Positions 1 to 61,106 of a stretch of DNA of 61,106 bases are shown one piece after another. Made by a program: the position numbers and the translations under genes. The notes below the pieces were generated by a model that saw only the letters and a list, made by a program, of their open reading frames with translations, was not told where the DNA came from and did not search any database. Numbering within the stretch: position 1 is the stretch's first letter; each line of letters begins with the position of its first letter. The stretch covers positions 1 to 61,106 of the forward strand of contig JAUYMJ010000028.1 of assembly GCA_030698775.1 (NCBI GenBank), in the 5' to 3' direction. The stretch is from a bacterium (lineage in GTDB: Bacteria; Patescibacteriota; Microgenomatia; Levybacterales; UBA12049).

Positions 1-384
1 TTTTCCAATCAGTTTCTTGCAAGTTTGTATCCTGAGACGCCAAACAATATCGACGGCTTTCTCAGATTGGCGACGAGCAACGGTTTAGATATGGTGGCGA
101 TTCAAGGAAAGCTCAACAAGGACTTGTACGCGTTACTCTCATTTGTCCAGTGGTACCGCAACCAAAGGTTTGATGAGTATGACCCGTATCCGGAAACGGT
201 GCTGGTACGTGACTTTCTTGAGAAGTTCTCAGCCGCGGCAAATCTTATCAGAGAGATGAAAGACATGGGTTATAAGGTCAATAATCTCGCTGAACTTTTT
301 GTCGGGATGGCAAAAAGTGCCGAAAGTATTGGGCTACGTAAGAGAGCACCAGTACAAGAGGGAAAGGAGAACGCGTCGTCATGA
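1..384 (+). CDS. hypothetical protein, 5' end off-window
   Basis: ORF track 25..384. The same frame has no stop back to nt 1. Its stop overlaps the next ATG (ATGA at 381-384). Confidence 0.5.
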   Translation, partial: FSNQFLASLYPETPNNIDGFLRLATSNGLDMVAIQGKLNKDLYALLSFVQWYRNQRFDEYDPYPETVLVRDFLEKFSAAANLIREMKDMGYKVNNLAELFVGMAKSAESIGLRKRAPVQEGKENASS

Positions 385-497
385 CAATCATGATCTGCGG
401 GTCGATGGCATTTGTTACAAGAATTTTATCAGAAGAAGGATGGGTGCAGTCTTCGGATGTTGAAGCACTCATGTCCCGTTCCTGCGAAAGATACTGA
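381..497 (+). pseudogene. 38-codon N-terminal remnant of an NDT-like gene, paralogous to the start of 1119..1541
   Basis: My translation is MTIMICGSMAFVTRILSEEGWVQSSDVEALMSRSCERY*. The first 34 nt match 1119-1152 at 30/34. It is below the ORF-track size cutoff. Confidence 0.55.
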
Positions 498-507
498 GTG
501 TCTTGAT

Positions 508-540
508 GTATAGTACTACATAGTATTATACTTTAGGGAG
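508..540 (+). promoter_or_regulatory. operator/promoter-like box with tandem TAGTACTA palindromes and an SD, 5 nt before the yerC-like ATG
   Basis: Sequence is GTATAGTACTACATAGTATTATACTTTAGGGAG. TAGTACTA is self-complementary. A near-identical copy lies at 1050-1082. Confidence 0.45.
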
Positions 541-545
541 ATTTC

Positions 546-1055
546 ATGAGATCCAGAAAACTTTCCGTTGCTGAGCAAGAGTCAATAGTCACTGATCTTG
601 TTTCTGCAATTATCCAGGCAAAAAACATTGAACAAGCTTCTTTGTTTATCCAAGATCTTCTGACGAGACAGGAGTTAGAGAATCTTGCCAAGAGACTTCG
701 TATCGCGAAATTGCTTCTGCAAGGAAAAACGTATGAAGAGATAGAGCAGCTCGCTCACACAAGTCACGGAACGATTGCTAAAATCGCTATATGGTTAGCG
801 GAGCGTGGGGAGGGATTCCGGAGCGTTATTAGTAAACTCCCACAAGAAAAAGTACGAGTAAAAGAACTTTCAGATTGGGATAGGTTGAAACGAAAATACC
901 CGATGTATTTTTGGCCAGAACTTCTCTTGGAGGAAGTAATACAATCTGCTAACAGCAAGCAGAAACAGAAGATAAGAAATGTGCTAAAAAACCTCGATGA
1001 GAAGAGCGAGATGCATAAGAAAATTGAGCAACTTTTGCTTAGTCGCAAAGTATAG
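546..1055 (+). CDS. TrpR-like YerC/YecD family DNA-binding protein with a C-terminal extension
   Basis: LLTRQELENLAKRLRIAKLLLQGKTYEEIEQLAHTSHGTIAKI matches the YerC/TrpR HTH pattern. The SD GGGAG lies upstream. Confidence 0.75.
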   Translation: MRSRKLSVAEQESIVTDLVSAIIQAKNIEQASLFIQDLLTRQELENLAKRLRIAKLLLQGKTYEEIEQLAHTSHGTIAKIAIWLAERGEGFRSVISKLPQEKVRVKELSDWDRLKRKYPMYFWPELLLEEVIQSANSKQKQKIRNVLKNLDEKSEMHKKIEQLLLSRKV

Positions 1056-1082
1056 TACTACATAGTACTAGAGTATAGGGAG
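1050..1082 (+). promoter_or_regulatory. second copy of the TAGTACTA-CA-TAGTACTA box, overlapping the yerC-like stop and upstream of the NDT-like gene
   Basis: GTATAGTACTACATAGTACTAGAGTATAGGGAG is a direct repeat of 508-540. Confidence 0.45.
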
Positions 1083-1118
1083 GTTACGGTTTTTAGAGAA
1101 AAGGTCGATTAGGGATTT

Positions 1119-1541
1119 ATGAATATCATGATTTGTGGGTCGATGGCATTTGCGAGGCAGATGCTTGCGACAAAGAAGAAATTAGAAGCGATGGGGCATA
1201 TGGTCAATGTGCCGCATGATACTGATGTCCATGTTGCCGATGAGAAGCTTGTAGACGATTTAGACCGCAACTTAGTCCACGCAAAGGAGAGGGATTTGAT
1301 GATGCAAAGCTTCAAACTCGTTGCTCAATCCGACGCAATTTTAGTTCTGAATTACAAGAGAAAGGGGATAGAGGGCTATATCGGTACATCTGCACTGATG
1401 GAGATAGGCCTCGCGTATTATCTCGGAAAGAAAATTTTTCTCCTCAACGACGTACCTCATTATGCTACAGTCCGCTGGGCACACGAGATTCGGCTTATTG
1501 ATCCAGTGATTCTCAATGGGGATTTATCAAAAATTTCCTAA
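1119..1541 (+). CDS. nucleoside 2-deoxyribosyltransferase-like superfamily protein
   Basis: N-terminal MICGSMAF and C-terminal DAILVLNY..GYIGTSALMEIGLAYYLGKKIFLL are typical of the NDT/DUF4406-like fold. Confidence 0.55.
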   Translation: MNIMICGSMAFARQMLATKKKLEAMGHMVNVPHDTDVHVADEKLVDDLDRNLVHAKERDLMMQSFKLVAQSDAILVLNYKRKGIEGYIGTSALMEIGLAYYLGKKIFLLNDVPHYATVRWAHEIRLIDPVILNGDLSKIS

Positions 1542-2023
1542 TGAGATGCTGCCGGAAGAGGTCGACCTACGAGGGCGAAATGAGCTTCGTTGAGGAGCTT
1601 ACCCATTTTGCCTGCTGCCTCAGCTCCAATTAAAGGTTCTTTATCTGGATCTGGCACAAAACCGGAAAGACCTGTTGCGATTCCCAGATGCTGCTGAAAG
1701 GAAGCGTACGACTGAATTGTTAGATGTGCTGTCACTCGTTCTACCCGATCATACAATCCTTCCGGATATCGTTTGTCTACCCAGAGGCGTTTTTCCGAAT
1801 TCCAGAATGAATACACAGCGTCAGGAGCCACGATTCTATTTTCAATTGTGTGTTCGGAGAGGATCATCATTGCACCCCTAAAATCTAAGAATAGCTCTGC
1901 ATTCGATTTTGGCTTCGGGGTTTCCTGACGCGTGGGTAGATAAATCACTTTTCTTTCGTCGCCTAACTGAGTGGGTGAAAAGGATTCTCCTTCAAATCGT
2001 GCTGCCGGCGATACCATAGTCAA
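1538..2023 (-). CDS. hypothetical protein
   Basis: 161-aa ORF with no recognisable motif. It is convergent with the NDT-like gene. Confidence 0.5.
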   Translation of the reverse strand: MTMVSPAARFEGESFSPTQLGDERKVIYLPTRQETPKPKSNAELFLDFRGAMMILSEHTIENRIVAPDAVYSFWNSEKRLWVDKRYPEGLYDRVERVTAHLTIQSYASFQQHLGIATGLSGFVPDPDKEPLIGAEAAGKMGKLLNEAHFALVGRPLPAASH

Positions 2024-2040
2024 TAGTTAGTAAAACTCCA

Positions 2041-2508
2041 TTACGCGGCTTTTTGCTCCTCAAAAACCGGTACAGGGAGGGTCTGGATTGCTGCGGGTTG
2101 CGGTCTTTCTGCAAGAAGTTTGCTTCTTGCTTCTTCTACAACTATTTCTCTCCCCTTTAAAAAAGTGTTTACGTCATGTCTGGCATAGTTGTCATTTTCA
2201 TGATGATCAAACGGATCAGTTGTTTCCTGTTTGTGGACGATGTCTAATCTCGCTTTCGAGCCGAATCCATTGGGAGAAACATCCATTATTTTTGTATGTA
2301 CGAACAACCCTCCACCACCTTGTCGGAACGCGTCTGCCGTATGAGTGAGGATAAAGACACCAGCTCTTGCGTCATACCTGAATTCTGAGGGAGGTAGCGT
2401 TGAAGCAAGATCTATAGCTCTAGCAAAAAAACTTAATGCAACTTGCTGAGTTTCTGATAGTACGGGAGAGGTAGAGGGTGCTTGTGATGTTGGGTTTTCT
2501 ACTGGCAC
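2041..2508 (-). CDS. hypothetical protein (GTG start)
   Basis: 155-aa ORF. The minus-strand promoter TTGACA-17-TATTCT lies just upstream. Confidence 0.5.
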   Translation of the reverse strand: MPVENPTSQAPSTSPVLSETQQVALSFFARAIDLASTLPPSEFRYDARAGVFILTHTADAFRQGGGGLFVHTKIMDVSPNGFGSKARLDIVHKQETTDPFDHHENDNYARHDVNTFLKGREIVVEEARSKLLAERPQPAAIQTLPVPVFEEQKAA

Positions 2509-2517
2509 TTCATCATG

Positions 2518-2546
2518 AGAATACTGCGTGATCAGGTTTTTGTCAA
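2518..2546 (-). promoter_or_regulatory. sigma70-like promoter for 2041..2508
   Basis: On the minus strand: TTGACA (2541-2546), 17-nt spacer, TATTCT (2518-2523). Confidence 0.5.
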
Positions 2547-2620
2547 GGAGGTGTCAGGGGATATTCGTGTAATTTTTTTACGCAAAAATGGTAAGAAACC
2601 TGTATGAGTTTATTTTCTTA

Positions 2621-2649
2621 TTGCGTCTCCATGTGTGATAGCTTAGTAT
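2621..2649 (+). promoter_or_regulatory. promoter for gnd, leaderless layout
   Basis: TTGCGT-17-TAGTAT, then 7 nt to ATG 2657. Confidence 0.5.
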
Positions 2650-2770
2650 AAGCAGTATGCAACTAGGATTTTTGGGCTTTGGCAAGATGGGATCACGGAT
2701 GGTCACGAAATTGGTGAGTGAAGGCCATGATGTTATCGGTTGGAATCGTTCTCCACAGGCAGTTGAGGAT

Positions 2771-2791
2771 CTCAAATCTCAAATCTCAAAT
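2771..2791 (+). repeat. (CTCAAAT)x3 tandem heptanucleotide repeat inside gnd
   Basis: Read directly: gat ctcaaat ctcaaat ctcaaat cca. Frame arithmetic shows 1 or 4 units would keep gnd in frame, while 2 or 3 do not. Confidence 0.9.
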
Positions 2792-3525
2792 CCACATCGC
2801 AAAGCTTAAAGATTGCAGAATCAATCCAGGAGTTGGTTCAACAACTAGAAAAACCGCGAATCATCTGGCTTATGCTTCCTGCAGGTTCTGCAACGCAGAA
2901 TATTCTTGATGAAGTCATTAAATACGTTGAGCCGGGGGATATTGTCATAGACGGAGGCAATGCACACTTTAATGACACAGAGAGACGGAGCAAAGCGTTA
3001 AGCGCAAGAGGTATTGGATTTTTGGGGATTGGGGTGAGTGGCGGGATTTTGGCTTTGGAAAATGGATATCCATTGATGGTTGGGGGCGACAAAAGCGCAT
3101 ATGAGTCTATCACCCCTTTGCTTGATAGTTTGGCCAAACCAAACGGGGGACATCAGTATTTTGGTACAGGCGGGGCAGGACATTTTGTGAAGATGGTCCA
3201 TAACGGTATTGAGTATGGAATGATGCAGGCAATCGGTGAAGGGTTTGGAGTACTACAAAAATCTCCTTATAACTTTGATCTTCTCCAAGTAGCCAAGCTC
3301 TACCAAAAAAGGACGATTGTTTCAGGATTCCTGACGGACCGTGCGGCAGACGCACTCGAAAAGGACAATAAGCTGTCGAACATTGATGGTGTTATAGCAA
3401 CGAGCGGTGAGGGAGAGTGGACTGTCGAGCAGGCGAAAAAAGAAGCTGTGGAGGTTAAAAATATCGGACAGTCACTTGAGTTTCGCCGCCGTTCACAGAC
3501 GGATCCTGAGGTCGCAAAGACATTT

Positions 3526-3571
3526 GCCGCCAAAATGGTTTCAGCCCTCCGCCACGAATTCGGGGGACACG
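3526..3571 (+). repeat. direct repeat copy 1 (gnd 3' end)
   Basis: A 46-nt stretch, gccgccaaaatggtttcagccctccgccacgaattcgggggacacg, recurs at 5189-5234 with 2 mismatches. Confidence 0.9.
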
Positions 3572-3648
3572 AGGTGAAGAAGAAATAGTTTTCCCTTATG
3601 TAATGCTTACGCTTGCGCTTTTCAAAGATAAGGATACAATGCAAGCGC

Positions 3649-4197
3649 ATGTCAAATGGTGAGTCTCCAGTTTTTGATATTTCATGTGTGTTTCCAGCAG
3701 ATCTGCGGGTTGGCCAGGCGACAAAGGATTTCGTTTCAGCATTACCTGAATCAGAGCAGCAGCAAATCATTGCTGAAATGCGAAGAGGGAGAGAACTCCT
3801 CACGCAAGCACAGATTCCTGACATATTATATGAATTCTATCGTGGTCAGCTCTTCCTTGCTTTTCCGAATGTTTTGATTGCTCACATCGACCCAACACCG
3901 TCTCACCGTATCTTTGCTTTTGATGGAGAAAATGGGAAAGATGAGGTGTCTACGCTTAGCCATATTGATTTATTCTGGCAAACAAGGGGGCAGGAAGGTC
4001 AAGGGAGAGCAAGTGTCGCAGTGATTAATGCATCACAGATCGGCGTTTTTGTTGATAATAGGCATGCCGACGACTTCGATGGTGATAGGTCTTCTCGGTC
4101 GTATGGAGCCAATTATTGCTGCCGCAGAAGGCACAGTTACACGAACACAGTCTCTAGCAGCTCAGGTAAACACACTTTTGGCGCGGGAGTTGACTGA
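3649..4197 (+). CDS. hypothetical protein, paralog of 5321..5932; possibly frameshifted near 4090
   Basis: The ORF-track frame is 3613..4197, and ATG 3649 is more likely the start. It shares QIPDILYEFYR and VAVINASQIGVFVD patterns with 5321..5932. A protein-like continuation lies in the frame of 4028..4240. Confidence 0.5.
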   Translation: MSNGESPVFDISCVFPADLRVGQATKDFVSALPESEQQQIIAEMRRGRELLTQAQIPDILYEFYRGQLFLAFPNVLIAHIDPTPSHRIFAFDGENGKDEVSTLSHIDLFWQTRGQEGQGRASVAVINASQIGVFVDNRHADDFDGDRSSRSYGANYCCRRRHSYTNTVSSSSGKHTFGAGVD

Positions 4198-4313
4198 CCT
4201 CCAGGAGCGTTTACCCTTTGTCACTCCGTTCGCCGCGTAAAGTTTCTGCGCGAGAACAGGCTTGCATTTTTCTATACAGAAGAGTTACTATTTGCCTGAG
4301 GTAGTGTTTTCTC

Positions 4314-4991
4314 ATGTTAGCTCTCCACGAACAGCCGCAATCAAAGATCGTCCTAACTCAGCAATCGTTTGAGTTGCCATTCGTCTCTCCGGATATTGAT
4401 GCTGAGATTGATAACCTGGATATAGCCGGTGACAAGGAAGCAATAAAGCAAGATCTAAAAAGAAAGATTGAGATAGGATCAGCTGTTCTCCATGCAGTTG
4501 AACCTGGAGAAATGCTCGATGAGATAAATTTGAGAGGGTTAGGTGGTATTGCAAGAATTGAAGGACGGGTGGAATTAATTCCTCATTTCACAAAGAGAGA
4601 TGAAGCGGAAAGTAACAAAATCTGTGACAGAGTAGCAACAGTATCCTCAGTCTCATTGTTATACGATGCAGGTTATTCTATAAGAGACGGGCCATTATAC
4701 GGTCGTGTTGCGGTTGCTATGACGAGCGATGGTGATTGGGGATTTGTTACTAGTGTAAGCAACAATGAAAAGCAGAATGCAGATGAGGATAAAACCGGTT
4801 TACAACGTGAGTTACAAGCATCTCCTCTTGCAAAAATCGGAAATGCCCGTTTTCTAGGAGACATGGTAGATATAGCTGTTCTCATAAATGGAAAATTGGA
4901 GTTTGGTCCAAGAGCAATTGATGCATTAAGATTACGAACTCAGCTAGAAATTAGAGATTTTATGGAAGAAACTCCGCCTCTTGTTGCATAG
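4314..4991 (+). CDS. hypothetical protein
   Basis: 225-aa ORF with no recognisable motif. Confidence 0.5.
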   Translation: MLALHEQPQSKIVLTQQSFELPFVSPDIDAEIDNLDIAGDKEAIKQDLKRKIEIGSAVLHAVEPGEMLDEINLRGLGGIARIEGRVELIPHFTKRDEAESNKICDRVATVSSVSLLYDAGYSIRDGPLYGRVAVAMTSDGDWGFVTSVSNNEKQNADEDKTGLQRELQASPLAKIGNARFLGDMVDIAVLINGKLEFGPRAIDALRLRTQLEIRDFMEETPPLVA

Positions 4992-5179
4992 TCTCTCTTT
5001 ATAGTTTTTGGACTTGAACCTTCCAAGAGCTATGCCTAGTTCTATTGCTGCTTTCAGAAGTAATAACCAGTACTGTCGAGATGCAGAATGGGATTTTTAT
5101 AATCTGTTAAGCGATCCCAGAGAAGCGCTGTAATTTTCATGAATAGAGACTATAATTATTCAAGAATATTTTTAATAAA

Positions 5180-5314
5180 ATGAAAGAGGCCGCCAAAATG
5201 GTGGCAGCCCTCCGCCACGAATTCGGGGGACACGCCGTGTCAAATGTCGGCTCGCATCGCCAAAGCGTGAGCGAGGCAAGCGATGCAAGACATGATGTGA
5301 AGAAGAAAGACTAG
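5180..5314 (+). pseudogene. 44-codon fragment duplicating the gnd C-terminus (contains direct repeat copy 2, 5189-5234)
   Basis: My translation is MKEAAKMVAALRHEFGGHAVSNVGSHRQSVSEASDARHDVKKKD*. The gnd end reads AAKMVSALRHEFGGHEVKKK*. Confidence 0.6.
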
Positions 5315-5320
5315 GGATAT

Positions 5321-5932
5321 ATGGCACTTTCGGAGGTTGGTGGTGTTTTGTCTGCTCAGGATCCGTCTATTGGTCATGAAGTTGCAGACCTTAATCGTAG
5401 GGTTGATAAATTTCACGGACAAATCGTTCGTGGCAACCTCTTCTTATCTCAACTGAATATTCCCTCCATGTTAGAGTGGTATCGAGCGAAATACAACATA
5501 GAAGACAGTCAATTGGATTGCCCTACGGATATTTCGCCAGAAAAAGTAAGGCATGACACACAAATAAGTGTTCAGCCTGTAGCCTCAGCGTTTCGTTTGA
5601 CCTGGAGACCTAAAAGCCTCGAGGAAGACCGGCAGAGGAGCCTGTATGTTGGAATTGCAAATCTCAACAGGTTCGGAGCCTTTCAGGTAGATGAGGGGCG
5701 TGGGGAAACTCCTGATATAAACGATCTTCACGAGGCTTTATTGGAAGCAACGTTCATTGAGTTTGGAACATTTTCCGGGAGAACAGATGTCTTTTATAGC
5801 CCGGTTCTTCCCAGTCAGGATTGTTTTGGTACTCCGGCCCAGCTCGCAGATGTAACAAGTCTTGTAAAGGTTCGGCTGGAAGGGTGGACAGGGATTACCC
5901 ACGTTCCATTAAAACAAAAAGTGCGCTATTGA
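5321..5932 (+). CDS. hypothetical protein, paralog of 3649..4197
   Basis: 203-aa ORF with SD AGGGA upstream. It shares LNIPSMLEWYR and VGIANLNRFGAFQVD with the paralog. Confidence 0.55.
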   Translation: MALSEVGGVLSAQDPSIGHEVADLNRRVDKFHGQIVRGNLFLSQLNIPSMLEWYRAKYNIEDSQLDCPTDISPEKVRHDTQISVQPVASAFRLTWRPKSLEEDRQRSLYVGIANLNRFGAFQVDEGRGETPDINDLHEALLEATFIEFGTFSGRTDVFYSPVLPSQDCFGTPAQLADVTSLVKVRLEGWTGITHVPLKQKVRY

Positions 5933-5957
5933 CTTGTCTGGTCGTTCCTTGTAAAAT
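5929..5957 (+). promoter_or_regulatory. promoter of the T-box leader
   Basis: TTGACT-17-TAAAAT. Confidence 0.55.
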
Positions 5958-5964
5958 AACTTGA

Positions 5965-6165
5965 AAGCGTTTGAGTCTGGTTTCCCGCCGGACGATGCAG
6001 AGCACGATGAGTGCGACGGAAGCTTGACCGTTAAACAGAGCATCCGATGTTTTCGTGAGTCGGAAGCAAGGTTTAATTAGTAATAATTAAACGAAACAAG
6101 GTGGTACCACGCGAGATGCGTCCTTGAAGAAATTCAATAATGAATTTCTTGAGGGCGGTTTTTTA
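5965..6165 (+). promoter_or_regulatory. T-box riboswitch leader
   Basis: The conserved T-box sequence aaacaaGGTGGTACCACGCGag lies at 6094-6115. It is preceded by the Stem III-like hairpin gtttaattagtaataattaaac and followed by a terminator hairpin plus a T-run. Confidence 0.8.
6122..6164 (+). terminator. intrinsic terminator of the T-box leader
   Basis: ccttgaagaaattca / tgaatttcttgaggg stem followed by TTTTTT (6159-6164). Confidence 0.75.
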
Positions 6166-6241
6166 TGGGTTTGACCTCACCCTAGGTCGCTAAAGCGACC
6201 AATCCCTCTCCTGCAAGAGGAGAAGGGTAAGAGGAAAATTT

Positions 6242-6574
6242 ATGATTAGTTACGATGATTTTTCGAAAGTAGATATTAGGGTTGGGAAAGTGATTGAAGT
6301 ACTGGATTTTCCTGAAGCGAGGAAGCCTGCTTACAAATTGACGATTGATTTCGGTCCTGAAATTGGGATGAAGAAATCTTCGGTGCAGATTGTTGCCAAT
6401 TATACCAAGGAAGAATTACTCGGTACTCAAGTCATAGGCGTCGTCAATTTCCCGCCAAAACAAATCGGCCCGTTTATTTCCGAGGTTTTGACACTAGGTG
6501 TTGCAGATGAAGCGGGAAATGTTGTTTTACTCAGGCCTACTAAAGAAGCGAAGGTGGGAAGCAAAATGTTCTAA
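6242..6574 (+). CDS. csaA: CsaA-like tRNA-binding domain protein (OB fold)
   Basis: FSKVDIRVGKVIEV..KLTIDFG..VIGVVNFPPKQIGPFISEVL is typical of the CsaA / MetRS C-terminal tRNA-binding domain. SD AGAGGA lies upstream. Confidence 0.8.
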   Translation: MISYDDFSKVDIRVGKVIEVLDFPEARKPAYKLTIDFGPEIGMKKSSVQIVANYTKEELLGTQVIGVVNFPPKQIGPFISEVLTLGVADEAGNVVLLRPTKEAKVGSKMF

Positions 6575-6577
6575 GTT

Positions 6578-6677
6578 GTCATTGCGAACCCTTTAGGGTG
6601 AGGCAATCTCATACGAAAATCAGCTTCTTGTGAAAATTTATAAGAGATTGCTTCGTCACTTTGTTCCTCGCAATGAC
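6578..6677. repeat. 100-nt imperfect inverted repeat (long hairpin) between csaA-like and proS
   Basis: gtcattgcga (6578-6587) pairs with tcgcaatgac (6668-6677). The inner arms are ggcaatctc / gagattgc. Confidence 0.7.
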
Positions 6678-6695
6678 ATCTGATATAGTACAAAT

Positions 6696-7919
6696 ATGCG
6701 TTATTCAAAACTGTTTCCAAAAACTCTCAAAGAAGCACCACATGATGAGGTAGCGATTAACGCTAAATACCTCATGCGCGGCGGGTTTATCGACAAGCTT
6801 ATGGCGGGGTCATACACGTTACTTCCCCTTGGCTGGCGTGTTATTGAAAATATCAATACGATCATCCGTGAAGAGATGAATGCTACAGGGGCACAGGAGG
6901 TTTTGATGCCTCTTTTACACCCCAAAGATATCTGGAATGAAACGGGCAGGTGGGACGAAGCGAAAGACGTGATGTACCAGTTTGAGAAAAACGAGAAGCA
7001 TTTTGCGCTTTCTTTTACCCATGAAGAAATTGTGATGGACCTGATCCGGAAACACGTGACATCATACAAGGATTTACCACTTGCGATTTACCACTTCTCC
7101 ACCAAATTTCGCAACGAACTTCGTGCGAAATCAGGAATCCTGAGAGGTCGTGAATTCATGATGAAAGATTTGTACAGTGCCCACGCGACAGAGGAGGATT
7201 TGATGAAATACTACTGGGAAGTCGCGGATGCGTATCTTAGGGTTTTCAAGCGGGTCGGCATCGATGCGATTATTACCGAGGCGTCAGGCGGGGTATTTAC
7301 CAAAGAGCATACCCATGAGTTTCAGGCACCTTGTGAGGTAGGCGAGGATACTATCTATATAGCTGATTCGTGGAAGCACGCCAAAAATGACGAGGTGATG
7401 ACGGATGGGGACCGCACGGCTCCGGGCCTCAAAGCAATTAAAAGTATCGAGGTTGGCAACATTTTTCCGTTCGGTACTGCCAAATATGCAGAGAAGATGG
7501 GCGGAATGTTTACCGACAAAGACGGCCAAAGAAAGCCGGTGTGGTTTGCCTCATACGGCATCGGTCCGACGCGTGTGATGGGGACACTTGTCGAGTTATT
7601 CCATGATGATAGGGGCATCATCTGGCCAGAGTCGGTAGCACCGTATCAGGTACATTTGATTGGAATTATGAGTAATGAATCAGGAATTAAGGAGAAAGCT
7701 GATAAGGTTTATGAATTACTGACCGCCGAGGGTATTGAAGTTCTCTATGATGATCGGGAAGATGTCGGCCCAGGGCAGAAGTTTGCCGATTGTGATCTTA
7801 TCGGCATCCCGGTCCGGTTAGTCGTTTCCGCAAAAACGGGTGAACAAGTAGAATGGAAGAAGCGAAAGGAAGAAAAAACCGAACTCCTTTCGATTCCTCA
7901 AATCCTCGAAAAACTTTAA
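6696..7919 (+). CDS. proS: prolyl-tRNA synthetase, short form without the editing insertion
   Basis: Class II aaRS motifs (FRNELRAKSGILRGREFMMKD) and a C-terminal anticodon-binding domain. Length is 407 aa. Confidence 0.9.
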   Translation: MRYSKLFPKTLKEAPHDEVAINAKYLMRGGFIDKLMAGSYTLLPLGWRVIENINTIIREEMNATGAQEVLMPLLHPKDIWNETGRWDEAKDVMYQFEKNEKHFALSFTHEEIVMDLIRKHVTSYKDLPLAIYHFSTKFRNELRAKSGILRGREFMMKDLYSAHATEEDLMKYYWEVADAYLRVFKRVGIDAIITEASGGVFTKEHTHEFQAPCEVGEDTIYIADSWKHAKNDEVMTDGDRTAPGLKAIKSIEVGNIFPFGTAKYAEKMGGMFTDKDGQRKPVWFASYGIGPTRVMGTLVELFHDDRGIIWPESVAPYQVHLIGIMSNESGIKEKADKVYELLTAEGIEVLYDDREDVGPGQKFADCDLIGIPVRLVVSAKTGEQVEWKKRKEEKTELLSIPQILEKL

Positions 7920-7967
7920 GAGTACGATGTTATTTTCCTTTTAAAGGTAGGATGTAAGATACTTCAT

Positions 7968-8150
7968 CTATGGTCTATCCGTCGTGACCGCCGTAGACTG
8001 GATATTAATTCTTTGTGCCTCTGTCAGATCTTTTAGTTGCTGATACTGCATCCCGAGGTAGAATGCGAGGATGACGAAGAAGATAAAGTAAATGCCCGAG
8101 AGGATGATTGAAAGTGGCGTGACGGTGGTGAGTTCTTTGGGGAGTTTCAT
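7968..8150 (-). CDS. small membrane protein
   Basis: 60 aa with one hydrophobic helix (LSIILSGIYFIFFVILAFYLG). Confidence 0.4.
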   Translation of the reverse strand: MKLPKELTTVTPLSIILSGIYFIFFVILAFYLGMQYQQLKDLTEAQRINIQSTAVTTDRP

Positions 8151-8170
8151 TTCGTCCTATTGTAACAAGC

Positions 8171-8842
8171 TTAGAACGGCAGGGCAAACGGGAGTGTGAG
8201 TCCGAAGACGAGTGCCCAGACGATTGCGTAGGCAACGATGAGGATGAGAGCAAGGATGACAAAAAGAACGGTAATAAGCGGTGACCGTTTTTTACCGATA
8301 GCCGGCGAACTGGTATTGGTCGGTGCTGTGCTGGTCGCAGATGTTGTCGATGCAGGCTGCGCCGTGTTTTGTGCCTGCGGGATTTGGCTCGCTGACAGCG
8401 TGGTAGGAGGAGTTCCGTTGGTTGGCGCCTGGATCACGGTTGGTACTGTAGTAGCAGGAGGCTGCGCCATGGGGATATTTGCGTAGCTTTTCACACCAGT
8501 CGGTTTTGCTGCAGCTTGCGGTGTGACAAAAGGAGATGACGGAGGGATTGTGCCACCCATCCCAAGTGGCTGTTGTGTATGTGGGGTTGAAGACGGCGGT
8601 GTGACGGGTTTTACCGTAGACGGATCATCCGGGATTGCCGATGAAAACGTCGGGAACGGCGAGCTGTTTTTAGGCGGGGAGACAGGTGTTGTTGTTTGCG
8701 TAGGAGCAATCGAAGGTTTCGGGGGATCTGCCGGAGGATCCGATACGACAGGCGGTGTGCCGGCCGAAGCTGTCGGCGTGCTCATGATGCGATTGAGCGT
8801 CTCCTGTTGCTTTGGATCAAGGGCAGGTTTTTTCGGATCCAT
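8171..8842 (-). CDS. Pro/Thr/Ala-rich protein with a C-terminal transmembrane anchor
   Basis: 223 aa of low-complexity sequence followed by the TM segment LITVLFVILALILIVAYAIVWALVF. Confidence 0.55.
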   Translation of the reverse strand: MDPKKPALDPKQQETLNRIMSTPTASAGTPPVVSDPPADPPKPSIAPTQTTTPVSPPKNSSPFPTFSSAIPDDPSTVKPVTPPSSTPHTQQPLGMGGTIPPSSPFVTPQAAAKPTGVKSYANIPMAQPPATTVPTVIQAPTNGTPPTTLSASQIPQAQNTAQPASTTSATSTAPTNTSSPAIGKKRSPLITVLFVILALILIVAYAIVWALVFGLTLPFALPF

Positions 8843-8977
8843 ACTCTTTTTATCGTGCTAGATTTCGCAAGGATTGTCAAGGTTTATACTTTTTTGGGTA
8901 CCGTTCTTGGATAGGCGCACGCTTCTCTTTTCTGAAATACTTTACACGGTAACGAGCTTCTGTTACCATATCAGACT

Positions 8978-10114
8978 ATGTCAAGACGCGTTGATATTCC
9001 ACAGTTTGGAAGCGTCCCTGAGACGGAGCTGCAGCCACGGGGCCGTTTCACTTTTTTCGGACGTGAACACGCCCCATTAAATCTGCAGGGAACCTACCGT
9101 TTGCTCAGTGCGACGGGTGAGCATCTCTCTTTGGTTCCGGGGCACACCGTATTTTACAAGGAAGATGCGTTCAATCCTCCAATTGAAGCGAGAAACAAGA
9201 GGCGTATCGTGACAGATGACGCAGGTACATTCTCAAACGCTGCACAGAGTGTGATCGGTGCGGGGCTTCAGGAAATGGGTGTAGAAGCCACAGGAAAACG
9301 TATGGCAGAGTATGATGAGTTGTTTGCGGGTAGCTCCCTTCAGGAAATACTTGAGGTCCACAACTTCCCGCAAGAATTTGTCGCTGATATCTTTTTTTGG
9401 CGCGGGATGCATCAGTTGGCAGTTTCTGCGAGAGAATATGGCAGGACTGTTGAGGTTATGTTCGAATCCCATACTCCTGGTGTTGTGACGACAGCAAAAA
9501 TGATTGTGGGTCAAGCGGGTGATTTACGTGATGAAAGTGATCATGCGTGGGATGACGGGAGGCTTTCGGATACAATTTCCGCTGGGATACAAGGTTCGCG
9601 TAAGTATCTCACGGCTGCTTCCGTTCGTGACCGGGAATTGGGGGATGAGTGGTTGCAAGTTGTACGGGGAGGGTTGAAAAAACCTCATATGACAGGTCTT
9701 TTTGCAAGTTTTGGGCAGGCACACGCAGAACAGGCACATCAGATTGCTGAACGGCTTTCACGGCAAGGGGTCATTGTCGAGGTTAACGTTCCAAAACCTG
9801 GCCTTGTCGATCGGTTTGAGGCGGAGATCGGAAAAAGGGGTAAGGATGCAAGTAATGTTTCCTCTACGCTTGCTGCGCAGGTGTTATGGTTTGGCAAAAC
9901 ACAAGAAGCGCTTGAGAAAACTATGCTCCAAGAAGGATATATTGACTCGTATGCTGACAACTACGAGACACTTTCTCAATTGCTTGAACAGATTGCGCAA
10001 ACGCTTACGTACGAAGAGATCGAGGAAATCTGCGTTGGGAAACATGACCTTTTCGGTGTCTTGTCTGCCCATCCTGGATTTGCGATGCTCGTGCCTTTCT
10101 TCCACGGAGCCTGA
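8978..10114 (+). CDS. hypothetical protein
   Basis: 378-aa ORF with no recognisable motif. Confidence 0.6.
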   Translation: MSRRVDIPQFGSVPETELQPRGRFTFFGREHAPLNLQGTYRLLSATGEHLSLVPGHTVFYKEDAFNPPIEARNKRRIVTDDAGTFSNAAQSVIGAGLQEMGVEATGKRMAEYDELFAGSSLQEILEVHNFPQEFVADIFFWRGMHQLAVSAREYGRTVEVMFESHTPGVVTTAKMIVGQAGDLRDESDHAWDDGRLSDTISAGIQGSRKYLTAASVRDRELGDEWLQVVRGGLKKPHMTGLFASFGQAHAEQAHQIAERLSRQGVIVEVNVPKPGLVDRFEAEIGKRGKDASNVSSTLAAQVLWFGKTQEALEKTMLQEGYIDSYADNYETLSQLLEQIAQTLTYEEIEEICVGKHDLFGVLSAHPGFAMLVPFFHGA

Positions 10115-10132
10115 GCTGCTATACTGAGCTAT

Positions 10133-11062
10133 ATGAAAATTATTGTCACCCATACGTCCCCTGACTGGGATGCGATCGGGAGCGTCTGGATCCTCAAACG
10201 CTACCTTCCTGGGTGGCATGATGCGGGCGTGGAATTTGTTCCGGCAGGGCAACGGCTGGAAGCAAGTACTCTTACTTCAGATGCAGGAGCTGGTGATCCG
10301 GTTGAGAAGATAGGTGAGGATGAAGTCATCCATGTCGATACGGGGCTTGGGCCTCTGGACCATCACCAGATTTCTGACAAAACGATTTCAGGGACAGGGC
10401 TCTCTTGGCAATATATTCTGCGTTTGGTTGATGAAGGGAAGATCCCGATTATTGAGAGTGACAAGTGGCAGGACAGGAAAGATGCGATAGGAAGGATCGT
10501 CCAATTTATCATCGATACTGACCATTTCCGTGAAGTGTTCTGGACCAACCCTGCGGCAGATTATCACGAGTTTACCATTTTGGGACTCTTGGACGGATTG
10601 AAGCTTCTTAAGCCTGAACAGGATGATTATTACGTTGCGTTTGGACGTGAAGTTTTGGATGCGATGCTCCATACTTTTGAAAACCGTATCTGGGCGGAGC
10701 GTGAGATCAAAGAAAACGGCCGCGAATTTACAATGCGGTTTGGGAAAGCAATCGCATTTGAGACCCTAAACGATACCGTTCTCAAATTAGCGCAAAAAAT
10801 GGGGTACGTACTCGTCGTCAGGAAAGATCCGAGGAAAGGGTATGTGAGGATAAAAGCGAGGCCAGATGAAAAAGAGCCAAGAGGGATAAATGAGATTGAT
10901 TTGACTATGGCATATGAGAAACTGAAGGAGAGTGATCCTGAGGCGACGTGGTTTTTACATGCAAGCAAAAAAATGCTCTTGAATGGGACACCAAAAAACC
11001 CTAAAATGATCCCAACGAAATTGACACTTGATGAGATTGTTGAGATTCTGAAGACAATTTAA
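10133..11062 (+). CDS. DHH-family phosphoesterase-like protein
   Basis: Motifs are HTSPDWDAIGS (DxD), HVDTG and LDHHQ (DHH). An extended -10 TGcTATACT lies 7 nt before the ATG. Confidence 0.65.
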   Translation: MKIIVTHTSPDWDAIGSVWILKRYLPGWHDAGVEFVPAGQRLEASTLTSDAGAGDPVEKIGEDEVIHVDTGLGPLDHHQISDKTISGTGLSWQYILRLVDEGKIPIIESDKWQDRKDAIGRIVQFIIDTDHFREVFWTNPAADYHEFTILGLLDGLKLLKPEQDDYYVAFGREVLDAMLHTFENRIWAEREIKENGREFTMRFGKAIAFETLNDTVLKLAQKMGYVLVVRKDPRKGYVRIKARPDEKEPRGINEIDLTMAYEKLKESDPEATWFLHASKKMLLNGTPKNPKMIPTKLTLDEIVEILKTI

Positions 11063-11198
11063 TTTTCAATTCGAAATTTGAAATTTTCAATGAATATTTA
11101 ATGTTTAAAATTTAAATTTGAAAATTATGATTTCATTTCAAATTGCCTTCGCCCTGAGGGCTCAGTCCGAAGGGAAATCTGAAAATTGAAAATTTGAT
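11063..11198. repeat. composite palindromic intergenic element (AT-rich word arms with a central GC hairpin)
   Basis: The arms are built from tttcaaatt/aatttgaaa words. The central hairpin is ccttcgccctgagggctcagtccgaagg. Confidence 0.65.
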
Positions 11199-11528
11199 AT
11201 GAACGACTGTATTTTTTGTAAAATAGCGAGAAAAGAAATTCCCAAAGAATTCACCTACGAAGATGAAGATGTGATGGTGTTTCCCGATATTCATCCTTCT
11301 AAGCCGATACATCTCCTCATTGTCCCAAAAAAACATATTGAGGATTTTTCCCATGTCGATGACCCAAAACTCATGCAGAAGATTTGGCAGACCGTGCAAA
11401 CGATGATACAAAAAATGGGCCTTACGGGAAAGGGTGTCCGGATTGTCATCAATGCACAGGGTGCCCAAATCGTCCCGCATCTTCATATCCACCTTATGGG
11501 GCCTCTCGGACACGCGGTGAAAGACTGA
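11199..11528 (+). CDS. HIT family (histidine triad) protein
   Basis: CIFCKI near the N-terminus and the HLHIHLMG histidine triad. Confidence 0.9.
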   Translation: MNDCIFCKIARKEIPKEFTYEDEDVMVFPDIHPSKPIHLLIVPKKHIEDFSHVDDPKLMQKIWQTVQTMIQKMGLTGKGVRIVINAQGAQIVPHLHIHLMGPLGHAVKD

Positions 11529-11603
11529 TTTTTAGCCTCCCGTCGCTTTTCCGTTTACATCGGCGACATTTTAGAGTAAAATAGTGCATTACTAGAGGAA
11601 TTT

Positions 11604-11706
11604 GCCCGCCTATTCTTTGTCGCCTGAGGCGACAGCGAATTCAGGCGGACTTAAGAAACCCTGCCTGCCGTCAGGCAGGTCTAAAACTCACTCGACATTT
11701 GTCGAG
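11604..11706 (+). repeat. cluster of GC-rich stem-loops upstream of rpsU
   Basis: gcccgcc..ggcgg(a)c encloses gtcgcctgaggcgac (11619-11633). Further hairpins are cctgcctgccgtcaggcagg (11660-11679) and ctcgacatttgtcgag (11691-11706). Confidence 0.6.
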
Positions 11707-11744
11707 AATCGTTAAGAGTTTCTAAAGGAGGTGTCTTATTTATT

Positions 11745-11927
11745 ATGGTTTTTGTCAAAAAAATGCCGGGTGATTCAGATGATTCTATTATCCGAAAATT
11801 TTCAAAAAAGGTTATGGACGCAGGTATTATTACCGAGGCGAAACGCCGACAGTTTTATATGAAGCCGTCCTTGGCCAAAAAAATGAAGCAGGAAGAATCC
11901 CGAAGGATGAGGAAGAGGATTATCTAA
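11745..11927 (+). CDS. rpsU: 30S ribosomal protein S21
   Basis: 60 aa, basic, with the pattern IRKFSKKV..GII.E.KRRQFY.KPS. A strong SD AAAGGAGG lies upstream. Confidence 0.8.
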   Translation: MVFVKKMPGDSDDSIIRKFSKKVMDAGIITEAKRRQFYMKPSLAKKMKQEESRRMRKRII

Positions 11928-12002
11928 TGCGAATGGCAAATGGCACATAGCAAATAGTTTTTAACAATTCGCTACTTCGCCATATACTATTTGCCTCTCA
12001 TT

Positions 12003-12392
12003 ATGTCCAACGTCACCACGCTGATTTTTGTTGAAAGCAGATACAAGGTAAGCAGGAAACGGATAAAAAATGTTGTTGCACGGACACTTACCACGAACAA
12101 CATTCACTCGAACGTTGAAGTTTCCGTGGCTATTGTCGGTGACAGGAAGATGACACTGCTCAACGGAAAATACCGCAACAAAACAGGAACGACCAATATA
12201 CTCTCTTTCCCGCTTGCCGAAGGGGAGCAAACGAAGCTACCGGAAACAAATACGACCCACCTTGGTGACATTGTAATCTCGTATCCAGTTGTCATTAAAG
12301 AAGCAGCGAGGGATGACATGCTCGTCGATGAGAAAGTTGAGCAGCTCGTGGAGCATGGACTCAATCATTTATTGGGAATACACCACGAGTAA
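12003..12392 (+). CDS. ybeY: rRNA maturation endoribonuclease YbeY
   Basis: HGLNHLLGIHHE zinc motif. ATG 12003 lies within the ORF-track frame 11991..12392. Confidence 0.85.
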   Translation: MSNVTTLIFVESRYKVSRKRIKNVVARTLTTNNIHSNVEVSVAIVGDRKMTLLNGKYRNKTGTTNILSFPLAEGEQTKLPETNTTHLGDIVISYPVVIKEAARDDMLVDEKVEQLVEHGLNHLLGIHHE

Positions 12393-12508
12393 AAGAATCT
12401 AGAGTTCAGAGTCTAGAATTAAGAATTGTGTATAGAGTTTAGCATTATTAACTTTCTACATTCTTCATTTCATTCTGAATTTTGCACTCTACATTCTAAA
12501 TTTCATTT
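12393..12508. repeat. AT-rich word-built intergenic element (tctaga/attcta words)
   Basis: gaatctagagttcagagtctagaatt ... ctacattct ... ctctacattctaaatt. Confidence 0.5.
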
Positions 12509-14089
12509 ATGGTTTACTACCGCACATACCGTCCCCAGACAATTGATGAACTGGACAACGAGGATGTAAGAAAGACACTCCTCAGTGTCCTGTCTTCTCC
12601 TGAGCCTCCCCATGCATTTCTTTTTACCGGTCCCAGGGGACTTGGCAAAACGTCAAGTGCTAGGATTGTTGCAAAAGCCCTCAACTGTGAGCGTCTAGCG
12701 CCTAGTACATTAGGGTCTAGTTCCAAGAAAGAAAAAGATAATAAAGAGGGTGATAAAAAACTAAGCGCTAAACGCCCTACGCTAGACGCTCATGTGGAGC
12801 CGTGTAACGAGTGTGATACCTGTACATCTATCACAAACGGCACAAACCTTGATGTCATGGAGATAGACGCTGCGTCAAACAGGGGGATAGATGAGATCCG
12901 CGACCTTCGTGAAAAAATCAGGCTTGCCCCTGTCTCGGCGCGAAGAAAAGTGTACATTATCGATGAAGTGCACATGCTGACAAATGAAGCGTTCAACGCC
13001 CTCCTAAAAACACTTGAAGAGCCACCAAGCCACGTGGTGTTTGTTCTCGCAACGACAGAACCGCAAAAAGTACCTGCGACAATTCTCTCCAGATGCGTAC
13101 ATATTCCGTTCCATAAGGCGACAGAGGATGAGCTGATCCGCTCATTTAAAAGGATTGCCAAAGGTGAGAAACTTCACGCAGGCGAAAATGTACTCATCGA
13201 GATTGCAAAGTTATCAGAGGGAGGGTTTCGTGACGGTGCAAAAATCCTTGAGGAGTTAGCTCTTTCGGTTAAGGATGGAACAATCACACTTGAGACGGTT
13301 GAGAAGCTGCACCATAATGCCAGTATCGCGTCGTCTGTAGCAACACTTTTGTCCCATCTCGCAAAACGCGATTTGAAAGAAAGCGTGTTACTTGTTGAGC
13401 ATGTCGTAGCGGAGGGCGGGGATATGACGGTTTTTCTAGGCCAACTCTTGCAACGTGTCCATGAGCTGCTTCTCCAAAGGGTAGACCCTGTAAAGAAAAA
13501 AGACGTTCTTTTCGATCTTCACGAACTGGCCACTCTCTCAGACGTTTTGCAAAAAGCATATAGTCAGATGCGCTATGCAGTCGTGACGTCACTCCCCATC
13601 GAGCTTGCGATAATAGACTTTCTTTATGGACGGGGTGAGGAGGAGATAGAGCCTGGCACAAAGGAAAAACCTTCCGTGATAAAAACAGAGGATAATGAGC
13701 AGAGTATGTATGCATTCCGGAAAAAAGTGGGGGAATTGCATAAAAAACGTGCAGTATTAGGTGAAGAAGAAAAAGAAAAAAAAGAGGCCGTGAGCGCAAC
13801 GGGTGCGAGTCTTATGGCTTATCGTGCAAACGGTGCGTTGTCTGAGGAGTGGCTTTTGCAGTTTTGGAAAACTTTCATCACAAAGCTCAAGGAATATAAC
13901 CATACGATTTCAGGAGTGCTCCGGGGGTGTACGCTTAAGAGTTTTGACAGGAAGGCGCTTGTTATTGAAACATCATACAAATTCCATAAAGACCGGCTGA
14001 GCGAAGCGAAGACGCTTCTTGCTCTTGAAGAAGCTGCAAAGGCGCTCGCTGGAAATCCGGTAACAGTTACGATAGAATTAAAAAAATGA
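12509..14089 (+). CDS. dnaX: DNA polymerase III subunit gamma/tau, with an in-frame insertion in the zinc module
   Basis: Motifs are GPRGLGKTS (Walker A), DEVHML, LKTLEEPP and SRC. There are about 32 extra residues between ALNCE and PCNECDTC. Confidence 0.9.
   Translation: MVYYRTYRPQTIDELDNEDVRKTLLSVLSSPEPPHAFLFTGPRGLGKTSSARIVAKALNCERLAPSTLGSSSKKEKDNKEGDKKLSAKRPTLDAHVEPCNECDTCTSITNGTNLDVMEIDAASNRGIDEIRDLREKIRLAPVSARRKVYIIDEVHMLTNEAFNALLKTLEEPPSHVVFVLATTEPQKVPATILSRCVHIPFHKATEDELIRSFKRIAKGEKLHAGENVLIEIAKLSEGGFRDGAKILEELALSVKDGTITLETVEKLHHNASIASSVATLLSHLAKRDLKESVLLVEHVVAEGGDMTVFLGQLLQRVHELLLQRVDPVKKKDVLFDLHELATLSDVLQKAYSQMRYAVVTSLPIELAIIDFLYGRGEEEIEPGTKEKPSVIKTEDNEQSMYAFRKKVGELHKKRAVLGEEEKEKKEAVSATGASLMAYRANGALSEEWLLQFWKTFITKLKEYNHTISGVLRGCTLKSFDRKALVIETSYKFHKDRLSEAKTLLALEEAAKALAGNPVTVTIELKK
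12689..12791. repeat. palindrome-bounded insertion inside dnaX
   Basis: The perfect 12-nt inverted termini are gagcgtctagcg (12689-12700) and cgctagacgctc (12780-12791). The same words (agcgtctag, ctaaacgct) recur at 14090-14155. Confidence 0.75.
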
Positions 14090-14155
14090 GTAGCGTCTAG
14101 TTAGTTAGCGTCTAGTGAGGAACTAAACGCTAACCACTGGTTGCTAAACGCTGAA
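14090..14155. repeat. palindromic intergenic element sharing words with the dnaX insertion
   Basis: gtagcgtctagttagttagcgtctagtgaggaactaaacgctaaccactggttgctaaacgctg. Confidence 0.7.
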
Positions 14156-14167
14156 AGGAGGTGTTTT

Positions 14168-14458
14168 ATGTTTAATCCATTCGGACAAATCTCAGAAATC
14201 AAAAAGATGCGCGATCAGGCGATGCAGATCCAGCGCCAACTTCAGGAAGAAGAGGTCATTGTTGATAAGCACGGAGTGCACATCGTCATAACAGGCGACC
14301 AAAAAATAAAAGAGCTCCAGAGCAACGGCAAATCAGACAATGATATACGGGATGCCATAAACGAAGCAGTAAAAAAATCACAAGAAGTCGCTGCAAAGAA
14401 ACTGCAAGCCATGGGGGGGCTAGGGAGCCTTGGCAATATGCTTGGCGGAGGAAAATAG
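14168..14458 (+). CDS. ybaB: YbaB/EbfC nucleoid-associated protein
   Basis: The gene sits right after dnaX and has the coiled N-terminus and Gly-rich tail typical of YbaB. SD AAAGGAGG precedes ATG 14168. Confidence 0.75.
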   Translation: MFNPFGQISEIKKMRDQAMQIQRQLQEEEVIVDKHGVHIVITGDQKIKELQSNGKSDNDIRDAINEAVKKSQEVAAKKLQAMGGLGSLGNMLGGGK

Positions 14459-14472
14459 AGTATCCCAGAGTC

Positions 14473-14502
14473 TTGCATTCCATCCTCATTCCTTGGTACA
14501 AT
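14473..14502 (+). promoter_or_regulatory. promoter of prs
   Basis: TTGCAT-18-TACAAT with an extended -10 TG. Confidence 0.5.
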
Positions 14503-14525
14503 TGTCATGTTCTTGTCAGATTACT

Positions 14526-15512
14526 ATGCCCAAAGGCAGCGGTTTTACCACACGTCATCGAGATGAAAACGGGCTTGTCCTGGTCTCCGGACGGGCAAAT
14601 CCTCTTCTGGCGAAACATATTGCTCGCTACCTCAAGAAAGAGCTTTTCGAACCGGTGACAAGTTTTGCAGATGGGGAAATCCGCATAAAAATTCCACCAA
14701 ACCTCAGGAGGCGCCATGTGTTTATCATCCAGCCGACCAATCCACCGGTGAATGACCACTTGATGGAGCTTGTTTTTATGGTCGATGCCGCGAAACGTTC
14801 GAGTGCAAAAGAGGTAACTGTCGTTGTGCCGTACTTCGGGTACTCCAGACAAGATCGTAAGGAAATGCCGCATGTGCCGATTAGCGCGTCAGTCGTTGCC
14901 GGGATGCTCATGAATGCAGGGGCAGACCGGATTGTCACCGTTGATATCCACTCAGAGCAGCAGCAGGGGTTTATTAAGGGACCGTGGGACAATCTCTATG
15001 GCAGTTTTATCCTTGTCCCTGAGATTAAAAAACGGAAACTGAAAGATATTGTCGTTGCGGCTCCTGACAAAGGTGGTATGACGAGGGCGACAGGATACGC
15101 AAAGCGTCTCAATGCTACCGGGATCGCACTCGTCTACAAAGAACGTGATGTCAGTTTGACGAATAAGTCGGAAGCGCTCGATATGATCGGAAAAGTCGGT
15201 GCGAGGGATGTCATTCTGGTTGATGACATGATTGATACGGGCGGGACGATTGTGAATGCGGCAAAATATATCAAACAGCGCGGTGCGCGGTCAATCACCG
15301 TCGTTGCGACACATGGACTTTTTTCAGGACAGGCTCTTGAGAAAATCAACAACTCGGCAATTGATGAGGTGATAATAACCGATACGATCACGCAGCCTGA
15401 AGAAGTCAAGAAAAATAAAAAAATAACGATTGTCACCGTCGCGCCGCTTCTCGCCGAGGCGATTCGCCGCATCGAAACAGGCGAATCCATCTCGAAAGAC
15501 CTAATTTTATAA
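14526..15512 (+). CDS. prs: ribose-phosphate pyrophosphokinase
   Basis: Motifs are VVVPYFGYSRQDR, VTVDIHS and VILVDDMIDTGGT. ATG 14526 lies inside the ORF-track frame 14430..15512. Confidence 0.9.
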   Translation: MPKGSGFTTRHRDENGLVLVSGRANPLLAKHIARYLKKELFEPVTSFADGEIRIKIPPNLRRRHVFIIQPTNPPVNDHLMELVFMVDAAKRSSAKEVTVVVPYFGYSRQDRKEMPHVPISASVVAGMLMNAGADRIVTVDIHSEQQQGFIKGPWDNLYGSFILVPEIKKRKLKDIVVAAPDKGGMTRATGYAKRLNATGIALVYKERDVSLTNKSEALDMIGKVGARDVILVDDMIDTGGTIVNAAKYIKQRGARSITVVATHGLFSGQALEKINNSAIDEVIITDTITQPEEVKKNKKITIVTVAPLLAEAIRRIETGESISKDLIL

Positions 15513-15558
15513 AATACGAGTTTGACACAACTAGTTTCTTCTGAAATCATAGTAGCAG

Positions 15559-16326
15559 ATGGATACGTCACAACCACCTCAACAGGGTTCCACAGAGCCC
15601 ACACAAGCGGCTCCAGCTGATACGGCGCAGGCAGCGGCAGCACTCAGTCCGCAAAAGATGCCGTTTGACAAAAAATGGTGGCAACTACCAAGGACCGTGT
15701 ATATTGTCCTGGCTTTGTTTTTTCTTCTCTCAATTGGCTCAACGGTCTATTTATTTTTTGCCCCGCAGGGAATTTTTACACAGCCTTCGGGACTATCCTC
15801 TTTATCACAATCGCTAAACGCTTCTCTTGGGTCTAAGACACCGACACCCACGCAAGCAGCAGAGGCAGTCGCTGAGGATACATCAGCGTCCCTTACTCCA
15901 ACTACCTCACCAACACCAACGCCTGATCCCACTACGAGCTGGTTTACATACACAAATGCCACATACGGCTATTCGTTTAAATATCCGGCAGACTGGAAAG
16001 TCACAAGTTTAGGTAGTTTGGAACCGCAGATTCCAAGTTATATTACAGTAAACCCCGGGAATACGGCGACCCCGTCATCTGCACTTAGCATCACGATTAG
16101 TGCAAGCACGCGTACATTTGCCCAGGAAGTAGCACTTCGCTCAAGCACAAAGACAGCGCTGACGGTTAACGGTCTACAGGCATCACTCACACAGGAAAAA
16201 AATAGCGCCGGAAGTACGTGGACGGATGTGGTTATCACGGGGACGAAATACACGTATATCCTTATTGGCAAGAGCTCCTATTACTCAATTTTTACCCCGT
16301 TTTATTCAACCTTCAAGCTCCTCTAA
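15559..16326 (+). CDS. membrane-anchored Thr/Pro-rich protein with a C-terminal beta-rich domain
   Basis: TM helix VYIVLALFFLLSIGSTVYLFF, a TP-rich linker, then WFTYTNATYGYSFKYPADWKV. Confidence 0.6.
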   Translation: MDTSQPPQQGSTEPTQAAPADTAQAAAALSPQKMPFDKKWWQLPRTVYIVLALFFLLSIGSTVYLFFAPQGIFTQPSGLSSLSQSLNASLGSKTPTPTQAAEAVAEDTSASLTPTTSPTPTPDPTTSWFTYTNATYGYSFKYPADWKVTSLGSLEPQIPSYITVNPGNTATPSSALSITISASTRTFAQEVALRSSTKTALTVNGLQASLTQEKNSAGSTWTDVVITGTKYTYILIGKSSYYSIFTPFYSTFKLL

Positions 16327-16341
16327 TCCTAGTCCTATAGT

Positions 16342-16370
16342 TTGACTTTACGTCTAAAATTTTTTATAAT
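16342..16370 (+). promoter_or_regulatory. promoter, leaderless layout
   Basis: TTGACT-17-TATAAT, then 7 nt to ATG 16378. The ORF-track TTG start is the -35 box. Confidence 0.6.
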
Positions 16371-16377
16371 TGCTTGT

Positions 16378-17166
16378 ATGGAGAAGAGTAGATATATGCC
16401 GCAACGCACCAGATTTGAGAAGGATCGAATGATCTCTGAGGGCGGCCCTGTTATTTTTGATCCAGAACAAGTTGAATCTCGCGAGCCTCTGCCAGCATAC
16501 GAGACCAGATTCTCAACTACAAAGGCTCTTGAGAGATTTGTAGAGTTTTTTGCAACTATTCCTTTTGATGAGGGAGCACTAGAAGAATCGTTGCAAGAGT
16601 ATCTCGGAAAAAGAGACGTTGATAGGTCCCGCTCTCATCTTCGGAGCATGCTTGGGGAACTTTTTCTTGAAAAGGCAATAGACACAGCACTTCATGAGAT
16701 TCATGGAATACAGCAATTTCCCGGGGTATATGTTGCTAGCAATTTTGAGATTAGGGCTCGGGATTTCGGGTTTAACTTATTTCGATACTATAACAACGAG
16801 GGAGGAGAACAGCGTCGAAAGAATGTTAATCAGTTCGATGGTTTAATTCAGGTAGAAACCGAGCAAGGAAGGCTACTAACTGTTGTTTTGGAAAGTAAAA
16901 TTAGCGGATCAAACCTTGGAAGGACTGCACTGAATTCAGCTATTCGTCCGAGCGGCGCTAAGGAATATACGGAGGACATGATTAAAATATTTGGTACGGT
17001 AGGGTACTGTGTTGCAGCCCCTTCAGACAGGATTTCGGATTCTATTCCTCTTCAGCAAAAATTCAAAGCAAATGGTGGTTTTCTTCTGCCATTCCCATTT
17101 ACCTATCAGCAAGCAGACGAGATTGCACAAAGAGTTGCAGGTTCCGAAAATAGAAGTCCAGCTTAA
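16378..17166 (+). CDS. hypothetical protein, possible PD-(D/E)xK nuclease fold
   Basis: QFDGLIQV ... VVLESKIS fits the D-x(n)-E-x-K pattern. This rests on the motif alone. Confidence 0.55.
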   Translation: MEKSRYMPQRTRFEKDRMISEGGPVIFDPEQVESREPLPAYETRFSTTKALERFVEFFATIPFDEGALEESLQEYLGKRDVDRSRSHLRSMLGELFLEKAIDTALHEIHGIQQFPGVYVASNFEIRARDFGFNLFRYYNNEGGEQRRKNVNQFDGLIQVETEQGRLLTVVLESKISGSNLGRTALNSAIRPSGAKEYTEDMIKIFGTVGYCVAAPSDRISDSIPLQQKFKANGGFLLPFPFTYQQADEIAQRVAGSENRSPA

Positions 17167-17169
17167 GTC

Positions 17170-18663
17170 TTATATTTTCATCCCGAGCCTCTCAATCATT
17201 TCCTGATTTTTCTTCTCATTCTTTATAAGTACCGTTACATTTCCATCAGCAAAAATCGGTACCCATTCTTTACTTTGAATTTGCCGTAGCATGAAAGGCC
17301 TTATGGTGAGGGGGTCTTCAAGTTGTACGCCGAAGACAATGAGGTTGATATGGTATTTTTTCACCTGCTCATTGAAGTAGTCTTGATCAACCAGCATTCG
17401 TTCATACTCTTTGAGAAAACTCGACGGATACATTTCGGGACGGGCGTCAATAAATATTTTCTCCCGAGGATAAAGGCCATAAATAAGGTAGTTGCCGATG
17501 TGATAATTGTTGAAGATCGGTCCGTTGAGATTATTGTGGTTGATGAAATCCGTCGCACCCTCCGTATAGGTTTGATAGCCAAAGTGAAGGACCTTGTTTT
17601 GGTACAGGCCGTTTATATAGACAAACGAGACAGTGAGGGTTATTGCCAGAATAATCGCTTTGATTGTATTTACCAAATACCGGTCGGTATGTCTTCTCAG
17701 GGCCTCTTCAAGAAGCGTGAATTTTTCCGCCAAAGCCTGCAGACCGAAGAGTCCGAAAAGGCTCAGGCTTCTCACAAAGCGAAGGCCTAAGAGTGCAGAT
17801 GTGAGCGCATTGAGGTTTGCCGCCAAAGACGTTTTTTTAAGAAGTAGCGGAAGCGTGATGAGGAAGACCCCAACGAGTATCTCAAATGTGACGACCTGCA
17901 GAGAAAGTGTGTAAATGAAAGACGATGCATATTTCCCAAAATCAAAAACGCTCATATTTTCTTCAACAGATAAGCCATAGTTTGAAGAAAATGTAAATGG
18001 CAAAAGCGCACCGTTTAAAAACTGCGGATTAATAAGTGTCGAAAGCAGTAGTGCCGCTCCAACCATCAATAGAAGTTTGTCAGTTTTTTTTGTTGTTATG
18101 TACTCCTGCACAAGAAACGACCCGTAGATCATAATTCCCAAGATGAAATAAATATGCATGTTGACCCAAAATATTTCGATTACGGGGAGAAGGAGCAATA
18201 GCTTTTCTTTGGATTTTTTGTACAAAAACAGAACCAGAAGAAATAATGAGATAAAAAGATAGCTGAACATCTCAGGTCGCACACGGAAGCGCGAAGAAAA
18301 AATGAGGACGCAGAGAACAGAGACGATCGTGAGCCAATACCATGAGCTTTTTTGTTTCGCAAGAAAATAAACGACTGCAAAAGCAGTTGCAATAATTATC
18401 ATTTTCAAAATCAATAAACTTTGCAGCCCAAAATTTTTATAAAAGAAAAATAAAATTACTTGCGTCAGCCATTCATGGTTTATCACCGGGAAGTTGGGAT
18501 TGGTATAAGAAAAAAGGTTTGTTTGTGGCACGCAGAGACACTCCATGATTGCTTCACCCATTTTGAGGTGACGGCCCAGATCCTCCAGCATCGACTGGTC
18601 GATTTGGAAAAGAAGGATGATGAGGTAGAGGAAAGGGAGGAAGAGGTAAGCAATTTTTCTCAC
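17170..18663 (-). CDS. polytopic membrane protein (GT-C-like glycosyltransferase candidate)
   Basis: 497 aa with many hydrophobic helices followed by a soluble C-terminal domain. Confidence 0.6.
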   Translation of the reverse strand: MRKIAYLFLPFLYLIILLFQIDQSMLEDLGRHLKMGEAIMECLCVPQTNLFSYTNPNFPVINHEWLTQVILFFFYKNFGLQSLLILKMIIIATAFAVVYFLAKQKSSWYWLTIVSVLCVLIFSSRFRVRPEMFSYLFISLFLLVLFLYKKSKEKLLLLLPVIEIFWVNMHIYFILGIMIYGSFLVQEYITTKKTDKLLLMVGAALLLSTLINPQFLNGALLPFTFSSNYGLSVEENMSVFDFGKYASSFIYTLSLQVVTFEILVGVFLITLPLLLKKTSLAANLNALTSALLGLRFVRSLSLFGLFGLQALAEKFTLLEEALRRHTDRYLVNTIKAIILAITLTVSFVYINGLYQNKVLHFGYQTYTEGATDFINHNNLNGPIFNNYHIGNYLIYGLYPREKIFIDARPEMYPSSFLKEYERMLVDQDYFNEQVKKYHINLIVFGVQLEDPLTIRPFMLRQIQSKEWVPIFADGNVTVLIKNEKKNQEMIERLGMKI

Positions 18664-18747
18664 GTTTCTACTGTAGCATAAAGACCTCCACTGTGAAGAC
18701 TTCCCAAAAATTAATTAAACCTATAGTCAATATGATATACTATCTGC

Positions 18748-19713
18748 ATGACTTCAGAATCAATAGAAACAATAGAACAATTTTCCGATCTGACTGCTGT
18801 CGAGTACTTTGGTCTGGTTGAAGCGGTAAACGAAAACTATCTTTTTGATCTGCGACAAGAAATTTGTGATTTTCAGCCTACTGTGGATTTTTGCATCGTG
18901 ACAACAGGGAGCGATGGTAAAAAAGAGCGTCATATCCAGTCAAAAACTGAGTTTATTATCCTTCAGAATGCTGAGTATTCAGGAGACCTCGGGCAAGAGT
19001 TTACTGCCTGGTATGAAGCACGTTCAGGTAGTTCAGTTGCTGAAGGTTTTGATGTGCATAGTGTAACAGGCACGCCGGAAGTGAAAAGGTTAGGTCAAGA
19101 CACTCTTTCATACGCAGAGGGGAATGCAGATCTTGTGTACCCAGACAGAATACTCAACAGCACTTTCGTAATGGGTAACCCGGAACTTCAGAATCAGGCG
19201 AGAGCAAGCGTTCTTGCTGAGATGACAGATGTATCAGACGATGGCCGTCGAACCAGAGATAGGATCAGAGCACAGATGCGTCAATATCTTCGCTGTCTGG
19301 AGATAGGCTATTATTATAAATCTGTTGTCTTTCAGGTAGACCAACCGGCCCAATACTATGATGAGCGAAAAGAGACATATACACTAGGATTTAAGGTTCC
19401 CGGAATCCGGACGGTTCAACGCGCTCTCGATGTGATAACTATTAAATCACTACAACATCAGCTTATTTCTCCGGAGGAAGCTCTTATGCTTCCGGCAAAT
19501 ACTGTCGGTAGACTGAATGGCCTTGCTGATGCAGGGATATTGCGTGATATCTCAGGTGTGACAAAAGGGTATGAATGGTTCTTGCAGCAATACCACCTGG
19601 CGCAAGAAACATTTAAAGCGTCACAAGTAGGAGTTTCGGTTCCGTTTGGATTACCTACTTTTCTTCAGCATAAGGTTGCTGTCTTGCAGTTTGTTGAGTC
19701 TGCAAAGGGCTGA
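18748..19713 (+). CDS. GlnD/DUF294-like nucleotidyltransferase-fold protein with a degenerate catalytic motif
   Basis: TTGSDGKKERHIQSKTEFIIL compares with the GS-x-GR-x-E...SD-x-D pattern. YPDRILNSTFVMGNPEL resembles the GlnD LLD.R...G segment. An extended -10 TGaTATACT lies 6 nt before the ATG. Confidence 0.55.
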   Translation: MTSESIETIEQFSDLTAVEYFGLVEAVNENYLFDLRQEICDFQPTVDFCIVTTGSDGKKERHIQSKTEFIILQNAEYSGDLGQEFTAWYEARSGSSVAEGFDVHSVTGTPEVKRLGQDTLSYAEGNADLVYPDRILNSTFVMGNPELQNQARASVLAEMTDVSDDGRRTRDRIRAQMRQYLRCLEIGYYYKSVVFQVDQPAQYYDERKETYTLGFKVPGIRTVQRALDVITIKSLQHQLISPEEALMLPANTVGRLNGLADAGILRDISGVTKGYEWFLQQYHLAQETFKASQVGVSVPFGLPTFLQHKVAVLQFVESAKG

Positions 19714-19800
19714 GGAACCTCCATTATTTTCTTGGAGAAAGTCCCCCTTTATGTGATCTCCTGATTACACGAAGTGTTGATGAAGTGTTAAAATAATTCC

Positions 19801-20706
19801 ATGAAGCTTTTTACGGGGTCTTCGTCCAGGCAGCTAGGGGAGGAAGTTGCTAGAATTGCGGGAATACAATTATCCCACGTCGAACACCACATGTTTCCGG
19901 ACGGGGAGCAGCGTATTCAGTTAAGAGAAGATGTCGTTGATCACGACGTCGTGATTGTTCAGTCGACCGGGATGCCGACTGACAAAAACTACATTGAGTT
20001 ATTTTTGCTTCTTGATGCTGCGACCAGAAATGGCGCCAAGTCAGTAACTGCAGTCATTCCATATCTTGGGTATTCCCGCCAGGACCATATTTTCAGGACA
20101 GGTGAAGCGAGATCGCTTGAAGTGATGATCCACGGGATTGAGATGAACGGAGCGACAAGTGTGATCGGTTTTGATTTTCATTCCATAAAAACTGCAGAGC
20201 TTTTTCCGATGCACGTGACGCAGCTCTCAGCGCTTCCGATTTTTGCATCGGAGATTAAAATGCACGGGTGGCTTGATAACGGGACGGTGCTTGTGTCACC
20301 GGATATGGGAGGGCTCCGTCGTCTAGGACTGCTTTCTGAAATGCTAGGGGGGATGGGGCAGGTCTCAGTTGAGAAAGACCGCGACTTGACGACTGGTGAG
20401 ATTGCGGAGAGCGGGATCCATGGGAAAGTAAAACGCAGGTGTCTTATCGTTGATGACATGATTTCAAGCGGAAGGACGATTGTGCAAGCGGCTACCATTC
20501 TTTTGCAGCATGGTGCTGAGGAGATTTACGTCTTTGCGACGCACGCCGTTTTCTCAGAAGACGCTCCAAAAACCTTACAAGCATCCGCAGTCAGGAAAGT
20601 TTTTGTCACGGATACAATTGCAGTACCGGAGAGTAAGCAGTTTGAAAAATTGGAAGTTTTGTCAATTGCTGATCTTCTAGTCAACGCACTTTCTTCGTCA
20701 CGCTGA
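19801..20706 (+). CDS. ribose-phosphate pyrophosphokinase paralog (divergent)
   Basis: Motifs are FPDGEQRIQL, VIPYLGYSRQD and CLIVDDMISSGRT. An extended -10 TGtTAAAAT lies 6 nt before the ATG. Confidence 0.85.
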   Translation: MKLFTGSSSRQLGEEVARIAGIQLSHVEHHMFPDGEQRIQLREDVVDHDVVIVQSTGMPTDKNYIELFLLLDAATRNGAKSVTAVIPYLGYSRQDHIFRTGEARSLEVMIHGIEMNGATSVIGFDFHSIKTAELFPMHVTQLSALPIFASEIKMHGWLDNGTVLVSPDMGGLRRLGLLSEMLGGMGQVSVEKDRDLTTGEIAESGIHGKVKRRCLIVDDMISSGRTIVQAATILLQHGAEEIYVFATHAVFSEDAPKTLQASAVRKVFVTDTIAVPESKQFEKLEVLSIADLLVNALSSSR

Positions 20707-21687
20707 TTTTTTTGGTGAAATGGTGAGTGCTTCCACAGAAAATGCTGCACCTTGGGTAGGGAATAGCACTGCCTGAGAAGGTGGTTTTTGATACCATACC
20801 CAGTTTCCAAGTGGTTGGGTATCGAACAGAAGCAGCATCTCTTGATTAAATTGTTCTGGTTCCGCCACCATTACCAAATGGTCACTCGTTCTGGAGACGG
20901 ATTGCGTTTGCGGATCCCTCGCCAATAAAATCTGTGAGACCGTGTCAGAATAGTAGATTTTTCCATCAGGTTTGCAGCTCTGAAGTAAAAAGCGGAGATA
21001 CGCGGACTGTGCTCTTGTTGTGAGGTGGGTGAGTGCAAGGAGATAGGGAAATGTAAGGTCAGTTGCTGGGAGGCCTGAGATTCCGTATCTCTCCTTCGCA
21101 TTTTTCTCAGTATAGTCATGTAGCTGGCTTACAAGCTGTGTGGTTATGAGTGAGGATGTGATGAAATCATACTGCCCTGGAGTTTGGTACGGTTGAGGGG
21201 AAGCCGCTCTAGAGATGCTCTCGGCTTCTTCCAGGAAGTCGGGAAGTCTATCAGCGTGGGTCGCTGCAGCCATGATTGCTGCCGTATAGTCTCCAGTAAT
21301 TCCTGTCAGGTCATCGATTACTAAATGGCATTTTTCCTGAAGGTTTTCCGGTAGGGATGCAAGGCGTTTTCTGGTTGCATGTTCGTCAAGGTCAAGTATA
21401 GTAACCTCATCGAATTGTGTTGTTATTTGTTCCAGAGGGATATCAATTCCGACACCTAACCCTACGATAAGTGCCCGTCCCTGAAGTCCTTCCGCTGCTT
21501 GCATAATCCTCGTACGGCTTTCGTCAATATGGTTTTGATAGTACCCCAGGTAGAGAGCGGTCCGTTCTGCAATAGATGCATTCATCCGTTGGTAGAATAT
21601 CGCAGCATCAGCAGAGATACGTTTTCCGCTTGGGAATTCTGAGAATTGATACGGAAATTGTCCGCTTGTCCTTTCACCATGCACCAT
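20698..21687 (-). CDS. hypothetical protein, class I SAM-methyltransferase-like Rossmann fold
   Basis: The order ALIVGLGVG, VTILDLD, HLVIDDLTG, YDFITSSL resembles MTase motifs I-IV. Confidence 0.5.
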   Translation of the reverse strand: MVHGERTSGQFPYQFSEFPSGKRISADAAIFYQRMNASIAERTALYLGYYQNHIDESRTRIMQAAEGLQGRALIVGLGVGIDIPLEQITTQFDEVTILDLDEHATRKRLASLPENLQEKCHLVIDDLTGITGDYTAAIMAAATHADRLPDFLEEAESISRAASPQPYQTPGQYDFITSSLITTQLVSQLHDYTEKNAKERYGISGLPATDLTFPYLLALTHLTTRAQSAYLRFLLQSCKPDGKIYYSDTVSQILLARDPQTQSVSRTSDHLVMVAEPEQFNQEMLLLFDTQPLGNWVWYQKPPSQAVLFPTQGAAFSVEALTISPKKSA

Positions 21688-21784
21688 TACTTCATTATAT
21701 CCTATAATATGGAGTATGTCAAAACAGCAGCTTCCTTTTTTTGGTAAAGTGTGTTAGGTTTGAATCTGTCTTTTAAGCCATAAA

Positions 21785-22393
21785 ATGCGTATCCCTGCAA
21801 CAATCCAATCACTTATTGAATCCTTTGAAAAACTTCCCGGCATAGGCCCCAAGACCGCGCAGCGGCTGACGTTTTATCTCTTACATGTTCCACAACACGA
21901 CCTTGATAGTTTTTCAACTGCAGTAAAGAACCTAAAGACCAATACAAATCTCTGCTCAATCTGCTACAACGTCGATGAGACGGATCCGTGCAGTATTTGT
22001 GCTGACCCGCAACGCGATCAGTCAGTTGTCTGTGTTGTCGAGCAGCCGCTTGATGTGCTTGCGCTTGAGAAAAACGGCAAGTACAAAGGAGTCTATCACG
22101 TGCTGCATGGAAAAATTGATCCCTTAAATAATATAGGGCCGGATGAAATATACATTCATCAACTATTGCAGAGGGCAAAGAACGGAGAGCAGATCGTAGA
22201 GGAGATTATTCTGTCGACGAATCCGACGATGGAGGGAGAAGCAACTGCAATGTATATCGCGAAACAGTTAAAAGTAAAAAATGAAAATGTAAAAATTACG
22301 AGGATTGGACGGGGGCTTCCGATCGGTGCGGACCTTGAGTATGCGGACCCTACCACTCTCGAACGAGCGATGGAAGGCCGCAGCGAGTACTAA
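21785..22393 (+). CDS. recR: recombination protein RecR
   Basis: LPGIGPKTAQRL helix-hairpin-helix, a C4 zinc finger (CSICYN..CSIC) and a Toprim domain. Confidence 0.92.
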   Translation: MRIPATIQSLIESFEKLPGIGPKTAQRLTFYLLHVPQHDLDSFSTAVKNLKTNTNLCSICYNVDETDPCSICADPQRDQSVVCVVEQPLDVLALEKNGKYKGVYHVLHGKIDPLNNIGPDEIYIHQLLQRAKNGEQIVEEIILSTNPTMEGEATAMYIAKQLKVKNENVKITRIGRGLPIGADLEYADPTTLERAMEGRSEY

Positions 22394-23151
22394 ATCTCAC
22401 ACTCGAGGAGTAAGCCTAAATGGTCTGAGAGATCGAGGTCCTCGAGGAGTTGAAAATTGTTTACCTTCCATTCCTTACTGACATAAATATAGTCAACCGG
22501 GACGCCGCCTTTTTCTATGAGCCTCTCTTTGTCCCTGTGATTCCGAAGGTTCATGGTGTTTTTGAGATGGTATTCGCGCGTTAAGTTCCGCCCGAACTCA
22601 TCAATCATCGAAACGACTTTTGTGTCAGGCGAGACGTTAAAATCACCGGAGAGGATAAAGGGACGATTCAGCGTTTTTAAATATTCATAAAAGATCCTCG
22701 CCTGACGAAGCTTCTCGGGAGTATCCTCAGCAATTGGTGACCACGCGAGATGTGCACTCAGGACATCAAATTTCTTGCCTTCTTTTTCGAGTGTGACGCT
22801 CAGTACCGATTTTGGGAATTCTTCAGAATCAAATCCTTTCAGTGTTGCCAGTTCGGCGTAAGGCTTAAGCCATACCTCTGTCTTTTGCAACATTGTGAAT
22901 TCCGGCCTGAAGAAAACGGCTTCACCGAAAAACGAGTGGGGATTGCCTTTGTAGCGCCATGTCACCGACAACTCACCGTCGTAGCCGAGATTGCAGATTT
23001 GCTGGAACGTGTTGGATTTTTGGAAACTGATCGCATCGCCTGAGACTTCCTGAAAACTGAGGATGTCGAACTGTTCTTTTTGGAGATAGGCGAGGAGATT
23101 GTCCATGCACTTGCCCATGTACATATTGAGCTGGAGGAATTTTATCTGCAT
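22390..23151 (-). CDS. endonuclease/exonuclease/phosphatase (EEP) family protein
   Basis: Motifs are FLQLNMY, DILSFQEV, GDFN and SDH. Confidence 0.75.
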   Translation of the reverse strand: MQIKFLQLNMYMGKCMDNLLAYLQKEQFDILSFQEVSGDAISFQKSNTFQQICNLGYDGELSVTWRYKGNPHSFFGEAVFFRPEFTMLQKTEVWLKPYAELATLKGFDSEEFPKSVLSVTLEKEGKKFDVLSAHLAWSPIAEDTPEKLRQARIFYEYLKTLNRPFILSGDFNVSPDTKVVSMIDEFGRNLTREYHLKNTMNLRNHRDKERLIEKGGVPVDYIYVSKEWKVNNFQLLEDLDLSDHLGLLLECEI

Positions 23152-23217
23152 ACATCCATCTTACATGAAAATCCTACATTCGAATATTAAAAAAGACATA
23201 TCTTAATAAATCCTTTC

Positions 23218-23246
23218 TTGACAATCTATCCAGTGATATATATTAT
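23218..23246 (+). promoter_or_regulatory. promoter upstream of the second yerC-like gene
   Basis: TTGACA-17-TATTAT. The ORF-track TTG start 23218 is the -35 box. Confidence 0.6.
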
Positions 23247-23394
23247 AAGAAGCCGATTTCATTCTCCGCCTCAGCGAGACGAATGGTTATCAATGAGTGC
23301 AGAGAAAAGACTCGTTTCGGCGGAGTTTCAGCTGGAAATACGCGAGATAGGGGTAAGTAAATTCAGTCAAAGACTTCGTCTTTGCAGCTTCAAA

Positions 23395-23808
23395 ATGTCA
23401 CAATTATCAAAACTTCCGATACGACGGGACCTTGAAGAACAGATGTTTGACCTGTTCACCTCAACGATTGTTTCGCTTAAAGATAAAATAGAGATAGAGG
23501 ATTTTTTAAGCGACCTTCTTTCACCGATTGAGAAACTGATGCTTGCCAAACGTCTGGCGATTGCTTTGATGCTTGAGAAAGAATACACCTATCCTATGAT
23601 CGGGAAGTCGCTTCGCGTGACGCCGACAACAATTGCATCAGTGAGTATGCAGCTGCGCTACGCCGGCAAGGGTTACAAAAAAATTGTTGAAAAGATTTTG
23701 TCGGAGGGGGAATACGAGGCTTTTTGGAGCGTTGTAGAAGATGTCGTCGAGAGTACTGTTGTGACGAAAAACAAAAAATCTTCTTCAAAACAAAAACGAC
23801 ACAAATAA
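23395..23808 (+). CDS. TrpR-like YerC/YecD family DNA-binding protein (second copy)
   Basis: From ATG 23395 it aligns end-to-end with 546..1055 (LLSPIEKLMLAKRLAIALMLEKEYTYPMIGKSLRVTPTTIASVS). Confidence 0.7.
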   Translation: MSQLSKLPIRRDLEEQMFDLFTSTIVSLKDKIEIEDFLSDLLSPIEKLMLAKRLAIALMLEKEYTYPMIGKSLRVTPTTIASVSMQLRYAGKGYKKIVEKILSEGEYEAFWSVVEDVVESTVVTKNKKSSSKQKRHK

Positions 23809-23872
23809 TCTCCTTTTTTCTTCGTACAATTTTGCAACGGAACACTGCCACAATCAGGTATACTAAGATTCT

Positions 23873-24181
23873 ATGATTACAAAAGAGCAGGTTACCGAGA
23901 AGTTAAAAACGATTATTGATCCTGAGCTTAATGTAAATATTGTCGACCTTGGATTGGTTTACGATATTGCTATTAATCAGGAGAAGGGGAAGATAGAGGT
24001 GACGATGACGCTGACGACTCCCGGGTGTCCTTTGTCATTTGTCTTTGAAGAGTGGATTCCTGAAGCGGTGAAGAAGATTGAAGGGGTGAAGGATGTCAGA
24101 ATGAATCTCGTCTGGGAGCCTCCGTGGGATCCTGACAAAATGAGCGATGATGCGAAAGAATTGATGGGAATAATTCGCTAG
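23873..24181 (+). CDS. DUF59 (MIP18/SufT-like) Fe-S cluster assembly protein
   Basis: IIDPELNVNIVDLGLVYDI ... TLTTPGCPL. Confidence 0.85.
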   Translation: MITKEQVTEKLKTIIDPELNVNIVDLGLVYDIAINQEKGKIEVTMTLTTPGCPLSFVFEEWIPEAVKKIEGVKDVRMNLVWEPPWDPDKMSDDAKELMGIIR

Positions 24182-24187
24182 TTGTTT

Positions 24188-25042
24188 ATGCCGTGGCAAC
24201 TCCTTTTGGGTATTAGTATTATTGGTGAGGTAATCGGTCGGCTCTTGCAGCGGACGATCATGAAGGAGGATAAGTCCGATCCGATCGCATATGCTGTAAT
24301 CTATCAAATCATTGGCGGAATTATCATCGGTATCTTCGCACTCGTCAAAGGTTTTCAACTTCCACAAGACATCACGCCCATTCTTCCAAATCTCTTGATT
24401 ATGCCAGTGCTCTACGCGATCACCAACATCTGCATGTTCACAGCGCTCAAAAAAACCGAGGCATCCATCTTTACCATCCTTTTCGCCTCATATTCAATAT
24501 GGCTTATTGTCGGATCCATCTTTGTCTTTCGTGAACCCTTTTCTTTTTTACAGATAATCGGAACCGTACTGATTCTCTTGAGTGTTATTCTTGTTTCGTG
24601 GAAACACAAAAATATCAAGATTGGTCGGGCAGAGCTGATAACGCTTAGCGGTGCAATTGTATTTGCAGCAGCGATTTTGAATGACACTATCATTTTGCAA
24701 AAAGGGTTTGATCCAGCATCATATTTATCAATTTCATTTCTTGCACCAGGTCTTTTCCTGTGGCTCTTGTACCCGAAACGTACAAAAGAGATTGTGGCGA
24801 TAGGCAAAAGTGCTGCAGTGAAGAAGGTTATTCTTATGGCATTTATTTACGGTATCGTGACGCTGACATACTACTATGCATTTCTATTTGGAAAGAATGC
24901 GGCGCAAATTGCGAGTATTAATCAAATAAATACTGTACTGACTGTCATCGCAGCCGTCATTATTTTGAAAGAGCGCTCCCACCTGTTACTTAAACTTTCA
25001 GCCGTTGCTATGAGTTTTGTTGGGGTGTTACTTGTATCCTAA
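24188..25042 (+). CDS. EamA/DMT-family transporter
   Basis: About ten hydrophobic helices in two EamA-like halves. Confidence 0.7.
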   Translation: MPWQLLLGISIIGEVIGRLLQRTIMKEDKSDPIAYAVIYQIIGGIIIGIFALVKGFQLPQDITPILPNLLIMPVLYAITNICMFTALKKTEASIFTILFASYSIWLIVGSIFVFREPFSFLQIIGTVLILLSVILVSWKHKNIKIGRAELITLSGAIVFAAAILNDTIILQKGFDPASYLSISFLAPGLFLWLLYPKRTKEIVAIGKSAAVKKVILMAFIYGIVTLTYYYAFLFGKNAAQIASINQINTVLTVIAAVIILKERSHLLLKLSAVAMSFVGVLLVS

Positions 25043-25091
25043 AGTGTTTAAGCTTTTCATTCTTCTTTTTTCTTGCTAGTATGCTATTGCT

Positions 25092-25664
25092 ATGGTAAAT
25101 ATCAAAAAATCACTTGATGAGGGTCTAGAAAATATTGAGAAAGGAATCGTCGGGCAGATAAAAACCAATGTGAAGGCTGTTGCCGGGCAGATGGGATCGG
25201 GGAGCACGAAACAAGCTGCAAATGATCAGGGAACAAATGAAGCCGGTCAGCATGCAACCCAACAAGGGATGCCGCAAAGTGACCAGCAGACCGATGAGGT
25301 TGTGAACGCGTTTTACGCGCCGTCAAATCCCAACGAACAACACGGTTTATCCCCGGTAGGAGAGGGTAGTAAAGAAATCAAGGAACCTAGTGCGTTTTTC
25401 AAGAAACAGATCGAAGAAGGAAAAACCCCTGAAGAAGCAGCCAAATTAGAAGCGATCCGAAACCAGCTCCATAAGACCGATTACTTCGACCCGCTTATCA
25501 ATCGAAAACCTGCAGAGGAGGAGCACAAAGAAGAAGAGCAGGAGGAGAAAGAGGAGAAGAAAATGGAAGAGCTGCAGGTGGAAGAGAAGAAGAAAAAAGA
25601 CGATGATATTGCCATCAAACAGGCACAGCAGAAAACTGAAAAATTCCCCGGAGCTTCAGGGTGA
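25092..25664 (+). CDS. hypothetical Glu/Lys-rich protein
   Basis: 190-aa ORF with a low-complexity acidic/basic C-terminal half. Confidence 0.5.
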   Translation: MVNIKKSLDEGLENIEKGIVGQIKTNVKAVAGQMGSGSTKQAANDQGTNEAGQHATQQGMPQSDQQTDEVVNAFYAPSNPNEQHGLSPVGEGSKEIKEPSAFFKKQIEEGKTPEEAAKLEAIRNQLHKTDYFDPLINRKPAEEEHKEEEQEEKEEKKMEELQVEEKKKKDDDIAIKQAQQKTEKFPGASG

Positions 25665-25860
25665 AGCAATCAGTAATCCCAAACGTCTTTAGTATTTAGC
25701 CTCATTCTGTTACAATCCATTAGAAAGCGCAAATCGAAAATCTTAAATCGCAAAACTACAGCATGAATCTAGAATGTTCCGAATCTTTGAGATTGTAGAT
25801 GTAAATTTGAGACCTGTCTGCCGGCAGGCAGGTTTGCCATTTGAATTTTGAGATAGTCTC

Positions 25861-27291
25861 ATGCTAAAACTGTATAACTCTCTAACAAGAAAGATTGAGG
25901 AATTTACACCTGTACACCCCGACAGTCTTAACGTGGGAATGTATACCTGTGGTCCTACTGTGTATGATTTTGCCCATATAGGCAATTTCCGTACCTATAC
26001 AACATCTGATTTACTGCTTCGTACTCTCCAGTACAACGGCTACGAGGTCGACTATGTCATGAATATCACAGACGTCGGGCATCTGACCGGGGACAACTTG
26101 GGCGATGCGGATTTTGGTGAGGATAGGATGGAGAAGTCAGCCAAAAAAGAGGGAAAATCTGCTTGGGAAATTGCTGCGTTTTACACAGACGCATTTTTGA
26201 AAGACTACAAAGCGCTTAACCTTATCCCACCAACGCATCTCGTCAAAGCGACCGATCACATCAAAGAGCAGATCGAACTCGTCAAAACGCTTGAGGAGAA
26301 AGGGTTTACCTATCAGACAACTGACGGGATTTATTTTGATACGACGAAATTACAAGATTATGGCAGGCTTTCCAATTTGGATGAGATCAAAGAAGGGGCG
26401 CGAATGGAAGTCAATCAGGAAAAACATAACCCTCGTGATTTTGCATTGTGGAAATTTAGTTATCCGAATGGAACGTCGCGACCCGCAAGGCAGATGGAGT
26501 GGGATAGTCCGTGGGGAGTCGGGTTCCCCGGGTGGCATATAGAGTGTTCGGCTATGGCGATGAAGTATCTCGGGCCGTCTTTTGACATTCACGTCGGCGG
26601 TGTCGATCTTCGCGAGACCCATCATCCGAATGAAATTGCCCAGTCCGAGGCTGCGACAGGAAAACAATTCGTCAAGTACTGGGTGCATGGCGCGTTTATA
26701 CTCGTCCAAGGGGAAAGGATGAGCAAGAGCAAGGGGAATAATTACAAATTGTACGATTTAGAGAAACAGGGATTTGACGCCATTGCTCTTCGCTATCTTT
26801 ATATGCAGGCACATTATCGGCAGGAAATGAATTTCAGTTTTCCGGCACTTGAAGCGGCTCAGACATCGCTCAATAAACTTCGTGAATTTGTCATCCGCGC
26901 AGAGGATGTAGGAGAAGTTCCTAAGATCGGCTGTGCTGAGTTTGAGCGGCGTTTTTTGGATGCGATCAACGATGATTTGAATTTTCCTCAGGCAATGGCA
27001 ATAACTTGGGAGCTGATACATTCGAAATACCCTAATTCTGCAAAGCTAAGAAGCTTGTTAAAATTTGATAAAGTCCTTGGATTGGACTTAGAAAATGCAC
27101 AGATCATCCACGATAGGGAAGAGGCTGCAGAAATTCCCCAAGAAATAAAGGAAATGGTCAACGAGCGGAAGCGTCTTCGTAATGAACAGGACTTTAAGGC
27201 AGCAGATCAGCTTCGGGAGAAGATAAAAAGACTAGGGTACGAACTCGATGATTCGGAAAAAGGTACACGAATAAAAAGGATTAAGAGGTAA
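25861..27291 (+). CDS. cysS: cysteinyl-tRNA synthetase
   Basis: CGPTVYDFAHIGN (HIGH) and RMSKSKGN (KMSKS). Confidence 0.93.
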   Translation: MLKLYNSLTRKIEEFTPVHPDSLNVGMYTCGPTVYDFAHIGNFRTYTTSDLLLRTLQYNGYEVDYVMNITDVGHLTGDNLGDADFGEDRMEKSAKKEGKSAWEIAAFYTDAFLKDYKALNLIPPTHLVKATDHIKEQIELVKTLEEKGFTYQTTDGIYFDTTKLQDYGRLSNLDEIKEGARMEVNQEKHNPRDFALWKFSYPNGTSRPARQMEWDSPWGVGFPGWHIECSAMAMKYLGPSFDIHVGGVDLRETHHPNEIAQSEAATGKQFVKYWVHGAFILVQGERMSKSKGNNYKLYDLEKQGFDAIALRYLYMQAHYRQEMNFSFPALEAAQTSLNKLREFVIRAEDVGEVPKIGCAEFERRFLDAINDDLNFPQAMAITWELIHSKYPNSAKLRSLLKFDKVLGLDLENAQIIHDREEAAEIPQEIKEMVNERKRLRNEQDFKAADQLREKIKRLGYELDDSEKGTRIKRIKR

Positions 27292-27357
27292 TCTTTACCC
27301 CTTTTTCTGCAAGGAAAATAGCCCATAACTCTGGATAAAGAGTAGATATATGAACAT

Positions 27358-27687
27358 TTAATATGTTCTTCTATTTCCCTTTAACCCGATGTAGAAACTG
27401 AGGAGAAGATAGACAAGCAGGAGCTGCCAGAGAAGGATACTGATAAGCCCTGTGGAGAGACTGAGTGCAAGGAATGTCCTTTTGAATCCGTGCACCTCAA
27501 AGACAAACGACCCCATTCGTCCGATGACGAAGAGAATTATAAGGCCGATGAGGGGTGAGAAGAGCACCGGGACGAGGACTGTGTGCCGCGTCATCTCGCG
27601 TACCGATTTGTACGGTGTTATAACCAGACCAAGTAGCGTCTTGGTCCAGACGTAGGCGACAAATATAGCAAAAACAGGTTTTTTCAT
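27358..27687 (-). CDS. small membrane protein
   Basis: 109 aa with three or four hydrophobic helices. Confidence 0.55.
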   Translation of the reverse strand: MKKPVFAIFVAYVWTKTLLGLVITPYKSVREMTRHTVLVPVLFSPLIGLIILFVIGRMGSFVFEVHGFKRTFLALSLSTGLISILLWQLLLVYLLLSFYIGLKGNRRTY

Positions 27688-27692
27688 ACAGT

Positions 27693-27804
27693 GAAAATTG
27701 ACCTAATTAACCTAATTATTCTAATTAATCTAAAACAAATCCCAGTTTTCGAAATTGGTGCTTAGTATTTATTTAGAAATTAGATCAATTAGAGCAATTA
27801 GAAA
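27693..27804. repeat. palindromic intergenic element, family B copy 1 (ctaatt/aattag words)
   Basis: gacctaattaacctaatt ... ttagaaattagatcaattagagcaattagaaatt. The right arm nearly equals the reverse complement of the left arm of 44648-44783. Confidence 0.7.
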
Positions 27805-28044
27805 TTATCTAATAAATCCAAATCCTCCGAAAATTTTTAACACAAGCTCATAATACTTATACCCAAGCATCCACCGGAAGAGAAGCGAGAGGACGAGTGC
27901 AACCGGGATGAGGATTCTCCAGGGGTGTTGGCCAAACCATAGGCTTGACAGAAGAAAAACCCTGCGAAGCGGCATCTGCTTGATGAGCTGCTCTTGCTCT
28001 TTGGCCCGTTTCTCAAGAAGCTCTAAAAATTCCCGTTCATCCAT
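27805..28044 (-). CDS. small membrane protein downstream of the ECF sigma (anti-sigma candidate)
   Basis: 79 aa with a charged N-terminus and one or two TM helices. The assignment rests on position only. Confidence 0.45.
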   Translation of the reverse strand: MDEREFLELLEKRAKEQEQLIKQMPLRRVFLLSSLWFGQHPWRILIPVALVLSLLFRWMLGYKYYELVLKIFGGFGFIR

Positions 28045-28062
28045 ATCCTAGTGCACCAGTTC

Positions 28063-28080
28063 CTAGTAACTAGTTACTAG
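28063..28080. repeat. 18-bp perfect palindrome CTAGTAACTAGTTACTAG
   Basis: Read directly. It overlaps the sigma factor stop codon (28070-28072). Confidence 0.9.
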
Positions 28081-28618
28081 ATATATCGTATTCTTCGATA
28101 AATTTCATTCTTGCACGGAAAAGAAGCGATTCCGTGGCTTTTGGCGTCATGTTCAATTCGAGTGCAATTTCCTTGACCCGCATGCCGTCTTCGTAATGCA
28201 TCCTCAGGATCATTGCATATTTTGTCGAGATACGACTCATCACGCCTTCTATTTTCTCCCTCACTTTTTCTTTCTCCAGCACAAATTCCGGCTGTGTCAT
28301 TTCTTTGGCTGCAAATTCAAGGTAGGGTATCTGGGAGAAAAGGACTGATTTTAATTTCCGCTTGCGGTAATAGTCAATCGTTTTGTTTCTGGCAATCCGA
28401 TAGAGCCACCCCATGACATTTTGTTCGTGTTTGAGAAGCGGGATCTCGTCGAGTGCGTCAAGGAAAACGTCGTTGAGGATTTCCTGGGCAATTTCTTTCG
28501 GGACACGCCGTTCAAGATAGATGAGGATTCGTGGGGAAAAAGACCGGTAGAACTCCAAAATTGCGGCATTTTCGCCGCGTTTAATACGGTCAATCAAGGA
28601 CATGCAATAATTATACAT
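28070..28618 (-). CDS. ECF-type RNA polymerase sigma-70 factor
   Basis: Region 2 (WLYRIARNKTIDYYRKRK) and region 4 (YEDGMRVKEIALELNMTPKATESLLFRAR). Confidence 0.85.
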   Translation of the reverse strand: MYNYCMSLIDRIKRGENAAILEFYRSFSPRILIYLERRVPKEIAQEILNDVFLDALDEIPLLKHEQNVMGWLYRIARNKTIDYYRKRKLKSVLFSQIPYLEFAAKEMTQPEFVLEKEKVREKIEGVMSRISTKYAMILRMHYEDGMRVKEIALELNMTPKATESLLFRARMKFIEEYDISSN

Positions 28619-28649
28619 TTTCTACAAACATATTTCTATGCTATAATCG

Positions 28650-28738
28650 CTGCATTGGGGAGCTGGGTGGGAGTCCCGGCTGAGAGGTCGCCTTAGGCGA
28701 CGACCCTTTGAACCTGTCCAGGTAATGCTGGAAAGGGA
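28650..28738 (+). promoter_or_regulatory. TPP (THI-box) riboswitch
   Basis: ggggagc..CTGAGAgg..ACCCTTTGAACCTGTCCAGGTAATGCTGGAAAGGGA. TATAAT lies at 28642-28647 and the ATG at 28742. Confidence 0.88.
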
Positions 28739-28741
28739 TAT

Positions 28742-29782
28742 ATGAAACGAATCGGATTTTTATTTGTTTTTGCACTCCTCGCACTAACTGTCGTGATTGT
28801 TGGCTGGCGCTTCGCGAGCAAAAGAAAGATCGTGACAACACCGGTAACAAACGCGTCGCCAACTACCACCGTATCAGTCGCCCTTGACTGGACACCCAAC
28901 ACCAACCACACCGGCATTTATGTCGCCATAGCCAAGGGATGGTATAAAGAGCAGGGGATTGACCTTCGGATATTGCCGTATTCCTCAACTGTTACCCCTG
29001 ATATTTTGGTCAGTAGCGGCAAGGCAGATTTCGGCATCAGCTCCACAGAAAGCGTCGTTGCAAATAGGGCTTTGGGTCAGGACGTCATTTCAGTCGCAGC
29101 AATCATACAGCACAACACCTCCTCTCTTGCCGTATTGGAAGGTTCAGATATCACAAGCCCCAAAGCATTAGACGGGAAAATATACGGTGGCTTTGGGTCC
29201 CCATCTGAGGAGGCAGTTGTCAATGCGATAATTAAAAAAGACGGTGGAGCGGGAACAGTGAAAAATATCGTGCTTGAGACAGGGGCAATGGAAGCGCTTA
29301 AGGCTAAAAGAGTCGATGCCGTCTGGATTTATGACGGGTGGGAGGGAATACAAGCAAAGCGCGACGGGGTACATCTCCGAACTTTTCCGATCATCAAGTT
29401 TGGTATCGATGATTATTATACGCCCGTTATTATCGCAAGCCCGACGTCGATTGCAGCAAAAAATCAGCTCTATAAAAAATTTATGACAGCGACCAGAAAA
29501 GGGTATGAATATGCCACGTCACATCCGAACGAGTCAGCAGCGCTCCTCATCGCAAATGCACCAAAGGGCACATTTCCCGATACCGGGCTTGTGGTTGAAA
29601 GTCAGGAATACCTGAGTCCCAGGTATACTGACCAGGGGAAACCGTGGGGTGTACAGGAGAGTGCTTCATGGCAGGGGTATCCGGAGTTTTTACTCACTTC
29701 AAAAGCAATTCTTGATAGCAAAGGCAAACCGGTGACGACGATTGATTTTAACAGTTTGTATACAAATGAACTCTTACAGTAA
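28742..29782 (+). CDS. thiY: NMT1/THI5-like ABC substrate-binding protein (ThiY-type, pyrimidine precursor uptake)
   Basis: Signal anchor, then LDWTPNTNHTGIYVAIAKGWYKEQGIDL. The gene is under the TPP riboswitch. Confidence 0.75.
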   Translation: MKRIGFLFVFALLALTVVIVGWRFASKRKIVTTPVTNASPTTTVSVALDWTPNTNHTGIYVAIAKGWYKEQGIDLRILPYSSTVTPDILVSSGKADFGISSTESVVANRALGQDVISVAAIIQHNTSSLAVLEGSDITSPKALDGKIYGGFGSPSEEAVVNAIIKKDGGAGTVKNIVLETGAMEALKAKRVDAVWIYDGWEGIQAKRDGVHLRTFPIIKFGIDDYYTPVIIASPTSIAAKNQLYKKFMTATRKGYEYATSHPNESAALLIANAPKGTFPDTGLVVESQEYLSPRYTDQGKPWGVQESASWQGYPEFLLTSKAILDSKGKPVTTIDFNSLYTNELLQ

Positions 29783-29864
29783 ATAGTTGCTACATTGTTA
29801 CCTCGCCTTCGTCCTCTCCCGCTTCGCGGGAGAGGAAACAATAAAATAATTTAACAATCAAACA

Positions 29865-30611
29865 ATGAACGCCCTTGAACTTATACATATCTCCAAATCT
29901 TTCGGTACACTTCAGGTTCTCAAGGACATCAGAGTGAAAGTAAACCCCGGCCAATTTGTCTCACTCATCGGACCAAGCGGATGCGGAAAAAGTACGCTTC
30001 TTCGTTTGATTGCCGGTGTTGAAAATCAGTCGGATGGTGAAATAGCTATTTTTGAAAAACGAGTTGTTGACAGAAAGGGGACTTCAGGGTACATGCCGCA
30101 AAAGCCGCTTCTTCTCCCGTGGCGGAATGTGCTGGAAAACGTGTTGCTGGGTGCGGATATACAAGGTGCAGCGCGGTCAGGGTCACTCAAGAAAGCACAG
30201 CAATTACTGCGAGAATTCGGTCTTGGTGATTTTATGGCGTCACATCCGCGGATTCTCTCAGGTGGCATGGCGCAAAAAGTCGCACTCCTTCGGACTATTC
30301 TTTACAACAACAACCTGCTCCTACTTGATGAGCCGTTTGGCGCACTTGATGCACTGACGCGACAGTCACTGCAGTTATGGCTATTGAAACTTTGGGACAA
30401 GCACCGCGCTACAGTCCTTTTTGTTACCCACGATATACGGGAGGCGATACTTCTTTCAGACAGGATTCTTGTGATGAGTGAGCGCCCCGGAAGAATAATT
30501 GCAGATATCCCTGTAGATATCCAAAGGCCAAGAAAAAGGGAACACCTCGCTCAGAAAAAAAATGTACAAATTGAACAACGATTATTCCATTTACTAATGA
30601 ACGAGAATTAA
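29865..30611 (+). CDS. thiZ: ABC transporter ATP-binding protein (NitT/TauT family, ThiZ-type)
   Basis: GPSGCGKST (Walker A), LSGGMAQKV (signature) and LLLLDEPF (Walker B). Confidence 0.85.
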   Translation: MNALELIHISKSFGTLQVLKDIRVKVNPGQFVSLIGPSGCGKSTLLRLIAGVENQSDGEIAIFEKRVVDRKGTSGYMPQKPLLLPWRNVLENVLLGADIQGAARSGSLKKAQQLLREFGLGDFMASHPRILSGGMAQKVALLRTILYNNNLLLLDEPFGALDALTRQSLQLWLLKLWDKHRATVLFVTHDIREAILLSDRILVMSERPGRIIADIPVDIQRPRKREHLAQKKNVQIEQRLFHLLMNEN

Positions 30612-30636
30612 AATAGAACAAGAAAACAATGTAACA

Positions 30637-31395
30637 ATGAATCTGAAAAAATTCGCATCCTTTGGTCCCGCATTCATTGTGCTTCTTTGTCTTTTTCTTC
30701 TTTGGCAAATTACCGGGCAGGTGAGTGGGGTAAGTAGCCGGGTTTTACCGTTGCCTTTGCAAATCGTCACAGCACTTGTAACAAATTGGTCTGACCTTTC
30801 TCCACATGTTTTGCAAACATTTGTTGAAACAGTAATCGGGTTATTTTTGGCTATTATATTGGGGTCGGGTATTGCATTACTTCTTGACCTTTCAAAACCG
30901 ATACGGCGTGCACTGTATCCGCTTCTTGTCTCCTCACAAACAATCCCGCTTATTGCATTGGCTCCACTTCTTTTATTGTGGTTTGGGTTTGGGATTTTCC
31001 CGAAAGTGGTGATGGTTGTGTTGTATTGTTTTTTCCCCATCGCTGTTGCGATGGCAGGCGGGTTGGCGCAGGCGGATACGGAACTTGGGGATTTGCTGAA
31101 AAGCATGAAGGCAACCTATTGGCAATCGCTTCGCTACGTCCGTATCCCCGGAGCCTTGCCGTCATTTTTTGCAGGTCTCAAAATCGCAGCGACGTATAGC
31201 GTGAGTGGGGCAATAGTCGGGGAATATGTCGGTGCGTATCAGGGACTCGGAGTTTACATGCAGACGATGGCACATTCGTATGCAACCGCAAATGTTTTTG
31301 CAGCGATAGTTGTCACAGCCATGCTCAGTTTAGTCCTTTTTAGCGTCGTTTCACTACTTGAGAAAGTGTTTTCTATGTACAGTGAGGCAAATTAG
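30637..31395 (+). CDS. thiX: ABC transporter permease (ThiX-type)
   Basis: Six-helix BPD-type permease with an EAA-like loop. Confidence 0.8.
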   Translation: MNLKKFASFGPAFIVLLCLFLLWQITGQVSGVSSRVLPLPLQIVTALVTNWSDLSPHVLQTFVETVIGLFLAIILGSGIALLLDLSKPIRRALYPLLVSSQTIPLIALAPLLLLWFGFGIFPKVVMVVLYCFFPIAVAMAGGLAQADTELGDLLKSMKATYWQSLRYVRIPGALPSFFAGLKIAATYSVSGAIVGEYVGAYQGLGVYMQTMAHSYATANVFAAIVVTAMLSLVLFSVVSLLEKVFSMYSEAN

Positions 31396-31435
31396 CTTGC
31401 AATGGGTCGAGTGATTTCGGAGGATTCCAGAAGTA

Positions 31436-31453
31436 CGGGAAAGATCTTTCCCG
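31436..31453. terminator. 18-bp perfect palindrome after thiX (hairpin, no T-run)
   Basis: cgggaaagatctttcccg. Confidence 0.3.
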
Positions 31454-31479
31454 GCTGTCAGTAAAAAGAGGAGAATCGC

Positions 31480-31508
31480 TTGACATACTCTAGGACGAAA
31501 TGTAAGAT
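31480..31508 (+). promoter_or_regulatory. promoter, leaderless layout
   Basis: TTGACA-17-TAAGAT, then 7 nt to ATG 31516. The ORF-track TTG start is the -35 box. Confidence 0.6.
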
Positions 31509-31515
31509 ACGCTCC

Positions 31516-32226
31516 ATGCGATTAGAACAGGGACAAATTACAGTACTAAAGCAAGAGCAAGCGATAATTGAGAACTCATATAGTTCATTAAAAGATTTTA
31601 TACAAGTTTCATTCGCAATCGATTTTCCAAAAGATATTTCCGGAAAGCGCATTTTGGGCGTTGGAGAAGGACTGTCAGAGGCGACTCTTCGCTTGAGGGA
31701 AATGGGAGCTGAGGCATGGGCTATTGACCCGAAATATGCCGACATGAAAGCTCTCAGAAAGGGTCTTGAGGAGGATCTTACCATTTTTCGAACCTGGCTA
31801 TTAGGGGATCAGTCGATGACTGACTCGGAAAAATACATTATAATGAGGCGTAACACGAATACGGTCGATAGTTTTTTCTCCCCAAATGACAATGCAAACA
31901 GACAATATCATATTGCCGCATCAGCATGTTTTTTACCTTTTGCGGATAGAACATTTGACCTTTATTTTTCAAGCTACGCTGTGAGCAGTTTTCTTCTCCC
32001 AAGCGATGTTGTTTTCAGGCAGGCGATTGATGAGGGTCTTCGTGTGCTAAGGCCAGGTGGTGAATTGCAGCTCTATCCGTGGGTACCAAATGAGAAGGGG
32101 GATCATCCGGAGGAACGAGCAACACAAGAGAGGCTTTTTGAAAATCTGCAATCAAGAAGTATTGCTTTTGCTGTTGAACCGACCTCATATACTACTCCAC
32201 CAAGGCTCAAGATAACATTGCCGTAA
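31516..32226 (+). CDS. class I SAM-dependent methyltransferase
   Basis: RILGVGEGLSEATL (motif I), AWAIDPKY, FDLYFSSYAV and LRPGGELQLYPW. Confidence 0.65.
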   Translation: MRLEQGQITVLKQEQAIIENSYSSLKDFIQVSFAIDFPKDISGKRILGVGEGLSEATLRLREMGAEAWAIDPKYADMKALRKGLEEDLTIFRTWLLGDQSMTDSEKYIIMRRNTNTVDSFFSPNDNANRQYHIAASACFLPFADRTFDLYFSSYAVSSFLLPSDVVFRQAIDEGLRVLRPGGELQLYPWVPNEKGDHPEERATQERLFENLQSRSIAFAVEPTSYTTPPRLKITLP

Positions 32227-32403
32227 GACATAGAGCTCCGACGTAGGATTAGATCCTCTTACACCAACGAATGATTTTTTAGATCCTCGCGATAAAGTAA
32301 TACAGGAATCCTCTCGAGTCGAAGACGAGACTCAGGTCGTCAGATCTGAGCAGCGTGACCCTTGACAAGGGAGGTTTTGTCGTACGCCACAGGCGTACAA
32401 GAT

Positions 32404-33564
32404 ATGAATCTAAGAGACCATAAAGACACAAAAACCAGACGTAGAGCCTTGGAGAAAGAGCTCTCAGTTGATGTACCACATATTGCTGCGTATACCCCTG
32501 ATTTAGAAATTGCATCCACAAAAAATTGCGAGAATATGATTGGTGCAGTGCAGATACCGTTAGGTATCGCAGGTCCATTGAAAATTCAGAGTTCTGAGTT
32601 AAAAGTTCAGAGTTATTATTTACCTTTGGCAACGACGGAAGGTGTGTTGGTTGCGTCGATTAGTCGCGGCTGCAAGGCAATCACACAGGCCGGGGGAGCA
32701 ATCGTGCACACCCATAAAGTTGGGACGACGCGTGGCCCCGTATTTTATACCGGCTCCATCAGGGAAGGGACGAGACTGCACAACTTTGTCAAAAATCAAA
32801 AAGCAAAAATCAAAAAGATTGCAGAGGGTACGTCCAACCATTTGGAGCTGAAAGATATAAAAACAAAGAGCATACCAAACTATACATTTTTGCGTTTTTC
32901 CTACGACACGGGTGATGCCATGGGGATGAATATGGTGACGATCGCGACACAGGCAGCGGGTGAGTTTATTGAAAAAGAAACTGGGATTCCATGTCTTTCG
33001 GTTGCAGGGAATTTTGATGTTGACAAAAAACCGGCCTGGCTTAATTCGATTAACCATAGGGGGATAAAAGCCTGGGCCGAGGTTGTTCTTCAAAGAAGAA
33101 TTCTTAAAGACATACTAAAAACTACACCAGAGAAATTTTTTGATGTCTGGCTAGGGAAGGTGATGCTGGGAAGTGCTGTTTCCGGGTCAATCGGGTTTAA
33201 TGCTCATATCGCCAATGTCATTGCAGCGCTCTTCATAGCGACAGGACAGGATCCATCACACGTTGTTGAAGGATCTTTGGGAATTACTACTGCAAAGGTT
33301 TTGGATAGTGGGGATCTCTATGTTGGTGTCTTTCTCCCTTCCCTTCTTGTTGGTACAGTAGGTGGAGGGACAAGTCTCCCGACGCAAAAAGAAGCACTGT
33401 CGGTACTCGGGGTCAGTGGGGCCGGGAAGGTTGAAGAATTCGCTCAGATTGTTGTAGCAGCCTGTCTGGCAGGAGAGGTTTCACTCTTAGCGAGTTTAAG
33501 CGAGGGTTCACTTGCGAGAGCTCACGAGCGATTAGGTCGGGATACGGTCAAAAATCAAAAATGA
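32404..33564 (+). CDS. mvaA: HMG-CoA reductase, class I (archaeal/eukaryotic catalytic-domain type)
   Basis: ENMIGAVQIPLG, ATTEGVLVAS, DAMGMNMV and GTVGGGT. ATG 32404 lies within the ORF-track frame. Confidence 0.9.
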   Translation: MNLRDHKDTKTRRRALEKELSVDVPHIAAYTPDLEIASTKNCENMIGAVQIPLGIAGPLKIQSSELKVQSYYLPLATTEGVLVASISRGCKAITQAGGAIVHTHKVGTTRGPVFYTGSIREGTRLHNFVKNQKAKIKKIAEGTSNHLELKDIKTKSIPNYTFLRFSYDTGDAMGMNMVTIATQAAGEFIEKETGIPCLSVAGNFDVDKKPAWLNSINHRGIKAWAEVVLQRRILKDILKTTPEKFFDVWLGKVMLGSAVSGSIGFNAHIANVIAALFIATGQDPSHVVEGSLGITTAKVLDSGDLYVGVFLPSLLVGTVGGGTSLPTQKEALSVLGVSGAGKVEEFAQIVVAACLAGEVSLLASLSEGSLARAHERLGRDTVKNQK

Positions 33565-33648
33565 AAGATCAAAAACAAGATCAAAGATAAAAAATTTGAA
33601 ACTTTATGTTTTGGATTTGAGATTTGATCTTTGCGCTTTGAGATTATT
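33551..33648. repeat. palindromic element family A, copy 1
   Basis: aaagatcaaaaacaagatcaaa (33564-33585) and tttgatctttgcgctttgagatt (33623-33645) are identical to the arms at 41559-41580 and 41610-41632. Confidence 0.85.
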
Positions 33649-34686
33649 ATGGTAGGTATAGTCAGTTACGGTACATACATCCCGAAATATCGCATCAAGA
33701 TAGAGGATATTGCAAAGGCGTGGCAGAAAAACCCTGATGATATTGTCGACGCAATCCGTGTAAAAGAGAAAGCAGTTCCCAATACCGACGAAGATGCGAT
33801 CACTATGGGTGTTGAGGCGACGGTACGGGCTCTGCGGACAACAAACCTTGATCCGAAAAAGATCCAGAGTGTCTTCGTCGGATCAGAGAGCCACCCTTAC
33901 GCAGTCAATCCTTCAGCGACAATTATTGCCGAAGCAATCGGCATGGGCAATCACTATTTTGCCGTTGACATGAAGTTTGCATGTAAGGCTGCAACAGCTG
34001 CAATGCAGGTGACGGTCGGATTGCTGGGAAGTGGGGAAATTGAGTATGGGCTAGTTATCGGTTCAGACACTGCGCAAGCAAAACCTCATGACGTACTCGA
34101 GTATAGCGCGGCGAGTCTGGCAGCATCGTATATCTTAGGAAATCACAAAGAAGAGGTGCTTGCAGAAGTTACTGCAATGTCATCTTTTTCCTCAAACACA
34201 CCCGATTTCTGGCGTAGAGACGGCGTGAGATATCCCTCGCATTTTGGCAGGTTTACCGGACAGCCGGCATATTTTGCACATGTTTTAGGTGAGTCGGAGG
34301 CTCTCCTTGAGAAGTCCGGGTTGAGGCCTAAAGATTTTGATTACTGCTTGTTCCACATGCCAAACGGTAAGTTTCCACGTTCTGTTGCAACAAAGCTTGG
34401 GTTCACGAAAGAGCAACTTTTGCCCTCATTGACTGTTGACATGGTCGGTAACCCATATACCGCCTCCGCGTTTCTCGGGCTGGCGGCAATTTTGGATATT
34501 GCCCGTCCCGGACAGAGGATATTCTTTGTATCATACGGTTCAGGCGCCGGGGCAGACGGGTTCATTTTTGAAACGACGAAGAAACTTAAAGATTTTCAGA
34601 AAAAGACGCTTCCTGTTGCAAAACAAATTGCGGATAAAGAATATATTAGTTATTTGGAATATCTGCAGAAGACACACAAGCTTTAA
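33649..34686 (+). CDS. HMG-CoA synthase, archaeal type
   Basis: N-terminal VGIVSYGTYIPKYRIKIEDIA. Thiolase-fold motifs include GSESHPY, the MKFACKAATAA Cys and FHMPNGKF. Confidence 0.85.
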   Translation: MVGIVSYGTYIPKYRIKIEDIAKAWQKNPDDIVDAIRVKEKAVPNTDEDAITMGVEATVRALRTTNLDPKKIQSVFVGSESHPYAVNPSATIIAEAIGMGNHYFAVDMKFACKAATAAMQVTVGLLGSGEIEYGLVIGSDTAQAKPHDVLEYSAASLAASYILGNHKEEVLAEVTAMSSFSSNTPDFWRRDGVRYPSHFGRFTGQPAYFAHVLGESEALLEKSGLRPKDFDYCLFHMPNGKFPRSVATKLGFTKEQLLPSLTVDMVGNPYTASAFLGLAAILDIARPGQRIFFVSYGSGAGADGFIFETTKKLKDFQKKTLPVAKQIADKEYISYLEYLQKTHKL

Positions 34687-34795
34687 AAAGATCAAAATTC
34701 AAAATGCAAAAATCAAATTCACAAATAAAAAGTAAAAATTTTTAGCTTTACGTTAGGTTTTAATCTTTGGTTTTTAATCTTTGCGCTTACATCAT
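34686..34795. repeat. palindromic element family A, copy 2 (diverged)
   Basis: aaagatcaaaattcaaaatgcaaaaatcaaa ... ttttaatctttggtttttaatctttgcgctt. Confidence 0.65.
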
Positions 34796-34801
34796 AATAA
34801 A

Positions 34802-36022
34802 ATGAGAAACGAAAGCATATTTATCATTGGGGCAAGTACAACACGCTTTGGTGAGTTATGGAACAGTTCACCAAGGGAGCTTGCGAAAGAAGCTTTTACA
34901 AATGCGCTGTCTCAGTCCGGAGTTGGCGTTTCAAACATTGAGGCGCTGTATGTCGGAAATATGCTCGGAGGGATGCTTGGTCACCAGGAGAATATCGGTT
35001 CTTTCTATGCTGAAGAGCTGAGTCTTTCACCTGTCCCCGCATTCAGGCTTGAGGCAGCGTGTGCATCAGGTGGCGTTGCTTTGCATAACGCCATAAATAG
35101 TATAAAAGCGGGTTTGTATAAGACTGTTGCCATATTGGGGATTGAGAAAATGACCGATGCGGGAGGGGATCTTGTAGCATCGGCACTCATGGCAGCAGGA
35201 TCTGATGAAGAGCGGGGATCGGGCATTACGTTTCCCGGTCTCTACGCGCTCATGGCACAGGCATACATGCAGCAGTATAAAATCAAGGAGGAAGATTTGG
35301 CTGAAGTTTCTGTAAAAAATCACTATCACGGATCGTTTAACCACAAAGCACAATTCCGGTTTCAGGTAAGTATTGCTGATGTGATGAAGAGTAGCCGTAT
35401 TGCCGATCCGTTGAAGCTTCTTGACTGTTCACCCGTTACCGATGGTGCGGCGTGTCTGGTTATTACACGGGATGAGTCGATTATCCCGAAAAACTCGGTC
35501 TCGATAATTGCAAGCGAAGTAGGAACCGACACGCTGGCACTGCATAAAAGGTCTTCATTTACCTCGCTTCGCTCGGCGAAAGAAGCGGCAAAGCAGGCTT
35601 ATGCAAAAGCGGGAGTAAAAGCAACAGATGTAGATGTCGCTGAGGTGCATGACTGCTTTAGTATTGCAGAGCTTATTGCCCTTGAAGACTTAGAGTTTTC
35701 AGAAGTCGGAAGGGCAGCAGTGGATGTGAAGAAGGGGAAGTTTACAAGAGGAAAGGGAAAGACGATCGTGAATCCATCAGGAGGCCTTAAAGCGTGCGGC
35801 CATCCTGTCGGTGCCACCGGAATTAAACAAGCAGTTGAGATTTATGAACAACTGATGGGGACTGCAGGTGATAAGCAGTCCGTAAAGAATGCAAAGATTG
35901 GTTTGGCACATAATGTCGGCGGATCGGGAGCGATAGCGACGGTACACATATTTAAAAAATCGAAAATGCAAAGCGCAAAGATCAAAACTAAGTTCAAAGT
36001 GCAAAACCTTCAATATTTTTGA
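34802..36022 (+). CDS. acetyl-CoA acetyltransferase (thiolase), archaeal type, with a repeat-encoded tail
   Basis: IIGASTTRFGE, the EAACASG active Cys, CGHPVGATG and NVGGSG. The last 22 codons (KKSKMQSAKIKTKFKVQNLQYF) lie in repeat copy A3. Confidence 0.88.
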   Translation: MRNESIFIIGASTTRFGELWNSSPRELAKEAFTNALSQSGVGVSNIEALYVGNMLGGMLGHQENIGSFYAEELSLSPVPAFRLEAACASGGVALHNAINSIKAGLYKTVAILGIEKMTDAGGDLVASALMAAGSDEERGSGITFPGLYALMAQAYMQQYKIKEEDLAEVSVKNHYHGSFNHKAQFRFQVSIADVMKSSRIADPLKLLDCSPVTDGAACLVITRDESIIPKNSVSIIASEVGTDTLALHKRSSFTSLRSAKEAAKQAYAKAGVKATDVDVAEVHDCFSIAELIALEDLEFSEVGRAAVDVKKGKFTRGKGKTIVNPSGGLKACGHPVGATGIKQAVEIYEQLMGTAGDKQSVKNAKIGLAHNVGGSGAIATVHIFKKSKMQSAKIKTKFKVQNLQYF

Positions 36023-36072
36023 GATTTTAGATGTGGATTTGCTATTTGAGATTTGATTTTTGAATTGATTTT
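35955..36072. repeat. palindromic element family A, copy 3 (left arm inside the thiolase CDS)
   Basis: caaagcgcaaagatcaaa (35969-35986) is the exact reverse complement of tttgatctttgcgctttg in copies 1 and 4. Confidence 0.8.
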
Positions 36073-36375
36073 ATGATAACAACACCCGTCAAACTTTGGA
36101 GAAGAGGAAAAAAACTGGTCAACCATATCGGGAAGACCGGAAAGCTTTTGTACTGGACAATTGTCCGCGTGCCACCGAAAAATTTTGCCGACCAGGCGCC
36201 GTATCCTGTCGGAATTGTGCGCTTAGATGATGGGGAAATGATGGTCGGGCAGCTCGTTGACTGGACGGAGAGGGATTTGAAGAGCGGTGTGAAAGTAGTT
36301 GCCGTCATGCGACGGGTTACTCATGAAGACCCCGAAAACATCATTCCCTACGGCATCAAGTTTAAGCCGGTGTAA
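36073..36375 (+). CDS. DUF35 OB-fold protein (thiolase/HMGCS partner) lacking the zinc ribbon
   Basis: GKLLYWTIVRVPP...PYPVGIVRLDDGEMMVGQLVD is a DUF35 OB-fold pattern. The protein contains no cysteine. Confidence 0.75.
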   Translation: MITTPVKLWRRGKKLVNHIGKTGKLLYWTIVRVPPKNFADQAPYPVGIVRLDDGEMMVGQLVDWTERDLKSGVKVVAVMRRVTHEDPENIIPYGIKFKPV

Positions 36376-36383
36376 CGTCCATC

Positions 36384-37100
36384 TCAAAGATTAGTAACCG
36401 AGATATAAGGCGATCCTCTTTGGGGAGTTACCGAGTGTCCAAGATCAATCATCGTCTCCCCAAAAGCTTCAAGGCTTCCTGCCGGTGCATAGTTTTGTTT
36501 GACATATTCTGTTGGCCCTAGAATAACTCTTGTATCAAGGAGAACCTCGTTTATCTGCGGAAGCGACAGGAGGTCGACGACTGCTCCGACAACACACTTG
36601 TCAGTATATTCTCCACCGACAATAACGTTCGTACTACTCGTGATGCGAAAACGTTTCTCTAGCAGCCGTCTTTCAATTCTTCTTGATGTAACGCTCGGTA
36701 AGGCGATATTTTCTTCGACAAATATATTTTCCGGATATGCAGTCTCAGATTTGCATCTGTTTAAAAGTGAAATCCAGGACAAAGGAACTCTTCCATTCTG
36801 CGTAAAAAGATCTACCTGTCTCCATGTAGCCATGACATATTTTCCGAGATCCTCTGGTTTTGGCCCGGCATTCGGAATAAAGAGCAAGAGATCTTTTGGG
36901 GAGCTAGGCAAAAAATATTTGAGGACTTTGTTTTGAAAATCTGCGCGAACGCGGAATACCTGATTCGTCCAAAGTAAATCTTCCCCAAATTTCGCATCGT
37001 AAGCGTGAATCAGAAAGCGGAGATTATCGATGTCTATAGGCTTGAGATTCTCACCGGCTTCTGTAGGTAGTTGGCTCTTGGTTTCAAGCCGTGTCTGCAT
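36384..37100 (-). CDS. hypothetical protein, possible isochorismatase-like cysteine hydrolase fold
   Basis: IVGGEYTDKCVVGAVVD resembles the GG.xTD.CV motif. It is the only antisense gene in the mevalonate cluster. Confidence 0.5.
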   Translation of the reverse strand: MQTRLETKSQLPTEAGENLKPIDIDNLRFLIHAYDAKFGEDLLWTNQVFRVRADFQNKVLKYFLPSSPKDLLLFIPNAGPKPEDLGKYVMATWRQVDLFTQNGRVPLSWISLLNRCKSETAYPENIFVEENIALPSVTSRRIERRLLEKRFRITSSTNVIVGGEYTDKCVVGAVVDLLSLPQINEVLLDTRVILGPTEYVKQNYAPAGSLEAFGETMIDLGHSVTPQRGSPYISVTNL

Positions 37101-37137
37101 GGTGGGGATTATACCAAGATTTATGTATAATACCCAT

Positions 37138-38205
37138 ATGAAGCCGATTACCGTTTCAGCTCCCGGGAAAATTCACCTCATGGGCGAGCACGCAGTCGTA
37201 TATGGTAAACCGGCGCTCCTTGCAGCAATCGACCGCCGCTGCAAAGTCTCTTTGATGCCGCGAGGTGATAGGAATATCCAGATCATCTCAAAAGACACAG
37301 GCCTTGATGTCACACTGTCACTCGATGAGGTATTGGAAAAGACCTACCATGCCCAGAAGCAATGGGAGGACTTTTTGGAAAAAAAAGACGCACAGATTCT
37401 CAAAGCGATTACCAAAGATCCTGCTGATTACCTCTCGATTGCAGTCGGTGAAACGCTTATTTATTTCGGCATGCCTCCGGAGAGTGGCTTTACGATTACC
37501 GTCTCATCTGACATCCCGATGGGTGCGGGGCTTGGTTCATCTGCAGCACTTGCGGCTGCGGTAGCTTCTGCTATTATGACGTTTCTTGGCAAGAAGCTTG
37601 ATATGTGGACAATCCATGAAATTGCTCTCCTTATTGAGCAGAAAAGACATGGTAATCCGTCTGGTGGTGATACGGCAATCGTTTCAAGTGGAAACCTTAT
37701 CTGGTTTCGGAAGGAATCCGAGGTACTAAAAGTGGTCCAGCGGGTGCCGTTTGGGATTTTGGATCCGATTGCCTCGCGGTTTTTCCTTGTCGATACGGGT
37801 ATTCCTGAGGAATCAACCGGTGAGATGGTGCAAGCGGTCAGGGATCTCTATGACGAGAAAATTGAGTTTGTGGCAAATGTGTTTAATGACTTGGAGAAAG
37901 TGACTCGGGATATGGTAATTGTTTTGAAAAATAATCACGAAGGAGATCTCATCGAGATAATTAGACAGGGAGAGAAACATCTCGAGCAGCTCGAGGTAGT
38001 CTCAGATGAGGTAAAAGAGGTTATCAGAAGTATCGAAGGCTCAGGAGGCGCTGCAAAAATTTCTGGGGGAGGAGGGAAGCTAAAAGGCACAGGACATCTC
38101 CTCGTCTACCACAAAGATAAAAAGACACTTGAGGATGTTTTGGCAAAGTTCAATCTTATGCCGGTTGCCATCCGTCTTGGCGCTTCGGGTCTAACCGTGC
38201 ACTAG
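37138..38205 (+). CDS. mvk: mevalonate kinase (GHMP family)
   Basis: SAPGKIHLMGEHAVVYG, PMGAGLGSSAALAAA and KISGGGGK. TATAAT lies 6 nt before ATG 37138. Confidence 0.85.
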   Translation: MKPITVSAPGKIHLMGEHAVVYGKPALLAAIDRRCKVSLMPRGDRNIQIISKDTGLDVTLSLDEVLEKTYHAQKQWEDFLEKKDAQILKAITKDPADYLSIAVGETLIYFGMPPESGFTITVSSDIPMGAGLGSSAALAAAVASAIMTFLGKKLDMWTIHEIALLIEQKRHGNPSGGDTAIVSSGNLIWFRKESEVLKVVQRVPFGILDPIASRFFLVDTGIPEESTGEMVQAVRDLYDEKIEFVANVFNDLEKVTRDMVIVLKNNHEGDLIEIIRQGEKHLEQLEVVSDEVKEVIRSIEGSGGAAKISGGGGKLKGTGHLLVYHKDKKTLEDVLAKFNLMPVAIRLGASGLTVH

Positions 38206-38261
38206 TTTATTCTTCGAGCTTTTGATTTTTCCCGGGTAAACCCGAATAGATTAGTTTAACA

Positions 38262-39266
38262 ATGAAGCAATTTAACAATGCAGCAATGAATCCCATCACT
38301 GTTTCAGCTCCCGGAAAACTCATGCTCTTTGGTGAACATGCAGTTGTCTATGGGCATCCCTGCATTGTCACGGCTGTGGGGCAGAGGATGTTTTTGACAG
38401 TGCAAACGCTAAACTCCAAACTCTTAACTCTAAACTCTCCAGAAGTAAATGTGACCAATTATTCAAAACTCTTGGACCAGCTAGGGGAAGGAGAGATGCC
38501 AAAAGGTGCACGGTTTATAGAAATTGCAGTCAAAAATTTTTCTGAAAAGTATACGGTCAAGTCAGGATTGCAGATTACAACGCGGTCAGAATTCGCATCA
38601 ACGTTTGGATTCGGTTCTTCAAGTGCATCTACAGTATGTACGATAAAAGCGCTGTCTGAATTATTTGATTTAAAATTATCAAACAAAGAAATCTTTGACC
38701 TCTCTTACAAAACTGTTTTGGATGTGCAGGGCAAGGGCTCGGGGTTTGATGTCGCGGCAGCAATTTATGGCGGGTCGCTCCTTTTTTTTACTGGAGGAAA
38801 AGAAATTACACCATTAACCATAAACCATTTACCAGTAATCATCGGTTATAGCGGCATAAAAGCAGATACGGTCAGGCTTATTGAAAAAGTCGCCGAGAAA
38901 GCAGAAAAAGAGCCTGAAGTCGTTGAAGATATTTATAAGAGGATAGAGCAAATCGTTGAGAAGGCAAAGACCGCGATTGAGAAAAGTGATTTTGAAGAGG
39001 CGGGGAAACTTATGACGGAAAACCAACTGCTTTTAAGTCAATTGGACGTCAGCAGTGAAAAGCTTGATGCTATGATACAAGCAGCAAGAGATGCCGGAGC
39101 ATATGGTGCGAAATTGTCAGGAGCGGGAGGGGGGGACTGTATGATTGCCCTTCGTAATGCTCAGGGAAAACCCGCAGTTGAAAAAGCTATTGAGAGGGTT
39201 GGCGGGCAAGTGATTGATGTTGAGACAAATGTGGAAGGAGTGAGAGTTGAGAATAAACAAATGTAA
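38262..39266 (+). CDS. second mevalonate-kinase-like GHMP kinase (phosphomevalonate kinase candidate)
   Basis: SAPGKLMLFGEHAVVYG, FGFGSSSAST and KLSGAGGGDCMIAL. An alternative ATG lies at 38286. Confidence 0.75.
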   Translation: MKQFNNAAMNPITVSAPGKLMLFGEHAVVYGHPCIVTAVGQRMFLTVQTLNSKLLTLNSPEVNVTNYSKLLDQLGEGEMPKGARFIEIAVKNFSEKYTVKSGLQITTRSEFASTFGFGSSSASTVCTIKALSELFDLKLSNKEIFDLSYKTVLDVQGKGSGFDVAAAIYGGSLLFFTGGKEITPLTINHLPVIIGYSGIKADTVRLIEKVAEKAEKEPEVVEDIYKRIEQIVEKAKTAIEKSDFEEAGKLMTENQLLLSQLDVSSEKLDAMIQAARDAGAYGAKLSGAGGGDCMIALRNAQGKPAVEKAIERVGGQVIDVETNVEGVRVENKQM

Positions 39267-39269
39267 ATT

Positions 39270-40250
39270 ATGAAAGCAACAGCGAAAGCACCATCAAATA
39301 TCGCATTTATCAAATATTGGGGACGGAAGGATGAAGCATTGAAACTTCCGAGTAACGGAAGTGTCTCTATGAATTTGTCAGGACTCACGACGACTACGAC
39401 AGTTGAATTTTCTCCAGACTATAAAGAAGATGAGATAATAATTAACGGCATACTGGAGCCAGAAGAAAAAACAGCAAAAATTTTCAGTCACTTGGACAGA
39501 ATCCGAAAGTTTGCAAAGATTGATGAAAAAGCAAAAATAGTTTCAGAAAATAGTTTTCCCCGGGGAACAGGTTTGTCATCATCCGCCTCAGGATTTGCTG
39601 CGTTAACATTGGCCGCATCAAAAGCTGCTGGTTTGGATTTGTCCGAAAAAGAGTTGTCAATTTTGGCAAGACAAGGATCCGGATCTGCCTGCCGTTCTAT
39701 TCCTGACGGATTTGTTGAGTGGTTGGATGGCGATACATCAGAAGACTCGTATGCTGTTTCACTCTATCCTCCTGAGCATTGGGATCTCGTCGATATCGCC
39801 GTGATCTTGACAGAACAAGTCAAGGATGTCAGCACGACAGAAGGACAGAAATTAGCAGCGACGAGTCCTTTCTTTGAAGCGAGACAAAGTAAAATCAAAG
39901 ATAAAATAGTAAAGATCAAAGACTATCTCAAAAATAAAAACTTTGAGAAATTTGGGGAATTAGTGGAGTCTGAGGCCTTGGAGCTTCATGCAATAATGCT
40001 CACTTCACAGCCATCCCTTATCTACATAAATCCAGCAACGGTTGCTGTTATGAAAGCAGTCAAGAAGTGGAGGAGTGAAGGTTTACAAGTCTATTTCACC
40101 CTAAACACAGGACAGAATATTCATTTGATTTGTGAGAAAATCTCAGCAGCAGCGGTTGTCAGTAAAGTGAAAGAATCTGAATTCGCACAAGCGATTATTG
40201 AAAATGCACCGTCGAGAGGGGCAGGCATAGCTGACCACCATCTCTTCTGA
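39270..40250 (+). CDS. mvaD: diphosphomevalonate decarboxylase family (MDD/PMD)
   Basis: APSNIAFIKYWGRKD, GTGLSSSASGFAAL and QGSGSACRS. Confidence 0.88.
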   Translation: MKATAKAPSNIAFIKYWGRKDEALKLPSNGSVSMNLSGLTTTTTVEFSPDYKEDEIIINGILEPEEKTAKIFSHLDRIRKFAKIDEKAKIVSENSFPRGTGLSSSASGFAALTLAASKAAGLDLSEKELSILARQGSGSACRSIPDGFVEWLDGDTSEDSYAVSLYPPEHWDLVDIAVILTEQVKDVSTTEGQKLAATSPFFEARQSKIKDKIVKIKDYLKNKNFEKFGELVESEALELHAIMLTSQPSLIYINPATVAVMKAVKKWRSEGLQVYFTLNTGQNIHLICEKISAAAVVSKVKESEFAQAIIENAPSRGAGIADHHLF

Positions 40251-40302
40251 GCTTATAAATCTTATAGTATTTTTCACCAAAACATGGTAAAATAGTACAT
40301 CT

Positions 40303-40998
40303 ATGGGTATTGGTCCTGAAAATTTTACGCCAATTAATAAAGACTTTGTTTTACCTCTTGCGTTTCCGCAGGGAGAAGTACCTTCTTCTGCATCACCAGA
40401 CAATATTAACCCGGTAACATTTTCTTTTGTGCAGACAGCATTTGTCAGGGGGGTTCATGAGCGTCTTCCTCTCCCGGCAGTGAAGGCAGAAGGTCAAGGC
40501 CCTGACACTAAAGAAAATATTTCCGTTTGGGCTGACCAAAGAAGAGTATGGGTAGCGACGCACCAGGTTTTAGAAGGTGGGTCGTTGGCGAGTATCGAAA
40601 AAGCAGGACAGGTTTCCCGACAGAGAATAAGTATTCTTGTAAAAGAAGGGCTTGCGATTCTTTGGGAACTATCTGATGATCCGGTCAAACAAAAGTACCC
40701 ACTTGAGATAGTGAAAGAGTTTTTTGTGAGACCACAAAAAAGGATGCTTCCTGAGAAAACACCTGAAGAAATCGCTGAAAGAAAAAAACAAACATCTGAT
40801 CGCCTGAGCGCTGCACTTACGGGAAGAACATTGTCAAGATCTCATAGGGAGAATCTTAGCGCTGCGAAACTCGGTAAAAAAAGAGAACCATACTCAGAGG
40901 AGTGGCGTCGAAATATAAGTATTGGGAGAAGAAGAATTCCGTCACGAAAAGATTCTCAGAAGACAGAAGAAACTGATGCGTACACTGCAATAACATGA
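40303..40998 (+). CDS. orphan DNA-binding protein: HTH plus two NUMOD3-like repeats, no nuclease domain recognised
   Basis: SLASIEKAGQVSRQRISILVKEGL (HTH-like). GRTLSRSHRENLSAAKLGKK and EPYSEEWRRNISIGRRR are NUMOD3-like. It has its own extended -10 TGgTAAAAT (40285-40293). Confidence 0.6.
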   Translation: MGIGPENFTPINKDFVLPLAFPQGEVPSSASPDNINPVTFSFVQTAFVRGVHERLPLPAVKAEGQGPDTKENISVWADQRRVWVATHQVLEGGSLASIEKAGQVSRQRISILVKEGLAILWELSDDPVKQKYPLEIVKEFFVRPQKRMLPEKTPEEIAERKKQTSDRLSAALTGRTLSRSHRENLSAAKLGKKREPYSEEWRRNISIGRRRIPSRKDSQKTEETDAYTAIT

Positions 40999-41585
40999 GA
41001 CGAGGAATTCTTTCAATGAAAAAAAACACCACTCGCCAAATGCTTATTATTGTCGATGATAATGACGTCCCGACCGGGCAGTATGAAGACAAAGGCGAGT
41101 GTCATTTCGGAGATGGGATCCATCACCGCGCATTTGTTGTTTTATTGGAAAACTTCAAAGGTGAAGTGCTCCTGCAGCTTCGTAAACACGTCAGATGGGA
41201 CAAGTATTGGGATCTGACTGCAATAAGCCATGTTTTACACTTTCGGCCAGACCATAACGAAAGTTATCAGGAAGCAGCTCTTCGATCACTAAAAGAAGAG
41301 ATGGGGATTACAAATGTTACAATTAAAAAAATTGGGGGGTTTAATTATTTTGCAAAATACCATTCTCACTGTGAGAATGAATACTGTGCAGTACTGATTG
41401 GTATATATAACGGTAAGATTGCTCCAAATACTGATGTGATTTACGAATACAAATGGATGCCGAAAAACGCTTTCATCAACGATGTTGAACAGTTTCCTGA
41501 GAAATATACACCGTGGGCTGTTGAGGGAGTGAAAATATTAGATCAAAATTCAGAAATCAAAGATCAAAAACAAGATCAAAAATAA
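40995..41585 (+). CDS. idi: type 1 isopentenyl-diphosphate isomerase-like Nudix protein
   Basis: HRAF, WDKYWD, ENEYCAVL and EYKWMP parallel E. coli Idi. The start overlaps the upstream stop (ATGA), and an alternative ATG lies at 41016. Confidence 0.75.
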   Translation: MRRGILSMKKNTTRQMLIIVDDNDVPTGQYEDKGECHFGDGIHHRAFVVLLENFKGEVLLQLRKHVRWDKYWDLTAISHVLHFRPDHNESYQEAALRSLKEEMGITNVTIKKIGGFNYFAKYHSHCENEYCAVLIGIYNGKIAPNTDVIYEYKWMPKNAFINDVEQFPEKYTPWAVEGVKILDQNSEIKDQKQDQK

Positions 41586-41640
41586 AAGTTTTTACGCTTT
41601 ACGCTAGACTTTGATCTTTGCGCTTTGAGATTTGAGCTGT
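41541..41640. repeat. palindromic element family A, copy 4 (left arm encodes the idi C-terminus)
   Basis: The 41559-41580 and 41610-41632 arms are identical to copy 1. Confidence 0.85.
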
Positions 41641-41650
41641 GAGATACGTG

Positions 41651-41701
41651 ATCCTGAAACAAGCCGCCAGAGGCGAGCCTCGCCTTCGGCGGGTTCAGGA
41701 T
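41651..41701 (+). repeat. GC-rich long hairpin upstream of uppS
   Basis: atcctgaaacaagccgccagaggcgagcctcgccttcggcgggttcaggat. Confidence 0.7.
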
Positions 41702-41712
41702 GACAATTAACC

Positions 41713-42399
41713 ATGGAAAACAAAATTCCAAATCACATTGCTTTCATCATGGATGGCAACCGTAGGTGGGCGAGTGCCCACAAATTGGAGATGCTGTTTG
41801 GTCATGACAAGGGAGCCCATCAGATAGAGCCTTTGGTTGCATATGCCTCAAAGCAGGGAATTTCTTATGTCACATTCTGGGCGTTCTCAACAGAGAATTG
41901 GCAGCGCACTGAAAAAGAAGTCGCTGTCCTTATGGAAGTCTTTAGGAGGATGTTTCGTGATCCTATGGTAGACAGAATGAAGAAAAATGACGTGAAGTTT
42001 AACGTCATCGGTGATACCAGTAAGTTTCCTCAGGACATCCAAGACGATCTTCGAAAATTGCTTGAAGAAACAAAAAATAATAAAAAAATTACCGTGACGA
42101 TCGCGCTCAACTACGGTGGTCGGGATGAGATACTTCGCGCTGTGCGTGATGCAGTCAGTGCGCAGCAAACAGTAATCAGTGAAGATGCTTTTGGGCAGTT
42201 GTTATTCACAAAGGATCTTCCTGATCCCGATTTTCTGATTCGAACTGGTGGGGAGATGCGTCTTAGTGGGTTCCAGCCGTGGCAGACAGTATATACAGAA
42301 CTCTATTTCACCGATGTGTTGTGGCCGGATTTTGACGAAAAGGAGTTTCAAAAAGCACTTGATGAGTTTGATTTGCGGGAGAGGCGTTTTGGAAGATAG
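41713..42399 (+). CDS. uppS: undecaprenyl diphosphate synthase
   Basis: HIAFIMDGNRRWA, FSTENWQR and the RTGGEMRLSGF pattern. Confidence 0.93.
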   Translation: MENKIPNHIAFIMDGNRRWASAHKLEMLFGHDKGAHQIEPLVAYASKQGISYVTFWAFSTENWQRTEKEVAVLMEVFRRMFRDPMVDRMKKNDVKFNVIGDTSKFPQDIQDDLRKLLEETKNNKKITVTIALNYGGRDEILRAVRDAVSAQQTVISEDAFGQLLFTKDLPDPDFLIRTGGEMRLSGFQPWQTVYTELYFTDVLWPDFDEKEFQKALDEFDLRERRFGR

Positions 42400-42448
42400 C
42401 TTCAGAAATACTTGAAAAGATTTTTCCAATACCGTATTCTTATATTGC

Positions 42449-42604
42449 ATGGCAGAACAGCAAGTAGGTCAGGAAGCAATTTTAAAAAAGACAACGAAGC
42501 CGGAACGGCCGACTCCCCGTTCGCTCGATGTCTGGACAAATGCTCGGCTTACAAGAGCTGAAGCGTGGAGAAAAATGATTCAGCAGGGTAAATGGGGAAA
42601 ATAA
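42449..42604 (+). CDS. possible small ORF (51 aa)
   Basis: My translation is MAEQQVGQEAILKKTTKPERPTPRSLDVWTNARLTRAEAWRKMIQQGKWGK*. It has no homology or SD support. Confidence 0.2.
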   Translation: MAEQQVGQEAILKKTTKPERPTPRSLDVWTNARLTRAEAWRKMIQQGKWGK

Positions 42605-42613
42605 TTTTTCCTC

Positions 42614-42642
42614 TTGCATTTCCGAAATTCATTTTGTATAGT
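42614..42642 (+). promoter_or_regulatory. promoter of the serine operon with a ~110-nt pyrimidine-rich leader
   Basis: TTGCAT-17-TATAGT. Confidence 0.55.
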
Positions 42643-42754
42643 AACTTTGCTCCCATGATATAGCAACGCCCCCACATCACTTCTTTTTTTCTCTTGGTCT
42701 CTAATATTTTTTCTTTTCTCAACAATTTAACAATCCAACCATCTCGCAATTATT

Positions 42755-44647
42755 ATGAAACATACTGTTTTTTACATCATTGATTTTGACAGCACGTTTG
42801 TCACTGTTGAGGCGCTAGACGAACTGGCAAAAATCTCACTTGTTGGCAATCCGAAACAGGACAAGATAGTAAGTGATATTGCAACAATAACCAGAGAAGG
42901 GATGGAGGGGAAGATTCCGTTCGCTGTATCTTTAAAAAAACGCGTCCGGTTATTAGGCGCAAATAAGCAGCATATTGCAACGCTTTCCAAAAAACTTGCA
43001 GCGTCAATTACGCCATCTGTTCAACGGAACAAAGATTTTTTTAAGAGTTTTTCTGAAAGAACATACATCATTTCAGGCGGTTTTTCTGAATATATCGTTC
43101 CTATCGTTTCACCGTTTGGGATACATAAGTCACATGTATTGGCAAATCGTTTTCTCTATGACAAAAAAGGAAATATCACGGGATATGATAGGAAAAACCC
43201 GCTTTCAAAAAACGAAGGCAAAGTCAGAGCCGTTGAGAGCCTCGGACTGAAAGGAGAAGTGATCGTTCTTGGTGACGGTATTACCGACTATCAGATAAAA
43301 GAACGGGGGAAAGCAGATACGTTTTTTGCTTTTACGGAAAACGTGAGACGGTCCGGAGTCGTTGTGAAAGCGGATGGTGTTGTTTCAGATTTTGACGAGT
43401 TTTTGTATTTGCAGCATCTCCCTCGAAAACAATCATACCCAAAATCGCGGATGAAAGTCCTGCTGCTTGAGAAAATAGACCAAAGGGCTGTTGACAAGTT
43501 CCAGAATGACGGTTTTGTTGTTGAAACCGTTTCATCATCACTTGATGAGAGTGCGCTTAAAAAAGCGATTGCCGACGTATCGGTTCTTGGAATCCGTTCA
43601 AAGACAGAACTGTCCAAACTGGTTTTGGAGAATGCAAAAAAACTTCTTGCTGTTGGGGCATACTGCATAGGGACAAACCAGATTGACCTCCAAACATGCT
43701 CGGAGAGAGGAATCGCTGTGTTTAATGCGCCGTACAGTAATACACGAAGTGTTGTTGAGCTGGCACTTGGAAATATTATCATGCTTTATCGAAAGGCAGT
43801 TGATAAAAGTGTGAATCTTCATAAGGGAATTTGGGATAAGTCGGCAAGCGGATGTTTTGAAGTCAGAGGAAAAAAACTTGGCATCATAGGTTATGGAAAT
43901 ATCGGGACGCAACTCGGGATCCTTGCCGAAGATTTAGGTATGGATGTGTATTTTTATGACATTGTTGACAAACTTGCACTAGGAAATGCAAAACGTTGCG
44001 CATCGCTTGGCGAGTTACTTCAGATGAGTGATGTTATCACGGTGCATGTTGATGGGAGAAAGAGCAATAAAAACCTGATTACGAAATACGAATTTGAAAA
44101 AATGAAAAAAGGAGTAATTTTTTTGAACCTCTCCAGAGGATTTATCGTTGACATTATTGCACTAGCCGACGCAGTCAAGAGGGGAATTGTTGCAGGATGT
44201 GCAGTTGACGTATTCCCTGAAGAACCGAAGAGTAACACGGAACTGTTTGTCAGTGTCCTCCAAGGTCTTCCCAATACAATTCTCACACCACATATTGGTG
44301 GAAGCACCGAGGAGGCACAAAAAAATATTGGAGAGTTTGTCACAGGGAAGCTCGTTGATTTTATCAATAACGGTACGACGACGTTATCCGTCAATTTTCC
44401 AACAATCCAACTACCACCCCAAGGAAAGTCACATCGTTTGATCCATCTCCATAAAAACACACCTGGTCTTCTTGCTTCGATCAATACTATTCTGGCAAAG
44501 CATATGATCAACGTTGAAGCACAATTTTTGAAAACCAACGATGCGATCGGGTACGTTATCACAGACGTAAATAGGGATTATGGACAGGATGTGTTAGAAG
44601 AGTTGCGGAATATCAAAGGGACAATTCGGTTGAGGGTTCTATACTAA
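42755..44647 (+). CDS. serA: fusion protein: HAD phosphoserine phosphatase (SerB-like) plus D-3-phosphoglycerate dehydrogenase with an ACT domain (SerA)
   Basis: N-terminal DFDSTF (DxDxT) and GDGITD. Then come KVLLLEKID, the GIIGYGNIGTQLG NAD site, TPHIGGST and a C-terminal ACT-like segment. Confidence 0.85.
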   Translation: MKHTVFYIIDFDSTFVTVEALDELAKISLVGNPKQDKIVSDIATITREGMEGKIPFAVSLKKRVRLLGANKQHIATLSKKLAASITPSVQRNKDFFKSFSERTYIISGGFSEYIVPIVSPFGIHKSHVLANRFLYDKKGNITGYDRKNPLSKNEGKVRAVESLGLKGEVIVLGDGITDYQIKERGKADTFFAFTENVRRSGVVVKADGVVSDFDEFLYLQHLPRKQSYPKSRMKVLLLEKIDQRAVDKFQNDGFVVETVSSSLDESALKKAIADVSVLGIRSKTELSKLVLENAKKLLAVGAYCIGTNQIDLQTCSERGIAVFNAPYSNTRSVVELALGNIIMLYRKAVDKSVNLHKGIWDKSASGCFEVRGKKLGIIGYGNIGTQLGILAEDLGMDVYFYDIVDKLALGNAKRCASLGELLQMSDVITVHVDGRKSNKNLITKYEFEKMKKGVIFLNLSRGFIVDIIALADAVKRGIVAGCAVDVFPEEPKSNTELFVSVLQGLPNTILTPHIGGSTEEAQKNIGEFVTGKLVDFINNGTTTLSVNFPTIQLPPQGKSHRLIHLHKNTPGLLASINTILAKHMINVEAQFLKTNDAIGYVITDVNRDYGQDVLEELRNIKGTIRLRVLY

Positions 44648-44783
44648 ATTTACCTAATTGCTCTAATTAACCTAATTTCTAAAGAATTACAAAATAAATA
44701 TATTAGGAATTGGGATTTTCCTCCAGAGGCGGATCAGCCTTTGGCTGAGATTAGGTCAATTAGAAATTGGAATAATTAGAAAT
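44648..44783. repeat. palindromic intergenic element, family B copy 2, with a central GC hairpin
   Basis: tacctaattgctctaattaacctaatttctaaag ... tcagcctttggctga ... ggtcaattagaaattggaataattagaaatt. Confidence 0.7.
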
Positions 44784-44789
44784 TTGTTT

Positions 44790-45851
44790 ATGATTTACTT
44801 TACACCCGGACCATCACAACTTTACCCGACAGTCAAGAAACATATGACAAGCGCTTTGCGTAATGAGGTCCCGTCGCTTTCTCACAGAAGCGCAAAATAT
44901 CAAGAGATCGTTTCGTCAACTGTTGTTGGTCTTCGTACATTACTTACAATTCCAAAAACACATAGCATCTTCTTCGTTGCTTCGGGGACAGAGGCGATGG
45001 AGAGGATTGTTGAGAATTGTGTTACGAAGAACAGTTTTCATTTCATCAATGGGGCATTCTCAAAACGTTTTTTTCAAACGTCCATTGAGTTAAAAAAGAA
45101 TGCAAAAAAACATGAGGTTGCGATGGGGCAGGGGTTTGATTTTGAAGAACAAATAATACCAAAGCAAACAGAGCTTGTTTGTTTCACCCAAAATGAAACG
45201 AGTACTGGTGTTTCGTTGCCGATGGACAAACTCTACGAATTAAAAAAACAAAATGCAAAGATGCTTTTTGTACTTGACATCGTCTCGTCTGCACCGTATG
45301 TGCACGTTGATTTCCGCTCTATTGACGTTGCATTTTTTTCCGTACAAAAAGGATTCGGTCTTCCCGCAGGACTTGGTGTAATGATTGTGGGACCAGATGC
45401 GATTGAGAAAGCGGAGTTTCTCGCGAAAAAGGGAACAAACATAGGTTCCTACCACAACTTTCTCTCACTCAAAACATTTGCCGACAAATACCAAACTCCG
45501 GAAACCCCAAATGTGCTGGGCCAATATCTTCTTGGAAAAGTCATCGGGGATATGCTGAAAAAAGGCATGACAAATATCAGAAAGGAGACTGAGGAAAAGG
45601 CGGCACTTCTTTATAGGTTTTTTGACAGACACAATAGATACATACCGTTTGTAAAAGAGAAAATGTTTCGTTCAAAGACAGTAATCACTGTTGTCATTCC
45701 GGATGGGTCAAAATCTGTTGTTCAGAAGTTAAAAGAGAGAGGGTTTGTTGTCGATAGGGGATACGGTGAGTTAAAAGAGACCCAGATCCGCATTGCGAAT
45801 TTCCCTGCTACCTCAAAAGCCGCTGTAAACAAACTCATCGCACGCATGTGA
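44790..45851 (+). CDS. serC: phosphoserine aminotransferase
   Basis: IYFTPGPSQL, class V aminotransferase fold, and the FSVQKGFG PLP-Lys region. Confidence 0.85.
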   Translation: MIYFTPGPSQLYPTVKKHMTSALRNEVPSLSHRSAKYQEIVSSTVVGLRTLLTIPKTHSIFFVASGTEAMERIVENCVTKNSFHFINGAFSKRFFQTSIELKKNAKKHEVAMGQGFDFEEQIIPKQTELVCFTQNETSTGVSLPMDKLYELKKQNAKMLFVLDIVSSAPYVHVDFRSIDVAFFSVQKGFGLPAGLGVMIVGPDAIEKAEFLAKKGTNIGSYHNFLSLKTFADKYQTPETPNVLGQYLLGKVIGDMLKKGMTNIRKETEEKAALLYRFFDRHNRYIPFVKEKMFRSKTVITVVIPDGSKSVVQKLKERGFVVDRGYGELKETQIRIANFPATSKAAVNKLIARM

Positions 45852-45944
45852 TAGTATCTGGAAGAGTCATCCTTTCTTTTGCAATCCCACATGTATACGC
45901 AATAGCGTACGAGTGTGGGATTTTGCTCCTAAGTATGTGGAGGC

Positions 45945-46334
45945 TCAAATAATTGAAACTGTTATGTTTCTTTTCCTTGGTCCGTCGAGCTCAATAAGAA
46001 TGACTCTCTGCCATGTACCCAGTACGAGTTGTTTTTCCTGGAAGGGGATGCTGATTGATGGTCCTATTATTGAGGAAATGATATGGTCGGGGGCATGAGA
46101 GGGGTTGTGTGGATGGCGGTAGGAGAGTTTCGGTTCTATTGCTCGTAAAAAATCCAATAAATCCTTGTCAGTCCCCGGATCAAGATCCGCTGTCGTTATG
46201 CAACATGTCGTATGGAGTGCATGGATAAGAACTACACCTTCATTTTTCGTTTGTGACAAAATTTCCTTCTCAACGTCTTCAGTAATATCAATAATCTCAT
46301 CTTTTTTATGCGATGTTATGGTAATGGTTTTCAT
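45945..46334 (-). CDS. yjbQ: YjbQ/UPF0047 family protein (secondary thiamine-phosphate synthase type)
   Basis: HTTCCITTAD..DPG...D..HP.....APDH...S..G.S..IP......LGTWQ. Confidence 0.85.
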   Translation of the reverse strand: MKTITITSHKKDEIIDITEDVEKEILSQTKNEGVVLIHALHTTCCITTADLDPGTDKDLLDFLRAIEPKLSYRHPHNPSHAPDHIISSIIGPSISIPFQEKQLVLGTWQRVILIELDGPRKRNITVSII

Positions 46335-46363
46335 TTTCTGTTAGTATACACCACACAAAACGT

Positions 46364-47434
46364 ATGGGAAAACTGCTGCTCATTGTTGTCATCGTTGCAC
46401 TTTCGATAGTCGGCATACTGTATATCTTTAAAAATACACTCACCTCGAAGATTATCTCCCCGTTAGCAAAGGAGAAACAAGAGATATTTCGGCCTTTAGA
46501 AAAATATTCCTTCGAAGCACTTCGAAAAACATCAATCGCGAGGGGAAAAATTGAAATTGGGGAGGTTGTAAAAGAAGAGGACGGGTTTGTCTCTCGTGTG
46601 TTTTATTTTTATGACTCGTTTGATAATAAGCGAAAGAAAGTCAGCGGGCTTATCAATCTTCCCGTTCAAAAAGATGGAAACTCTACAGTATTTCCAATAA
46701 TAATTATGAACAGGGGGTTTGTCGAACGTGAGAAATTTACAACAGGTGAGGGGACAAGGAGAACCGGTGAGGAATTTGCAAAAAACGGGTTTATTACACT
46801 AGCGCCTGATTTCTTAGGGTACGGAGAGTCTGATATGCCCTCTGTCAATGCTATGGAGGAGCGGTTCCAAACATACACGACTGATCTTTCGCTTCTCGCA
46901 TCACTCCCATCACTAGATACTGCGCTCGCAAAATCCGGACTCTCTCAAAAAGCCGATACTGAGAAAGTCGGTCTTTGGGGTCATAGTAACGGAGGACATA
47001 TCACGCTCGCAGTTTTAGCGATTACCGGAAAATCATATTCTACAGTTCTCTGGGCTCCGGTATCAAAGTCCTTTCCTTATTCCATTTTATATTACACAGA
47101 TGAATATGACGACCATGGGAAAGCGCTGCGCAAACTAACAGCGGATTTTGAAAAAGATTATGACGCGGAAAAGTATTCAGTGACGAATTATTTCAAATGG
47201 GTAAAAGCCCCCATCCAATTGCATCAAGGGATTGATGATGAAGCGGTGCCGTATAGATGGTCTGATCTCTTGAGCCAGACATTAAAAGATGATGATGTTG
47301 CTATTTCTTATTTTACCTATCCCGGCGAAAACCATAATTTCAATAACGGTAGTTGGTCACAGGCGGTTGCGAGAAGCGTTGTATTTTATAATGAAACGTT
47401 TTCTTCTGCCTCTTCCCCTTCTGTCTCAGAATAG
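46364..47434 (+). CDS. membrane-anchored alpha/beta hydrolase (S9/dienelactone hydrolase-like)
   Basis: N-terminal TM helix, the GLWGHSNGGH nucleophile elbow, and late D and H residues (GIDDEAVP, GENHNF). Confidence 0.7.
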   Translation: MGKLLLIVVIVALSIVGILYIFKNTLTSKIISPLAKEKQEIFRPLEKYSFEALRKTSIARGKIEIGEVVKEEDGFVSRVFYFYDSFDNKRKKVSGLINLPVQKDGNSTVFPIIIMNRGFVEREKFTTGEGTRRTGEEFAKNGFITLAPDFLGYGESDMPSVNAMEERFQTYTTDLSLLASLPSLDTALAKSGLSQKADTEKVGLWGHSNGGHITLAVLAITGKSYSTVLWAPVSKSFPYSILYYTDEYDDHGKALRKLTADFEKDYDAEKYSVTNYFKWVKAPIQLHQGIDDEAVPYRWSDLLSQTLKDDDVAISYFTYPGENHNFNNGSWSQAVARSVVFYNETFSSASSPSVSE

Positions 47435-47440
47435 GTCCCT

Positions 47441-48307
47441 ATGAAAGAAATTGTCCAGTTTGTGAAAGCACATCATGAGGTAAGAAGGCTATTCATTCCT
47501 GTTTCCAGGAGAATTCCAAGCCACCGTGTCCTTGTATGGCTGCTTGGAAAAAATCAACGGAATTTCGATCCTGATGAAGTCGGAAGAGAACTTGCGCCAT
47601 TTCTTCCGGAAAAACGACCGTCCCGGCAAACACTTGAAGAATACCGAACTCAGGAATGGTATTTCCATAACCCAAAACAAATTCATGCCAACAGGCATGG
47701 CACAGGGCATCACGGGAGAGATTTGGTTTTGGCAGGGCTTGATATGGGTAAACTTGAGGAGTCTGAAGGCATACGCGTCAATGAGGATGTGGTATATAGG
47801 GCGACTTCTGTACATGATACCCAGCGAGAAGACGATATTGAATTGTTGCGAGGTCAGGTATCACATGCAGAGCGTGGGGCACAGTTTGTAAGAGATAGCT
47901 GGAGGCATTTTGATCCTGAGATGACACAAGAGACGCTTGAGGGAATATGTTATTTGGTTGGGAGACATAGTGACAGAAGAGAGCCAAGAGAAAGTCCCTG
48001 GAAAAATGAGATGGGTGTCATGTTACGGGCGGATTGGCTTGACCTCACTCGTGGCATGGGATTTGAAATTGAGGTGGGGCAAAATGAAGTAGCAGAAAGG
48101 TTGCTTGAAATCTCGGAGCGTGCATCAGGGAGAGTAGCAGCCGAGTTGGCGCGTCATCACGTAAAGCCATACCCCTGGGCGCTCGACTTGGTTTCCGCTG
48201 CAAGGGCTTTGAGTATTGAGAGCAGGCGCGATAGATATGCATACCAAAAGGATCAGTTTGGCGCATCGCTTAATGCAGCAGAACGGTTGGGGCTTCTTGT
48301 ACCCTGA
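47441..48307 (+). CDS. hypothetical protein, possible HD-domain phosphohydrolase
   Basis: H...HD...D spacing: GHHGRD, SVHDTQ, GRHSD, ADWLD. Support is weak. Confidence 0.45.
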   Translation: MKEIVQFVKAHHEVRRLFIPVSRRIPSHRVLVWLLGKNQRNFDPDEVGRELAPFLPEKRPSRQTLEEYRTQEWYFHNPKQIHANRHGTGHHGRDLVLAGLDMGKLEESEGIRVNEDVVYRATSVHDTQREDDIELLRGQVSHAERGAQFVRDSWRHFDPEMTQETLEGICYLVGRHSDRREPRESPWKNEMGVMLRADWLDLTRGMGFEIEVGQNEVAERLLEISERASGRVAAELARHHVKPYPWALDLVSAARALSIESRRDRYAYQKDQFGASLNAAERLGLLVP

Positions 48308-48380
48308 GTTTGGCTTGTTCTGAAATGGATACATCGGATGAGAAGTCCATATGTTCTTATAGTTGTTGTATTATTTTTAT

Positions 48381-49688
48381 ATGAGTTTCTTACAAAAATG
48401 TATGTTCGGTATAGTACTTCTCCTGAGTATTTGGATGAGATTGTACCACTATACCGATTTTCCCCAGCGCGGGGCAACATCTGATGAGTACACCTACTCG
48501 TTTTTGGGAACGAGTCTTTTGACGAAAGGCATTCCTATTTCGTGGTCATCGTTTAAAACGTACGTGCACAAACAGGATCTGACCATTCAGGGAATTTATT
48601 TCCCGATTGTGCAGCCGTATTTTGACCATCCTCCGCTCTACGCGCTGACACTCGGTACGTTTCTTGTTGCCTTTGGCCAGGGTGATTTTTCCTCACAACA
48701 ATTAGCGACAATCCGTCTAATGCCGATTATCCTTTCAACAATTACGGGAGTGCTGTTGTTTTCTCTGTCAAAAAGGCTATACGGATTTTCAATAGCAATT
48801 GTTTCGTTGCTTTTGTACTCAACTGTCACAATTTTTGTGATGAACCAGCGGGTGTCAGTTGCCGAGAATCAGTTGGCACTTCTTTTTATTCTTGCCATGT
48901 ACCTTTTTTCCTGTTGGCAAAAGAAACTTACGCAGAACAGAATTGTATTGCTAGGGATGATTGCCGGAGCTGCATTCCTCACAAAAATTATGGGAGCTTC
49001 GCTTTTTGCATCATTATTTTTTCTCCTCCTGCACGAAAAAGTCGGGAGGAAGGGGGTTTTTATACTTTCTCTCGTCTTTACATTTTTTGTGTTGGCGTCA
49101 CTGCTCTACGCAAATTATTACGACTGGCAGCTTTTTTGGGCAGTCCAGGGAATGCAGTCGGGAAGGGACATCGGACCAGAATCATTGCGGATGTTACTGT
49201 TCCAGCCGGTCATTGTCAATAAAGTGTACTTTGACGGGTGGTATTCTCTTGGGTTAATTACGTTTCTCTATTTGGCACAAGATTTTAAGAAGCATGCACT
49301 GCTGATTGTACCCTCAGCAATGTATTTTCTCTTTCTTATTTCTTCGTTAACACGGGAAGGGCAGAGCGGGTGGTATATGATTCCGCTATTTCCGTTTATG
49401 GCGACAGCACTCTCTGTTTTTGTTTTTGAAAGCCTGAAGAAAAGAAGTTTTGCTTTTTTTCTTGCCCCGCTCTTCGTAGGGTTTTTCCAAATCGAGTATT
49501 TCATAGAGCCGATTTTGGGGTTGTCACCATTCATGTACCGAGTGCTTATCGTACTACTCTTTGTCCCGCTTCTTTTTGCATTCTTCCTAAAGAGAGAATT
49601 TCTCTATGAAAAACTTGGTTATTGTTACTTTTTTCTTCTTGTCTTCGGCACGATACTTATGACGCATCGATATATCCACCCGTCATAA
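48381..49688 (+). CDS. GT-C fold glycosyltransferase-like membrane protein (PMT_2/ArnT-like)
   Basis: First-loop DEYTYSFLG and DHPPLY, followed by many TM helices. Confidence 0.65.
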   Translation: MSFLQKCMFGIVLLLSIWMRLYHYTDFPQRGATSDEYTYSFLGTSLLTKGIPISWSSFKTYVHKQDLTIQGIYFPIVQPYFDHPPLYALTLGTFLVAFGQGDFSSQQLATIRLMPIILSTITGVLLFSLSKRLYGFSIAIVSLLLYSTVTIFVMNQRVSVAENQLALLFILAMYLFSCWQKKLTQNRIVLLGMIAGAAFLTKIMGASLFASLFFLLLHEKVGRKGVFILSLVFTFFVLASLLYANYYDWQLFWAVQGMQSGRDIGPESLRMLLFQPVIVNKVYFDGWYSLGLITFLYLAQDFKKHALLIVPSAMYFLFLISSLTREGQSGWYMIPLFPFMATALSVFVFESLKKRSFAFFLAPLFVGFFQIEYFIEPILGLSPFMYRVLIVLLFVPLLFAFFLKREFLYEKLGYCYFFLLVFGTILMTHRYIHPS

Positions 49689-49692
49689 TCAT

Positions 49693-49833
49693 ATGAATAA
49701 AGAAAAAATTGCCGCAATTTTGCTTGTCTTGCTGGTCAGTGTAATTTGTTTTTACATGGTATCCCACTGGAGTGAAGTAAAGGAGCGAACGCTGCTTCGC
49801 GGGGTGTTTCCTGCCAAGCCGAGTGGATTTTGA
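49693..49833 (+). CDS. possible small membrane protein (46 aa)
   Basis: My translation is MNKEKIAAILLVLLVSVICFYMVSHWSEVKERTLLRGVFPAKPSGF*. Confidence 0.3.
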   Translation: MNKEKIAAILLVLLVSVICFYMVSHWSEVKERTLLRGVFPAKPSGF

Positions 49834-49857
49834 CATGTTTTGATCTATTTTTATCCT

Positions 49858-49887
49858 TTGACAGGGGGATACGTCGTATAGTATAGT
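49858..49887 (+). promoter_or_regulatory. promoter of the cupredoxin gene
   Basis: TTGACA-18-TATAGT, then 9 nt to ATG 49897. Confidence 0.55.
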
Positions 49888-49896
49888 AGCCTTCAC

Positions 49897-50421
49897 ATGG
49901 AAGAGAATACCCCAGAGCCTCAAATTCAACCGGGAAACAGAAACATGCTCATTATTGGTCTCTTCGTAGTCATCGTTCTTGGCGTCCTTGGTGGTATTTT
50001 TGTGATGAATAAATCAAAATCGGTTCCGACACCTACACCCGCTCCGCAGGTTACTGAAGCAACACCAACTCCGGAGGGAGCTGTTGTTGAAGTGACGCAA
50101 GAAGCCTCGCCAAGCGGAGGCGCCATGAGTAGTGAGACAGCTGGTGCAACGAAAACCTTCAATATTACAGCTTCAAGTTTCAAGTTTAACCCGGCTACCA
50201 TTACTGTCAAAAAAGGCGACAGTGTCACAATCGTCTTGACAAATTCAGGAGGGAATCATAACTTGGTTGTTGACGAATTCAACGCACGTACGAAAGACCT
50301 ACCATCGGGTGCGACAGATACAATCACATTTGTTGCAAATAAGGCAGGGACGTTTGAATACTACTGTTCGATTGGCAACCATCGCCAGATGGGTATGGTC
50401 GGCAAGCTGATTGTCCAGTAA
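49897..50421 (+). CDS. membrane-anchored cupredoxin (type 1 blue copper protein)
   Basis: TM anchor, TP-rich linker, then GGNHNLVV ... YYCSIGNHRQMGMVGKLIV (His, Cys, His, Met ligands). Confidence 0.8.
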   Translation: MEENTPEPQIQPGNRNMLIIGLFVVIVLGVLGGIFVMNKSKSVPTPTPAPQVTEATPTPEGAVVEVTQEASPSGGAMSSETAGATKTFNITASSFKFNPATITVKKGDSVTIVLTNSGGNHNLVVDEFNARTKDLPSGATDTITFVANKAGTFEYYCSIGNHRQMGMVGKLIVQ

Positions 50422-50445
50422 TTTTCTCCCCCCTCGATTTTCCTG

Positions 50446-50474
50446 TTGACACAGTATATATTGCATGTTAGCAT
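50446..50474 (+). promoter_or_regulatory. promoter, leaderless layout
   Basis: TTGACA-17-TAGCAT, then 7 nt to ATG 50482. The ORF-track TTG start is the -35 box. Confidence 0.55.
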
Positions 50475-50481
50475 TCGGTTC

Positions 50482-50931
50482 ATGGCTGAGGTTTTAACCC
50501 ATAATGGAGAGAAGCTTTTGATTTTAGGGGATAGGGAAAGACGATTCACGGTTTCAGCACAGGATGGGAGTTCAGCTGAGCATATTCTTCCTCGTTCAGC
50601 ACGGGTTTTTTTCATGGAACATCCGGCAGGCCTAACTGACGGAATAACCCGTTCTGTCATGCAAGAACCGCCTGTATGTATAGGAGATAGACGGAACGAA
50701 AGAGGACAATCCAAAGCGCCTCGAAATATTTTTGACCAGAGTTTTCTTGGTCTCGCGGGAGAGGTACTTCCAGATGGCACATGCAATCCTCCTGAGCTTC
50801 GTGATCAGCTTGTCTATGCACGAGATACATTGGGCTGGGATATTGATCAGCCGATAGTCGAAGTGCTACATTTATCACCATCTGAGCCGGTAATATCTGC
50901 TCTTGCTGTTCTGCCTCTCTCCGGTCAATAG
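50482..50931 (+). CDS. hypothetical protein
   Basis: 149 aa from ATG 50482 with no recognisable motif. Confidence 0.45.
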   Translation: MAEVLTHNGEKLLILGDRERRFTVSAQDGSSAEHILPRSARVFFMEHPAGLTDGITRSVMQEPPVCIGDRRNERGQSKAPRNIFDQSFLGLAGEVLPDGTCNPPELRDQLVYARDTLGWDIDQPIVEVLHLSPSEPVISALAVLPLSGQ

Positions 50932-50989
50932 CGAGTACTTCTTTCTTTCCATCTTGTGTTTTCGAGTTCTTCGTTTTACGATTGAGGGG

Positions 50990-51562
50990 ATGGCCACAGA
51001 ACAGAAGGGGACAAAGAAAATCAGCGTTGACCATGTCAACGTAAGGATAAGCATCTCGTTTCTCGTCCTTAAATTAATCGCTGCTGACGTCATCACTACA
51101 GTCGTTCTCGTCCTTTTGTACTCAGCAATTTTCCAGACCGGATTGCAGGAGTGGCTTCCCGCAGCCACACCTGAGATGGGGTTGGTTGGCATTATTGCGC
51201 TGACAGTTATTGAATCGCTCCTCACCGTGTTTGTTGTGTTGGGGTGGGTATCCGAGTACTATGAAATCTCCTCTTATGGCATTGCACATAAAAGCGGCGT
51301 GATTTTCAAGAAAGTAGACAGATACGGCATGCAAAACATTAAGCAGATACTCATCTCCCAGGGTTTTTTCGGGAAAATGCTCAATTATGGTACGCTTACT
51401 GTATTTGACTGGCGGCTTGATAAATGCGCTGAAATGTATGCCATACATAATCCTAGGAGATACCTTCGGATATTAGAATCAATTTTGCCAAATGTCGATG
51501 AGCATAAAAGCTCGTTTGGGTCCATCGAGAAGGAAGATGACGACGAAGAAATGTCTGCATAA
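50990..51562 (+). CDS. membrane protein with a bacterial PH domain (YdbS/DUF304-like)
   Basis: Two TM helices, then YYEISSYGIAHKSGVIFKKVDRYGMQNI...GTLTV. Confidence 0.65.
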   Translation: MATEQKGTKKISVDHVNVRISISFLVLKLIAADVITTVVLVLLYSAIFQTGLQEWLPAATPEMGLVGIIALTVIESLLTVFVVLGWVSEYYEISSYGIAHKSGVIFKKVDRYGMQNIKQILISQGFFGKMLNYGTLTVFDWRLDKCAEMYAIHNPRRYLRILESILPNVDEHKSSFGSIEKEDDDEEMSA

Positions 51563-51620
51563 AAATTACGATATTTACCCTATAGTTTGATTTTTTACCC
51601 TCGGATTGCTACAATAACCT

Positions 51621-52328
51621 ATGGATTTCTCTGAAATAGAGAGCTACATTCAGCTTCCACTTCCTGGGAGCCAAGAAATTCTTCCGGAGTATGATCCCCT
51701 AGATCCCCATAAGGGTGGTGTACGTGCCTACATGATGGAAGATGATATTTTGGAAAGACAAAGATTAGCAACAGGAATGCTCCGGTCATCAGCTGTTGTG
51801 CAATATCATTGGGCCACCTCACGTGCGTTAAACGAGTTGTACCAGCGGATACCTGTGGGTGAAGCTTCATCTGCAATTTCCCGAGGAAGAGAATTATTTG
51901 ATAGGATCTCACAGGAATCTGGACAACATGTTGACTCGAGAAGGCACACATTGGATGCTATTTTAATAAGGGGAGGTCCATCGGATGTTGCAAAAAAATT
52001 CCCTGAAATTCGCGTACTTCAGGAAGAGATCCCCGATGACCATGCCGTTGACAGGTGCTATGCTTACGCTTTCGGATTTTCCGGAATGGATTTTATGACG
52101 TTTCTGGAAACTGATGAGGGGAAATCATTTCAGCCGATACTGCCTGTTCCCGGTGCTGTTGTGTTGTATTATTTTGATCAGGAGTTTCCTTCTCATGCCG
52201 GAATTCTCACCCATGAAGGGCGAGTCCGTTCGCGGTGGGGACGTGACGCGGTTGTTGAGCATCCGATTGATTTTGTTCCCACCTACTACGGAAAAGTTGA
52301 AACATTTTTGACCAGAGATACGCAGTGA
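51621..52328 (+). CDS. hypothetical protein, possible NlpC/P60-like papain-fold hydrolase
   Basis: A Cys in DRCYAYAFG, then GAVVLYYFDQEFPSHAGILT (GD.V.F....H.GI pattern). An extended -10 TGcTACAAT lies 5 nt before the ATG. Confidence 0.5.
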   Translation: MDFSEIESYIQLPLPGSQEILPEYDPLDPHKGGVRAYMMEDDILERQRLATGMLRSSAVVQYHWATSRALNELYQRIPVGEASSAISRGRELFDRISQESGQHVDSRRHTLDAILIRGGPSDVAKKFPEIRVLQEEIPDDHAVDRCYAYAFGFSGMDFMTFLETDEGKSFQPILPVPGAVVLYYFDQEFPSHAGILTHEGRVRSRWGRDAVVEHPIDFVPTYYGKVETFLTRDTQ

Positions 52329-52348
52329 ACCCATGGTACAATACTGCT

Positions 52349-54166
52349 ATGAAGCGGGTTTTTGCTCTTTTCTCCCTCATACTTGTCACATGTTACGTGC
52401 TTGCCCTGAGCTTAGCCGAAGGATTATTTGTCACTCCTCATGTTCTCGCCCAGGACACGGGTTGGGTGATTGATTCTTTCCACTCGGATAATGTGGTAAT
52501 GAACACCGGCGAGGTTGTCGTAGCCGAAGATATTGCTGTCGACTTCGGCTCACTAGAAAAGCACGGGATTTACCGTGACCTACCATATGTTTATGAGGGG
52601 GAGAGCGGAGAGAAGTCATATTCAGAAATAAAAGTAAACCAAATTCTGCAGGATTCGCACGGGGCAACCTATGATGTGACACGCAATGAGAGCAATATTC
52701 GTATCAAAATTGGTGATGCAAATAGGACAATTTCCGGCAAACACAACTACCAGATATCCTATACGGTCAAGGGTATCCTTCGTGGCTTTGAAGGATATGA
52801 CGAGTTGAATTGGAATGTGACGGGGAATGCCTGGGGAGTGCCGATTGGAAAAGTCACATCCCGTGTGTCGACCGGGAATGCAAACCTTACTCAGGCAACC
52901 TGTTTTCAAGGATACTCATCGTATACAGATCCGTGTACGTATGCTATTGCCACCGATAAAAAATCGGTTACCTTTACAGCAACAAGGATGCTTCAACCCA
53001 ATGAAGGGTTGACTATCGTTGTCGGCTACGGGAAAGGGATCATCCCGCTTATTGTTGTTGAGCGGCCAAAAACGATGGTAGAAAAAATATTTGAGCCGTC
53101 CTCGCTTGTTTTCTTGGGGATACTACTTGCGGGTTCTGTCGGTATCGCATTTTTTCTGTGGTTTCGATACGGACGCGATTACTCGTTTATTAGACGTTCT
53201 GTATTGGATAAACCAACCGGTGAGAAGCTAAGGGAGATCGGCGAGCATGAAACAGTCGTTGTGGAGTATGAGCCACCAGAGAAACTCCGTCCTGCAGAAA
53301 TCGGTGTACTGACTGATGAGCGGGCAGATACGCTTGACGTGGTGGCAACGATAATTGACCTTGCAGGAAGAGGATATTTGACGATAACAGAGTTATCAAA
53401 GAAATGGGTATTTGGTGATACTGATTACCTTTTGACAATGAAAAACTTTGATGCAAGCGGATTGTTGCCTTATGAAACATTGTTATTTGACAAATTATTC
53501 GACGGGAAGAAAGAAGTCAAAGTGTCATCGCTCAAGACAACCTTTTATCAAGACTTGGCGCAGGTTAAAAAATCACTCTATGAAAGAGTAGTTGCTGATA
53601 AATTTTTTGAGAAAAGTCCCGAGAAGATGCGGTCAACGTACCTTATTGCAGGAAGCATTATTCTTGTACTCGGCTTTATTACGCTTACCTATGTTGTCAA
53701 CGGGGAAAGCGCGTACCCTGTGGATTTTGGGATCGGTGTGATGGTGTTGGGGTTTTTCCTTCTCGTACTCTCACCGTTTATGTCAAGAAAAACAGGCCAC
53801 GGACGCGAGATGTACAGGCGGGTAAAAGGCTACCAACTCTTTATTGCGACAGCGGAAAAATACCGCCAGCGGTTTTTTGAGAAAAAGAATCTATTTAATC
53901 AAGTTTTGCCATATGCAATTGTCTTTGGCCTAACTGCTAAATTCGCACAAGCCATGAAAGATATTGGGCTACCAGAAAAGTATATGGCCAGTGGATGGTA
54001 TGTCGGTGCCCATGCATTTAACTATGCGACTTTTTCATCCGGCATGAACGATTTTTCAAGGTCTCTTTCTACAGCAATTGCTTCATCCCCAAAAAGTAGT
54101 GGGTTCTCCTCAGGCGGTGGTTCCTCAGGAGGGGGTTTTGGCGGTGGGGGTGGGGGAAGCTGGTAA
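52349..54166 (+). CDS. DUF2207-family membrane protein
   Basis: Signal peptide, large N-terminal ectodomain, TM helices and a Gly-rich tail (SSGGGSSGGGFGGGGGGSW). Confidence 0.75.
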   Translation: MKRVFALFSLILVTCYVLALSLAEGLFVTPHVLAQDTGWVIDSFHSDNVVMNTGEVVVAEDIAVDFGSLEKHGIYRDLPYVYEGESGEKSYSEIKVNQILQDSHGATYDVTRNESNIRIKIGDANRTISGKHNYQISYTVKGILRGFEGYDELNWNVTGNAWGVPIGKVTSRVSTGNANLTQATCFQGYSSYTDPCTYAIATDKKSVTFTATRMLQPNEGLTIVVGYGKGIIPLIVVERPKTMVEKIFEPSSLVFLGILLAGSVGIAFFLWFRYGRDYSFIRRSVLDKPTGEKLREIGEHETVVVEYEPPEKLRPAEIGVLTDERADTLDVVATIIDLAGRGYLTITELSKKWVFGDTDYLLTMKNFDASGLLPYETLLFDKLFDGKKEVKVSSLKTTFYQDLAQVKKSLYERVVADKFFEKSPEKMRSTYLIAGSIILVLGFITLTYVVNGESAYPVDFGIGVMVLGFFLLVLSPFMSRKTGHGREMYRRVKGYQLFIATAEKYRQRFFEKKNLFNQVLPYAIVFGLTAKFAQAMKDIGLPEKYMASGWYVGAHAFNYATFSSGMNDFSRSLSTAIASSPKSSGFSSGGGSSGGGFGGGGGGSW

Positions 54167-54204
54167 GAGTTTTTTTACAAGATTCCCACTATACAACTTA
54201 AACA

Positions 54205-55389
54205 CTACATAAACTTCCCAGGAAGATTCTGGTCGATTATTACATATTGGTTACTGTCACCGATAGTATGTTGGATTATATTTCTTCCTCCCATATCAAG
54301 ACCCTCAACACCCAACATGTCTCCAAGCCTGTTGCGAACCCTATAGAGACTGATATATCTTCTGCCATTATCAGGATCTGTGTAGATTTTTTCAGCAAAA
54401 GATGGAAAACGTTCAAGTAAGCGTTCATGTTCAGCAACATCAACCCAATGATCCATTCCTCCCTCATTTGCTATGTGATAACCGGGATACACCTCCCGAG
54501 TGGGCTCGCCAGTAACATGTTCCATAAAAAGATATTCCATCGCTTCAACTCTCAATACGCCATAGACTTTCGCAAAACGAAGAACCTCTTGTTGTTCCGG
54601 GGAAAATTTCTGTCGTGTTAGATGATCTAGTTCTCTCATTACTTGGTACTGCTCTATGAGATCTTCTTTGTAGGGTCGGGTATTTACTGCCGGTCCACCG
54701 CTTGGGAGTTCCACCTCAGGAGCTCTACTTGTCTTAATAACAATAGGTTCTGTAATGAGCTGTTGGGCTTCTTCTGTCACCTTATTAATAGATCGAGATA
54801 CGCCAAGCCGTCTCGTTCCCCAATCTTTAGCTTTCAGAGCAGGATCAATGGAGGTCTCTCCGAAGGGATCACTATGGATTCTTTTTAACTCTTCATCAAC
54901 TAATCTTCGCATTGTTTTAAAATCAAGTCCCAATTTTTTTGCTTCATCAGATATAAAGAACTCCACACTGGGTTTTTTTTCCCCTTCATCCTCTGGGTTA
55001 TGAGTTGTATAGTGTGTAAATTCTAATACGTCGTCATGGAGCGCTGTAACGTTGCCGATTGTTTTCCATTTTTCTTTCGTAAAATCATATGAATCTGAGT
55101 GAGGGTCTCCGTCAGTAACATTATCTGAAGAGGTTAATTCTTCTTGCGAACCTTCTTCAGCGGTCTTTCTGGTTATATTCGTTGTTCTTGCACTTCTTAC
55201 ATCTTTAAACTTTGCAGCATTTGAAAGGCGAGAAAGTGTTTTTCGTATGGATGCAATTTTTGATGGCGCACTATCTACAATGGGGACCACCTTGGGAGCA
55301 GGTGATAAAGGCTTCACCTTACTTTTTGGTTCAGTCCTAGGCAAAATAGGTGATTCTAATCTGTCAACGTTAATTCCTCCGTCAGCCAT
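54205..55389 (-). CDS. hypothetical protein with a C-terminal protein-kinase-like (RIO/APH-like) fold candidate
   Basis: IVIK, YQVMRELDHL, YLFMEHVTGEP, LDMGGRNII and YVIIDQN follow kinase subdomain order. The N-terminal ~200 aa is low complexity. Confidence 0.55.
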   Translation of the reverse strand: MADGGINVDRLESPILPRTEPKSKVKPLSPAPKVVPIVDSAPSKIASIRKTLSRLSNAAKFKDVRSARTTNITRKTAEEGSQEELTSSDNVTDGDPHSDSYDFTKEKWKTIGNVTALHDDVLEFTHYTTHNPEDEGEKKPSVEFFISDEAKKLGLDFKTMRRLVDEELKRIHSDPFGETSIDPALKAKDWGTRRLGVSRSINKVTEEAQQLITEPIVIKTSRAPEVELPSGGPAVNTRPYKEDLIEQYQVMRELDHLTRQKFSPEQQEVLRFAKVYGVLRVEAMEYLFMEHVTGEPTREVYPGYHIANEGGMDHWVDVAEHERLLERFPSFAEKIYTDPDNGRRYISLYRVRNRLGDMLGVEGLDMGGRNIIQHTIGDSNQYVIIDQNLPGKFM

Positions 55390-55452
55390 AGAAACAGTAT
55401 ACTATTTATGATATAAATTTTCATTTATACTCCAGACTGTGTAGCAGGTCGC

Positions 55453-55998
55453 ATGAGTGAGAAGGAAATAATTTTTATAGTACATGAAAATCCTTGGATG
55501 ATGGAAGTGCTGGAGATAGTTGCTTCGCTCAAACTTCCTGATTGGTGGATCGGGGCGGGGTTTGTACGGAATAAAGTCTGGGATGTCCTGCATGGATATG
55601 AAAATAGAACACCCTTACATGATATTGACTTCATTTATTTTGATCCGGAAAATATTGATGAGGAAGAGGAAAAACGAATTGAGCAACAGTTAAAGGAACT
55701 CAGGCTAGACCTTCCGTGGTCTGTTAAAAACCAGGCCAGAATGGCATTTGTCCGCGGTGATGGACCGTACAAAAATGCTGAAGACGGACTTTCGAGGTGG
55801 GTCGAAACTGCGACCTGTGTTGGTTTGCGGTTGGATAAGAAGGGAAAACTTCAGCTTGCTTCACCGCTTGGAATTGATGATTTGATAGGGCTTCGAGTCC
55901 GCCTCAATAAGAAATCAGGGGTTTTACAGTCTGTTTTTGCAGAAAGAGTGAAAAAGAAAAAGTGGCTTCATATTTGGCCAAAACTTCGGATGGTCTGA
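55453..55998 (+). CDS. nucleotidyltransferase family protein (NTP_transf_6 / DUF925-like)
   Basis: LPDWWIGAGFVRNKVWDVLHGY...HDIDFIYFD. Confidence 0.7.
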   Translation: MSEKEIIFIVHENPWMMEVLEIVASLKLPDWWIGAGFVRNKVWDVLHGYENRTPLHDIDFIYFDPENIDEEEEKRIEQQLKELRLDLPWSVKNQARMAFVRGDGPYKNAEDGLSRWVETATCVGLRLDKKGKLQLASPLGIDDLIGLRVRLNKKSGVLQSVFAERVKKKKWLHIWPKLRMV

Positions 55999-56067
55999 AG
56001 CAATATTTTCATAAGAAAATAGAGCCTATAGCTTGAGATTTCGTTACATCTGCGCTACAATACACGA

Positions 56068-57096
56068 ATGTCTATTATTGATATTCGACCTGGGGTAGAA
56101 TATGGAGGTGTACAAAAAACAGCTGCAATCGCGAAATATTTAAAAGAGACGCAAGCCCTATTAACAACTCTTCCGACCGGTGTTCCGATTGAGCCGACAG
56201 CGACTGTGCATATTTTTGGCAGCAAATATCTGCCTGATGGGTCGTTTGATGTGTTGGAGAGGAATGTTCCGGATGAGGCATGTAAAAGCATGTCGTTTGC
56301 CTTTCCGTTTGGTACGTATTCATTCCAAGTAGGTGTTTCTAACATGGATATTGTCGATAGCATCCTTTTTAAAACGGTACAGTTATTTGGTGATCTTGAT
56401 GGTTCTGACGTAGAGGTTGATACGTATTCGCCAAATGGAGGAGGGGTTGTTCCGAGGGATGCGGATTTTTGGTCTTCATGGAAAAAATCATGGGATTTTT
56501 GTATGAAGTATGAATCGCAGATTTACCCAAAGGTCATTGACCAATTAATACCTGAACTCACACATGCCAGGGGAGATCAGCGCGGCGTTGATCTCTTCGG
56601 AGGGGACGGCAGGTTTGTAAGGCTGCTCGCGGGATATTTGCCTTTTTTGAACAAAGAAGCATCATTTGAGTGGCATGTGGTAGACAATGATGCCTCGTCT
56701 TTAGAGTCAGCAAGAGAACGTTCACGTTTTCCCGTGTTTGATAGAGATGGAAAACGACACGAGTTGGGATTCACCGTGCATGATCCCATCGATCTCACCG
56801 ATGCTAATAATAGGAAAGAATTATTTGCTCAGATTGGGAAATGTAACCTCGTTACGATTCTTGGGGGTTTGAATTCCAACGTTATCGCGACCGCCGATGC
56901 AGTTTCAATTGCAGAGGATATTCATAGGGAGCTTCTTGCTCCAGGGGGATTATGTGTTGTGACCGGTTTGACGAAGGTACTTCTCAATGCGGATATGTTT
57001 TCCAGTACTGGATTTACTGTTGAGCAGATGACCATTCCGCGAAATATCTGGACGCCCAATAAGCCTGAGCAGTTATATGTCCTTCGTAATCCATGA
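56068..57096 (+). CDS. hypothetical protein with a C-terminal SAM-methyltransferase-like domain
   Basis: VDLFGGDGRF (motif I-like), HVVDNDAS and LLAPGGLCVVTG. TACAAT lies 6 nt before the ATG. Confidence 0.5.
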   Translation: MSIIDIRPGVEYGGVQKTAAIAKYLKETQALLTTLPTGVPIEPTATVHIFGSKYLPDGSFDVLERNVPDEACKSMSFAFPFGTYSFQVGVSNMDIVDSILFKTVQLFGDLDGSDVEVDTYSPNGGGVVPRDADFWSSWKKSWDFCMKYESQIYPKVIDQLIPELTHARGDQRGVDLFGGDGRFVRLLAGYLPFLNKEASFEWHVVDNDASSLESARERSRFPVFDRDGKRHELGFTVHDPIDLTDANNRKELFAQIGKCNLVTILGGLNSNVIATADAVSIAEDIHRELLAPGGLCVVTGLTKVLLNADMFSSTGFTVEQMTIPRNIWTPNKPEQLYVLRNP

Positions 57097-57111
57097 AGTT
57101 TTCTTGCATAG

Positions 57112-58293
57112 CTAGACAGAAAGTAGGTCTACAAACCGGTTGATGAATGATTCGTTCGTCCCTGTAACATCCCCTGTTGTTCCTGAGACATCGACTGTTT
57201 TCTCAAATGCGACAGGGAACAAGCCGAATAATTTCTGGCTGGTAATCCCGGTGACCTGATAGATGGGTTCCCCGTCTTGCTCTGTGAGCGTGGTGATATC
57301 AACAACCGTCCCGAGATTTACATTCTCGTTCGTTTTTATAGATTGCGGGATCGTAATATGGTCCAGAACATGTGATGAGATGAGTTTGTCTACAGCCTGA
57401 TCGGGGAGGACAGGCACTTCTTTTGTTCCGGCAGGTGTTGTGATGATCAGTGTATTTGATGTGAGATCCCAGGAGAGTGGGAAATTGGTGACAGCTGCAG
57501 AACTATTGCGCTGGATCAGAAATTCTGTTGCACTTGTCGGCACAATTTTTATACGGTCTATGGCCAAACGTTCCTCAATATGAAAAAGGGCGTCCTCCTG
57601 TTGGAGCTCAACTTCAGTACCGTCTTCCTGCGTTGCCTTGACGATAATATGATCATCCTCCCGTTCCATGCGGATTTTTATTCCTTTTGTATTCAGGTCG
57701 ATTGTTTGAGTTCCGTCTTTCGTGAGCACCTCGATCGGTAACTGGGGAAGTGGGGAAGTGCGTGTGGTATCAATCAGTGAATCGTTAGGCAGTGATGCTT
57801 CATTTTGAGTCTCATTCTCGGTTTCGTTCGGATCTTCTGTTTCGGTCATATCCGGAATTTCAACATGTACCGTATCACTCGTTCTGTCAAAAGAAAATGT
57901 GGGCGATGGGATTTTGGTCATTTCTATTATCTCAAACTCGAGCGGCTGGTTCAGTTCCTCATCAATTTTTTTGCATTCCCTATACGTCGTTTTATAGGTA
58001 CGTTGTCCCTCTCCAACGCAGAGAACTTTTGTATCATCCGTGAGTTGCCTGTCTTCGTGACCCTCTTCTGTACCTGTGTTTTTCGGCTGGTCGTTGAGAC
58101 CATCTCCGTCGTGCGCGAGCAGTATTTTGTCACCAAGGACACGGGCATTTCCGAGGATTCCACCCGACACCGAGTTGGCGAGTATCAGCGCAAATATGAA
58201 GATGCATGAAAATATGATGAAACGAAAGAGAACGGTTTTACGTTTTCGTTGTTGATGCTTATTCTTCCTGACTTTTCTCCTGACACGATCCAT
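57112..58293 (-). CDS. membrane-anchored extracytoplasmic hypothetical protein
   Basis: Basic N-terminus plus the TM helix FRFIIFSCIFIFALILA, then an acidic linker. Confidence 0.6.
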   Translation of the reverse strand: MDRVRRKVRKNKHQQRKRKTVLFRFIIFSCIFIFALILANSVSGGILGNARVLGDKILLAHDGDGLNDQPKNTGTEEGHEDRQLTDDTKVLCVGEGQRTYKTTYRECKKIDEELNQPLEFEIIEMTKIPSPTFSFDRTSDTVHVEIPDMTETEDPNETENETQNEASLPNDSLIDTTRTSPLPQLPIEVLTKDGTQTIDLNTKGIKIRMEREDDHIIVKATQEDGTEVELQQEDALFHIEERLAIDRIKIVPTSATEFLIQRNSSAAVTNFPLSWDLTSNTLIITTPAGTKEVPVLPDQAVDKLISSHVLDHITIPQSIKTNENVNLGTVVDITTLTEQDGEPIYQVTGITSQKLFGLFPVAFEKTVDVSGTTGDVTGTNESFINRFVDLLSV

Positions 58294-58356
58294 ATATTGA
58301 GTACAACATCATATAGGTTTCCATGTCAAGTTTCATGGAGCGTCGTCTTGTGAGGA

Positions 58357-60423
58357 ATGAAGACTTGTGGTACCTTAAAAATAATGCCTGCACTTTCTCC
58401 AAGGGTAAGGTCGTTTGTCGGCGTTGCTATTCTCGTCGCGTTTTATTTTTTTGCCGGCAAGGCAGGGCTGACGTTAGCGTCTGTGAATCCTAGCGCAACC
58501 ATTTTTTGGCCACCAACCGGAATTGCCATAGGATGTTTACTTTTGCTTGGAATACGGCTCTGGCCTGCAGTATTTCTTGGAGCATTTTTGGTAAACATAA
58601 CAACGGCGGGGTCCATTTTCACTACCCTTGGTATTGCAACAGGCAATACACTTGAGGCCGTTATCGCGGTAACACTCATTAATCGCTACGCGAATGGAAG
58701 AAACACACTGGAAACCCCGGGCAATTTGTTCCGTTTCTTTATCCTCGCAGGTGTGGTGAGTACTGCGGTTAGCGCATTCATCGGGGTTTCAAGCCTCTCC
58801 CTCATAGGATTTGCAAAATGGAGCGATTTTCAGGAAGTCTTCCTTACGTGGTGGTTAGGGGATATGGGGGGAGCATTACTGGTTGCACCTCTTATTATTT
58901 CATGGTTTAATAGGCCTCGTTTCAATTTTCATCTTAGGCATATAAGCGAAATAGCAGTTGTCTTTTTTCTTCTACTTCTCACCACATTTGTTATCTTCGG
59001 AGGGTTTCTTCCGTTATCTGTAAGCAATTATTCGGTCGATTTTCTTGCCGTACCATTTTTTCTTTGGATTGCGTTTCGTTTTAACCAACGGGAAGTCGCA
59101 ACCGCACTTTTTCTCTTTGCTGAGATTGCAGTATGGGGAACGCTTCAGGGCTTCGGGCCTTTTGCGAAAGGCGCGTCGGTTGGTGACTCGCTTCTTTTAT
59201 TGCAAGCATATTTAAATGTTCGGGCAGCGACAATGCTTATGTTGTCATCAGTTGTCATCATGCATAGAAACACAGAGGAACTAGCGCGCAAGAGTGAGGA
59301 GCAGTACAAAACCCTTGTCGAAATGTCACCTGACGCGATTGTTGTGATGGATTTACAAACAAACATTACGATGCTTAATAAGCAAGCCGTCAGTCTTGTA
59401 GGATTTGAGAATGCCGAGGAGGTGCTCGGGAAAACCGCGTTCTCATTTATCGCCCCCGAGGATCACCAGAGGACGAGGGAGAACCTCGCCAAGCTCGCCA
59501 CGGTAAGACGTCTGACAGGTATAGAGTATACGATCGTCAGGAAGGACGGCACGCGATTTATCGCTTCGACCAGTGCATCAGTCCTTGTTGATCAAAGGGG
59601 GAATCCGCAAGGGATCATTGTCGTCGTCAGGGATGTGACGCATGAGAAAGAGCTTGATAGGATGAAGGACGAATTTATTTCGGTTGCATCGCACGAGCTA
59701 CGAACGCCGATGGCAGCAATAAAAGGGTATCTCTCAATGATTCTGAGTGGACGATACGGGCAAATAAGCGGGGATCTTCAGAAGCCTCTTGTCACCGTTG
59801 CGCTGTCCACCGACAGGTTGATTCAGTTGGTCAACGATATCCTGAGTATCTCTAGGATTGAGACGAAACGGCTCAAGCTCACACTGACGCTTTTTCCGCT
59901 TGCCAGTGTCGTTGATGACATAGGATCAAATCTCGTACCGATCCTAAGAGGGAAGCATCTAGGTTTTCATAACGGGGTCGAGAAAAATGTGAGAGTGCAG
60001 GCTGATCCTCAGAAGGTGGGTCAGATTCTCACAAACCTTGTGGGGAATGCCTTGAAATTCACCGATACTGGTGGCATCTCGATTGCTTCGACAGAGGAAA
60101 ATGAGAGAATTGTTGTTCTGATTACGGATACAGGGGTTGGGATTTCAAAGGAAAACCAGGAAAAACTCTTCCGTAAATTTCAGCAAGTCAGTTCCCAACA
60201 GGCAGGACGTCCTGCTGGGACCGGCCTTGGTCTTTACATATCAAGGGAGCTTGCCAAAGCGATGGGAGGCGATGTCTGGCTCGTATCGTCTGAGGTGGGG
60301 AAGGGGTCAACATTCGCCGTATCACTTCCAAAAGAGGGGACGACGCTTGCGGCAAGTGTAAGGCAAATACTCACATCCCAAATCCATACGGCGACTTTTC
60401 TGGAAACCCAACACCCTTCATAA
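58357..60423 (+). CDS. sensor histidine kinase (MASE1 membrane domain, PAS, HisKA, HATPase_c)
   Basis: ATIFWPPTGIAIGCLLLLG (MASE1-like), a PAS segment, the SHELRTP H-box, and N/G boxes (NLVGNALKFT, DTGVGI, GTGLGL). An alternative ATG lies at 58384. Confidence 0.88.
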   Translation: MKTCGTLKIMPALSPRVRSFVGVAILVAFYFFAGKAGLTLASVNPSATIFWPPTGIAIGCLLLLGIRLWPAVFLGAFLVNITTAGSIFTTLGIATGNTLEAVIAVTLINRYANGRNTLETPGNLFRFFILAGVVSTAVSAFIGVSSLSLIGFAKWSDFQEVFLTWWLGDMGGALLVAPLIISWFNRPRFNFHLRHISEIAVVFFLLLLTTFVIFGGFLPLSVSNYSVDFLAVPFFLWIAFRFNQREVATALFLFAEIAVWGTLQGFGPFAKGASVGDSLLLLQAYLNVRAATMLMLSSVVIMHRNTEELARKSEEQYKTLVEMSPDAIVVMDLQTNITMLNKQAVSLVGFENAEEVLGKTAFSFIAPEDHQRTRENLAKLATVRRLTGIEYTIVRKDGTRFIASTSASVLVDQRGNPQGIIVVVRDVTHEKELDRMKDEFISVASHELRTPMAAIKGYLSMILSGRYGQISGDLQKPLVTVALSTDRLIQLVNDILSISRIETKRLKLTLTLFPLASVVDDIGSNLVPILRGKHLGFHNGVEKNVRVQADPQKVGQILTNLVGNALKFTDTGGISIASTEENERIVVLITDTGVGISKENQEKLFRKFQQVSSQQAGRPAGTGLGLYISRELAKAMGGDVWLVSSEVGKGSTFAVSLPKEGTTLAASVRQILTSQIHTATFLETQHPS

Positions 60424-60432
60424 TTTTTTCTG

Positions 60433-60462
60433 TTGACAACGAAATATCGCGGGTGGTACGCT
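60433..60462 (+). promoter_or_regulatory. promoter, leaderless layout
   Basis: TTGACA-18-TACGCT, then 6 nt to ATG 60469. The ORF-track TTG start is the -35 box. Confidence 0.45.
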
Positions 60463-60468
60463 ACAACT

Positions 60469-60861
60469 ATGGCAACTGTTCTCCTCGTAGAAGACGACCT
60501 CACGTTGTCCAAAATGTATCGGGACCAACTCGAGCATGATGGCTTTGAAGTTATCACAGCTCCTGATGGGCAGGAAGGATTGACCAAAGCAATCTCCCAA
60601 AAACCCTCACTCGTCCTCTTGGACATCGCAATGCCGAAAATGGACGGGATGACGATGTTGACGGAGCTTCGTAAAGATGCGTGGGGCCAGCAAGTCCCGG
60701 TTATTATTCTCACGATTATGGACCCAAATGAGAAGATGCTGCAACAAGTTATGGCCCTCAAGCCGGCGTACTATCTCTTCAAGGCAAATTCAACGCCGCA
60801 GGATGTGTCGGATAAAATAAAAGAAATTCTTGCTTCCTCTCCTTCCAAACCCGTTTCGTGA
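60469..60861 (+). CDS. stand-alone response regulator receiver domain
   Basis: VLLVEDD, LVLLDIAMPKMDG and a conserved K region. No output domain is present. Confidence 0.85.
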   Translation: MATVLLVEDDLTLSKMYRDQLEHDGFEVITAPDGQEGLTKAISQKPSLVLLDIAMPKMDGMTMLTELRKDAWGQQVPVIILTIMDPNEKMLQQVMALKPAYYLFKANSTPQDVSDKIKEILASSPSKPVS

Positions 60862-60877
60862 TCGTGCCTCGTTATGC

Positions 60878-61105
60878 TTAAGAAGCCATCTCAATGGTTT
60901 TTTCTTCTTCGGTCGGAGGAAGGACTGTGAGGTCAAGAAGTCGATACCATGTCGGTTTCATGACAATAAAAACCGAGTCGTCGGTTTTGAATTTCCGCGC
61001 ATCGGGGTTTTGTGTAAAAAAGAACTCATCGAGTTGTTGAAAGTCTACGCTGCTTATATCCTCAAAGAGCGTTGCTGTTCCATCGATCTGGATATTTTTT
61101 TCTGA
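60878..61105 (-). CDS. hypothetical protein, C-terminal 75 codons (5' end off-window)
   Basis: My minus-strand translation is SEKNIQIDGTATLFEDISSVDFQQLDEFFFTQNPDARKFKTDDSVFIVMKPTWYRLLDLTVLPPTEEEKTIEMAS*. It is open to the window edge. Confidence 0.4.
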   Translation of the reverse strand, partial: SEKNIQIDGTATLFEDISSVDFQQLDEFFFTQNPDARKFKTDDSVFIVMKPTWYRLLDLTVLPPTEEEKTIEMAS

Positions 61106-61106
61106 G

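Follow-up and report, generated by a model that had tools for sequence, protein, structure and literature searches.

An extended zinc loop in DnaX

The window analyzed here is a 61,106-nt stretch of a CPR/Patescibacteria genome from an uncultured bacterium of the Levybacteria type (GenBank assembly GCA_030698775.1, contig JAUYMJ010000028.1) in which an intact dnaX gene carries a hairpin-forming segment inside its zinc module and is followed by a second hairpin in the spacer preceding ybaB. The features of the locus are:

12509-14089, + strand: dnaX, DNA polymerase III tau/gamma clamp-loader subunit, intact, 526 aa (ORF, PF13177 and structure match)
12686-12688, + strand: codon of Cys60, the first zinc ligand; its third base is base 1 of the left inverted-repeat arm (direct reading)
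12688-12700, + strand: left arm of the perfect 13-nt inverted repeat, TGAGCGTCTAGCG (100% complementary)
12689-12724, + strand: left heptamer arm, GAGCGTC TAGCGCC TAGTACA(t) TAGGGTC TAGTTCC (direct reading)
12725-12760, + strand: purine-rich center, 36 nt, coding for KKEKDNKEGDKK (direct reading)
12761-12792, + strand: right heptamer arm, CTAAGCG CTAAACG CCCTACG CTAGACG CTCA (direct reading)
12780-12792, + strand: right arm of the perfect 13-nt inverted repeat, CGCTAGACGCTCA (100% complementary)
12803-12823, + strand: codons of Cys99, Cys102 and Cys105 (CNECDTC), the other zinc ligands (direct reading; invariant in 120 homologs)
14091-14152, no strand assigned: intergenic family member between the dnaX stop codon and the ybaB ribosome-binding site, TAGCGTCTAG twice and then CTAAACGCT twice (inverted/direct repeats, fold)

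The gene was identified as dnaX based on a Pfam match to PF13177 (2e-38), which the insert breaks into two pieces, a match to PF00004 (1.8e-13) and alignment to E. coli gamma/tau (E about 1e-50). The AAA+ P-loop (GPRGLGKTS) and the SRC motif (ILSRC) are readable in the translation, and the AlphaFold model has the clamp-loader fold, with the tau/gamma chain of the E. coli clamp loader as its best Foldseek match (8giy_D, TM 0.82). The whole genome contains a single copy of dnaX, and the insert is in frame there.

The stretch from NCE to PC reads RLAPSTLGSSSKKEKDNKEGDKKLSAKRPTLDAHVE (36 residues) and places Cys60 and Cys99 at a spacing of 38, compared to 8 in E. coli (C-x8-C-x2-C-x2-C). The first two cysteines are likewise 8 apart in 65 of 78 diverse bacteria, a mostly distant set used here solely to define the normal loop length, and DnaX of Bacillaceae has 6 residues at the insert position (C-EHAPTEEP-C). 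Alignment to E. coli gamma/tau is interrupted here (query 62/97 versus chain 66/71), and the excess in the window protein is therefore about 30 residues. The four-cysteine zinc module is retained, with C60, C99, C102 and C105 unchanged in the homologs. While the model has a mean pLDDT of 85.6, residues 61-100 reach only 48-75 and lack secondary structure, and the model shows the insert as a predicted disordered, Lys/Ser-rich hydrophilic loop adjoining the zinc site. The open frame and the avoidance of stop codons suggest that this loop is translated. A sequence-only reading of the locus had placed about 32 extra residues here, against about six in B. subtilis, and had proposed a hydrophilic loop tolerated next to the Zn site; the alignment, the Bacillaceae spacing and the unstructured loop beside four intact cysteines agree with it, and the perfect 12-nt inverted repeats that it described as bounding the insert extend by one base to 13 nt.

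The element in dnaX is 105 nt long, with 79 nt separating TGAGCGTCTAGCG from CGCTAGACGCTCA. When the codons of dnaX were shuffled, a perfect inverted repeat of 13 nt or more appeared in 9 of 2000 trials, and the folding energy of the segment (-41.5 kcal/mol, z = -5.0) was equalled by 0 of 200 shuffles. Inner units of the left arm deviate from TAGCGTC at the places where a perfect array would create an in-frame TAG stop. Terminal inverted repeats, as expected of a MITE, are present as the perfect 13-nt arms; a TG dinucleotide is the sole sequence flanking both ends on direct reading, with no target-site duplication. An intein or intron was ruled out by the size of the insert, its open frame and its stop-avoiding variant units. 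Programmed frameshifting, as in E. coli dnaX, was also rejected: at codons 60-95 it would yield a useless product, and direct reading revealed no in-frame slippery heptamer. Searches for an intrinsic terminator or promoter at the hairpin returned nothing above chance, the main stem being without a T-tail, and an Rfam search of the element gave no credible family match.

A dispersed family of heptamer-armed hairpins

The insert in dnaX is a copy, placed in frame, of a hairpin family with heptamer arms that is dispersed through the genome. Two of its words, AGCGTCTAG and CTAAACGCT, reappear in the dnaX-ybaB spacer, which folds at -25.4 kcal/mol on the + strand and at -29.2 kcal/mol (z = -5.9) on the - strand. 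Word matches with at most one mismatch number 15 in the window compared to 6.5 expected, a count reached in 0 of 100 shuffles. Across the whole genome, AGCGTCTAG and AGCGTTTAG are each found in 40 copies, grouped into 43 clusters, and 16 of the 23 multi-word clusters are located exactly between ORFs. The array copies are placed precisely, after a stop codon and before the next ribosome-binding site. The family also has in-frame members in the genes for TsaD, a UvrD-type helicase and a GT4 glycosyltransferase, where they encode the same peptides (for example, LNAKRLTLNA). The earlier observation that the insert uses words of the palindrome downstream of dnaX thus extends to about 40 other sites in the genome.

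Arms of the family consist of tandem 7-nt units (TAGCGNN / NNCGCTA) around a short and variable center. Copies share only their heptamer arms; their centers are unrelated, and the family therefore lacks a fixed full-length consensus. In total, the genome contains 84 heptamer arrays in many word families, and triple matches at period 7 number 508 genome-wide, compared to 30-125 at periods 5, 6, 8 and 9. A search for RAYT/Y1 transposases (PF01797) found none in this 89%-complete genome and was positive in 6 of 14 control genomes; mobilization by RAYT/IS200 was rejected based on this lack of a match.

All three PF05635 (23S-rRNA-IVS-protein) genes in this genome lie between inverted heptamer arrays, one of them with the TAGCG words of the dnaX loop. 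The gene at C24:16252-16623 is flanked by the same arms as the in-dnaX element; joined, these arms fold at -49.3 kcal/mol (z = -5.4), and the 15-mer at 12761-12775 of the dnaX right arm has a single other occurrence in the genome, at the 3' end of this gene. The arms in dnaX enclose a 36-nt center with no ORF, in place of a 23S_rRNA_IVP ORF. The in-dnaX copy is at most an ORF-less derivative of a PF05635 cassette, and is probably an ORF-less relative of these hairpin-armed cassettes. The PF05635 protein is an Avd-like four-helix bundle of nucleic-acid-binding type and is not known to have transposase activity.

Turnover of the DnaX loop across relatives

Across the order, the loop ranges from 8 to 56 aa in length (121 homologs) and is the main indel site of DnaX, with a length s.d. 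of 10 aa compared to ≤4 elsewhere. Many relatives carry a short loop of 8-13 residues, and 22 of the 37 relatives compared at the DNA level have long loops at exactly the same position. The dominant period is 7 in 20 of these 22, which are made of words other than those of the window; their self-match at period 7 is 0.51 compared to about 0.28 at other periods. Folding z was below -2 for 10 of the 22 long loops versus 1 of 22 control segments. Words of the loop reappeared elsewhere in the owner genome in all five further relatives tested (5/5), and one loop (G004) carries the window's own word family, amplified in its genome. In another relative (G002), a search of the genome found the loop word only within its own dnaX, and growth in place may thus account for some loops. 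A close relative (L038) has compact junctions, a short loop and none of these elements. Because different repeats of the same kind occupy the same spot in relatives, the loop represents a repeatedly rewritten site and no single accident.

A cassette of the window type (arms and center), equal in length, was found in a relative with 66% identical DnaX, whose orthologous left arm matches at 32 of 38 nt, and the cassette is collinear in DnaX proteins that are only about 50% identical; it is therefore either old or exchanged. Comparison of the window with one carrier (P0002) gave a third-position identity of 0.81 in the loop and 0.42 in the rest of the gene, and codons were identical for 20 of 22 identical residues in the loop versus 146 of 325 outside it (Fisher 2e-5). 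The arms of this pair are 84-86% identical, while the center matches at 14/15 of its first 15 nt and 6/16 of its middle 16 nt. Five more homologous cassette pairs displayed the same trend, which a non-homologous pair did not. Such conservation at the nucleotide level could mean that the arms have a function. Strand-specific selection at the RNA level was rejected, with hairpins more stable in antisense in 10 cases and in sense in 9.

Strains that are about 97%, 92% and 89% identical outside divergent blocks differ completely in the loop and in both spacers flanking dnaX, such that strains 89-97% identical elsewhere carry unrelated loop cassettes. Two close strains are distinguished by a 14-nt (two-unit) indel in one spacer array. 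Carriers of the window-type cassette are scattered over the DnaX tree, requiring at least 8 changes (AU test p = 1e-55, for cassette groups named only after the tree was seen), and one of them (P0047) is nested within a short-loop clade. The loop and an adjacent spacer share at least one 8-mer at 16 of 24 loci (permutation p = 0.035), which provides modest support for local copying; sharing is strong at 5 loci, including the window. Loop length was correlated neither with downstream spacer length (rho = 0.19, p = 0.32) nor with PF05635 copy number (rho = 0.16, p = 0.41), and a genome-wide element load driving loop length was rejected for lack of these correlations.

These comparisons divide the proposal of the sequence-only reading that an intergenic-type element had landed in dnaX. 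The words shared with intergenic hairpins and the in-frame position uphold its intergenic character, but a single landing event is contradicted by the collinear cassette in about 50% identical DnaX, the loops made of other words in relatives and the swaps between strains. In relatives, the native loop has been replaced rather than cleanly interrupted. The same reading would have been overturned by orthologs that all carried a homologous loop without inverted termini; instead, the loops differ and significant hairpins were found as given above.

Proposed explanation and alternatives

We consider it probable that the 105-nt segment is a non-coding-type repeat of the genome-wide hairpin family, read through by DnaX and behaving as DNA rather than as protein, with its cassettes replaced or exchanged. 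Most copies of the family would fill intergenic gaps, and a few would be accommodated in frame within tolerant protein loops. The copy in dnaX would be translated as an extension of ~30 residues between cysteines 1 and 2, leaving the zinc ligands and the ATPase fold intact, and its inner repeat units would have decayed exactly where a perfect array gives a stop codon. The arms would be held at the nucleotide level, while whole cassettes at the DnaX loop would be replaced or exchanged among lineages much faster than the gene diverges. The changes would likely arise when one array is copied onto or converts another, when 7-nt units slip, or when dnaX alleles recombine over short patches, and host benefit would not be required.

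A broader version of this explanation is possible, though doubtful: heptamer-armed hairpins would be ORF-less derivatives of a mobile PF05635 cassette, and a trans-acting factor, possibly the PF05635 protein, would keep their arms in register. Ribosomal RNA IVSs, junction spacers and in-frame loops would then be three landing places of one element class, with cassettes swapped at set positions, the DnaX zinc loop among them.

Alternatively, the hairpins could be functional cis-elements, serving as DNA or RNA recognition sites for a trans-acting factor at gene junctions (in RNA processing, translation coupling or chromosome organization), with the dnaX copy either a bystander or tuning dnaX expression. 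Arms conserved far above synonymous sites around a drifting center, words maintained across genomes with about 50% identical DnaX, copies lying exactly between a stop codon and the following ribosome-binding site and a multi-copy PF05635 gene associated with the arrays are all consistent with such a role. However, many words per genome and free swapping in close strains fit poorly with a specific operator, and a close relative (L038) does without any such elements. We judge this alternative unlikely, also in view of the even sense/antisense stability (10 vs 9), the absence of a terminator tail and of an Rfam match, the failure of PF05635 copy number to track loop length and one relative (G001) with a heptamer loop and no PF05635 match.

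Pure growth in place appears quite unlikely. Under this alternative, a heptanucleotide microsatellite expanded by slippage and became palindromic via intrastrand template switching, nothing was copied in and the common words express no more than a lineage-wide mutational bias. Evidence to the contrary comes from identical 9- to 15-nt words at ~40 dispersed sites, from the 15-mer common only with the PF05635 cassette and from the presence of the full cassette, arms and center, in unrelated DnaX backgrounds; a fast-slipping microsatellite should also display the reverse of the conservation seen at synonymous sites. On the other side stand the genome-wide period-7 excess, the two-unit spacer indel between two close strains, the loop word confined to its own dnaX in G002 and the excess of heptameric repeats in bacteria (PMC4692102). 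To these can be added the left arm, which begins inside a native Glu codon, for which reason no clean element boundary is visible.

We regard as very unlikely that the loop is adaptive, shaped by protein-level selection for escape from a phage or competitor clamp-loader inhibitor or for an added DNA or partner contact, with the repeats as raw material. While the loop varies extremely within an essential protein that is conserved elsewhere, even between near-identical strains, and is always hydrophilic and Lys-rich, the non-coding spacers on both sides of dnaX turn over identically. Furthermore, homologous cassettes show no enrichment of changes at non-synonymous sites and conserve their synonymous ones, the model predicts disorder and many relatives are fine with a loop of 8-13 residues. 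Lastly, an intergenic repeat mis-joined during metagenome assembly is extremely improbable, even in a fragmented assembly (105 contigs) and with dispersed repeats that can mislead assemblers, because homologous loops are present in independent assemblies (a same-length orthologous cassette at the same place in ERR6857195 and collinear versions in those of other samples); the frame is also open and the segment length exactly in frame.

Comparison with known repeat families

We found no published description of heptamer hairpins in the DnaX loop. The closest published analog is the Rickettsia palindromic elements (RPEs; Ogata et al. 2000 Science 290:347, 2002 Genome Res 12:808), a likeness in behavior rather than membership. 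As outlined in a summary (PMC10969869), RPEs are palindromic repeats of about 100-150 bp without a transposase of their own, found in small reduced genomes both between genes and in frame within unrelated housekeeping genes, where they are read as an extra peptide compatible with the protein fold. The window family shares the combination of in-frame (dnaX, TsaD, helicase and GT4) and, for most copies, intergenic placement. In contrast, each RPE family has a full-length consensus and a conserved peptide, whereas the window family has neither and is common only in its tandem 7-nt arms. In the window family, many word families coexist per genome, one and the same site receives different cassettes in close relatives and the host belongs to the CPR/Patescibacteria rather than the Rickettsiales. 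The preferred reading of a non-coding-type repeat read through by DnaX would show that Rickettsia-like selfish DNA in genes is paralleled in CPR, independently and in a more dynamic form, and that an essential replication protein tolerates repeated overwriting of its zinc loop by hairpins under DNA-level rules.

Cyanobacterial STRRs are heptanucleotide tandem repeats, and an excess of heptamer SSRs in bacteria was reportedly described by Mrazek in 2007. Heptanucleotide TAACTGA repeats are documented in Beggiatoaceae, Cyanobacteria and Bacteroidetes (PMC4679880), along with a bacterial excess of heptamer SSRs (PMC4692102). Like the window family, with its 84 arrays and period-7 excess, the TAACTGA class comprises dispersed tandem 7-nt units, usually located directly before start codons and in some cases within ORFs, with a patchy phylogenetic distribution and an unexplained mechanism. 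However, those repeats are direct, with essentially a single word in each genome (169 direct sets vs one indirect in the Beggiatoa genome), while the window family forms hairpins from inverted array pairs, has many word families and occupies in-frame loops at shared hot spots. The DnaX site, which can be empty, filled or swapped, would offer a clean natural assay for the origin and spread of these long-unexplained heptamer repeats.

23S_rRNA_IVP (PF05635) ORFs have been reported in CPR rRNA insertions (PMC11270868), a report with no mention of heptamer, palindrome or inverted repeat. The 23S rRNA IVS resembles the dnaX element in forming a long hairpin at sites that tolerate extra sequence, its full form carrying a small four-helix-bundle ORF in the loop. 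The dnaX element differs in having no ORF, in residing in a protein-coding gene and in requiring translation instead of excision. The connection with PF05635 cassettes provides a testable lead on the role of 23S-rRNA-IVS proteins.

REP/BIME-RAYT systems and bacterial MITEs (Correia, ERIC and RUP), reviewed in PMC10969869, are likewise small dispersed junction palindromes with terminal inverted repeats and occasional in-frame copies. The window family is unlike them in its tandem-heptamer arms, and no RAYT/Y1 (PF01797) match, target-site duplication or fixed consensus was found here. In practical terms, such inserts distort gene calling for CPR marker proteins, as well as the alignments and trees built from them.

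An in-frame hairpin repeat in the zinc loop of DnaX

The S21-ybeY-dnaX-ybaB-prs gene order is common to relatives, and dnaX was intact in all 40 relatives searched. In the window, dnaX and its immediate neighbours are:

11991-12392, ybeY
12509-14089, + strand, dnaX, 526 residues
14168-14458, ybaB

No second dnaX was found by searching the window's genome (1.28 Mb in 105 contigs, 89% complete). Window DnaX has 38 residues between Cys60 and Cys99 (the zinc loop), compared with 8 in 65 of 78 diverse bacteria, as in the C-EHAPTEEP-C of Bacillaceae, so the sequence-only reading was correct in estimating about 30 extra residues. PF13177 matches the protein in two pieces with the insert between them, and E. 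coli gamma/tau aligns at ~1e-50 with a split at the same place (query 62-97 against chain 66-71).

A perfect 13-nt inverted repeat bounds the insert: its arms, at 12688-12700 and 12780-12792, are 79 nt apart, and an inverted repeat of such length appeared in 9 of 2,000 codon shuffles of dnaX. The segment folds at -41.5 kcal/mol (z = -5.0). Both arms are runs of 7-nt units (heptamers) separated by a purine-rich centre: GAGCGTC, TAGCGCC, TAGTACA(t), TAGGGTC and TAGTTCC on the left, and CTAAGCG, CTAAACG, CCCTACG, CTAGACG and CTCA on the right. In this reading frame, three units of a perfect (TAGCGTC)n array are enough to bring up an in-frame TAG, and it is exactly at the would-be stop that the inner units leave the consensus, with CCT instead of TAG in the right arm. 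To judge from the sequence, such stop avoidance would be the signature of a repeat obliged to be translated.

We modelled window DnaX with AlphaFold from an alignment of 120 sequences. Overall pLDDT was 85.6, falling to 48-75 over residues 61-100, and residues 69-102 had no secondary structure, while the model superposed on E. coli clamp-loader chains with a TM score of 0.82. The four zinc-module cysteines are invariant in homologues. Given the unstructured, low-pLDDT segment, the intact fold and the invariant cysteines, the insert is most simply seen as a tolerated, exposed, hydrophilic loop, and the model thus agrees with the earlier proposal of such a loop.

Other identities for the insert fared poorly. 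Searches rejected a terminator or promoter, a frameshift site is not plausible, no Rfam family matches and hairpin stability was without strand bias. Nothing beyond TG was seen as a target-site duplication, and no RAYT was found in the window's genome (89% complete). A full-text literature search for heptanucleotide repeats in CPR, palindromic in-frame repeats in Patescibacteria and DnaX zinc-module insertions returned nothing relevant; among the closest published systems are Rickettsia palindromic elements (PMC10969869), TAACTGA heptamer repeats (PMC4679880) and a general excess of heptameric repeats (PMC4692102).

The repeat family across the genome

AGCGTCTAG and AGCGTTTAG each occur 40 times in the window's genome, in 43 clusters. 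Typically, a cluster of this TAGCG family pairs direct heptamers with their complement on the opposite side, and fits exactly into the gap from a stop codon to the following ribosome-binding site; the cluster at 14091-14152 is one such case. Intergenic positions account for 16 of the 23 clusters with at least two words. Others lie in frame within genes for TsaD, a UvrD-type helicase, a GT4 glycosyltransferase and a large surface protein, and encode peptides of the DnaX loop (for example, LNAKRLTLNA and LASS).

In-frame TAGCG pieces in other genes of the window's genome (contig:positions, gene, encoded peptide)
C95:19578-20657, TsaD, LDAKRLTLAA
C95:14377-17385, UvrD-type helicase, LNAKRLTLNA
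C46:12552-13748, GT4 glycosyltransferase, LASSVQLENRELNANQLDA

Repetition at period 7 extends over the whole genome: triple matches number 508 at period 7 versus 30-125 at periods 5, 6, 8 and 9, and there are 84 heptamer arrays of many different words. One site, C84:3832-3934, is composite, with TAGCG-family arms around a separate GC-rich hairpin (cagccagaggctgatccgcctttggcggaag). Other repeat words are found in the ybeY-dnaX spacer (window 12393-12508): a small palindrome surrounds tctagagttcagagtctaga, and the 20 nt at 12455-12474 recur as a direct repeat at 12488-12507 (TCTACATTCT.CATTTCATT). The single Rfam match in this spacer was a spurious, sub-threshold miRNA.

Association with PF05635 genes

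Three genes of the PF05635 (23S_rRNA_IVP) family occur in the window's genome, each between inverted heptamer arrays:

C24:16252-16623, PF05635 gene, flanks of the TAGCGNN/CTANNCG family, as in the dnaX insert
C24:11514-11885, PF05635 gene, between inverted arrays of non-TAGCG words
C7:6636-6992, PF05635 gene, between inverted arrays of non-TAGCG words

The first occupies the loop of a TAGCG-family hairpin (C24:16215-16705), and its last five codons and stop belong to the 3' arm. Its terminal codons (ELSAKR-stop) form the 15-mer CTAAGCGCTAAACGC, which is found elsewhere in the window's genome only in the dnaX right arm (12761-12775). Joined without the gene, the arms fold at -49.3 kcal/mol (z = -5.4). 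A direct repeat of ~45 nt additionally flanks the C7 copy on both sides.

Relatives (G001-G040) carry 0-20 PF05635 copies per ~1-Mb genome, with the highest counts in G011 (20), G025 (11) and G004 (10); the family was not found in 10 of 41 genomes, and among 14 well-known control genomes it was present only in Bacteroides thetaiotaomicron. A strong period-7 array lies in at least one flank at 19 of 30 PF05635 loci and in both flanks at 12, versus 7% of random 160-nt segments, which are mostly coding and make the contrast generous. PF05635 ORFs are reported inside CPR rRNA insertions (J Bacteriol 2024; PMC11270868), in a paper where heptamers and palindromes go unmentioned. Because copy number did not predict dnaX loop length among the relatives compared, and because G001 has a heptamer dnaX loop yet no match in the PF05635 search, we treat the link as a lead on the parent element, not as a mechanism.

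Zinc loops of relatives

Across 121 homologues the zinc loop, by far the main indel site of DnaX, is 8-56 residues long, and its lengths are bimodal (peaks near 10-13 and 30-38). Loops of at least 20 residues were present at 22 of the 37 loci with DNA at hand. In these, self-match is 0.51 at period 7, compared with ~0.28 at other periods; period 7 dominates in 20 of the 22, and 10 fold at z < -2 versus 1 of 22 control segments. Loop words vary by genome (GGAATCA, AATTCAA, AACTCAA, CAATTAA, CAGAAGA, CGTCGCA and others), and in five relatives the word pair of the loop was tested and recurs elsewhere in the same genome; for one such pair, 12 further sites lie in one genome and none in the four others. 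AGCGTCTAG is amplified to 40 copies in the window's genome and to 29 in G004, and it is present in the G004 dnaX loop as well. With 6 and 4 copies, the two same-genus genomes show no such amplification, and their loops are built of other words.

At class level, split DnaX matches, indicating long inserts, occurred in all 7 genomes of the window's own family, 2 of 4 of the neighbouring family and roughly a tenth of other families. In a contig labelled uncultured Gammaproteobacteria (CAZZEB010000006.1; 38% GC), the DnaX loop at this site has 36 residues, with CAGCAGC-type heptamers, a period-7 self-match of 0.55 and a hairpin of -29 kcal/mol. This label may be doubtful; if it holds, the phenomenon extends beyond CPR.

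Nucleotide-level conservation and turnover of cassettes

The window's cassette is not private. A same-length version is present in homologue P0002 (DnaX 66% identical), and collinear cassettes (ERLASS...SSKKEK...LNAKR.TLNA.IEP) in P0047, P0103, P0109 and P0112 (DnaX ~50% identical). Between the window and P0002, protein identity is 62% in the loop versus 93% in the N-terminal flank, while third-position identity is 0.81 in the loop versus 0.42 in the rest of dnaX. Identical residues use the identical codon at 20 of 22 loop positions compared with 146 of 325 in the rest of the gene (Fisher 2e-5). Five further pairs with homologous cassettes, including word families other than TAGCG, gave loop third-position identities of 0.61-0.76 versus 0.34-0.45 elsewhere in the gene, an excess missing from a pair whose cassettes are non-homologous.

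These patterns suggest either that the arms are kept by nucleotide-level selection or conversion, or that the cassettes are younger than their host genes, and both would be expected of an element and not of a protein segment. Nucleotide identity of the window and P0002 is 32/38 and 31/36 in the arms and 6/16 in the middle of the centre; because the centre is saturated, we infer that constraint on the arms is favoured over young cassettes.

On a loop-free DnaX tree, carriers of the window-type cassette need at least 8 changes, and P0047 is placed among proteins whose short loop, TGRKDTSGKDIEP, is conserved. A single clade of carriers was rejected (AU p = 1e-55), for a group named post hoc with the tree already seen. 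Three pairs of strains, ~97% (P0006/P0007), ~92% (P0043/P0055) and ~89% (G001/P0009) identical outside divergent blocks, differ wholly at the upstream spacer, zinc loop, C-terminal-linker insert and dnaX-ybaB spacer. In P0006/P0007 the divergent tracts reach the flanking codons as synonymous changes, which points to probable short-patch recombination between alleles. In locus L038 the loop is short and the junctions are compact, at 5 and 20 nt; in its sister, L037, heptamer hairpins occupy each of the three places.

Several smaller differences were also seen. The C-terminal linker of P0043 DnaX contains another palindromic insert, also in frame (L120:1588-1709; …ataaacgctgatcaaaacgctgaag…cagcgattta…), found in one strain and replaced in a strain ~92% identical outside divergent blocks. 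P0006 and P0007 differ by a 42-nt indel at L031 position 985. In the spacer 5' of dnaX, the loci of two close strains, L003 (reverse-complement 1443-1490) and L119, differ in a GAAATTT-type array by 14 nt, exactly two heptamer units, which is direct evidence of unit slippage.

Follow-up and report, generated by a model that had tools for sequence, protein, structure and literature searches.

A Candidate Phyla Radiation-type mevalonate gene cluster with archaeal-type first steps and an adjoining lipid-carrier gene

The gene cluster located at positions 32404-42399 is very probably a mevalonate cluster typical of the Candidate Phyla Radiation (CPR, also called Patescibacteria), inherited within its lineage, which is itself probably Microgenomatia and Levyibacteriota-like. 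The arrangement, with archaeal-type first steps and an adjoining lipid-carrier gene, has been previously described for CPR bacteria, and the present cluster is therefore a further example of it, in which several enzymes depart from their textbook versions. Four features may be new: a CPR DUF35 protein of ~100 aa without zinc ribbon, a decarboxylase nearest to a proven phosphomevalonate decarboxylase, two kinases that both fall short of the PMK model cutoff, and an IDI-like protein missing the catalytic cysteine. In the literature, no biochemical assay of any CPR mevalonate-pathway enzyme was found.

Gene content, lineage and interruptions of the cluster

The window, that is, the whole stretch of 61,106 nucleotides analysed, is the entire contig of a Patescibacteria/CPR MAG. 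The genes originally predicted in it are real, and their families were confirmed by profile searches (Pfam, TIGR/NCBIfam models). The features of the cluster are the following:

32404..33564, + strand, class-I HMG-CoA reductase (HMGR; PF00368, 389 bits)
33548..33644, no strand, inverted heptamer array copy 1, made of TCAAAAA units followed by TTTGAGA units; overlaps the last HMGR codons
33649..34686, + strand, archaeal-type HMG-CoA synthase (HMGCS)
34689..34787, no strand, inverted heptamer array copy 2, palindromic
34802..36022, + strand, archaeal/SCP2-type acetoacetyl-CoA thiolase
35961..36066, no strand, inverted heptamer array copy 3, palindromic, in opposite orientation
36073..36375, + strand, short DUF35 OB-fold protein
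36384..37100, - strand, antisense ORF of 238 aa (Q8Q49_02235)
37138..38205, + strand, GHMP1, divergent mevalonate-kinase-family kinase
38262..39266, + strand, GHMP2, mevalonate-kinase-family kinase
39270..40250, + strand, MDD-family decarboxylase
40303..40998, + strand, ORF of 231 aa (Q8Q49_02255); its stop and the start of the IDI-like gene overlap
40995..41585, + strand, IDI-like Nudix protein (CPR 'IDI-I' type)
41540..41652, no strand, inverted heptamer array copy 4, palindromic, overlapping the IDI-like gene at its 3' end
41713..42399, + strand, undecaprenyl-diphosphate synthase UppS (cis-prenyltransferase; PF01255, 265 bits)

The genes had been described as running in pathway order, but the first three actually run steps 3-2-1.

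Several lines of evidence place the cluster within its host lineage. The closest genomes by HMGCS are Levyibacteriota-like Patescibacteria MAGs (87% and 82% identity), the cluster is flanked by bacterial housekeeping genes (DnaX, RecR, sigma-70), and the GC content and skew of the cluster match those of the flanks, with no break at its borders. Moreover, the full cluster is syntenic in six other Patescibacteria loci (L002, L003, L005, L006, L008 and L032; 50-89% identity), and in NJ trees CPR HMGCS and CPR thiolase are each monophyletic and stand apart from archaea. Hoshino & Gaucher (Mol Biol Evol 2018, PMC6107057) described clusters of this type as characteristic of CPR Microgenomates, and inferred their presence in the CPR ancestor; the agreement of the synteny and tree results with that study argues against a cluster that was acquired and locally remodelled.

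Such an acquisition, followed by local remodelling, was the view of the original prediction. Taken as a recent horizontal transfer from an archaeon, after which the antisense gene, the orphan gene and the repeats were inserted, it is consistent with the archaeal type of the upper-module proteins, with the nearest HMGCS outside CPR, which belong to Archaeoglobi (49-53% identity), and with the lineage-specific or unique nature of both interrupting ORFs. However, other CPR HMGCS (54% identity) are at no greater distance than those of archaea, the CPR sequences form their own clade rather than nesting in archaea, and the entire cluster is conserved over divergent Patescibacteria. In addition, the zinc-less form of DUF35 is common to at least 120 Patescibacteria-type homologues among the best database matches and occurs in none of the archaeal homologues sampled. 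Recent archaeal acquisition with remodelling is thus largely refuted, and we consider it very unlikely.

The interruptions themselves are better described as lineage-specific additions than as marks of recent acquisition. The antisense ORF, correctly anticipated inside the cluster, gives no Pfam match even at E=10 and a marginal nicotinamidase match (E 0.15); L002 and L003 have its orthologues in the corresponding slot (37-39% identity), and H32 and C169 are invariant across 35 distant representatives. As for the proposed orphan DNA-binding gene, an ORF without homologues does lie at 40303-40998: it has no Pfam or PHROG match, it is its own sole match among 5.8 billion proteins, and in L002 the slot is taken by another, unrelated ORF of 147 aa. 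The DNA-binding label, on the other hand, is without statistical support, and the 'own promoter' assigned to this gene is indistinguishable from chance, with 16 promoter-like sites in the scan versus 17.6 expected. Likewise, the four palindromic copies exist as related AT-rich elements, but they are not an acquisition scar: they are part of a class of intergenic inverted heptamer arrays that extends across the window, and relatives carry comparable repeats too, as do other parts of the window. The arms of copy 4 measure 29 nt and are 76% complementary, and the RNA folds of copies 1-4 are weak (z -1.4, -0.6, -1.4 and -1.6; copy 1, -18.4 kcal/mol).

The archaeal-type first steps

The reductase ORF opens at a TTG at 32362, with an ATG at 32404. 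It scores 415 bits with TIGR00533 (NADPH type), slightly below the cutoff of 442, versus 66 bits with the class-II model TIGR00532, in line with the class-I type originally assigned; orthologues occupy the same position in all six syntenic loci. Downstream, an SCP2-type thiolase and an archaeal-type HMGCS, both with intact catalytic motifs, adjoin the DUF35 OB-fold protein. HMGCS exceeds the cutoffs of both NF003274 (482 bits, cutoff 244) and TIGR00748 (428 bits, cutoff 353), and scores 119 bits with the bacterial MvaS model TIGR01835 (cutoff 360); its best PDB match is 6ESQ_I (374 bits), with MvaS structures at 91 bits or less. The thiolase reaches 467 bits with NF004720 (cutoff 420), 309 bits with 6ESQ_A and 92 bits with the thiolase II model TIGR01930 (cutoff 241). 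Catalytic motifs (E-C-H-N tetrad; CxS/HDxF/GHx) were checked according to the definitions of PMC12960953: the HMGCS tetrad E80/C112/H236/N268 is intact and invariant across 81 homologues, and the thiolase motifs C87-A-S, H283-D-C-F and G-H334-P are all preserved. The lysine-rich C-terminal tail of the thiolase is encoded by repeat copy 3.

The ORF at 36073..36375 passes the DUF35 model, as had been predicted (PF01796, 52 bits, cutoff 27). Specifically, the protein consists of an N-terminal W-R helix and the OB fold only, with no Cys and no zinc ribbon. It aligns to 6ESQ_E with 48 bits (query 12-100 on chain 41-128), and its AF2 model (pLDDT 83) has the same chain as top Foldseek match (TM 0.70). 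The deletion of the rubredoxin-like zinc ribbon (~28 residues, four Cys) is clean in 7/7 Patescibacteria loci. All DUF35 structures solved so far have this ribbon and bind zinc, and complex formation is therefore not assured here.

The presence of an archaeal-type trio in a bacterium is borne out, since the Methanothermococcus structures 6ESQ/6ET9 are the best PDB matches for all three proteins. Conversely, the assumption that bacterial mevalonate users normally carry MvaE/MvaS without DUF35 is too narrow a baseline: the trio occurs in the same order in MAGs of Anaerolineae, WOR-3, Gemmatimonadota, Zixibacteria and Stahlbacteria, and a 2026 paper counts 1,030 bacterial loci carrying HMGCS, thiolase and DUF35 genes together.

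In functional terms, the thiolase would condense two acetyl-CoA, HMGCS would pull this unfavourable step forward by forming HMG-CoA, and, by analogy with Methanothermococcus, the two enzymes are probably held in a complex bridged by the short DUF35; HMGR would then produce mevalonate. Bacterial HMGS/ACAT/DUF35 loci are often repurposed, and the second-best structural relative of HMGCS is PhlA (184-186 bits), so the trio could be imagined as a PhlABC/MucABC-type acyltransferase, or as a thiolase-only complex, that does not form HMG-CoA. Against this idea, repurposed complexes lose both the E-C-H-N tetrad and the HDxF motif, and the present proteins keep them intact; HMGCS lies above two equivalog cutoffs; and the trio sits among HMGR, kinases, decarboxylase and UppS. 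Repurposing appears, consequently, extremely improbable.

The lower half and the lipid carrier

The genes that follow encode two mevalonate-kinase-family kinases, an MDD-family decarboxylase, the IDI-like Nudix protein and UppS. GHMP1 scores 175 bits with TIGR00549 (cutoff 163) and 61 bits with the PMK model TIGR01220, and its best PDB matches are MVKs (77 bits); its orthologues in other CPR clades share just 31-38% identity, some having GEW instead of GEH. GHMP2, with an alternative start at 38286, is nearest to archaeal MVKs (TIGR00549, 226 bits; NF003036, 246 bits; PDB 8TEB, 140 bits, and 6MDE, 134 bits) and reaches 119 bits with TIGR01220. Neither kinase attains the cutoff of the latter model (166 bits), and GHMP1 may serve the pathway as its MVK or as its PMK.

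Conversion of mevalonate to IPP would fall to both kinases and the decarboxylase. The latter exceeds the cutoff of the DMD model (TIGR01240, 280 bits, cutoff 171) and falls well below that of the PMD model (NF040704, 205 bits, cutoff 475), and its residue signature is mixed. Its substrate may be either mevalonate 5-diphosphate or mevalonate 5-phosphate; in the latter case, the product would be isopentenyl phosphate instead of IPP. A possibility is, then, a non-classical lower half as in Chloroflexi and haloarchaea, with an IPK encoded elsewhere, or one of the MVK-like kinases, completing IPP. The best PDB match is, in fact, the Anaerolinea phosphomevalonate decarboxylase 6N0X/6N0Z (313 bits, 46% identity), whereas classical DMDs give 194-219 bits and 39%. 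CPR decarboxylases have the same indels as this enzyme and no counterpart of DMD Arg193, and where MPD has Arg83, a residue predicted to clash with the second phosphate, they too are basic; the Ser139 position is Ala in L005, as in MPD. The failure of both kinases to reach the PMK cutoff points the same way, as do the reported occurrence of IPK, frequently in synteny with MVA genes, among many Microgenomates (PMC6107057), and the frequent recent placement of CPR as sister to Chloroflexota. On the other hand, Lys or Arg occupies the DMD Lys21 position in 5/5 CPR enzymes, where PMDs have Leu or Asn; a pure PMD route would leave the conserved second kinase without a role; neither the window nor any related cluster examined contains an IPK; and CPR enzymes fall with DPMD and PMVK in published trees (PMC6107057). 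Together with the model scores, these observations make the non-classical route unlikely; if true, it would make the CPR pathway hybrid or transitional in kind.

For the last steps, the Nudix protein would isomerise IPP to DMAPP. The predicted IDI-like Nudix gene was recovered, but its product lies under both NCBIfam IDI cutoffs (NF002995, 86 versus 127 bits; TIGR02150, 67 versus 106 bits) and scores 45 bits against E. coli IDI. It keeps H25, H32, E114 and E116, and catalytic Cys67 is absent from it and from all its CPR orthologues. FPP would be made by a trans-prenyltransferase encoded elsewhere; none was found in the 61 kb window, and in L005 a trans-IPPS gene lies beside uppS. Finally, UppS, with orthologues within or beside the cluster in L002, L005, L006, L008 and L032, would extend FPP into undecaprenyl diphosphate, on which cell-wall and glycan synthesis rely as lipid carrier. 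The suggested link between uppS and this carrier is plausible, and had already been pointed out for CPR by Hoshino & Gaucher.

Relation to known mevalonate systems

The closest described system is the CPR Microgenomates cluster of PMC6107057, which shares archaeal-type AACT and HMGS, HMGR-I, MVK, a second GHMP kinase ('PMVK'), a DPMD-family decarboxylase and IDI-I, with genes clustered, syntenic with cis-IPPS (UppS) and falling in CPR-specific sequence clades. The present cluster differs in the antisense and homologue-less ORFs inside it, in having no IPK or trans-IPPS, and in its DUF35 gene, a family nowhere mentioned in that paper; furthermore, neither model cutoffs nor key residues bear out the labels PMVK, DPMD and IDI-I. 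Firmicute operons (mvaS, mvaE/mvaA, mvaK1, mvaD, mvaK2, fni) share the overall chemistry from acetyl-CoA to IPP and the operon arrangement of GHMP-family kinases and decarboxylase. Unlike them, the cluster combines a non-MvaS HMGCS with DUF35, an SCP2/archaeal-type thiolase instead of thiolase II, a class I instead of a class II HMGR, and a Nudix isomerase candidate instead of the type-2 enzyme.

The Methanothermococcus complex (6ESQ/6ET9, PNAS 2018), whose chains are the best matches (374, 309 and 48 bits), has in common the HMGCS-thiolase-DUF35 order, the catalytic tetrad, the HDxF motif and the DUF35 W-R helix and OB fold, while its DUF35 measures ~130 aa, versus ~100 aa here, and includes the zinc ribbon. 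With the Chloroflexi/haloarchaeal PMD route (Dellas et al. eLife 2013; 6N0X), the cluster shares a decarboxylase nearest to AthPMD, with common indels, a Thr where DMD has Arg193 and a basic residue where MPD has Arg83, and it departs from that route in the Lys/Arg at DMD Lys21, in the second MVK-like kinase and in a cluster devoid of IPK. Anaerolineae likewise possess the archaeal-type HMGCS/thiolase/DUF35 trio, with a DUF35 that, unlike the CPR protein, retains its zinc ribbon.

Gene content and the archaeal-type upper module

The mevalonate-to-uppS genes announced by the original prediction are present on the + strand, as established by ORF mapping and profile searches, and are listed here together with the two ORFs that lie among them.

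Features of the mevalonate cluster (coordinates, strand, identity)
32404-33564, +, class-I-like HMG-CoA reductase (HMGR; PF00368, 389 bits)
33649-34686, +, HMG-CoA synthase (HMGCS) of the archaeal family (above the cutoffs of NF003274 and TIGR00748)
34802-36022, +, thiolase, SCP2/archaeal-type (NF004720, 467 bits)
36073-36375, +, 100-aa protein with the OB domain of DUF35 alone (PF01796, 52 bits)
36384-37100, -, 238-aa antisense ORF between the DUF35 gene and the first kinase gene (ORF map)
37138-38205, +, first GHMP kinase (GHMP1; profile search)
38262-39266, +, second GHMP kinase (GHMP2; profile search)
39270-40250, +, MDD-family decarboxylase (profile search)
40303-40998, 231-aa ORF (ORF231) between the decarboxylase and Nudix genes (ORF map)
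40995-41585, +, Nudix protein resembling type-1 IPP isomerase (profile search)
41713-42399, +, UppS (full-length PF01255 match, 265 bits, residues 12-227 of 228)

The proposal that these genes run in pathway order does not hold, as the first three encode steps 3, 2 and 1 and the order of the kinases is not decidable. It is reasonable to read the cluster functionally as an upper module of archaeal type that supplies UppS.

HMGCS belongs to the archaeal family and not to MvaS, according to both profile and structure scores. In particular, it reaches 482 bits with NF003274 (cutoff 244) and 428 bits with TIGR00748 (cutoff 353), and 119 bits with the bacterial MvaS model TIGR01835, whose cutoff is 360; MvaS structures score at most 91 bits. 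The thiolase is assigned 92 bits by the thiolase II model TIGR01930 (cutoff 241). For all three upper-module proteins the best solved relative is the thiolase/HMGCS/DUF35 complex of Methanothermococcus (PDB entries 6ESQ and 6ET9), with 374 bits for HMGCS (chain 6ESQ_I), 309 bits for the thiolase (6ESQ_A) and 48 bits for the DUF35 protein. HMGR, with 415 bits against the class-I NADPH model TIGR00533 (just under its cutoff of 441.8) and 66 bits against the class-II model TIGR00532 (cutoff 260), is clearly class-I-like as judged from its profile scores, though short of the equivalog cutoff.

Complexes that form HMG-CoA can be distinguished from the repurposed PhlABC/MucABC acyltransferases by two features, an E-C-H-N tetrad in HMGCS and the thiolase motifs CxS, HDxF and GHx (PMC12960953). 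The tetrad is present here as E80, C112, H236 and N268, invariant in 81 aligned homologues, and the thiolase carries C87-A-S (CxS), H283-D-C-F (HDxF) and G-H334-P (GHx). Since tetrad and motifs are intact, a mevalonate-pathway function is well supported as the predicted role of the upper module. We infer, in addition, that thiolase, HMGCS and DUF35 protein would associate in a physical heteromeric complex, which would have a fused CoA-binding site and channel the intermediate.

A DUF35 protein without zinc ribbon and the lower-pathway proteins

The original assignment of the ORF at 36073-36375 to DUF35 is borne out: the PF01796 score lies above the cutoff of 27, and this match and an AlphaFold model both confirm a C-terminal OB fold. 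The protein contains no Cys residue and does not belong to the zinc-ribbon form. Its alignment with the DUF35 chain 6ESQ_E pairs an N-terminal W-R helix (query 6-23 with chain 3-20) and the OB fold (query 12-100 with chain 41-128), jumping chain residues 21-40 and with them the rubredoxin-like ribbon, so that the W-R helix joins the OB fold directly. The model, built from the homologue alignment (pLDDT 83), places a five-stranded barrel after a single helix, and its top Foldseek match is again 6ESQ_E (TM 0.70). CxxC motifs are absent from 7/7 Patescibacteria DUF35 proteins, which are 98-101 aa long; those of archaea, Anaerolineae, WOR-3 and Gemmatimonadota measure 120-136 aa and almost all carry two CxxC. 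Of 276 homologues retrieved by database search, the 120 top-ranking ones span 75-117 aa (nearly all 96-117), have PF01796 as sole domain and, where names are given, are attributed to Patescibacteria or Gottesmanbacteria. These homologues keep K7, W9 and R10 in the N-terminal helix without exception. A paper on a DUF35 structure describes zinc as bound in every solved DUF35, and our literature search found no paper naming DUF35 together with the Candidate Phyla Radiation (CPR). The zinc-less protein appears to represent a form of the scaffold subunit that is spread across the lineage and had gone unreported.

Both GHMP kinases start with a motif typical of mevalonate kinase (MVK), PITVSAPGK..GEHAVVYG (family D5), and both exceed the cutoff of the MVK model TIGR00549 (GHMP1 175 bits and GHMP2 226; cutoff 163). 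Neither attains that of the phosphomevalonate kinase (PMK) model TIGR01220 (61 and 119 bits; cutoff 165.7) or of NF040957 (41 and 96 bits; cutoff 500). Motifs and PDB scores give conflicting evidence on which kinase is MVK and which PMK; by elimination, one of the two presumably acts as PMK.

The decarboxylase scores 280 bits with the diphosphomevalonate decarboxylase (DMD) model TIGR01240 (cutoff 171) and 205 bits with the phosphomevalonate decarboxylase (PMD, or MPD) model NF040704 (cutoff 475). Its best solved relative is 6N0X/6N0Z (313 bits), identified in a later paper as the phosphomevalonate decarboxylase of Anaerolinea thermophila with mevalonate 5-phosphate bound; classical DMDs score 194-219 bits. 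At the phosphate-binding positions that mark classical DMDs, Tyr18/Lys21/Ile27/Ser139/Ser141/Ser192 (Table 4 of Dellas 2013), it has Y, R, K, S, S and T, a mixture of DMD-like and MPD-like residues. A PMD/MPD, apart from passing the NF040704 cutoff, is expected to carry Leu/Asn at 21, Arg at 27 and Thr at 192: Lys27 and Thr192 match PMD, Arg21 does not. More generally, CPR decarboxylases have a basic residue at the position of DMD Lys21 and at that of MPD Arg83, Thr/Ser in place of DMD Arg193, and two indels in common with PMD.

The Nudix protein departs from the defining features of type-1 IPP isomerases, scoring below both cutoffs (NF002995, 86 bits against 127; TIGR02150, 67 bits against 106) and lacking Cys67. 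Type-1 enzymes are defined by the catalytic residues Cys67 and Glu116 and by the metal ligands H25, H32, H69, E114 and E116; H25, H32, E114 and E116 are kept here. In 5/5 CPR orthologues Ile, Ser or Ala stands in for Cys67, with a 5-residue insert close by. Specifically, WTNSVCGHP becomes WDLTAISHVLH, and a conserved Cys is found directly before the ENE motif.

CPR orthologues of the IDI-like protein in related Patescibacteria loci
L002, 18161-18685
L005, 16055-16585, -
L006, 18069-18608, -
L008, 16631-17158, -

The Nudix box of these proteins, RSLKEEMGI, is nearer to hydrolase boxes than that of E. coli IDI is. Other Patescibacteria clusters hold a second Nudix paralogue 5′ of the decarboxylase gene (for example L005, 14572-15069), fused to the decarboxylase in L008 as a 500-aa protein (14985-16487).

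In summary, four CPR proteins or protein pairs, the DUF35 protein, the kinases, the decarboxylase and the IDI-like protein, depart from defining family features. A reading that we hold to be rather unlikely is that the CPR mevalonate pathway is a biochemically distinct, possibly transitional variant and not the "bacterial/eukaryotic" pathway. It rests on a thiolase and an HMGCS that may be bridged by a minimal DUF35 of W-R helix and OB fold without zinc, on a decarboxylase that may stand between phospho- and diphosphomevalonate decarboxylases, on a "PMK" that may be a barely diverged MVK duplicate, and on a candidate isomerase that may do without the canonical Cys. If true, the cluster would be a snapshot of two transitions, PMD-to-DMD and MVK-to-PMK, through which the classical pathway has been proposed to arise. 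Arguments over how the mevalonate pathway originated, and over the archaeal/bacterial "lipid divide", draw in part on CPR gene sets. If the departures were confirmed, the premise of a "eukaryote-type pathway in CPR" in evolutionary reconstructions would need changing. Likewise, a minimal 100-aa putative scaffold for a thiolase/HMGCS channeling complex would, if confirmed, be useful for pathway engineering.

Inverted heptamer arrays, intervening ORFs and the rest of the window

The four palindromes reported within the cluster are confirmed. Each is made of two arrays of degenerate 7-nt units, inverted relative to one another, and all four have in common a core, CTTTGCGCTT with its complement, found nowhere else in the window. 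Similar inverted arrays with other units occupy further spacers of the window, and analogous palindromes, again with other units, occur at orthologous spacers of the two closest relatives, L002 and L003.

Inverted arrays in the window and in related loci
33548-33644, 34689-34787, 35961-36066 and 41540-41652, window, the four palindromes of the cluster
2769-2803, 11060-11200, 12454-12502, 27696-27802 and 44647-44780, window, outside the cluster
9955-10000, 12222-12300 and 18685-18775, L002
6139-6281, L003

Such arrays occur in many intergenic spacers. Their tandem units measure 7-9 nt, are degenerate in sequence and are particular to one locus or to a group of loci, examples being AATTTGA, TTCTACA, AATTAACCT/AATTAGA and TCAAAAA/TTTGAGA. 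Inverted arrays of this kind had no match in the literature searched. The palindromes are no sign of cluster acquisition. RNA folding of the four copies gave unremarkable stabilities, and since z is just -0.6 to -1.6, a role as stable hairpins is unsupported by energy alone. A GC-rich hairpin, GCCGCCAGAGGCGAGCCTCGCCTTCGGCGGG, lies at 41655-41710 between the fourth copy and uppS, and comparable ones are found at 11140-11170 and 44720-44750, each inside an inverted array.

The antisense ORF has same-slot orthologues in the two closest genomes only, at 37-39% identity, its neighbours being 63-89% identical in the same genomes. It has no significant match in Pfam (up to E=10) or PHROGs, and a word search of 5.8 billion proteins retrieved itself alone. 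Among 1.8 billion representatives, HMMER detected 35 remote relatives, H32 and C169 being invariant among them. Against the PDB, a 3-sequence profile found nothing and a 30-sequence profile gave, as the one structural clue, a nicotinamidase hit of marginal significance (E 0.15) around the Cys motif; Pfam assigned no domain to any of the 30 family members, and a single-sequence AlphaFold model was unusable (pLDDT 32). The family, small and uncharacterised, shows a GGE..CV motif with this marginal nicotinamidase/isochorismatase-like match. Because a distant member (L082, 2892-3638) sits in an unrelated context, between split transketolase genes and rplK/rplA, the family is not tied to mevalonate genes. 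For ORF231 no homologue was found anywhere, and its slot in L002 holds a different, unrelated ORF. Both slots appear to be sites of lineage-specific gene turnover. A description of ORF231 as NUMOD3-like or HTH, read by eye, was rejected; the one match behind it, to a PHROG homing endonuclease, is non-significant (E 0.44).

Promoter-like sites (16 against 17.6 in shuffled sequences) and terminators (15 against 10.6) occur in the window in numbers that do not differ from shuffles, so these counts inform neither on the promoter proposed for ORF231 nor on operon boundaries. Rfam and tRNA scans of the window gave no matches. The flanks are bacterial housekeeping genes, encoding DnaX, RecR, a sigma-70 factor, aminoacyl-tRNA synthetases, PRPP synthetases and SerA/SerC. 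Among other features, a 630-aa SerB-SerA-like fusion at 42755-44647, with N-terminal HAD phosphatase, D-3-phosphoglycerate dehydrogenase and ACT domains, is followed 3′ by a SerC-like class-V aminotransferase gene (44784-45851). Two Trp-repressor-family ORFs (546-1055 and 23218-23808) and two PRPP synthetase paralogues (14430-15512 and 19801-20706) each lie within 25 kb. The stretch 7000-10100 has a GC content of 0.49-0.50 against about 0.44 and a strong GC skew, and holds two ORFs without Pfam match (8171-8842, -, and 8978-10114, +).

Conservation of the cluster and comparison with known systems

The window is a complete contig of 61,106 bp from a MAG with locus tags Q8Q49_. When one genome of each GTDB species was scanned with its HMGCS, the nearest relatives were those of the "Candidatus Parcubacteria" MAG L002 (87% identity) and the Levyibacteriota MAG L003 (82%), followed by other Patescibacteria (about 52-54%) and Archaeoglobi (49-53%). 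The host is accordingly a member of the CPR/Patescibacteria, probably from within Microgenomates. When window proteins were compared by tblastn with 80 loci, and ORF maps drawn for the closest, the cluster from HMGR through UppS was found whole in six other Patescibacteria loci. In one of these, L005, a polyprenyl synthetase (trans-IPPS) gene (7916-8806, -) adjoins uppS, divergent from HMGR; within the 61-kb window we found no genes for isopentenyl phosphate kinase (IPK), trans-prenyltransferase/trans-IPPS or the MEP pathway. The HMGCS, thiolase and DUF35 genes are adjacent in the same order as in archaea, an order seen also in Anaerolineae, WOR-3, Gemmatimonadota, Zixibacteria and Stahlbacteria MAGs. 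In neighbour-joining trees the CPR HMGCS (n=7) form one clade, as do the CPR thiolases (n=5, those of sufficient length), both distinct from the clades of archaea, Anaerolineae and the FCB group.

The original prediction held that the cluster had been acquired and then locally remodelled. GC content and skew show no break at its borders, and the same arrangement was described by Hoshino & Gaucher (2018), who reported CPR mevalonate genes as clustered and typically syntenic with cis-IPPS, and their enzymes as forming CPR-specific clades and as having been present in the CPR ancestor (PMC6107057). The observation was largely right and the evolutionary reading is wrong. The arrangement had been published before, and the gene content adds nothing new; the remaining interest lies in the zinc-less DUF35 and the non-canonical lower-pathway proteins, which make the biochemistry of the CPR pathway a testable matter.

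With respect to the Firmicute-type MvaS/MvaE module, the cluster differs in that MvaS-type HMGCS and thiolase II are both missing. The original statement that bacteria normally use MvaE/MvaS without DUF35 is valid for Firmicutes but not in general. In the count of a 2026 study, HMGS, ACAT and DUF35 genes co-localise at 1,030 bacterial loci (PMC12960953). With the CPR-type cluster of Hoshino & Gaucher (2018), on the other hand, it shares the archaeal AACT, HMGS, HMGR-I, MVK and second GHMP kinase, as well as the DPMD-family decarboxylase, IDI-I, cis-IPPS and the setting in a CPR genome. The arrangement being the same, it is therefore a further member of the kind described there.

Follow-up and report, generated by a model that had tools for sequence, protein, structure and literature searches.

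Rickettsia palindromic elements (RPEs) are palindromic repeats that lie between genes and also in frame within genes, where they add peptide segments (PMC10969869). The elements described here, from a 61,106-nt stretch of Levybacteria DNA (hereafter the window), share with RPEs their character as ~100-150-nt palindromic repeats that fall into several families, have no transposase associated with them, and occur in a small reduced genome, as well as the use of both intergenic and in-frame sites, in this case an insertion in dnaX and three C-terminal tails. The likeness is one of description. RPEs belong to the Alphaproteobacteria, whereas the present host is a member of the candidate phyla radiation; arms built as heptamer microsatellites with 7-nt slippage are a feature of the elements here; the family termed Family A lengthens C-termini and makes no internal insertion; and copies appear to be low in number and locally spread.

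MITEs in operons are co-transcribed and can form hairpins in the RNA, and strains differ in whether a given copy is present (PMC10969869). Like Chunjie of Geobacter and Correia/NEMIS of Neisseria, the present elements are short, AT-rich, non-autonomous inverted repeats in intergenic positions within operons. However, no discrete, well-delimited terminal inverted repeat was found, and internal heptamer periodicity is not a MITE feature; Correia is known to carry internal promoters and IHF sites and to undergo RNase III processing. Reading of the flanks of the copies revealed neither a target-site duplication nor a parent insertion sequence, so membership in the MITEs cannot be shown. REPs are GC-rich sequences of 20-40 nt with a GTAG/CGTC tag and >100 copies (PMC2817692, PMC3733652). 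REP, BIME, and REPIN families are likewise extragenic imperfect palindromes at 3' ends or between cistrons, long persistent and conserved, but the elements here are ~100 nt long, 24-27% GC, and untagged. Identification as REPs was rejected by definition, the elements being neither GC-rich nor tagged with GTAG/CGTC nor associated with a RAYT. No RAYT is present in the window, and the RAYT-type Y1 transposase encoded by the related genome L003 is flanked by its own repeats, which are GC-rich and different (GGGGACGGTCC).

MIRUs, which Supply and colleagues reportedly proposed in 1997 to preserve translational coupling, also occupy intercistronic operon spacers and reach the flanking stop and start codons, but they are direct tandem repeats of 46-101 bp with small ORFs and have no dyad-symmetric arrays of 7-nt units. 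The hairpin-forming organellar repeats of Volvox, the RHEs of sponges, and the 'palindromic microsatellite' repeats of Fusarium (PMC2670323, PMC2800124, PMC7218506) are similarly short and microsatellite-like and proliferate in small-genome intergenic DNA without a known transposase; they belong to eukaryotic organelle genomes, their sequences are unrelated, and they have no operon-junction setting. The small repeat elements of Levybacteria, built from a 7-base tandem unit, are a previously undescribed class. Within this wider class, which consists of heptamer-periodic AT-rich palindromes and occurs window-wide and in related Levybacteria, Family A is a single local sub-family.

Family A in and around the mevalonate cluster

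Five full copies of Family A were found in the window, four within the mevalonate cluster and one, diverged, outside it. The genes of the cluster (HMGR, HMGS, thiolase, DUF35/OB, GHMP kinases, MDD, NUDIX/idi, and UPPS) were correctly identified in the first-pass annotation, and the four ~100-nt AT-rich elements reported there are present, in agreement with the profile envelopes (as listed for copies 1-3, and 41538-41639 for copy 4). Envelopes and E-values for Family A are based on a profile built from the four mevalonate-cluster copies.

33543-33648, plus strand: Family A copy 1, HMGR/HMGS junction (profile E=8.5e-24)
34686-34791, plus strand: Family A copy 2, HMGS/thiolase junction (profile E=2.8e-22)
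35955-36070, plus strand: Family A copy 3, thiolase/DUF35 junction (profile match)
41538-41643, plus strand: Family A copy 4, idi/UPPS junction (profile E=6.3e-26)
41648-41704, plus strand: GC-rich stem-loop between copy 4 and the UPPS start (MFE -34.7 kcal/mol, z -4.7)
25725-25852, strand unassigned, best match minus: fifth copy of Family A, diverged and lying outside the mevalonate cluster (E=7.9e-5)
2769-2814, plus strand: half-element, ATCTCAA x5 array of the Family A motif type (E=3.2e-4)

Copy 1 comprises an A-rich left array (33548-33595) and a T-rich right array (33610-33645), of 7.1 and 5.3 copies with TRF period 7; the HMGR stop TGA (33562-33564) falls within the left arm, and the HMGS ATG is at 33650. 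Copy 2 begins directly after the HMGS stop TAA (34684-34686), with its left array at 34692-34740 and the thiolase ATG at 34802. In copy 3 the loop holds the thiolase stop TGA (36020-36022), the right array spans 36018-36056, and the DUF35 ATG is at 36073, while copy 4 has the idi stop TAA at 41583-41585 and a right array at 41591-41643 (TRF period 7, 5.0 copies). The stem-loop at 41648-41704 is separate from Family A and has no T-run 3' of it.

The arms AAAGATCAAAAACAAGATCAAA and TTTGATCTTTGCGCTTTGAGATT (22 and 23 nt) are exact in both copies 1 and 4, as first read, and recur with 3 mismatches in copy 3, against a chance expectation of 0.00-0.01. The reverse-complement arm noted earlier in copy 3 is likewise exact: caaagcgcaaagatcaaa, at 35969-35986 in its left arm, reads on the opposite strand as the core of the right arms of copies 1 and 4. 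Copies 1, 2, and 4 align over their whole length at 73-85% identity (73% across 99 nt for copies 2 and 4; 85% over 59 nt for copies 1 and 4, which lie 8 kb apart). The proposed preference for gene junctions is borne out by all five full copies; 92.5% of the window is coding. A pattern search found no classical terminator or sigma-70 promoter pattern inside the elements, in keeping with the earlier statement that they are not classical terminators, and Rfam returned no match for Family A.

The supposed confinement of Family A to the mevalonate cluster does not hold, given the fifth copy and the half-element. The former sits between an unknown ORF (25092-25664) and cysS (25861-27291), just upstream of cysS, and aligns with Family A in heptamer register. 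The latter lies within a 6-phosphogluconate-dehydrogenase-like gene, coincides with a frameshift there, and is 79-83% complementary to the right arms of copies 1 and 3. A nested GC-rich mini-palindrome is present in the right arm of the fifth copy at about 25810-25830.

Heptamer architecture and RNA folding

In Family A elements an A-rich (NNNCAAA)n array comes first and a T-rich (TTTGNNN)n array second; the arms are period-7 arrays by TRF, and the CAAA/TTTG cores recur every 7 bp, as inverted arrays, in each of the five copies. The first reading described the elements but overlooked both these tandem arrays and the place of Family A in a window- and lineage-wide class. The window contains 17 period-7 arrays, some of them within genes, versus 1.3 in shuffles (a 13-fold excess), and 7 is the modal tandem period in four relatives. 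Start-codon contexts are also tandemly repeated (AACAATGAA at 29836-29866, 30609-30649, and 38255-38290).

Folded as RNA, copies 1-4 give energies of -12 to -21 kcal/mol, the weakest hairpin being that of copy 2 (MFE -12.1 kcal/mol, z -0.55), and the fifth copy gives -28 kcal/mol. The z-scores are -0.6 to -2.6 relative to shuffles preserving the composition of each half, and -1.2 to +0.35 relative to permuted 7-nt blocks of the same elements. Family A thus folds, but no better than its block permutations, and the symmetry is therefore between repeat motifs and not one of mirror order; the original description as palindromic applies at the level of motifs in the two arrays and not beyond it. 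Copies 1-4 share just a weak consensus RNA structure (-2.9 kcal/mol), and no bias between sense and antisense folding was found (14/21, p=0.11). Other families of the wider class are true palindromes, far more stable than controls (z -2.5 to -6.6).

Translated arms

Three Family A left arms (copies 1, 3, and 4) are translated as C-terminal tails absent from orthologues, which end earlier, as the initial reading of these arms had implied.

33544-33564, plus strand: HMGR tail (D)TVKNQK with stop, ~5 residues past the orthologous end
35960-36022, plus strand: thiolase tail SKMQSAKIKTKFKVQNLQYF with stop, ~20 residues, present in no orthologue
41544-41585, plus strand: idi (NUDIX) tail QNSEIKDQKQDQK with stop, ~13 residues past the orthologous end

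The C-terminus of HMGR is ..RLGRDTVKNQK here and ..RLGRGK in relatives. Thiolase ends in VHIFKKSKMQSAKIKTKFKVQNLQYF versus VHIFKKE, the entire left arm of copy 3 being translated, and idi ends in ..VKILDQNSEIKDQKQDQK versus ..VKFLE, with the left arm of copy 4 translated. The orthologue comparison suggested earlier for thiolase gives a length of 406 aa here versus 384-387 aa in homologues of 83-87% identity, from which the tail is missing.

The wider class in the window

Analogous elements of other sequence families occupy at least seven further sites in the window, including the following.

11045-11143, strand unassigned: AATTTGA family (score 19; E=3.4e-11)
12394-12497, plus strand: AGAATCT/TTCTACA heptamers, ybeY/dnaX junction (score 18)
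12689-12795, plus strand: TAGCGTC heptamers, in frame within dnaX (z -4.9)
27679-27815, minus strand: 9-nt units (AATTAACCT), between two minus-strand genes (score 19)
44645-44805, plus strand: second copy with 9-nt units, co-directional junction (z -4.3; E=1.8e-39 / 2e-23)

The element at 11045-11143 fills the spacer between two convergent stop codons, and that at 12394-12497 folds with z -4.2 (-3.2 against block permutations). The dnaX element adds ~30 residues between LNCE and PCxxC, has an MFE of -38.3 kcal/mol (z -4.3), and resembles the neighbouring intergenic element at 14089-14152 (z 7). The two elements with 9-nt units are paralogues. Palindromes occur in 0 of 9 divergent (promoter-only) spacers versus 10 of 34 spacers with a 3' end; although the numbers are small, absence from divergent spacers is a prediction of a transcript-level role.

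Junctions in related genomes

In L050, L051, and L052 (66-71% thiolase identity) the spacers at HMGR/HMGS, HMGS/thiolase, and thiolase/DUF35 are -20 to +13 nt, and the idi/UPPS spacer of L051 is also within this range; in the window, L001, L003, L006/7, L053, and L055 most of these mevalonate junctions have spacers of 36-135 nt. The operon is compact in more distant relatives, where stops and starts overlap, and the elements are therefore derived insertions. The comparison with related genomes proposed in the first pass does reveal the wider class in related Levybacteria, with the same families at differing junctions, but occupancy within the sub-lineage is sporadic: the thiolase/DUF35 spacer of L001 is 5 nt, the HMGS/thiolase spacer of L006/7 is 26 nt, spacers of L054 are 13-42 nt throughout, and HMGR and HMGS of L055 overlap. 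Sister genomes have unrelated sequence or none at the same junctions, and the motifs at orthologous junctions differ (AAATCCT, CATTGTT, ATGTCAA, AATTTGA).

Copying between junctions is evident in L055, where elements at two neighbouring junctions differ by 1 mismatch in about 50 nt, loop sequence included. The AATTTGA family is found at a convergent junction in the window and at mevalonate junctions in L006 and L007; the CATTGTT family is found at HMGR/HMGS in L003 and at DUF35/MK1 in L053, with 24 nt identical; and the ATGTCAA family, which has 2 compensatory pairs in 22, has a further match at the MK2/MDD junction of L006/7. Orthologous elements vary by 7- and 14-nt indels, and a 58-nt indel of the hairpin core, flanked by 9-nt direct repeats, distinguishes L006 from L007. 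The earlier suggestion of 'REP/MITE-like elements that spread locally' was the better half of its interpretation, in view of the alignable copies, the near-identical neighbours in L055, the shifting junctions, and the element-free distant relatives; local spread stands, while the REP label fails by definition and the MITE label is putative. The other half, a cis-regulatory or RNA-processing signal punctuating one operon, is not supported in that form, given the unrelated or empty sister junctions, the copies outside the operon, and the weak consensus fold.

The orthologous thiolase/DUF35 element of L003, L053, and L055 is 84-87% identical, whereas the genes on either side reach 46-57% at third codon positions (p 4e-9 to 4e-16). 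Conservation is likewise seen between L001 and L053 in the HMGS/thiolase element (z 9.7; 82% identity in the last 40 nt), and an invariant GGTAGTATTTGACA is found immediately 5' of the ATG in some conserved orthologous elements. In most elements the base of the hairpin lies 0-5 nt from the upstream stop and the downstream start. Genes 3' of elements have neither a Shine-Dalgarno sequence nor the TATAAT-N6-8-ATG leaderless promoters found at other genes here, and must therefore be translated from polycistronic mRNA.

Alternative explanations

The assembly artefact that the first-pass annotation named as a danger, collapsed or chimeric low-complexity joins, is scarcely credible: despite the low sequence complexity and a heptamer run (2769-2803) coinciding with a frameshift that is possibly an error of sequencing or assembly, the genes around every element follow the order conserved in 10 related loci, L006 and L007 share elements although they come from different samples, and related loci that were assembled independently show such elements again, at 100% (10.7 kb) and 99.96% identity, so the elements are not artefacts. 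The regular 7-bp CAAA/TTTG core of all five copies would suit iterated sites (TTTGNNN / NNNCAAA) of a regulator or nucleoid protein co-regulating the mevalonate genes at the DNA level. Such binding arrays are nevertheless very unlikely, given that orthologous junctions of sister genomes bear other motifs or none, that the fifth copy lies upstream of cysS and the half-copy within an unrelated gene, that a 7-bp spacing puts successive sites on different helix faces, and that the elements occupy intercistronic sites rather than the operon promoter. Growth in place at each junction, as a mutational by-product without mobility, is also unlikely. A 7-nt seed slipping at the stop/start seam, together with intrastrand template switching that copies arm to arm, would account for the excess of period-7 arrays (genes included), the repeated start-codon contexts, the 7- and 14-nt indels, the lack of mirror order in Family A arms, and the finding of no transposase in the window, and similarity among copies would then reflect low-complexity convergence or short-tract gene conversion. 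Convergence does not, however, explain the exact 22/23-nt arms and 85% identity of copies 8 kb apart or the L055 paralogues with their shared loop; one family also occurs at non-orthologous junctions of different genomes, and a 107-nt palindrome lies in the middle of dnaX without a stop/start seed.

It is possible, though on balance doubtful, that these are functional intercistronic RNA elements that keep the translational coupling of the ancestral stop/start overlap. The U-rich right arm would be the Shine-Dalgarno-less initiation region of the downstream gene, masked by an A-rich left arm at or within the 3' end of the upstream gene until the terminating ribosome melted the hairpin; variants would make the elements RNase III-type processing sites or 3'-end stabilisers along the polycistronic mRNA. 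Such a role is consistent with the conservation of some orthologous elements far beyond synonymous sites and their invariant GGTAGTATTTGACA, the initiation context of the genes that follow, the closeness of hairpin bases to flanking stops and starts, the true palindromes of other families, their avoidance of divergent spacers, and the compensatory pairs of the ATGTCAA family. In archaea, HMGS, thiolase, and DUF35 are joined in a single enzyme complex, which stoichiometric coupling would suit. Yet the elements are dispensable, the same junction being empty or overlapping in L054, L055, L001, and all more distant relatives; Family A hairpins are weak and no better than block permutations; a sense-strand G-U bias was not found; spacer-filling geometry is trivial if insertion made the spacer; the stop varies in position relative to the arm (before, inside, or in the loop); and the same class lies in frame in dnaX, where such a role cannot apply.

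Proposed origin

The reading that is somewhat favoured here is that the elements are selfish or nearly neutral passengers of the RPE/MITE kind, some perhaps since useful, with Family A a local, rather degenerate sub-family of ~70-160-nt AT-rich non-coding repeats across the Levybacteria lineage. The arms are tandem 7-nt units (9-nt in one family), the second complementing the first. The ancestral mevalonate operon was probably compact, with stop and start codons overlapping or abutting, the state found in more distant relatives; judging from presence and absence between genomes, insertion in the sub-lineage of the window would have taken place exactly at the stop/start seams, presumably the only sites in a 92%-coding genome that accept ~100 nt without gene loss. 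Spread to nearby junctions, which the near-identical neighbouring paralogues show, may have proceeded by transposition in trans, gene conversion, or template switching; with no transposase found in the window, and neither target-site duplication nor parent insertion sequence, the mechanism of mobilisation remains putative. Arms lengthen and shorten by slipped-strand events in the observed 7-nt steps, and entire hairpin cores drop out between short direct repeats, as seen between L006 and L007.

Such insertions could be tolerated in that readthrough of an A-rich arm would add merely a short hydrophilic K/Q/N-rich tail, and fold-back would hold the flanking stop and start close. Coding sequence has been invaded, by the ~30-residue in-frame insertion exactly at the palindrome in dnaX, which is of one family with the intergenic element nearby, and by the three Family A tails. 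The elements are probably co-transcribed within the operon mRNA, because there is no promoter or terminator pattern inside them. The conservation of these orthologous thiolase/DUF35 and HMGS/thiolase elements suggests that purifying selection acts on some elements at least; a purely selfish or neutral origin fits this only if the sequence is kept for mobilisation, as in REPINs. The 84-87% versus 46-57% difference makes it possible that some elements have been co-opted for an RNA role such as translational coupling.

Gene content of the mevalonate locus

The closest homologues of the window's thiolase are 83-87% identical to it and are named as proteins of Candidatus Levybacteria and Parcubacteria metagenome-assembled genomes, and on the basis of these names the window is assigned to a Levybacteria-like CPR bacterium. 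Gene identities in the mevalonate string were taken from Pfam, which agrees with the first-pass annotation on HMG-CoA reductase, thiolase and idi.

Genes of the mevalonate string, in order, as identified with Pfam.
ATG at 32404 to 33564: HMG-CoA reductase (HMGR)
33650-34686: HMG-CoA synthase (HMGS)
34802-36022: thiolase
36073-36375: DUF35/OB-fold protein
After DUF35, in order: two GHMP kinases (MK1, MK2), diphosphomevalonate decarboxylase (MDD), unknown ORF
40995-41585: NUDIX-type idi
41713-42399: UPP synthase (UPPS)

Extra small ORFs of unknown function, some of them on the opposite strand, lie between the DUF35 gene and the first kinase gene (36384-37100, minus strand). They have equivalents in L001, L003, L006/7 and L054 (L numbers denote related loci from other assemblies unless stated otherwise) and are further insertions in the element-bearing sub-lineage, breaking the ancestral operon. 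Directly upstream of HMGR lies a TTGACAAGGGAGGnTTTGTC motif (window 32358-32406, L001 ~7560-7580, L050 ~7785-7806, L006 ~7725-7748), a small inverted repeat exposing a GGGAGG Shine-Dalgarno-like loop, which is present in L001, L006/7 and L050, diverged in L054, and absent from L003, L051 and L052. The window has an extra 17-nt hairpin, gtacgccacaggcgtac, inserted between this motif and the HMGR ATG.

Anatomy of the Family A elements

The first-pass annotation had placed four AT-rich elements at junctions of this cluster, and all four are found there: copy 1 at HMGR|HMGS, copy 2 at HMGS|thiolase, copy 3 at thiolase|DUF35, and copy 4 at idi|UPPS. These Family A elements are real, reproducible and junction-preferring, and are 100-116 nt long with a GC content of 24-27%. 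The exact arm sharing described for copies 1 and 4 is reproduced, with a 22-nt left arm and a 23-nt right arm identical between them and three mismatches in copy 3, where 0.00-0.01 arm matches are expected by chance; in copy 3 the right-arm core also appears as its exact reverse complement, at 35969-35986, as had been noticed. Whole-element identity is 85% over 59 nt for copies 1 and 4, and 73% over 99 nt for copies 2 and 4. The proposed confinement to the mevalonate cluster, however, is contradicted by a profile of the four copies, which finds a fifth, diverged copy of 128 nt at 25725-25852 (E=8e-5), directly upstream of cysS, and a half-element at 2769-2814 (E=3e-4) within a 6-phosphogluconate-dehydrogenase-like gene, giving five copies and one half-copy in the 61-kb window.

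The arms are tandem arrays of 7-nt units, a feature overlooked by the first-pass annotation. TRF reports period 7 with 5-7 copies at 33548-33595, 33610-33645, 34692-34740, 36018-36056 and 41609-41643, and the alignment of all copies settles in a heptamer register of NNNCAAA units in the left arm and TTTGNNN units in the right. The elements had been called palindromic; dyad symmetry is present at the level of this motif, but RNA folding and block permutations show that Family A is not a mirror palindrome. The predicted folds are long, imperfect hairpins (-12 to -25 kcal/mol). Their z is -0.5 to -1.9 relative to dinucleotide shuffles and -0.6 to -2.6 relative to shuffles preserving the composition of each half, and only -1.2 to +0.35 relative to permutations of each element's own 7-nt blocks. 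RNAalifold pairing is limited to the CAAA/UUUG blocks, with a total energy of -2.9 kcal/mol; with two compensatory pairs among four sequences, covariation is uninformative.

The left arms are translated, as previously proposed, and provide HMGR, thiolase and idi with C-terminal tails that relatives lack. HMGR ends in RLGRDTVKNQK, in contrast to an end near RLGRGK in seven relatives; thiolase ends in VHIFKKSKMQSAKIKTKFKVQNLQYF, compared with VHIFKKE, VHIFRRI or VHIFKKNNF; and idi ends in VKILDQNSEIKDQKQDQK, compared with VKFLE, the stop codon following directly in each case. In the thiolase comparison suggested for the tail, homologues of 384-387 aa cover 94% of the query.

Downstream of copy 4 and ahead of the UPPS start there is a strong GC-rich stem-loop (41648-41704; -34.7 kcal/mol, z -4.7) with no T-run following. 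The fifth copy has a smaller GC-rich palindrome (CCTGCCTGCC..GGCAGGCAGG) nested in it at 25801-25835, and another of this kind is found at 11657-11691.

Mevalonate junctions among relatives

The orthologous locus was compared in ten other assemblies. In three more distant Levybacteria (L050-L052; 66-71% thiolase identity) the operon is compact, with HMGR|HMGS spacers of 2, 1 and 13 nt, a 4-nt overlap or 4-nt gap at HMGS|thiolase, an overlap or a spacer of 3-5 nt at thiolase|DUF35, and an overlap at idi|UPPS (L051). Within the window's sub-lineage (83-87% identity) AT-rich heptamer palindromes of 36-135 nt occupy these junctions sporadically; the thiolase|DUF35 junction of L001 measures 5 nt and the HMGS|thiolase junction of L006/7 26 nt, spacers in L054 are only 13-42 nt throughout, and HMGR and HMGS overlap in L055. 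The elements are derived, having been inserted at seams where the genes formerly overlapped.

One junction usually holds a different sequence in each genome, built from TCAAAAA/TTTGAGA in the window, AAATCCT in L001, CATTGTT in L003, AATTTGA in L006/7 and GATTAAC in L053. The elements nevertheless form multi-copy families: the AATTTGA family accounts for the window element 11045-11143 and for elements at mevalonate junctions of L006/7, the CATTGTT family is found at HMGR|HMGS in L003 and DUF35|MK1 in L053 with 24 identical bases, and the ATGTCAA family at thiolase|DUF35 in L003, L053 and L055 and at MK2|MDD in L006/7. Copies also pass between nearby junctions. One family tends to occupy neighbouring junctions within a genome, as with the window's cluster copies, all four of which are Family A, and two adjacent junction copies in L055 differ by one base in ~50.

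A start-codon context, AACAATGAA, is tandemly repeated with 8- and 16-nt periods upstream of or across several starts in the window (29836-29866, 30609-30649, 38255-38290) and in L053 (2990-3026, 4150-4181), and is one arm of the CATTGTT/AACAATG palindrome family of L003 and L053.

Step-wise change of the elements

The arms alter in heptamer steps: the left arrays of orthologous ATGTCAA elements differ by indels of 7 and 14 nt. Hairpin cores can be lost between direct repeats, as in the HMGR|HMGS element of L006 (8901-8936) and L007 (8843-8936), two genomes 96% identical, which differ there by a 58-nt indel of the core between 9-nt direct repeats TTTGAAATT. Their other junction elements are identical or nearly so and match the coding DNA in degree of conservation, with 2.6% mismatches in elements versus 4.1% in coding DNA.

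The 6-phosphogluconate-dehydrogenase-like gene (2657-3588) is split by a frameshift located exactly in a (CTCAAAT)x3 run at 2771-2791. After 50 N-terminal aa the reading frame meets a TAA at 2807, and the remaining protein is encoded in another frame. A change of +7 nt (one unit) or -14 nt (two units) would bring the two parts back into register; the frameshift could be a slippage polymorphism, a pseudogene or an assembly error.

The wider class in the window and elsewhere

Period-7 arrays number 17 in the window versus 1.3 in dinucleotide shuffles, and the commonest period in L001, L003, L006 and L007 is again 7. Long imperfect palindromes scoring at least 14 number 12, versus 1-6 in shuffles.

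Wider-class palindromes in the window.
11045-11143: between convergent stop codons
11919-12004: gene junction
12394-12497: gene junction
12689-12795: TAGCGTC-family 107-nt heptamer palindrome, in frame within dnaX (12509-14089)
14089-14152: intergenic, just after dnaX
27679-27815 and 44645-44805: two-copy family of 9-nt units, gene junctions

Unlike Family A, most of these members are true palindromes: half-preserving shuffles give z of -2.5 to -5.2 and block permutations z as low as -4.1, although the element at 11045-11143 is indistinguishable from controls. Palindromes scoring at least 13 occur in 9 of 30 co-directional, 1 of 4 convergent and 0 of 9 divergent spacers.

Translation can run through an element, and an element can also lie in frame within a gene. 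In the alignment of the window's DnaX with that of E. coli, residues 3-62 match 6-66 and residues 97-329 match 71-301, and the ~30 extra residues, RLAPSTLGSSSKKEKDNKEGDKKLSAKRPTLDAHVE, which follow LNCE and precede the PCxxC zinc module, coincide exactly with the palindrome. Its predicted fold (-38.3 kcal/mol) has z -4.3, and local alignment (z 7) links it to the intergenic element at 14089-14152.

A GC-richer junction palindrome at 6574-6681, with arms ..GTTGTCATTGCGA.. and ..TCGCAATGACA.. and core GAGATTGCTTCG, recurs at L003 1631-1781 and is therefore regarded as one more repeat family, outside the heptamer class. Between map and infA of L052 (1571-1708) there is a strong heptamer palindrome of CGAAATC units (-34 kcal/mol, z -6.6); since this distant relative has a compact mevalonate operon, the heptamer class predates invasion of the operon. 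GCGCAAA/GATCAAA/GTGCAAA heptamer palindromes also follow gene ends in four termite-gut-type metagenome contigs of ~50% GC, seemingly from other organisms (L021 783-863, L029 559-637, L030 659-731, L031 376-462), one of them inside an IS630-like transposase region. These contigs were chosen by the heptamer pattern itself and have no bearing on homology; heptamer-built hairpins may occur beyond Levybacteria too.

Conservation and expression signals

The thiolase|DUF35 elements of L003, L053 and L055 align over 87-94 bases with 84-87% identity (z 12-16 relative to half-preserving shuffles); in the thiolase and DUF35 genes on either side, identity at third codon positions is only 46-57% (binomial p 4e-9 to 4e-16). 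The final ~20 nt ahead of the DUF35 ATG are invariant in these three loci, and the HMGS|thiolase elements of L001 and L053 are likewise conserved (z 9.7). Because their identity exceeds that of third codon positions, some elements are under constraint, which could serve host function or, in the manner of REPINs, continued mobilisation.

Most genes in the locus have no Shine-Dalgarno sequence. TATAAT is found 6-8 nt upstream of the ATG, with no Shine-Dalgarno, at several genes including MK1 and idi (window 37115-37140, L001 12840-12865, L006 13395-13419, L003 11375-11398), a pattern suggesting that leaderless mRNAs are common in this lineage. Genes downstream of elements have neither a Shine-Dalgarno sequence nor the TATAAT-N6-8-ATG leaderless promoter found at MK1 and idi, and inspection by eye reveals no TATAAT 5-9 nt upstream of element-following ATGs. 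These genes are therefore expected to be translated from polycistronic RNA across the element, which leaves room for a role in translational coupling. The sense fold is more stable than the antisense fold in 14 of 21 elements (mean difference -2.6 kcal/mol, p=0.11).

The statement that the elements are not classical terminators is borne out, as they have AT-rich stems and no hairpin-plus-T-run, and none of 19 pattern matches in 30000-45000 falls inside an element. A promoter or terminator reading was rejected, there being no match to sigma-70 or terminator consensus in the elements and regional counts equal to those in shuffles. Rfam 15 gives no match at gathering score in the whole window and none at E<=1 in 32000-42500.

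Comparison with known kinds of element

REPs and REPINs are G+C-rich imperfect palindromes of 20-40 nt, in contrast to Family A at 100-116 nt and 24-27% GC. The GTAG or CGTC tetranucleotide conserved at one end of REPs (PMC3733652) is absent from the ends of the four Family A copies, the sole GTAG lying within the HMGS start (ATGGTAGG). No RAYT, the Y1 transposase tied to REPs, flanked by the same repeat is present within the 61-kb window, and tblastn of the L003 RAYT against the window finds nothing below E=0.36. The elements thus fail the set of size, GC, tag and RAYT features that defines REPs (PMC2817692, PMC3733652). REPs number more than 100 per genome; the 61-kb window by itself has five Family A copies and one half-copy.

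L003 has a RAYT-like Y1 transposase gene (3973-4623) beside HMGR, flanked by inverted GC-rich repeats of the GGGGACGGTCC type (3880-3960, 4625-4680), and a gene-less pair of such repeats lies 5 kb away (9910-10078); this locus is a classical REP/RAYT arrangement in a Levybacteria genome. A link between RAYT/REP and the heptamer elements was rejected, as this RAYT is flanked by its own GC-rich repeats and not by heptamer elements, and the window has no Y1 transposase.

Like MITEs, Family A elements are small (50-500 bp), AT-rich, non-coding and multi-copy, and they resemble operon-resident MITEs. MITEs have defined terminal inverted repeats; in Family A dyad symmetry at the motif level runs through the whole element, and the ends are fuzzy heptamer arrays. 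Around the profile envelopes of copies 1-4 no direct repeat of 2-10 nt is shared, a result weakened by their uncertain boundaries. Because neither a target-site duplication nor, within the window, a parent insertion sequence is found, MITE membership cannot be shown. Rickettsia palindromic elements (RPEs) are the closest in behaviour, as they too comprise several families, lack a transposase and can lie in frame inside genes (PMC10969869). They are ~100-150 nt and lie both between genes and in frame in ORFs, as do the present elements with the dnaX insertion and three C-terminal tails; sequence homology to RPE families is not expected, the host being a Levybacteria-like CPR bacterium. Intrinsic terminators have a G+C-rich stem of 5-20 bp followed by a T-run, which these elements lack, and MIRUs consist of direct tandem units of 46-101 bp with small ORFs over the flanking stop and start, unlike the two complementary arrays of 7-nt units found here. 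Heptamer-microsatellite architecture and step-wise evolution are features of none of these kinds, and the elements are small palindromic repeat elements, a known kind, in a previously unseen form.

The searchable literature yielded no description of MITEs or heptamer palindromes in Patescibacteria/CPR; according to one survey, inverted repeats are denser in CPR phyla than in any other phylum (PMC13155455). The exact 20-nt right arm has six matches in 185,579 species genomes (the window's genome not among them), all chance and in Proteobacteria, and a gapped two-arm scan of metagenome contigs (the window's contig not among them) gives 36, nearly all chance matches in GC-rich coding DNA. Other candidates were rejected. 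Dam sites are not enriched (234 GATC versus 231 expected), and a diversity-generating retroelement, considered for the A-rich arms, is at odds with inter-copy differences that are not restricted to adenines. TIGR guide-RNA arrays, which surfaced in the CPR literature and have ~36-nt units in long arrays beside a Tas gene, were set aside on that anatomy.

Interpretation

The first-pass annotation is partly right on anatomy and partly on interpretation. No transposase-like ORF adjoins any Family A copy, as it had stated, and of its suggestion of REP/MITE-like elements the mobile-repeat behaviour stands (families, local copying, derived insertions), whereas the REP features fail and neither a target-site duplication nor, within the window, a parent insertion sequence is found. 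We hold with moderate confidence that the elements are selfish or tolerated repeats resembling RPEs and MITEs. Such repeats would be co-transcribed, and might be tolerated because the A-rich arm encodes a harmless K/Q/N-rich peptide and the element folds back, and they could spread without a cis-encoded transposase by means of a trans-acting enzyme, gene conversion or template switching.

Co-option for an intercistronic RNA function is possible but doubtful; the constraint on some elements could reflect host function or mobilisation. We consider it rather unlikely that the heptamer hairpins are a selected, evolvable substitute for stop/start overlap in a largely Shine-Dalgarno-less lineage, in which the A-rich arm, where the upstream cistron ends, would mask the U-rich initiation region of the next until the terminating ribosome melts it, with coupling tuned in 7-nt slippage steps; if true, this would be a new, sequence-independent operon punctuation in CPR bacteria. 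Pure in-place slippage without mobility would produce the heptamer indels but is set against families shared among junctions and near-identical adjacent copies, and appears improbable. A function as DNA-binding arrays would draw on the tandem units, and is very improbable where one junction usually differs in sequence between genomes. The chance of an assembly artefact, raised by the first-pass annotation, is close to negligible: independently assembled L001 and L002 are 100% identical over 10.7 kb and L003 and L004 99.96% identical, junction elements included in both pairs.

Implications for CPR genomes

CPR genomes are tiny and densely packed and are generally thought to be poor in repetitive DNA. 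Here small repeats have forced gaps into several seams of a conserved, translationally coupled operon, tailed three enzymes and added ~30 residues to DnaX, spreading without a visible transposase and changing like microsatellites in 7-nt steps. The conservation of some elements above synonymous sites makes selfish spread versus co-option directly testable. If the class is general, it would be an overlooked source of genome and proteome variation in CPR bacteria and a practical risk to gene prediction, in the form of false C-terminal extensions, frameshifts and split genes, and would also provide a natural experiment on how internal cistrons are translated in SD-poor, leaderless-prone bacteria after stop/start overlap is lost.
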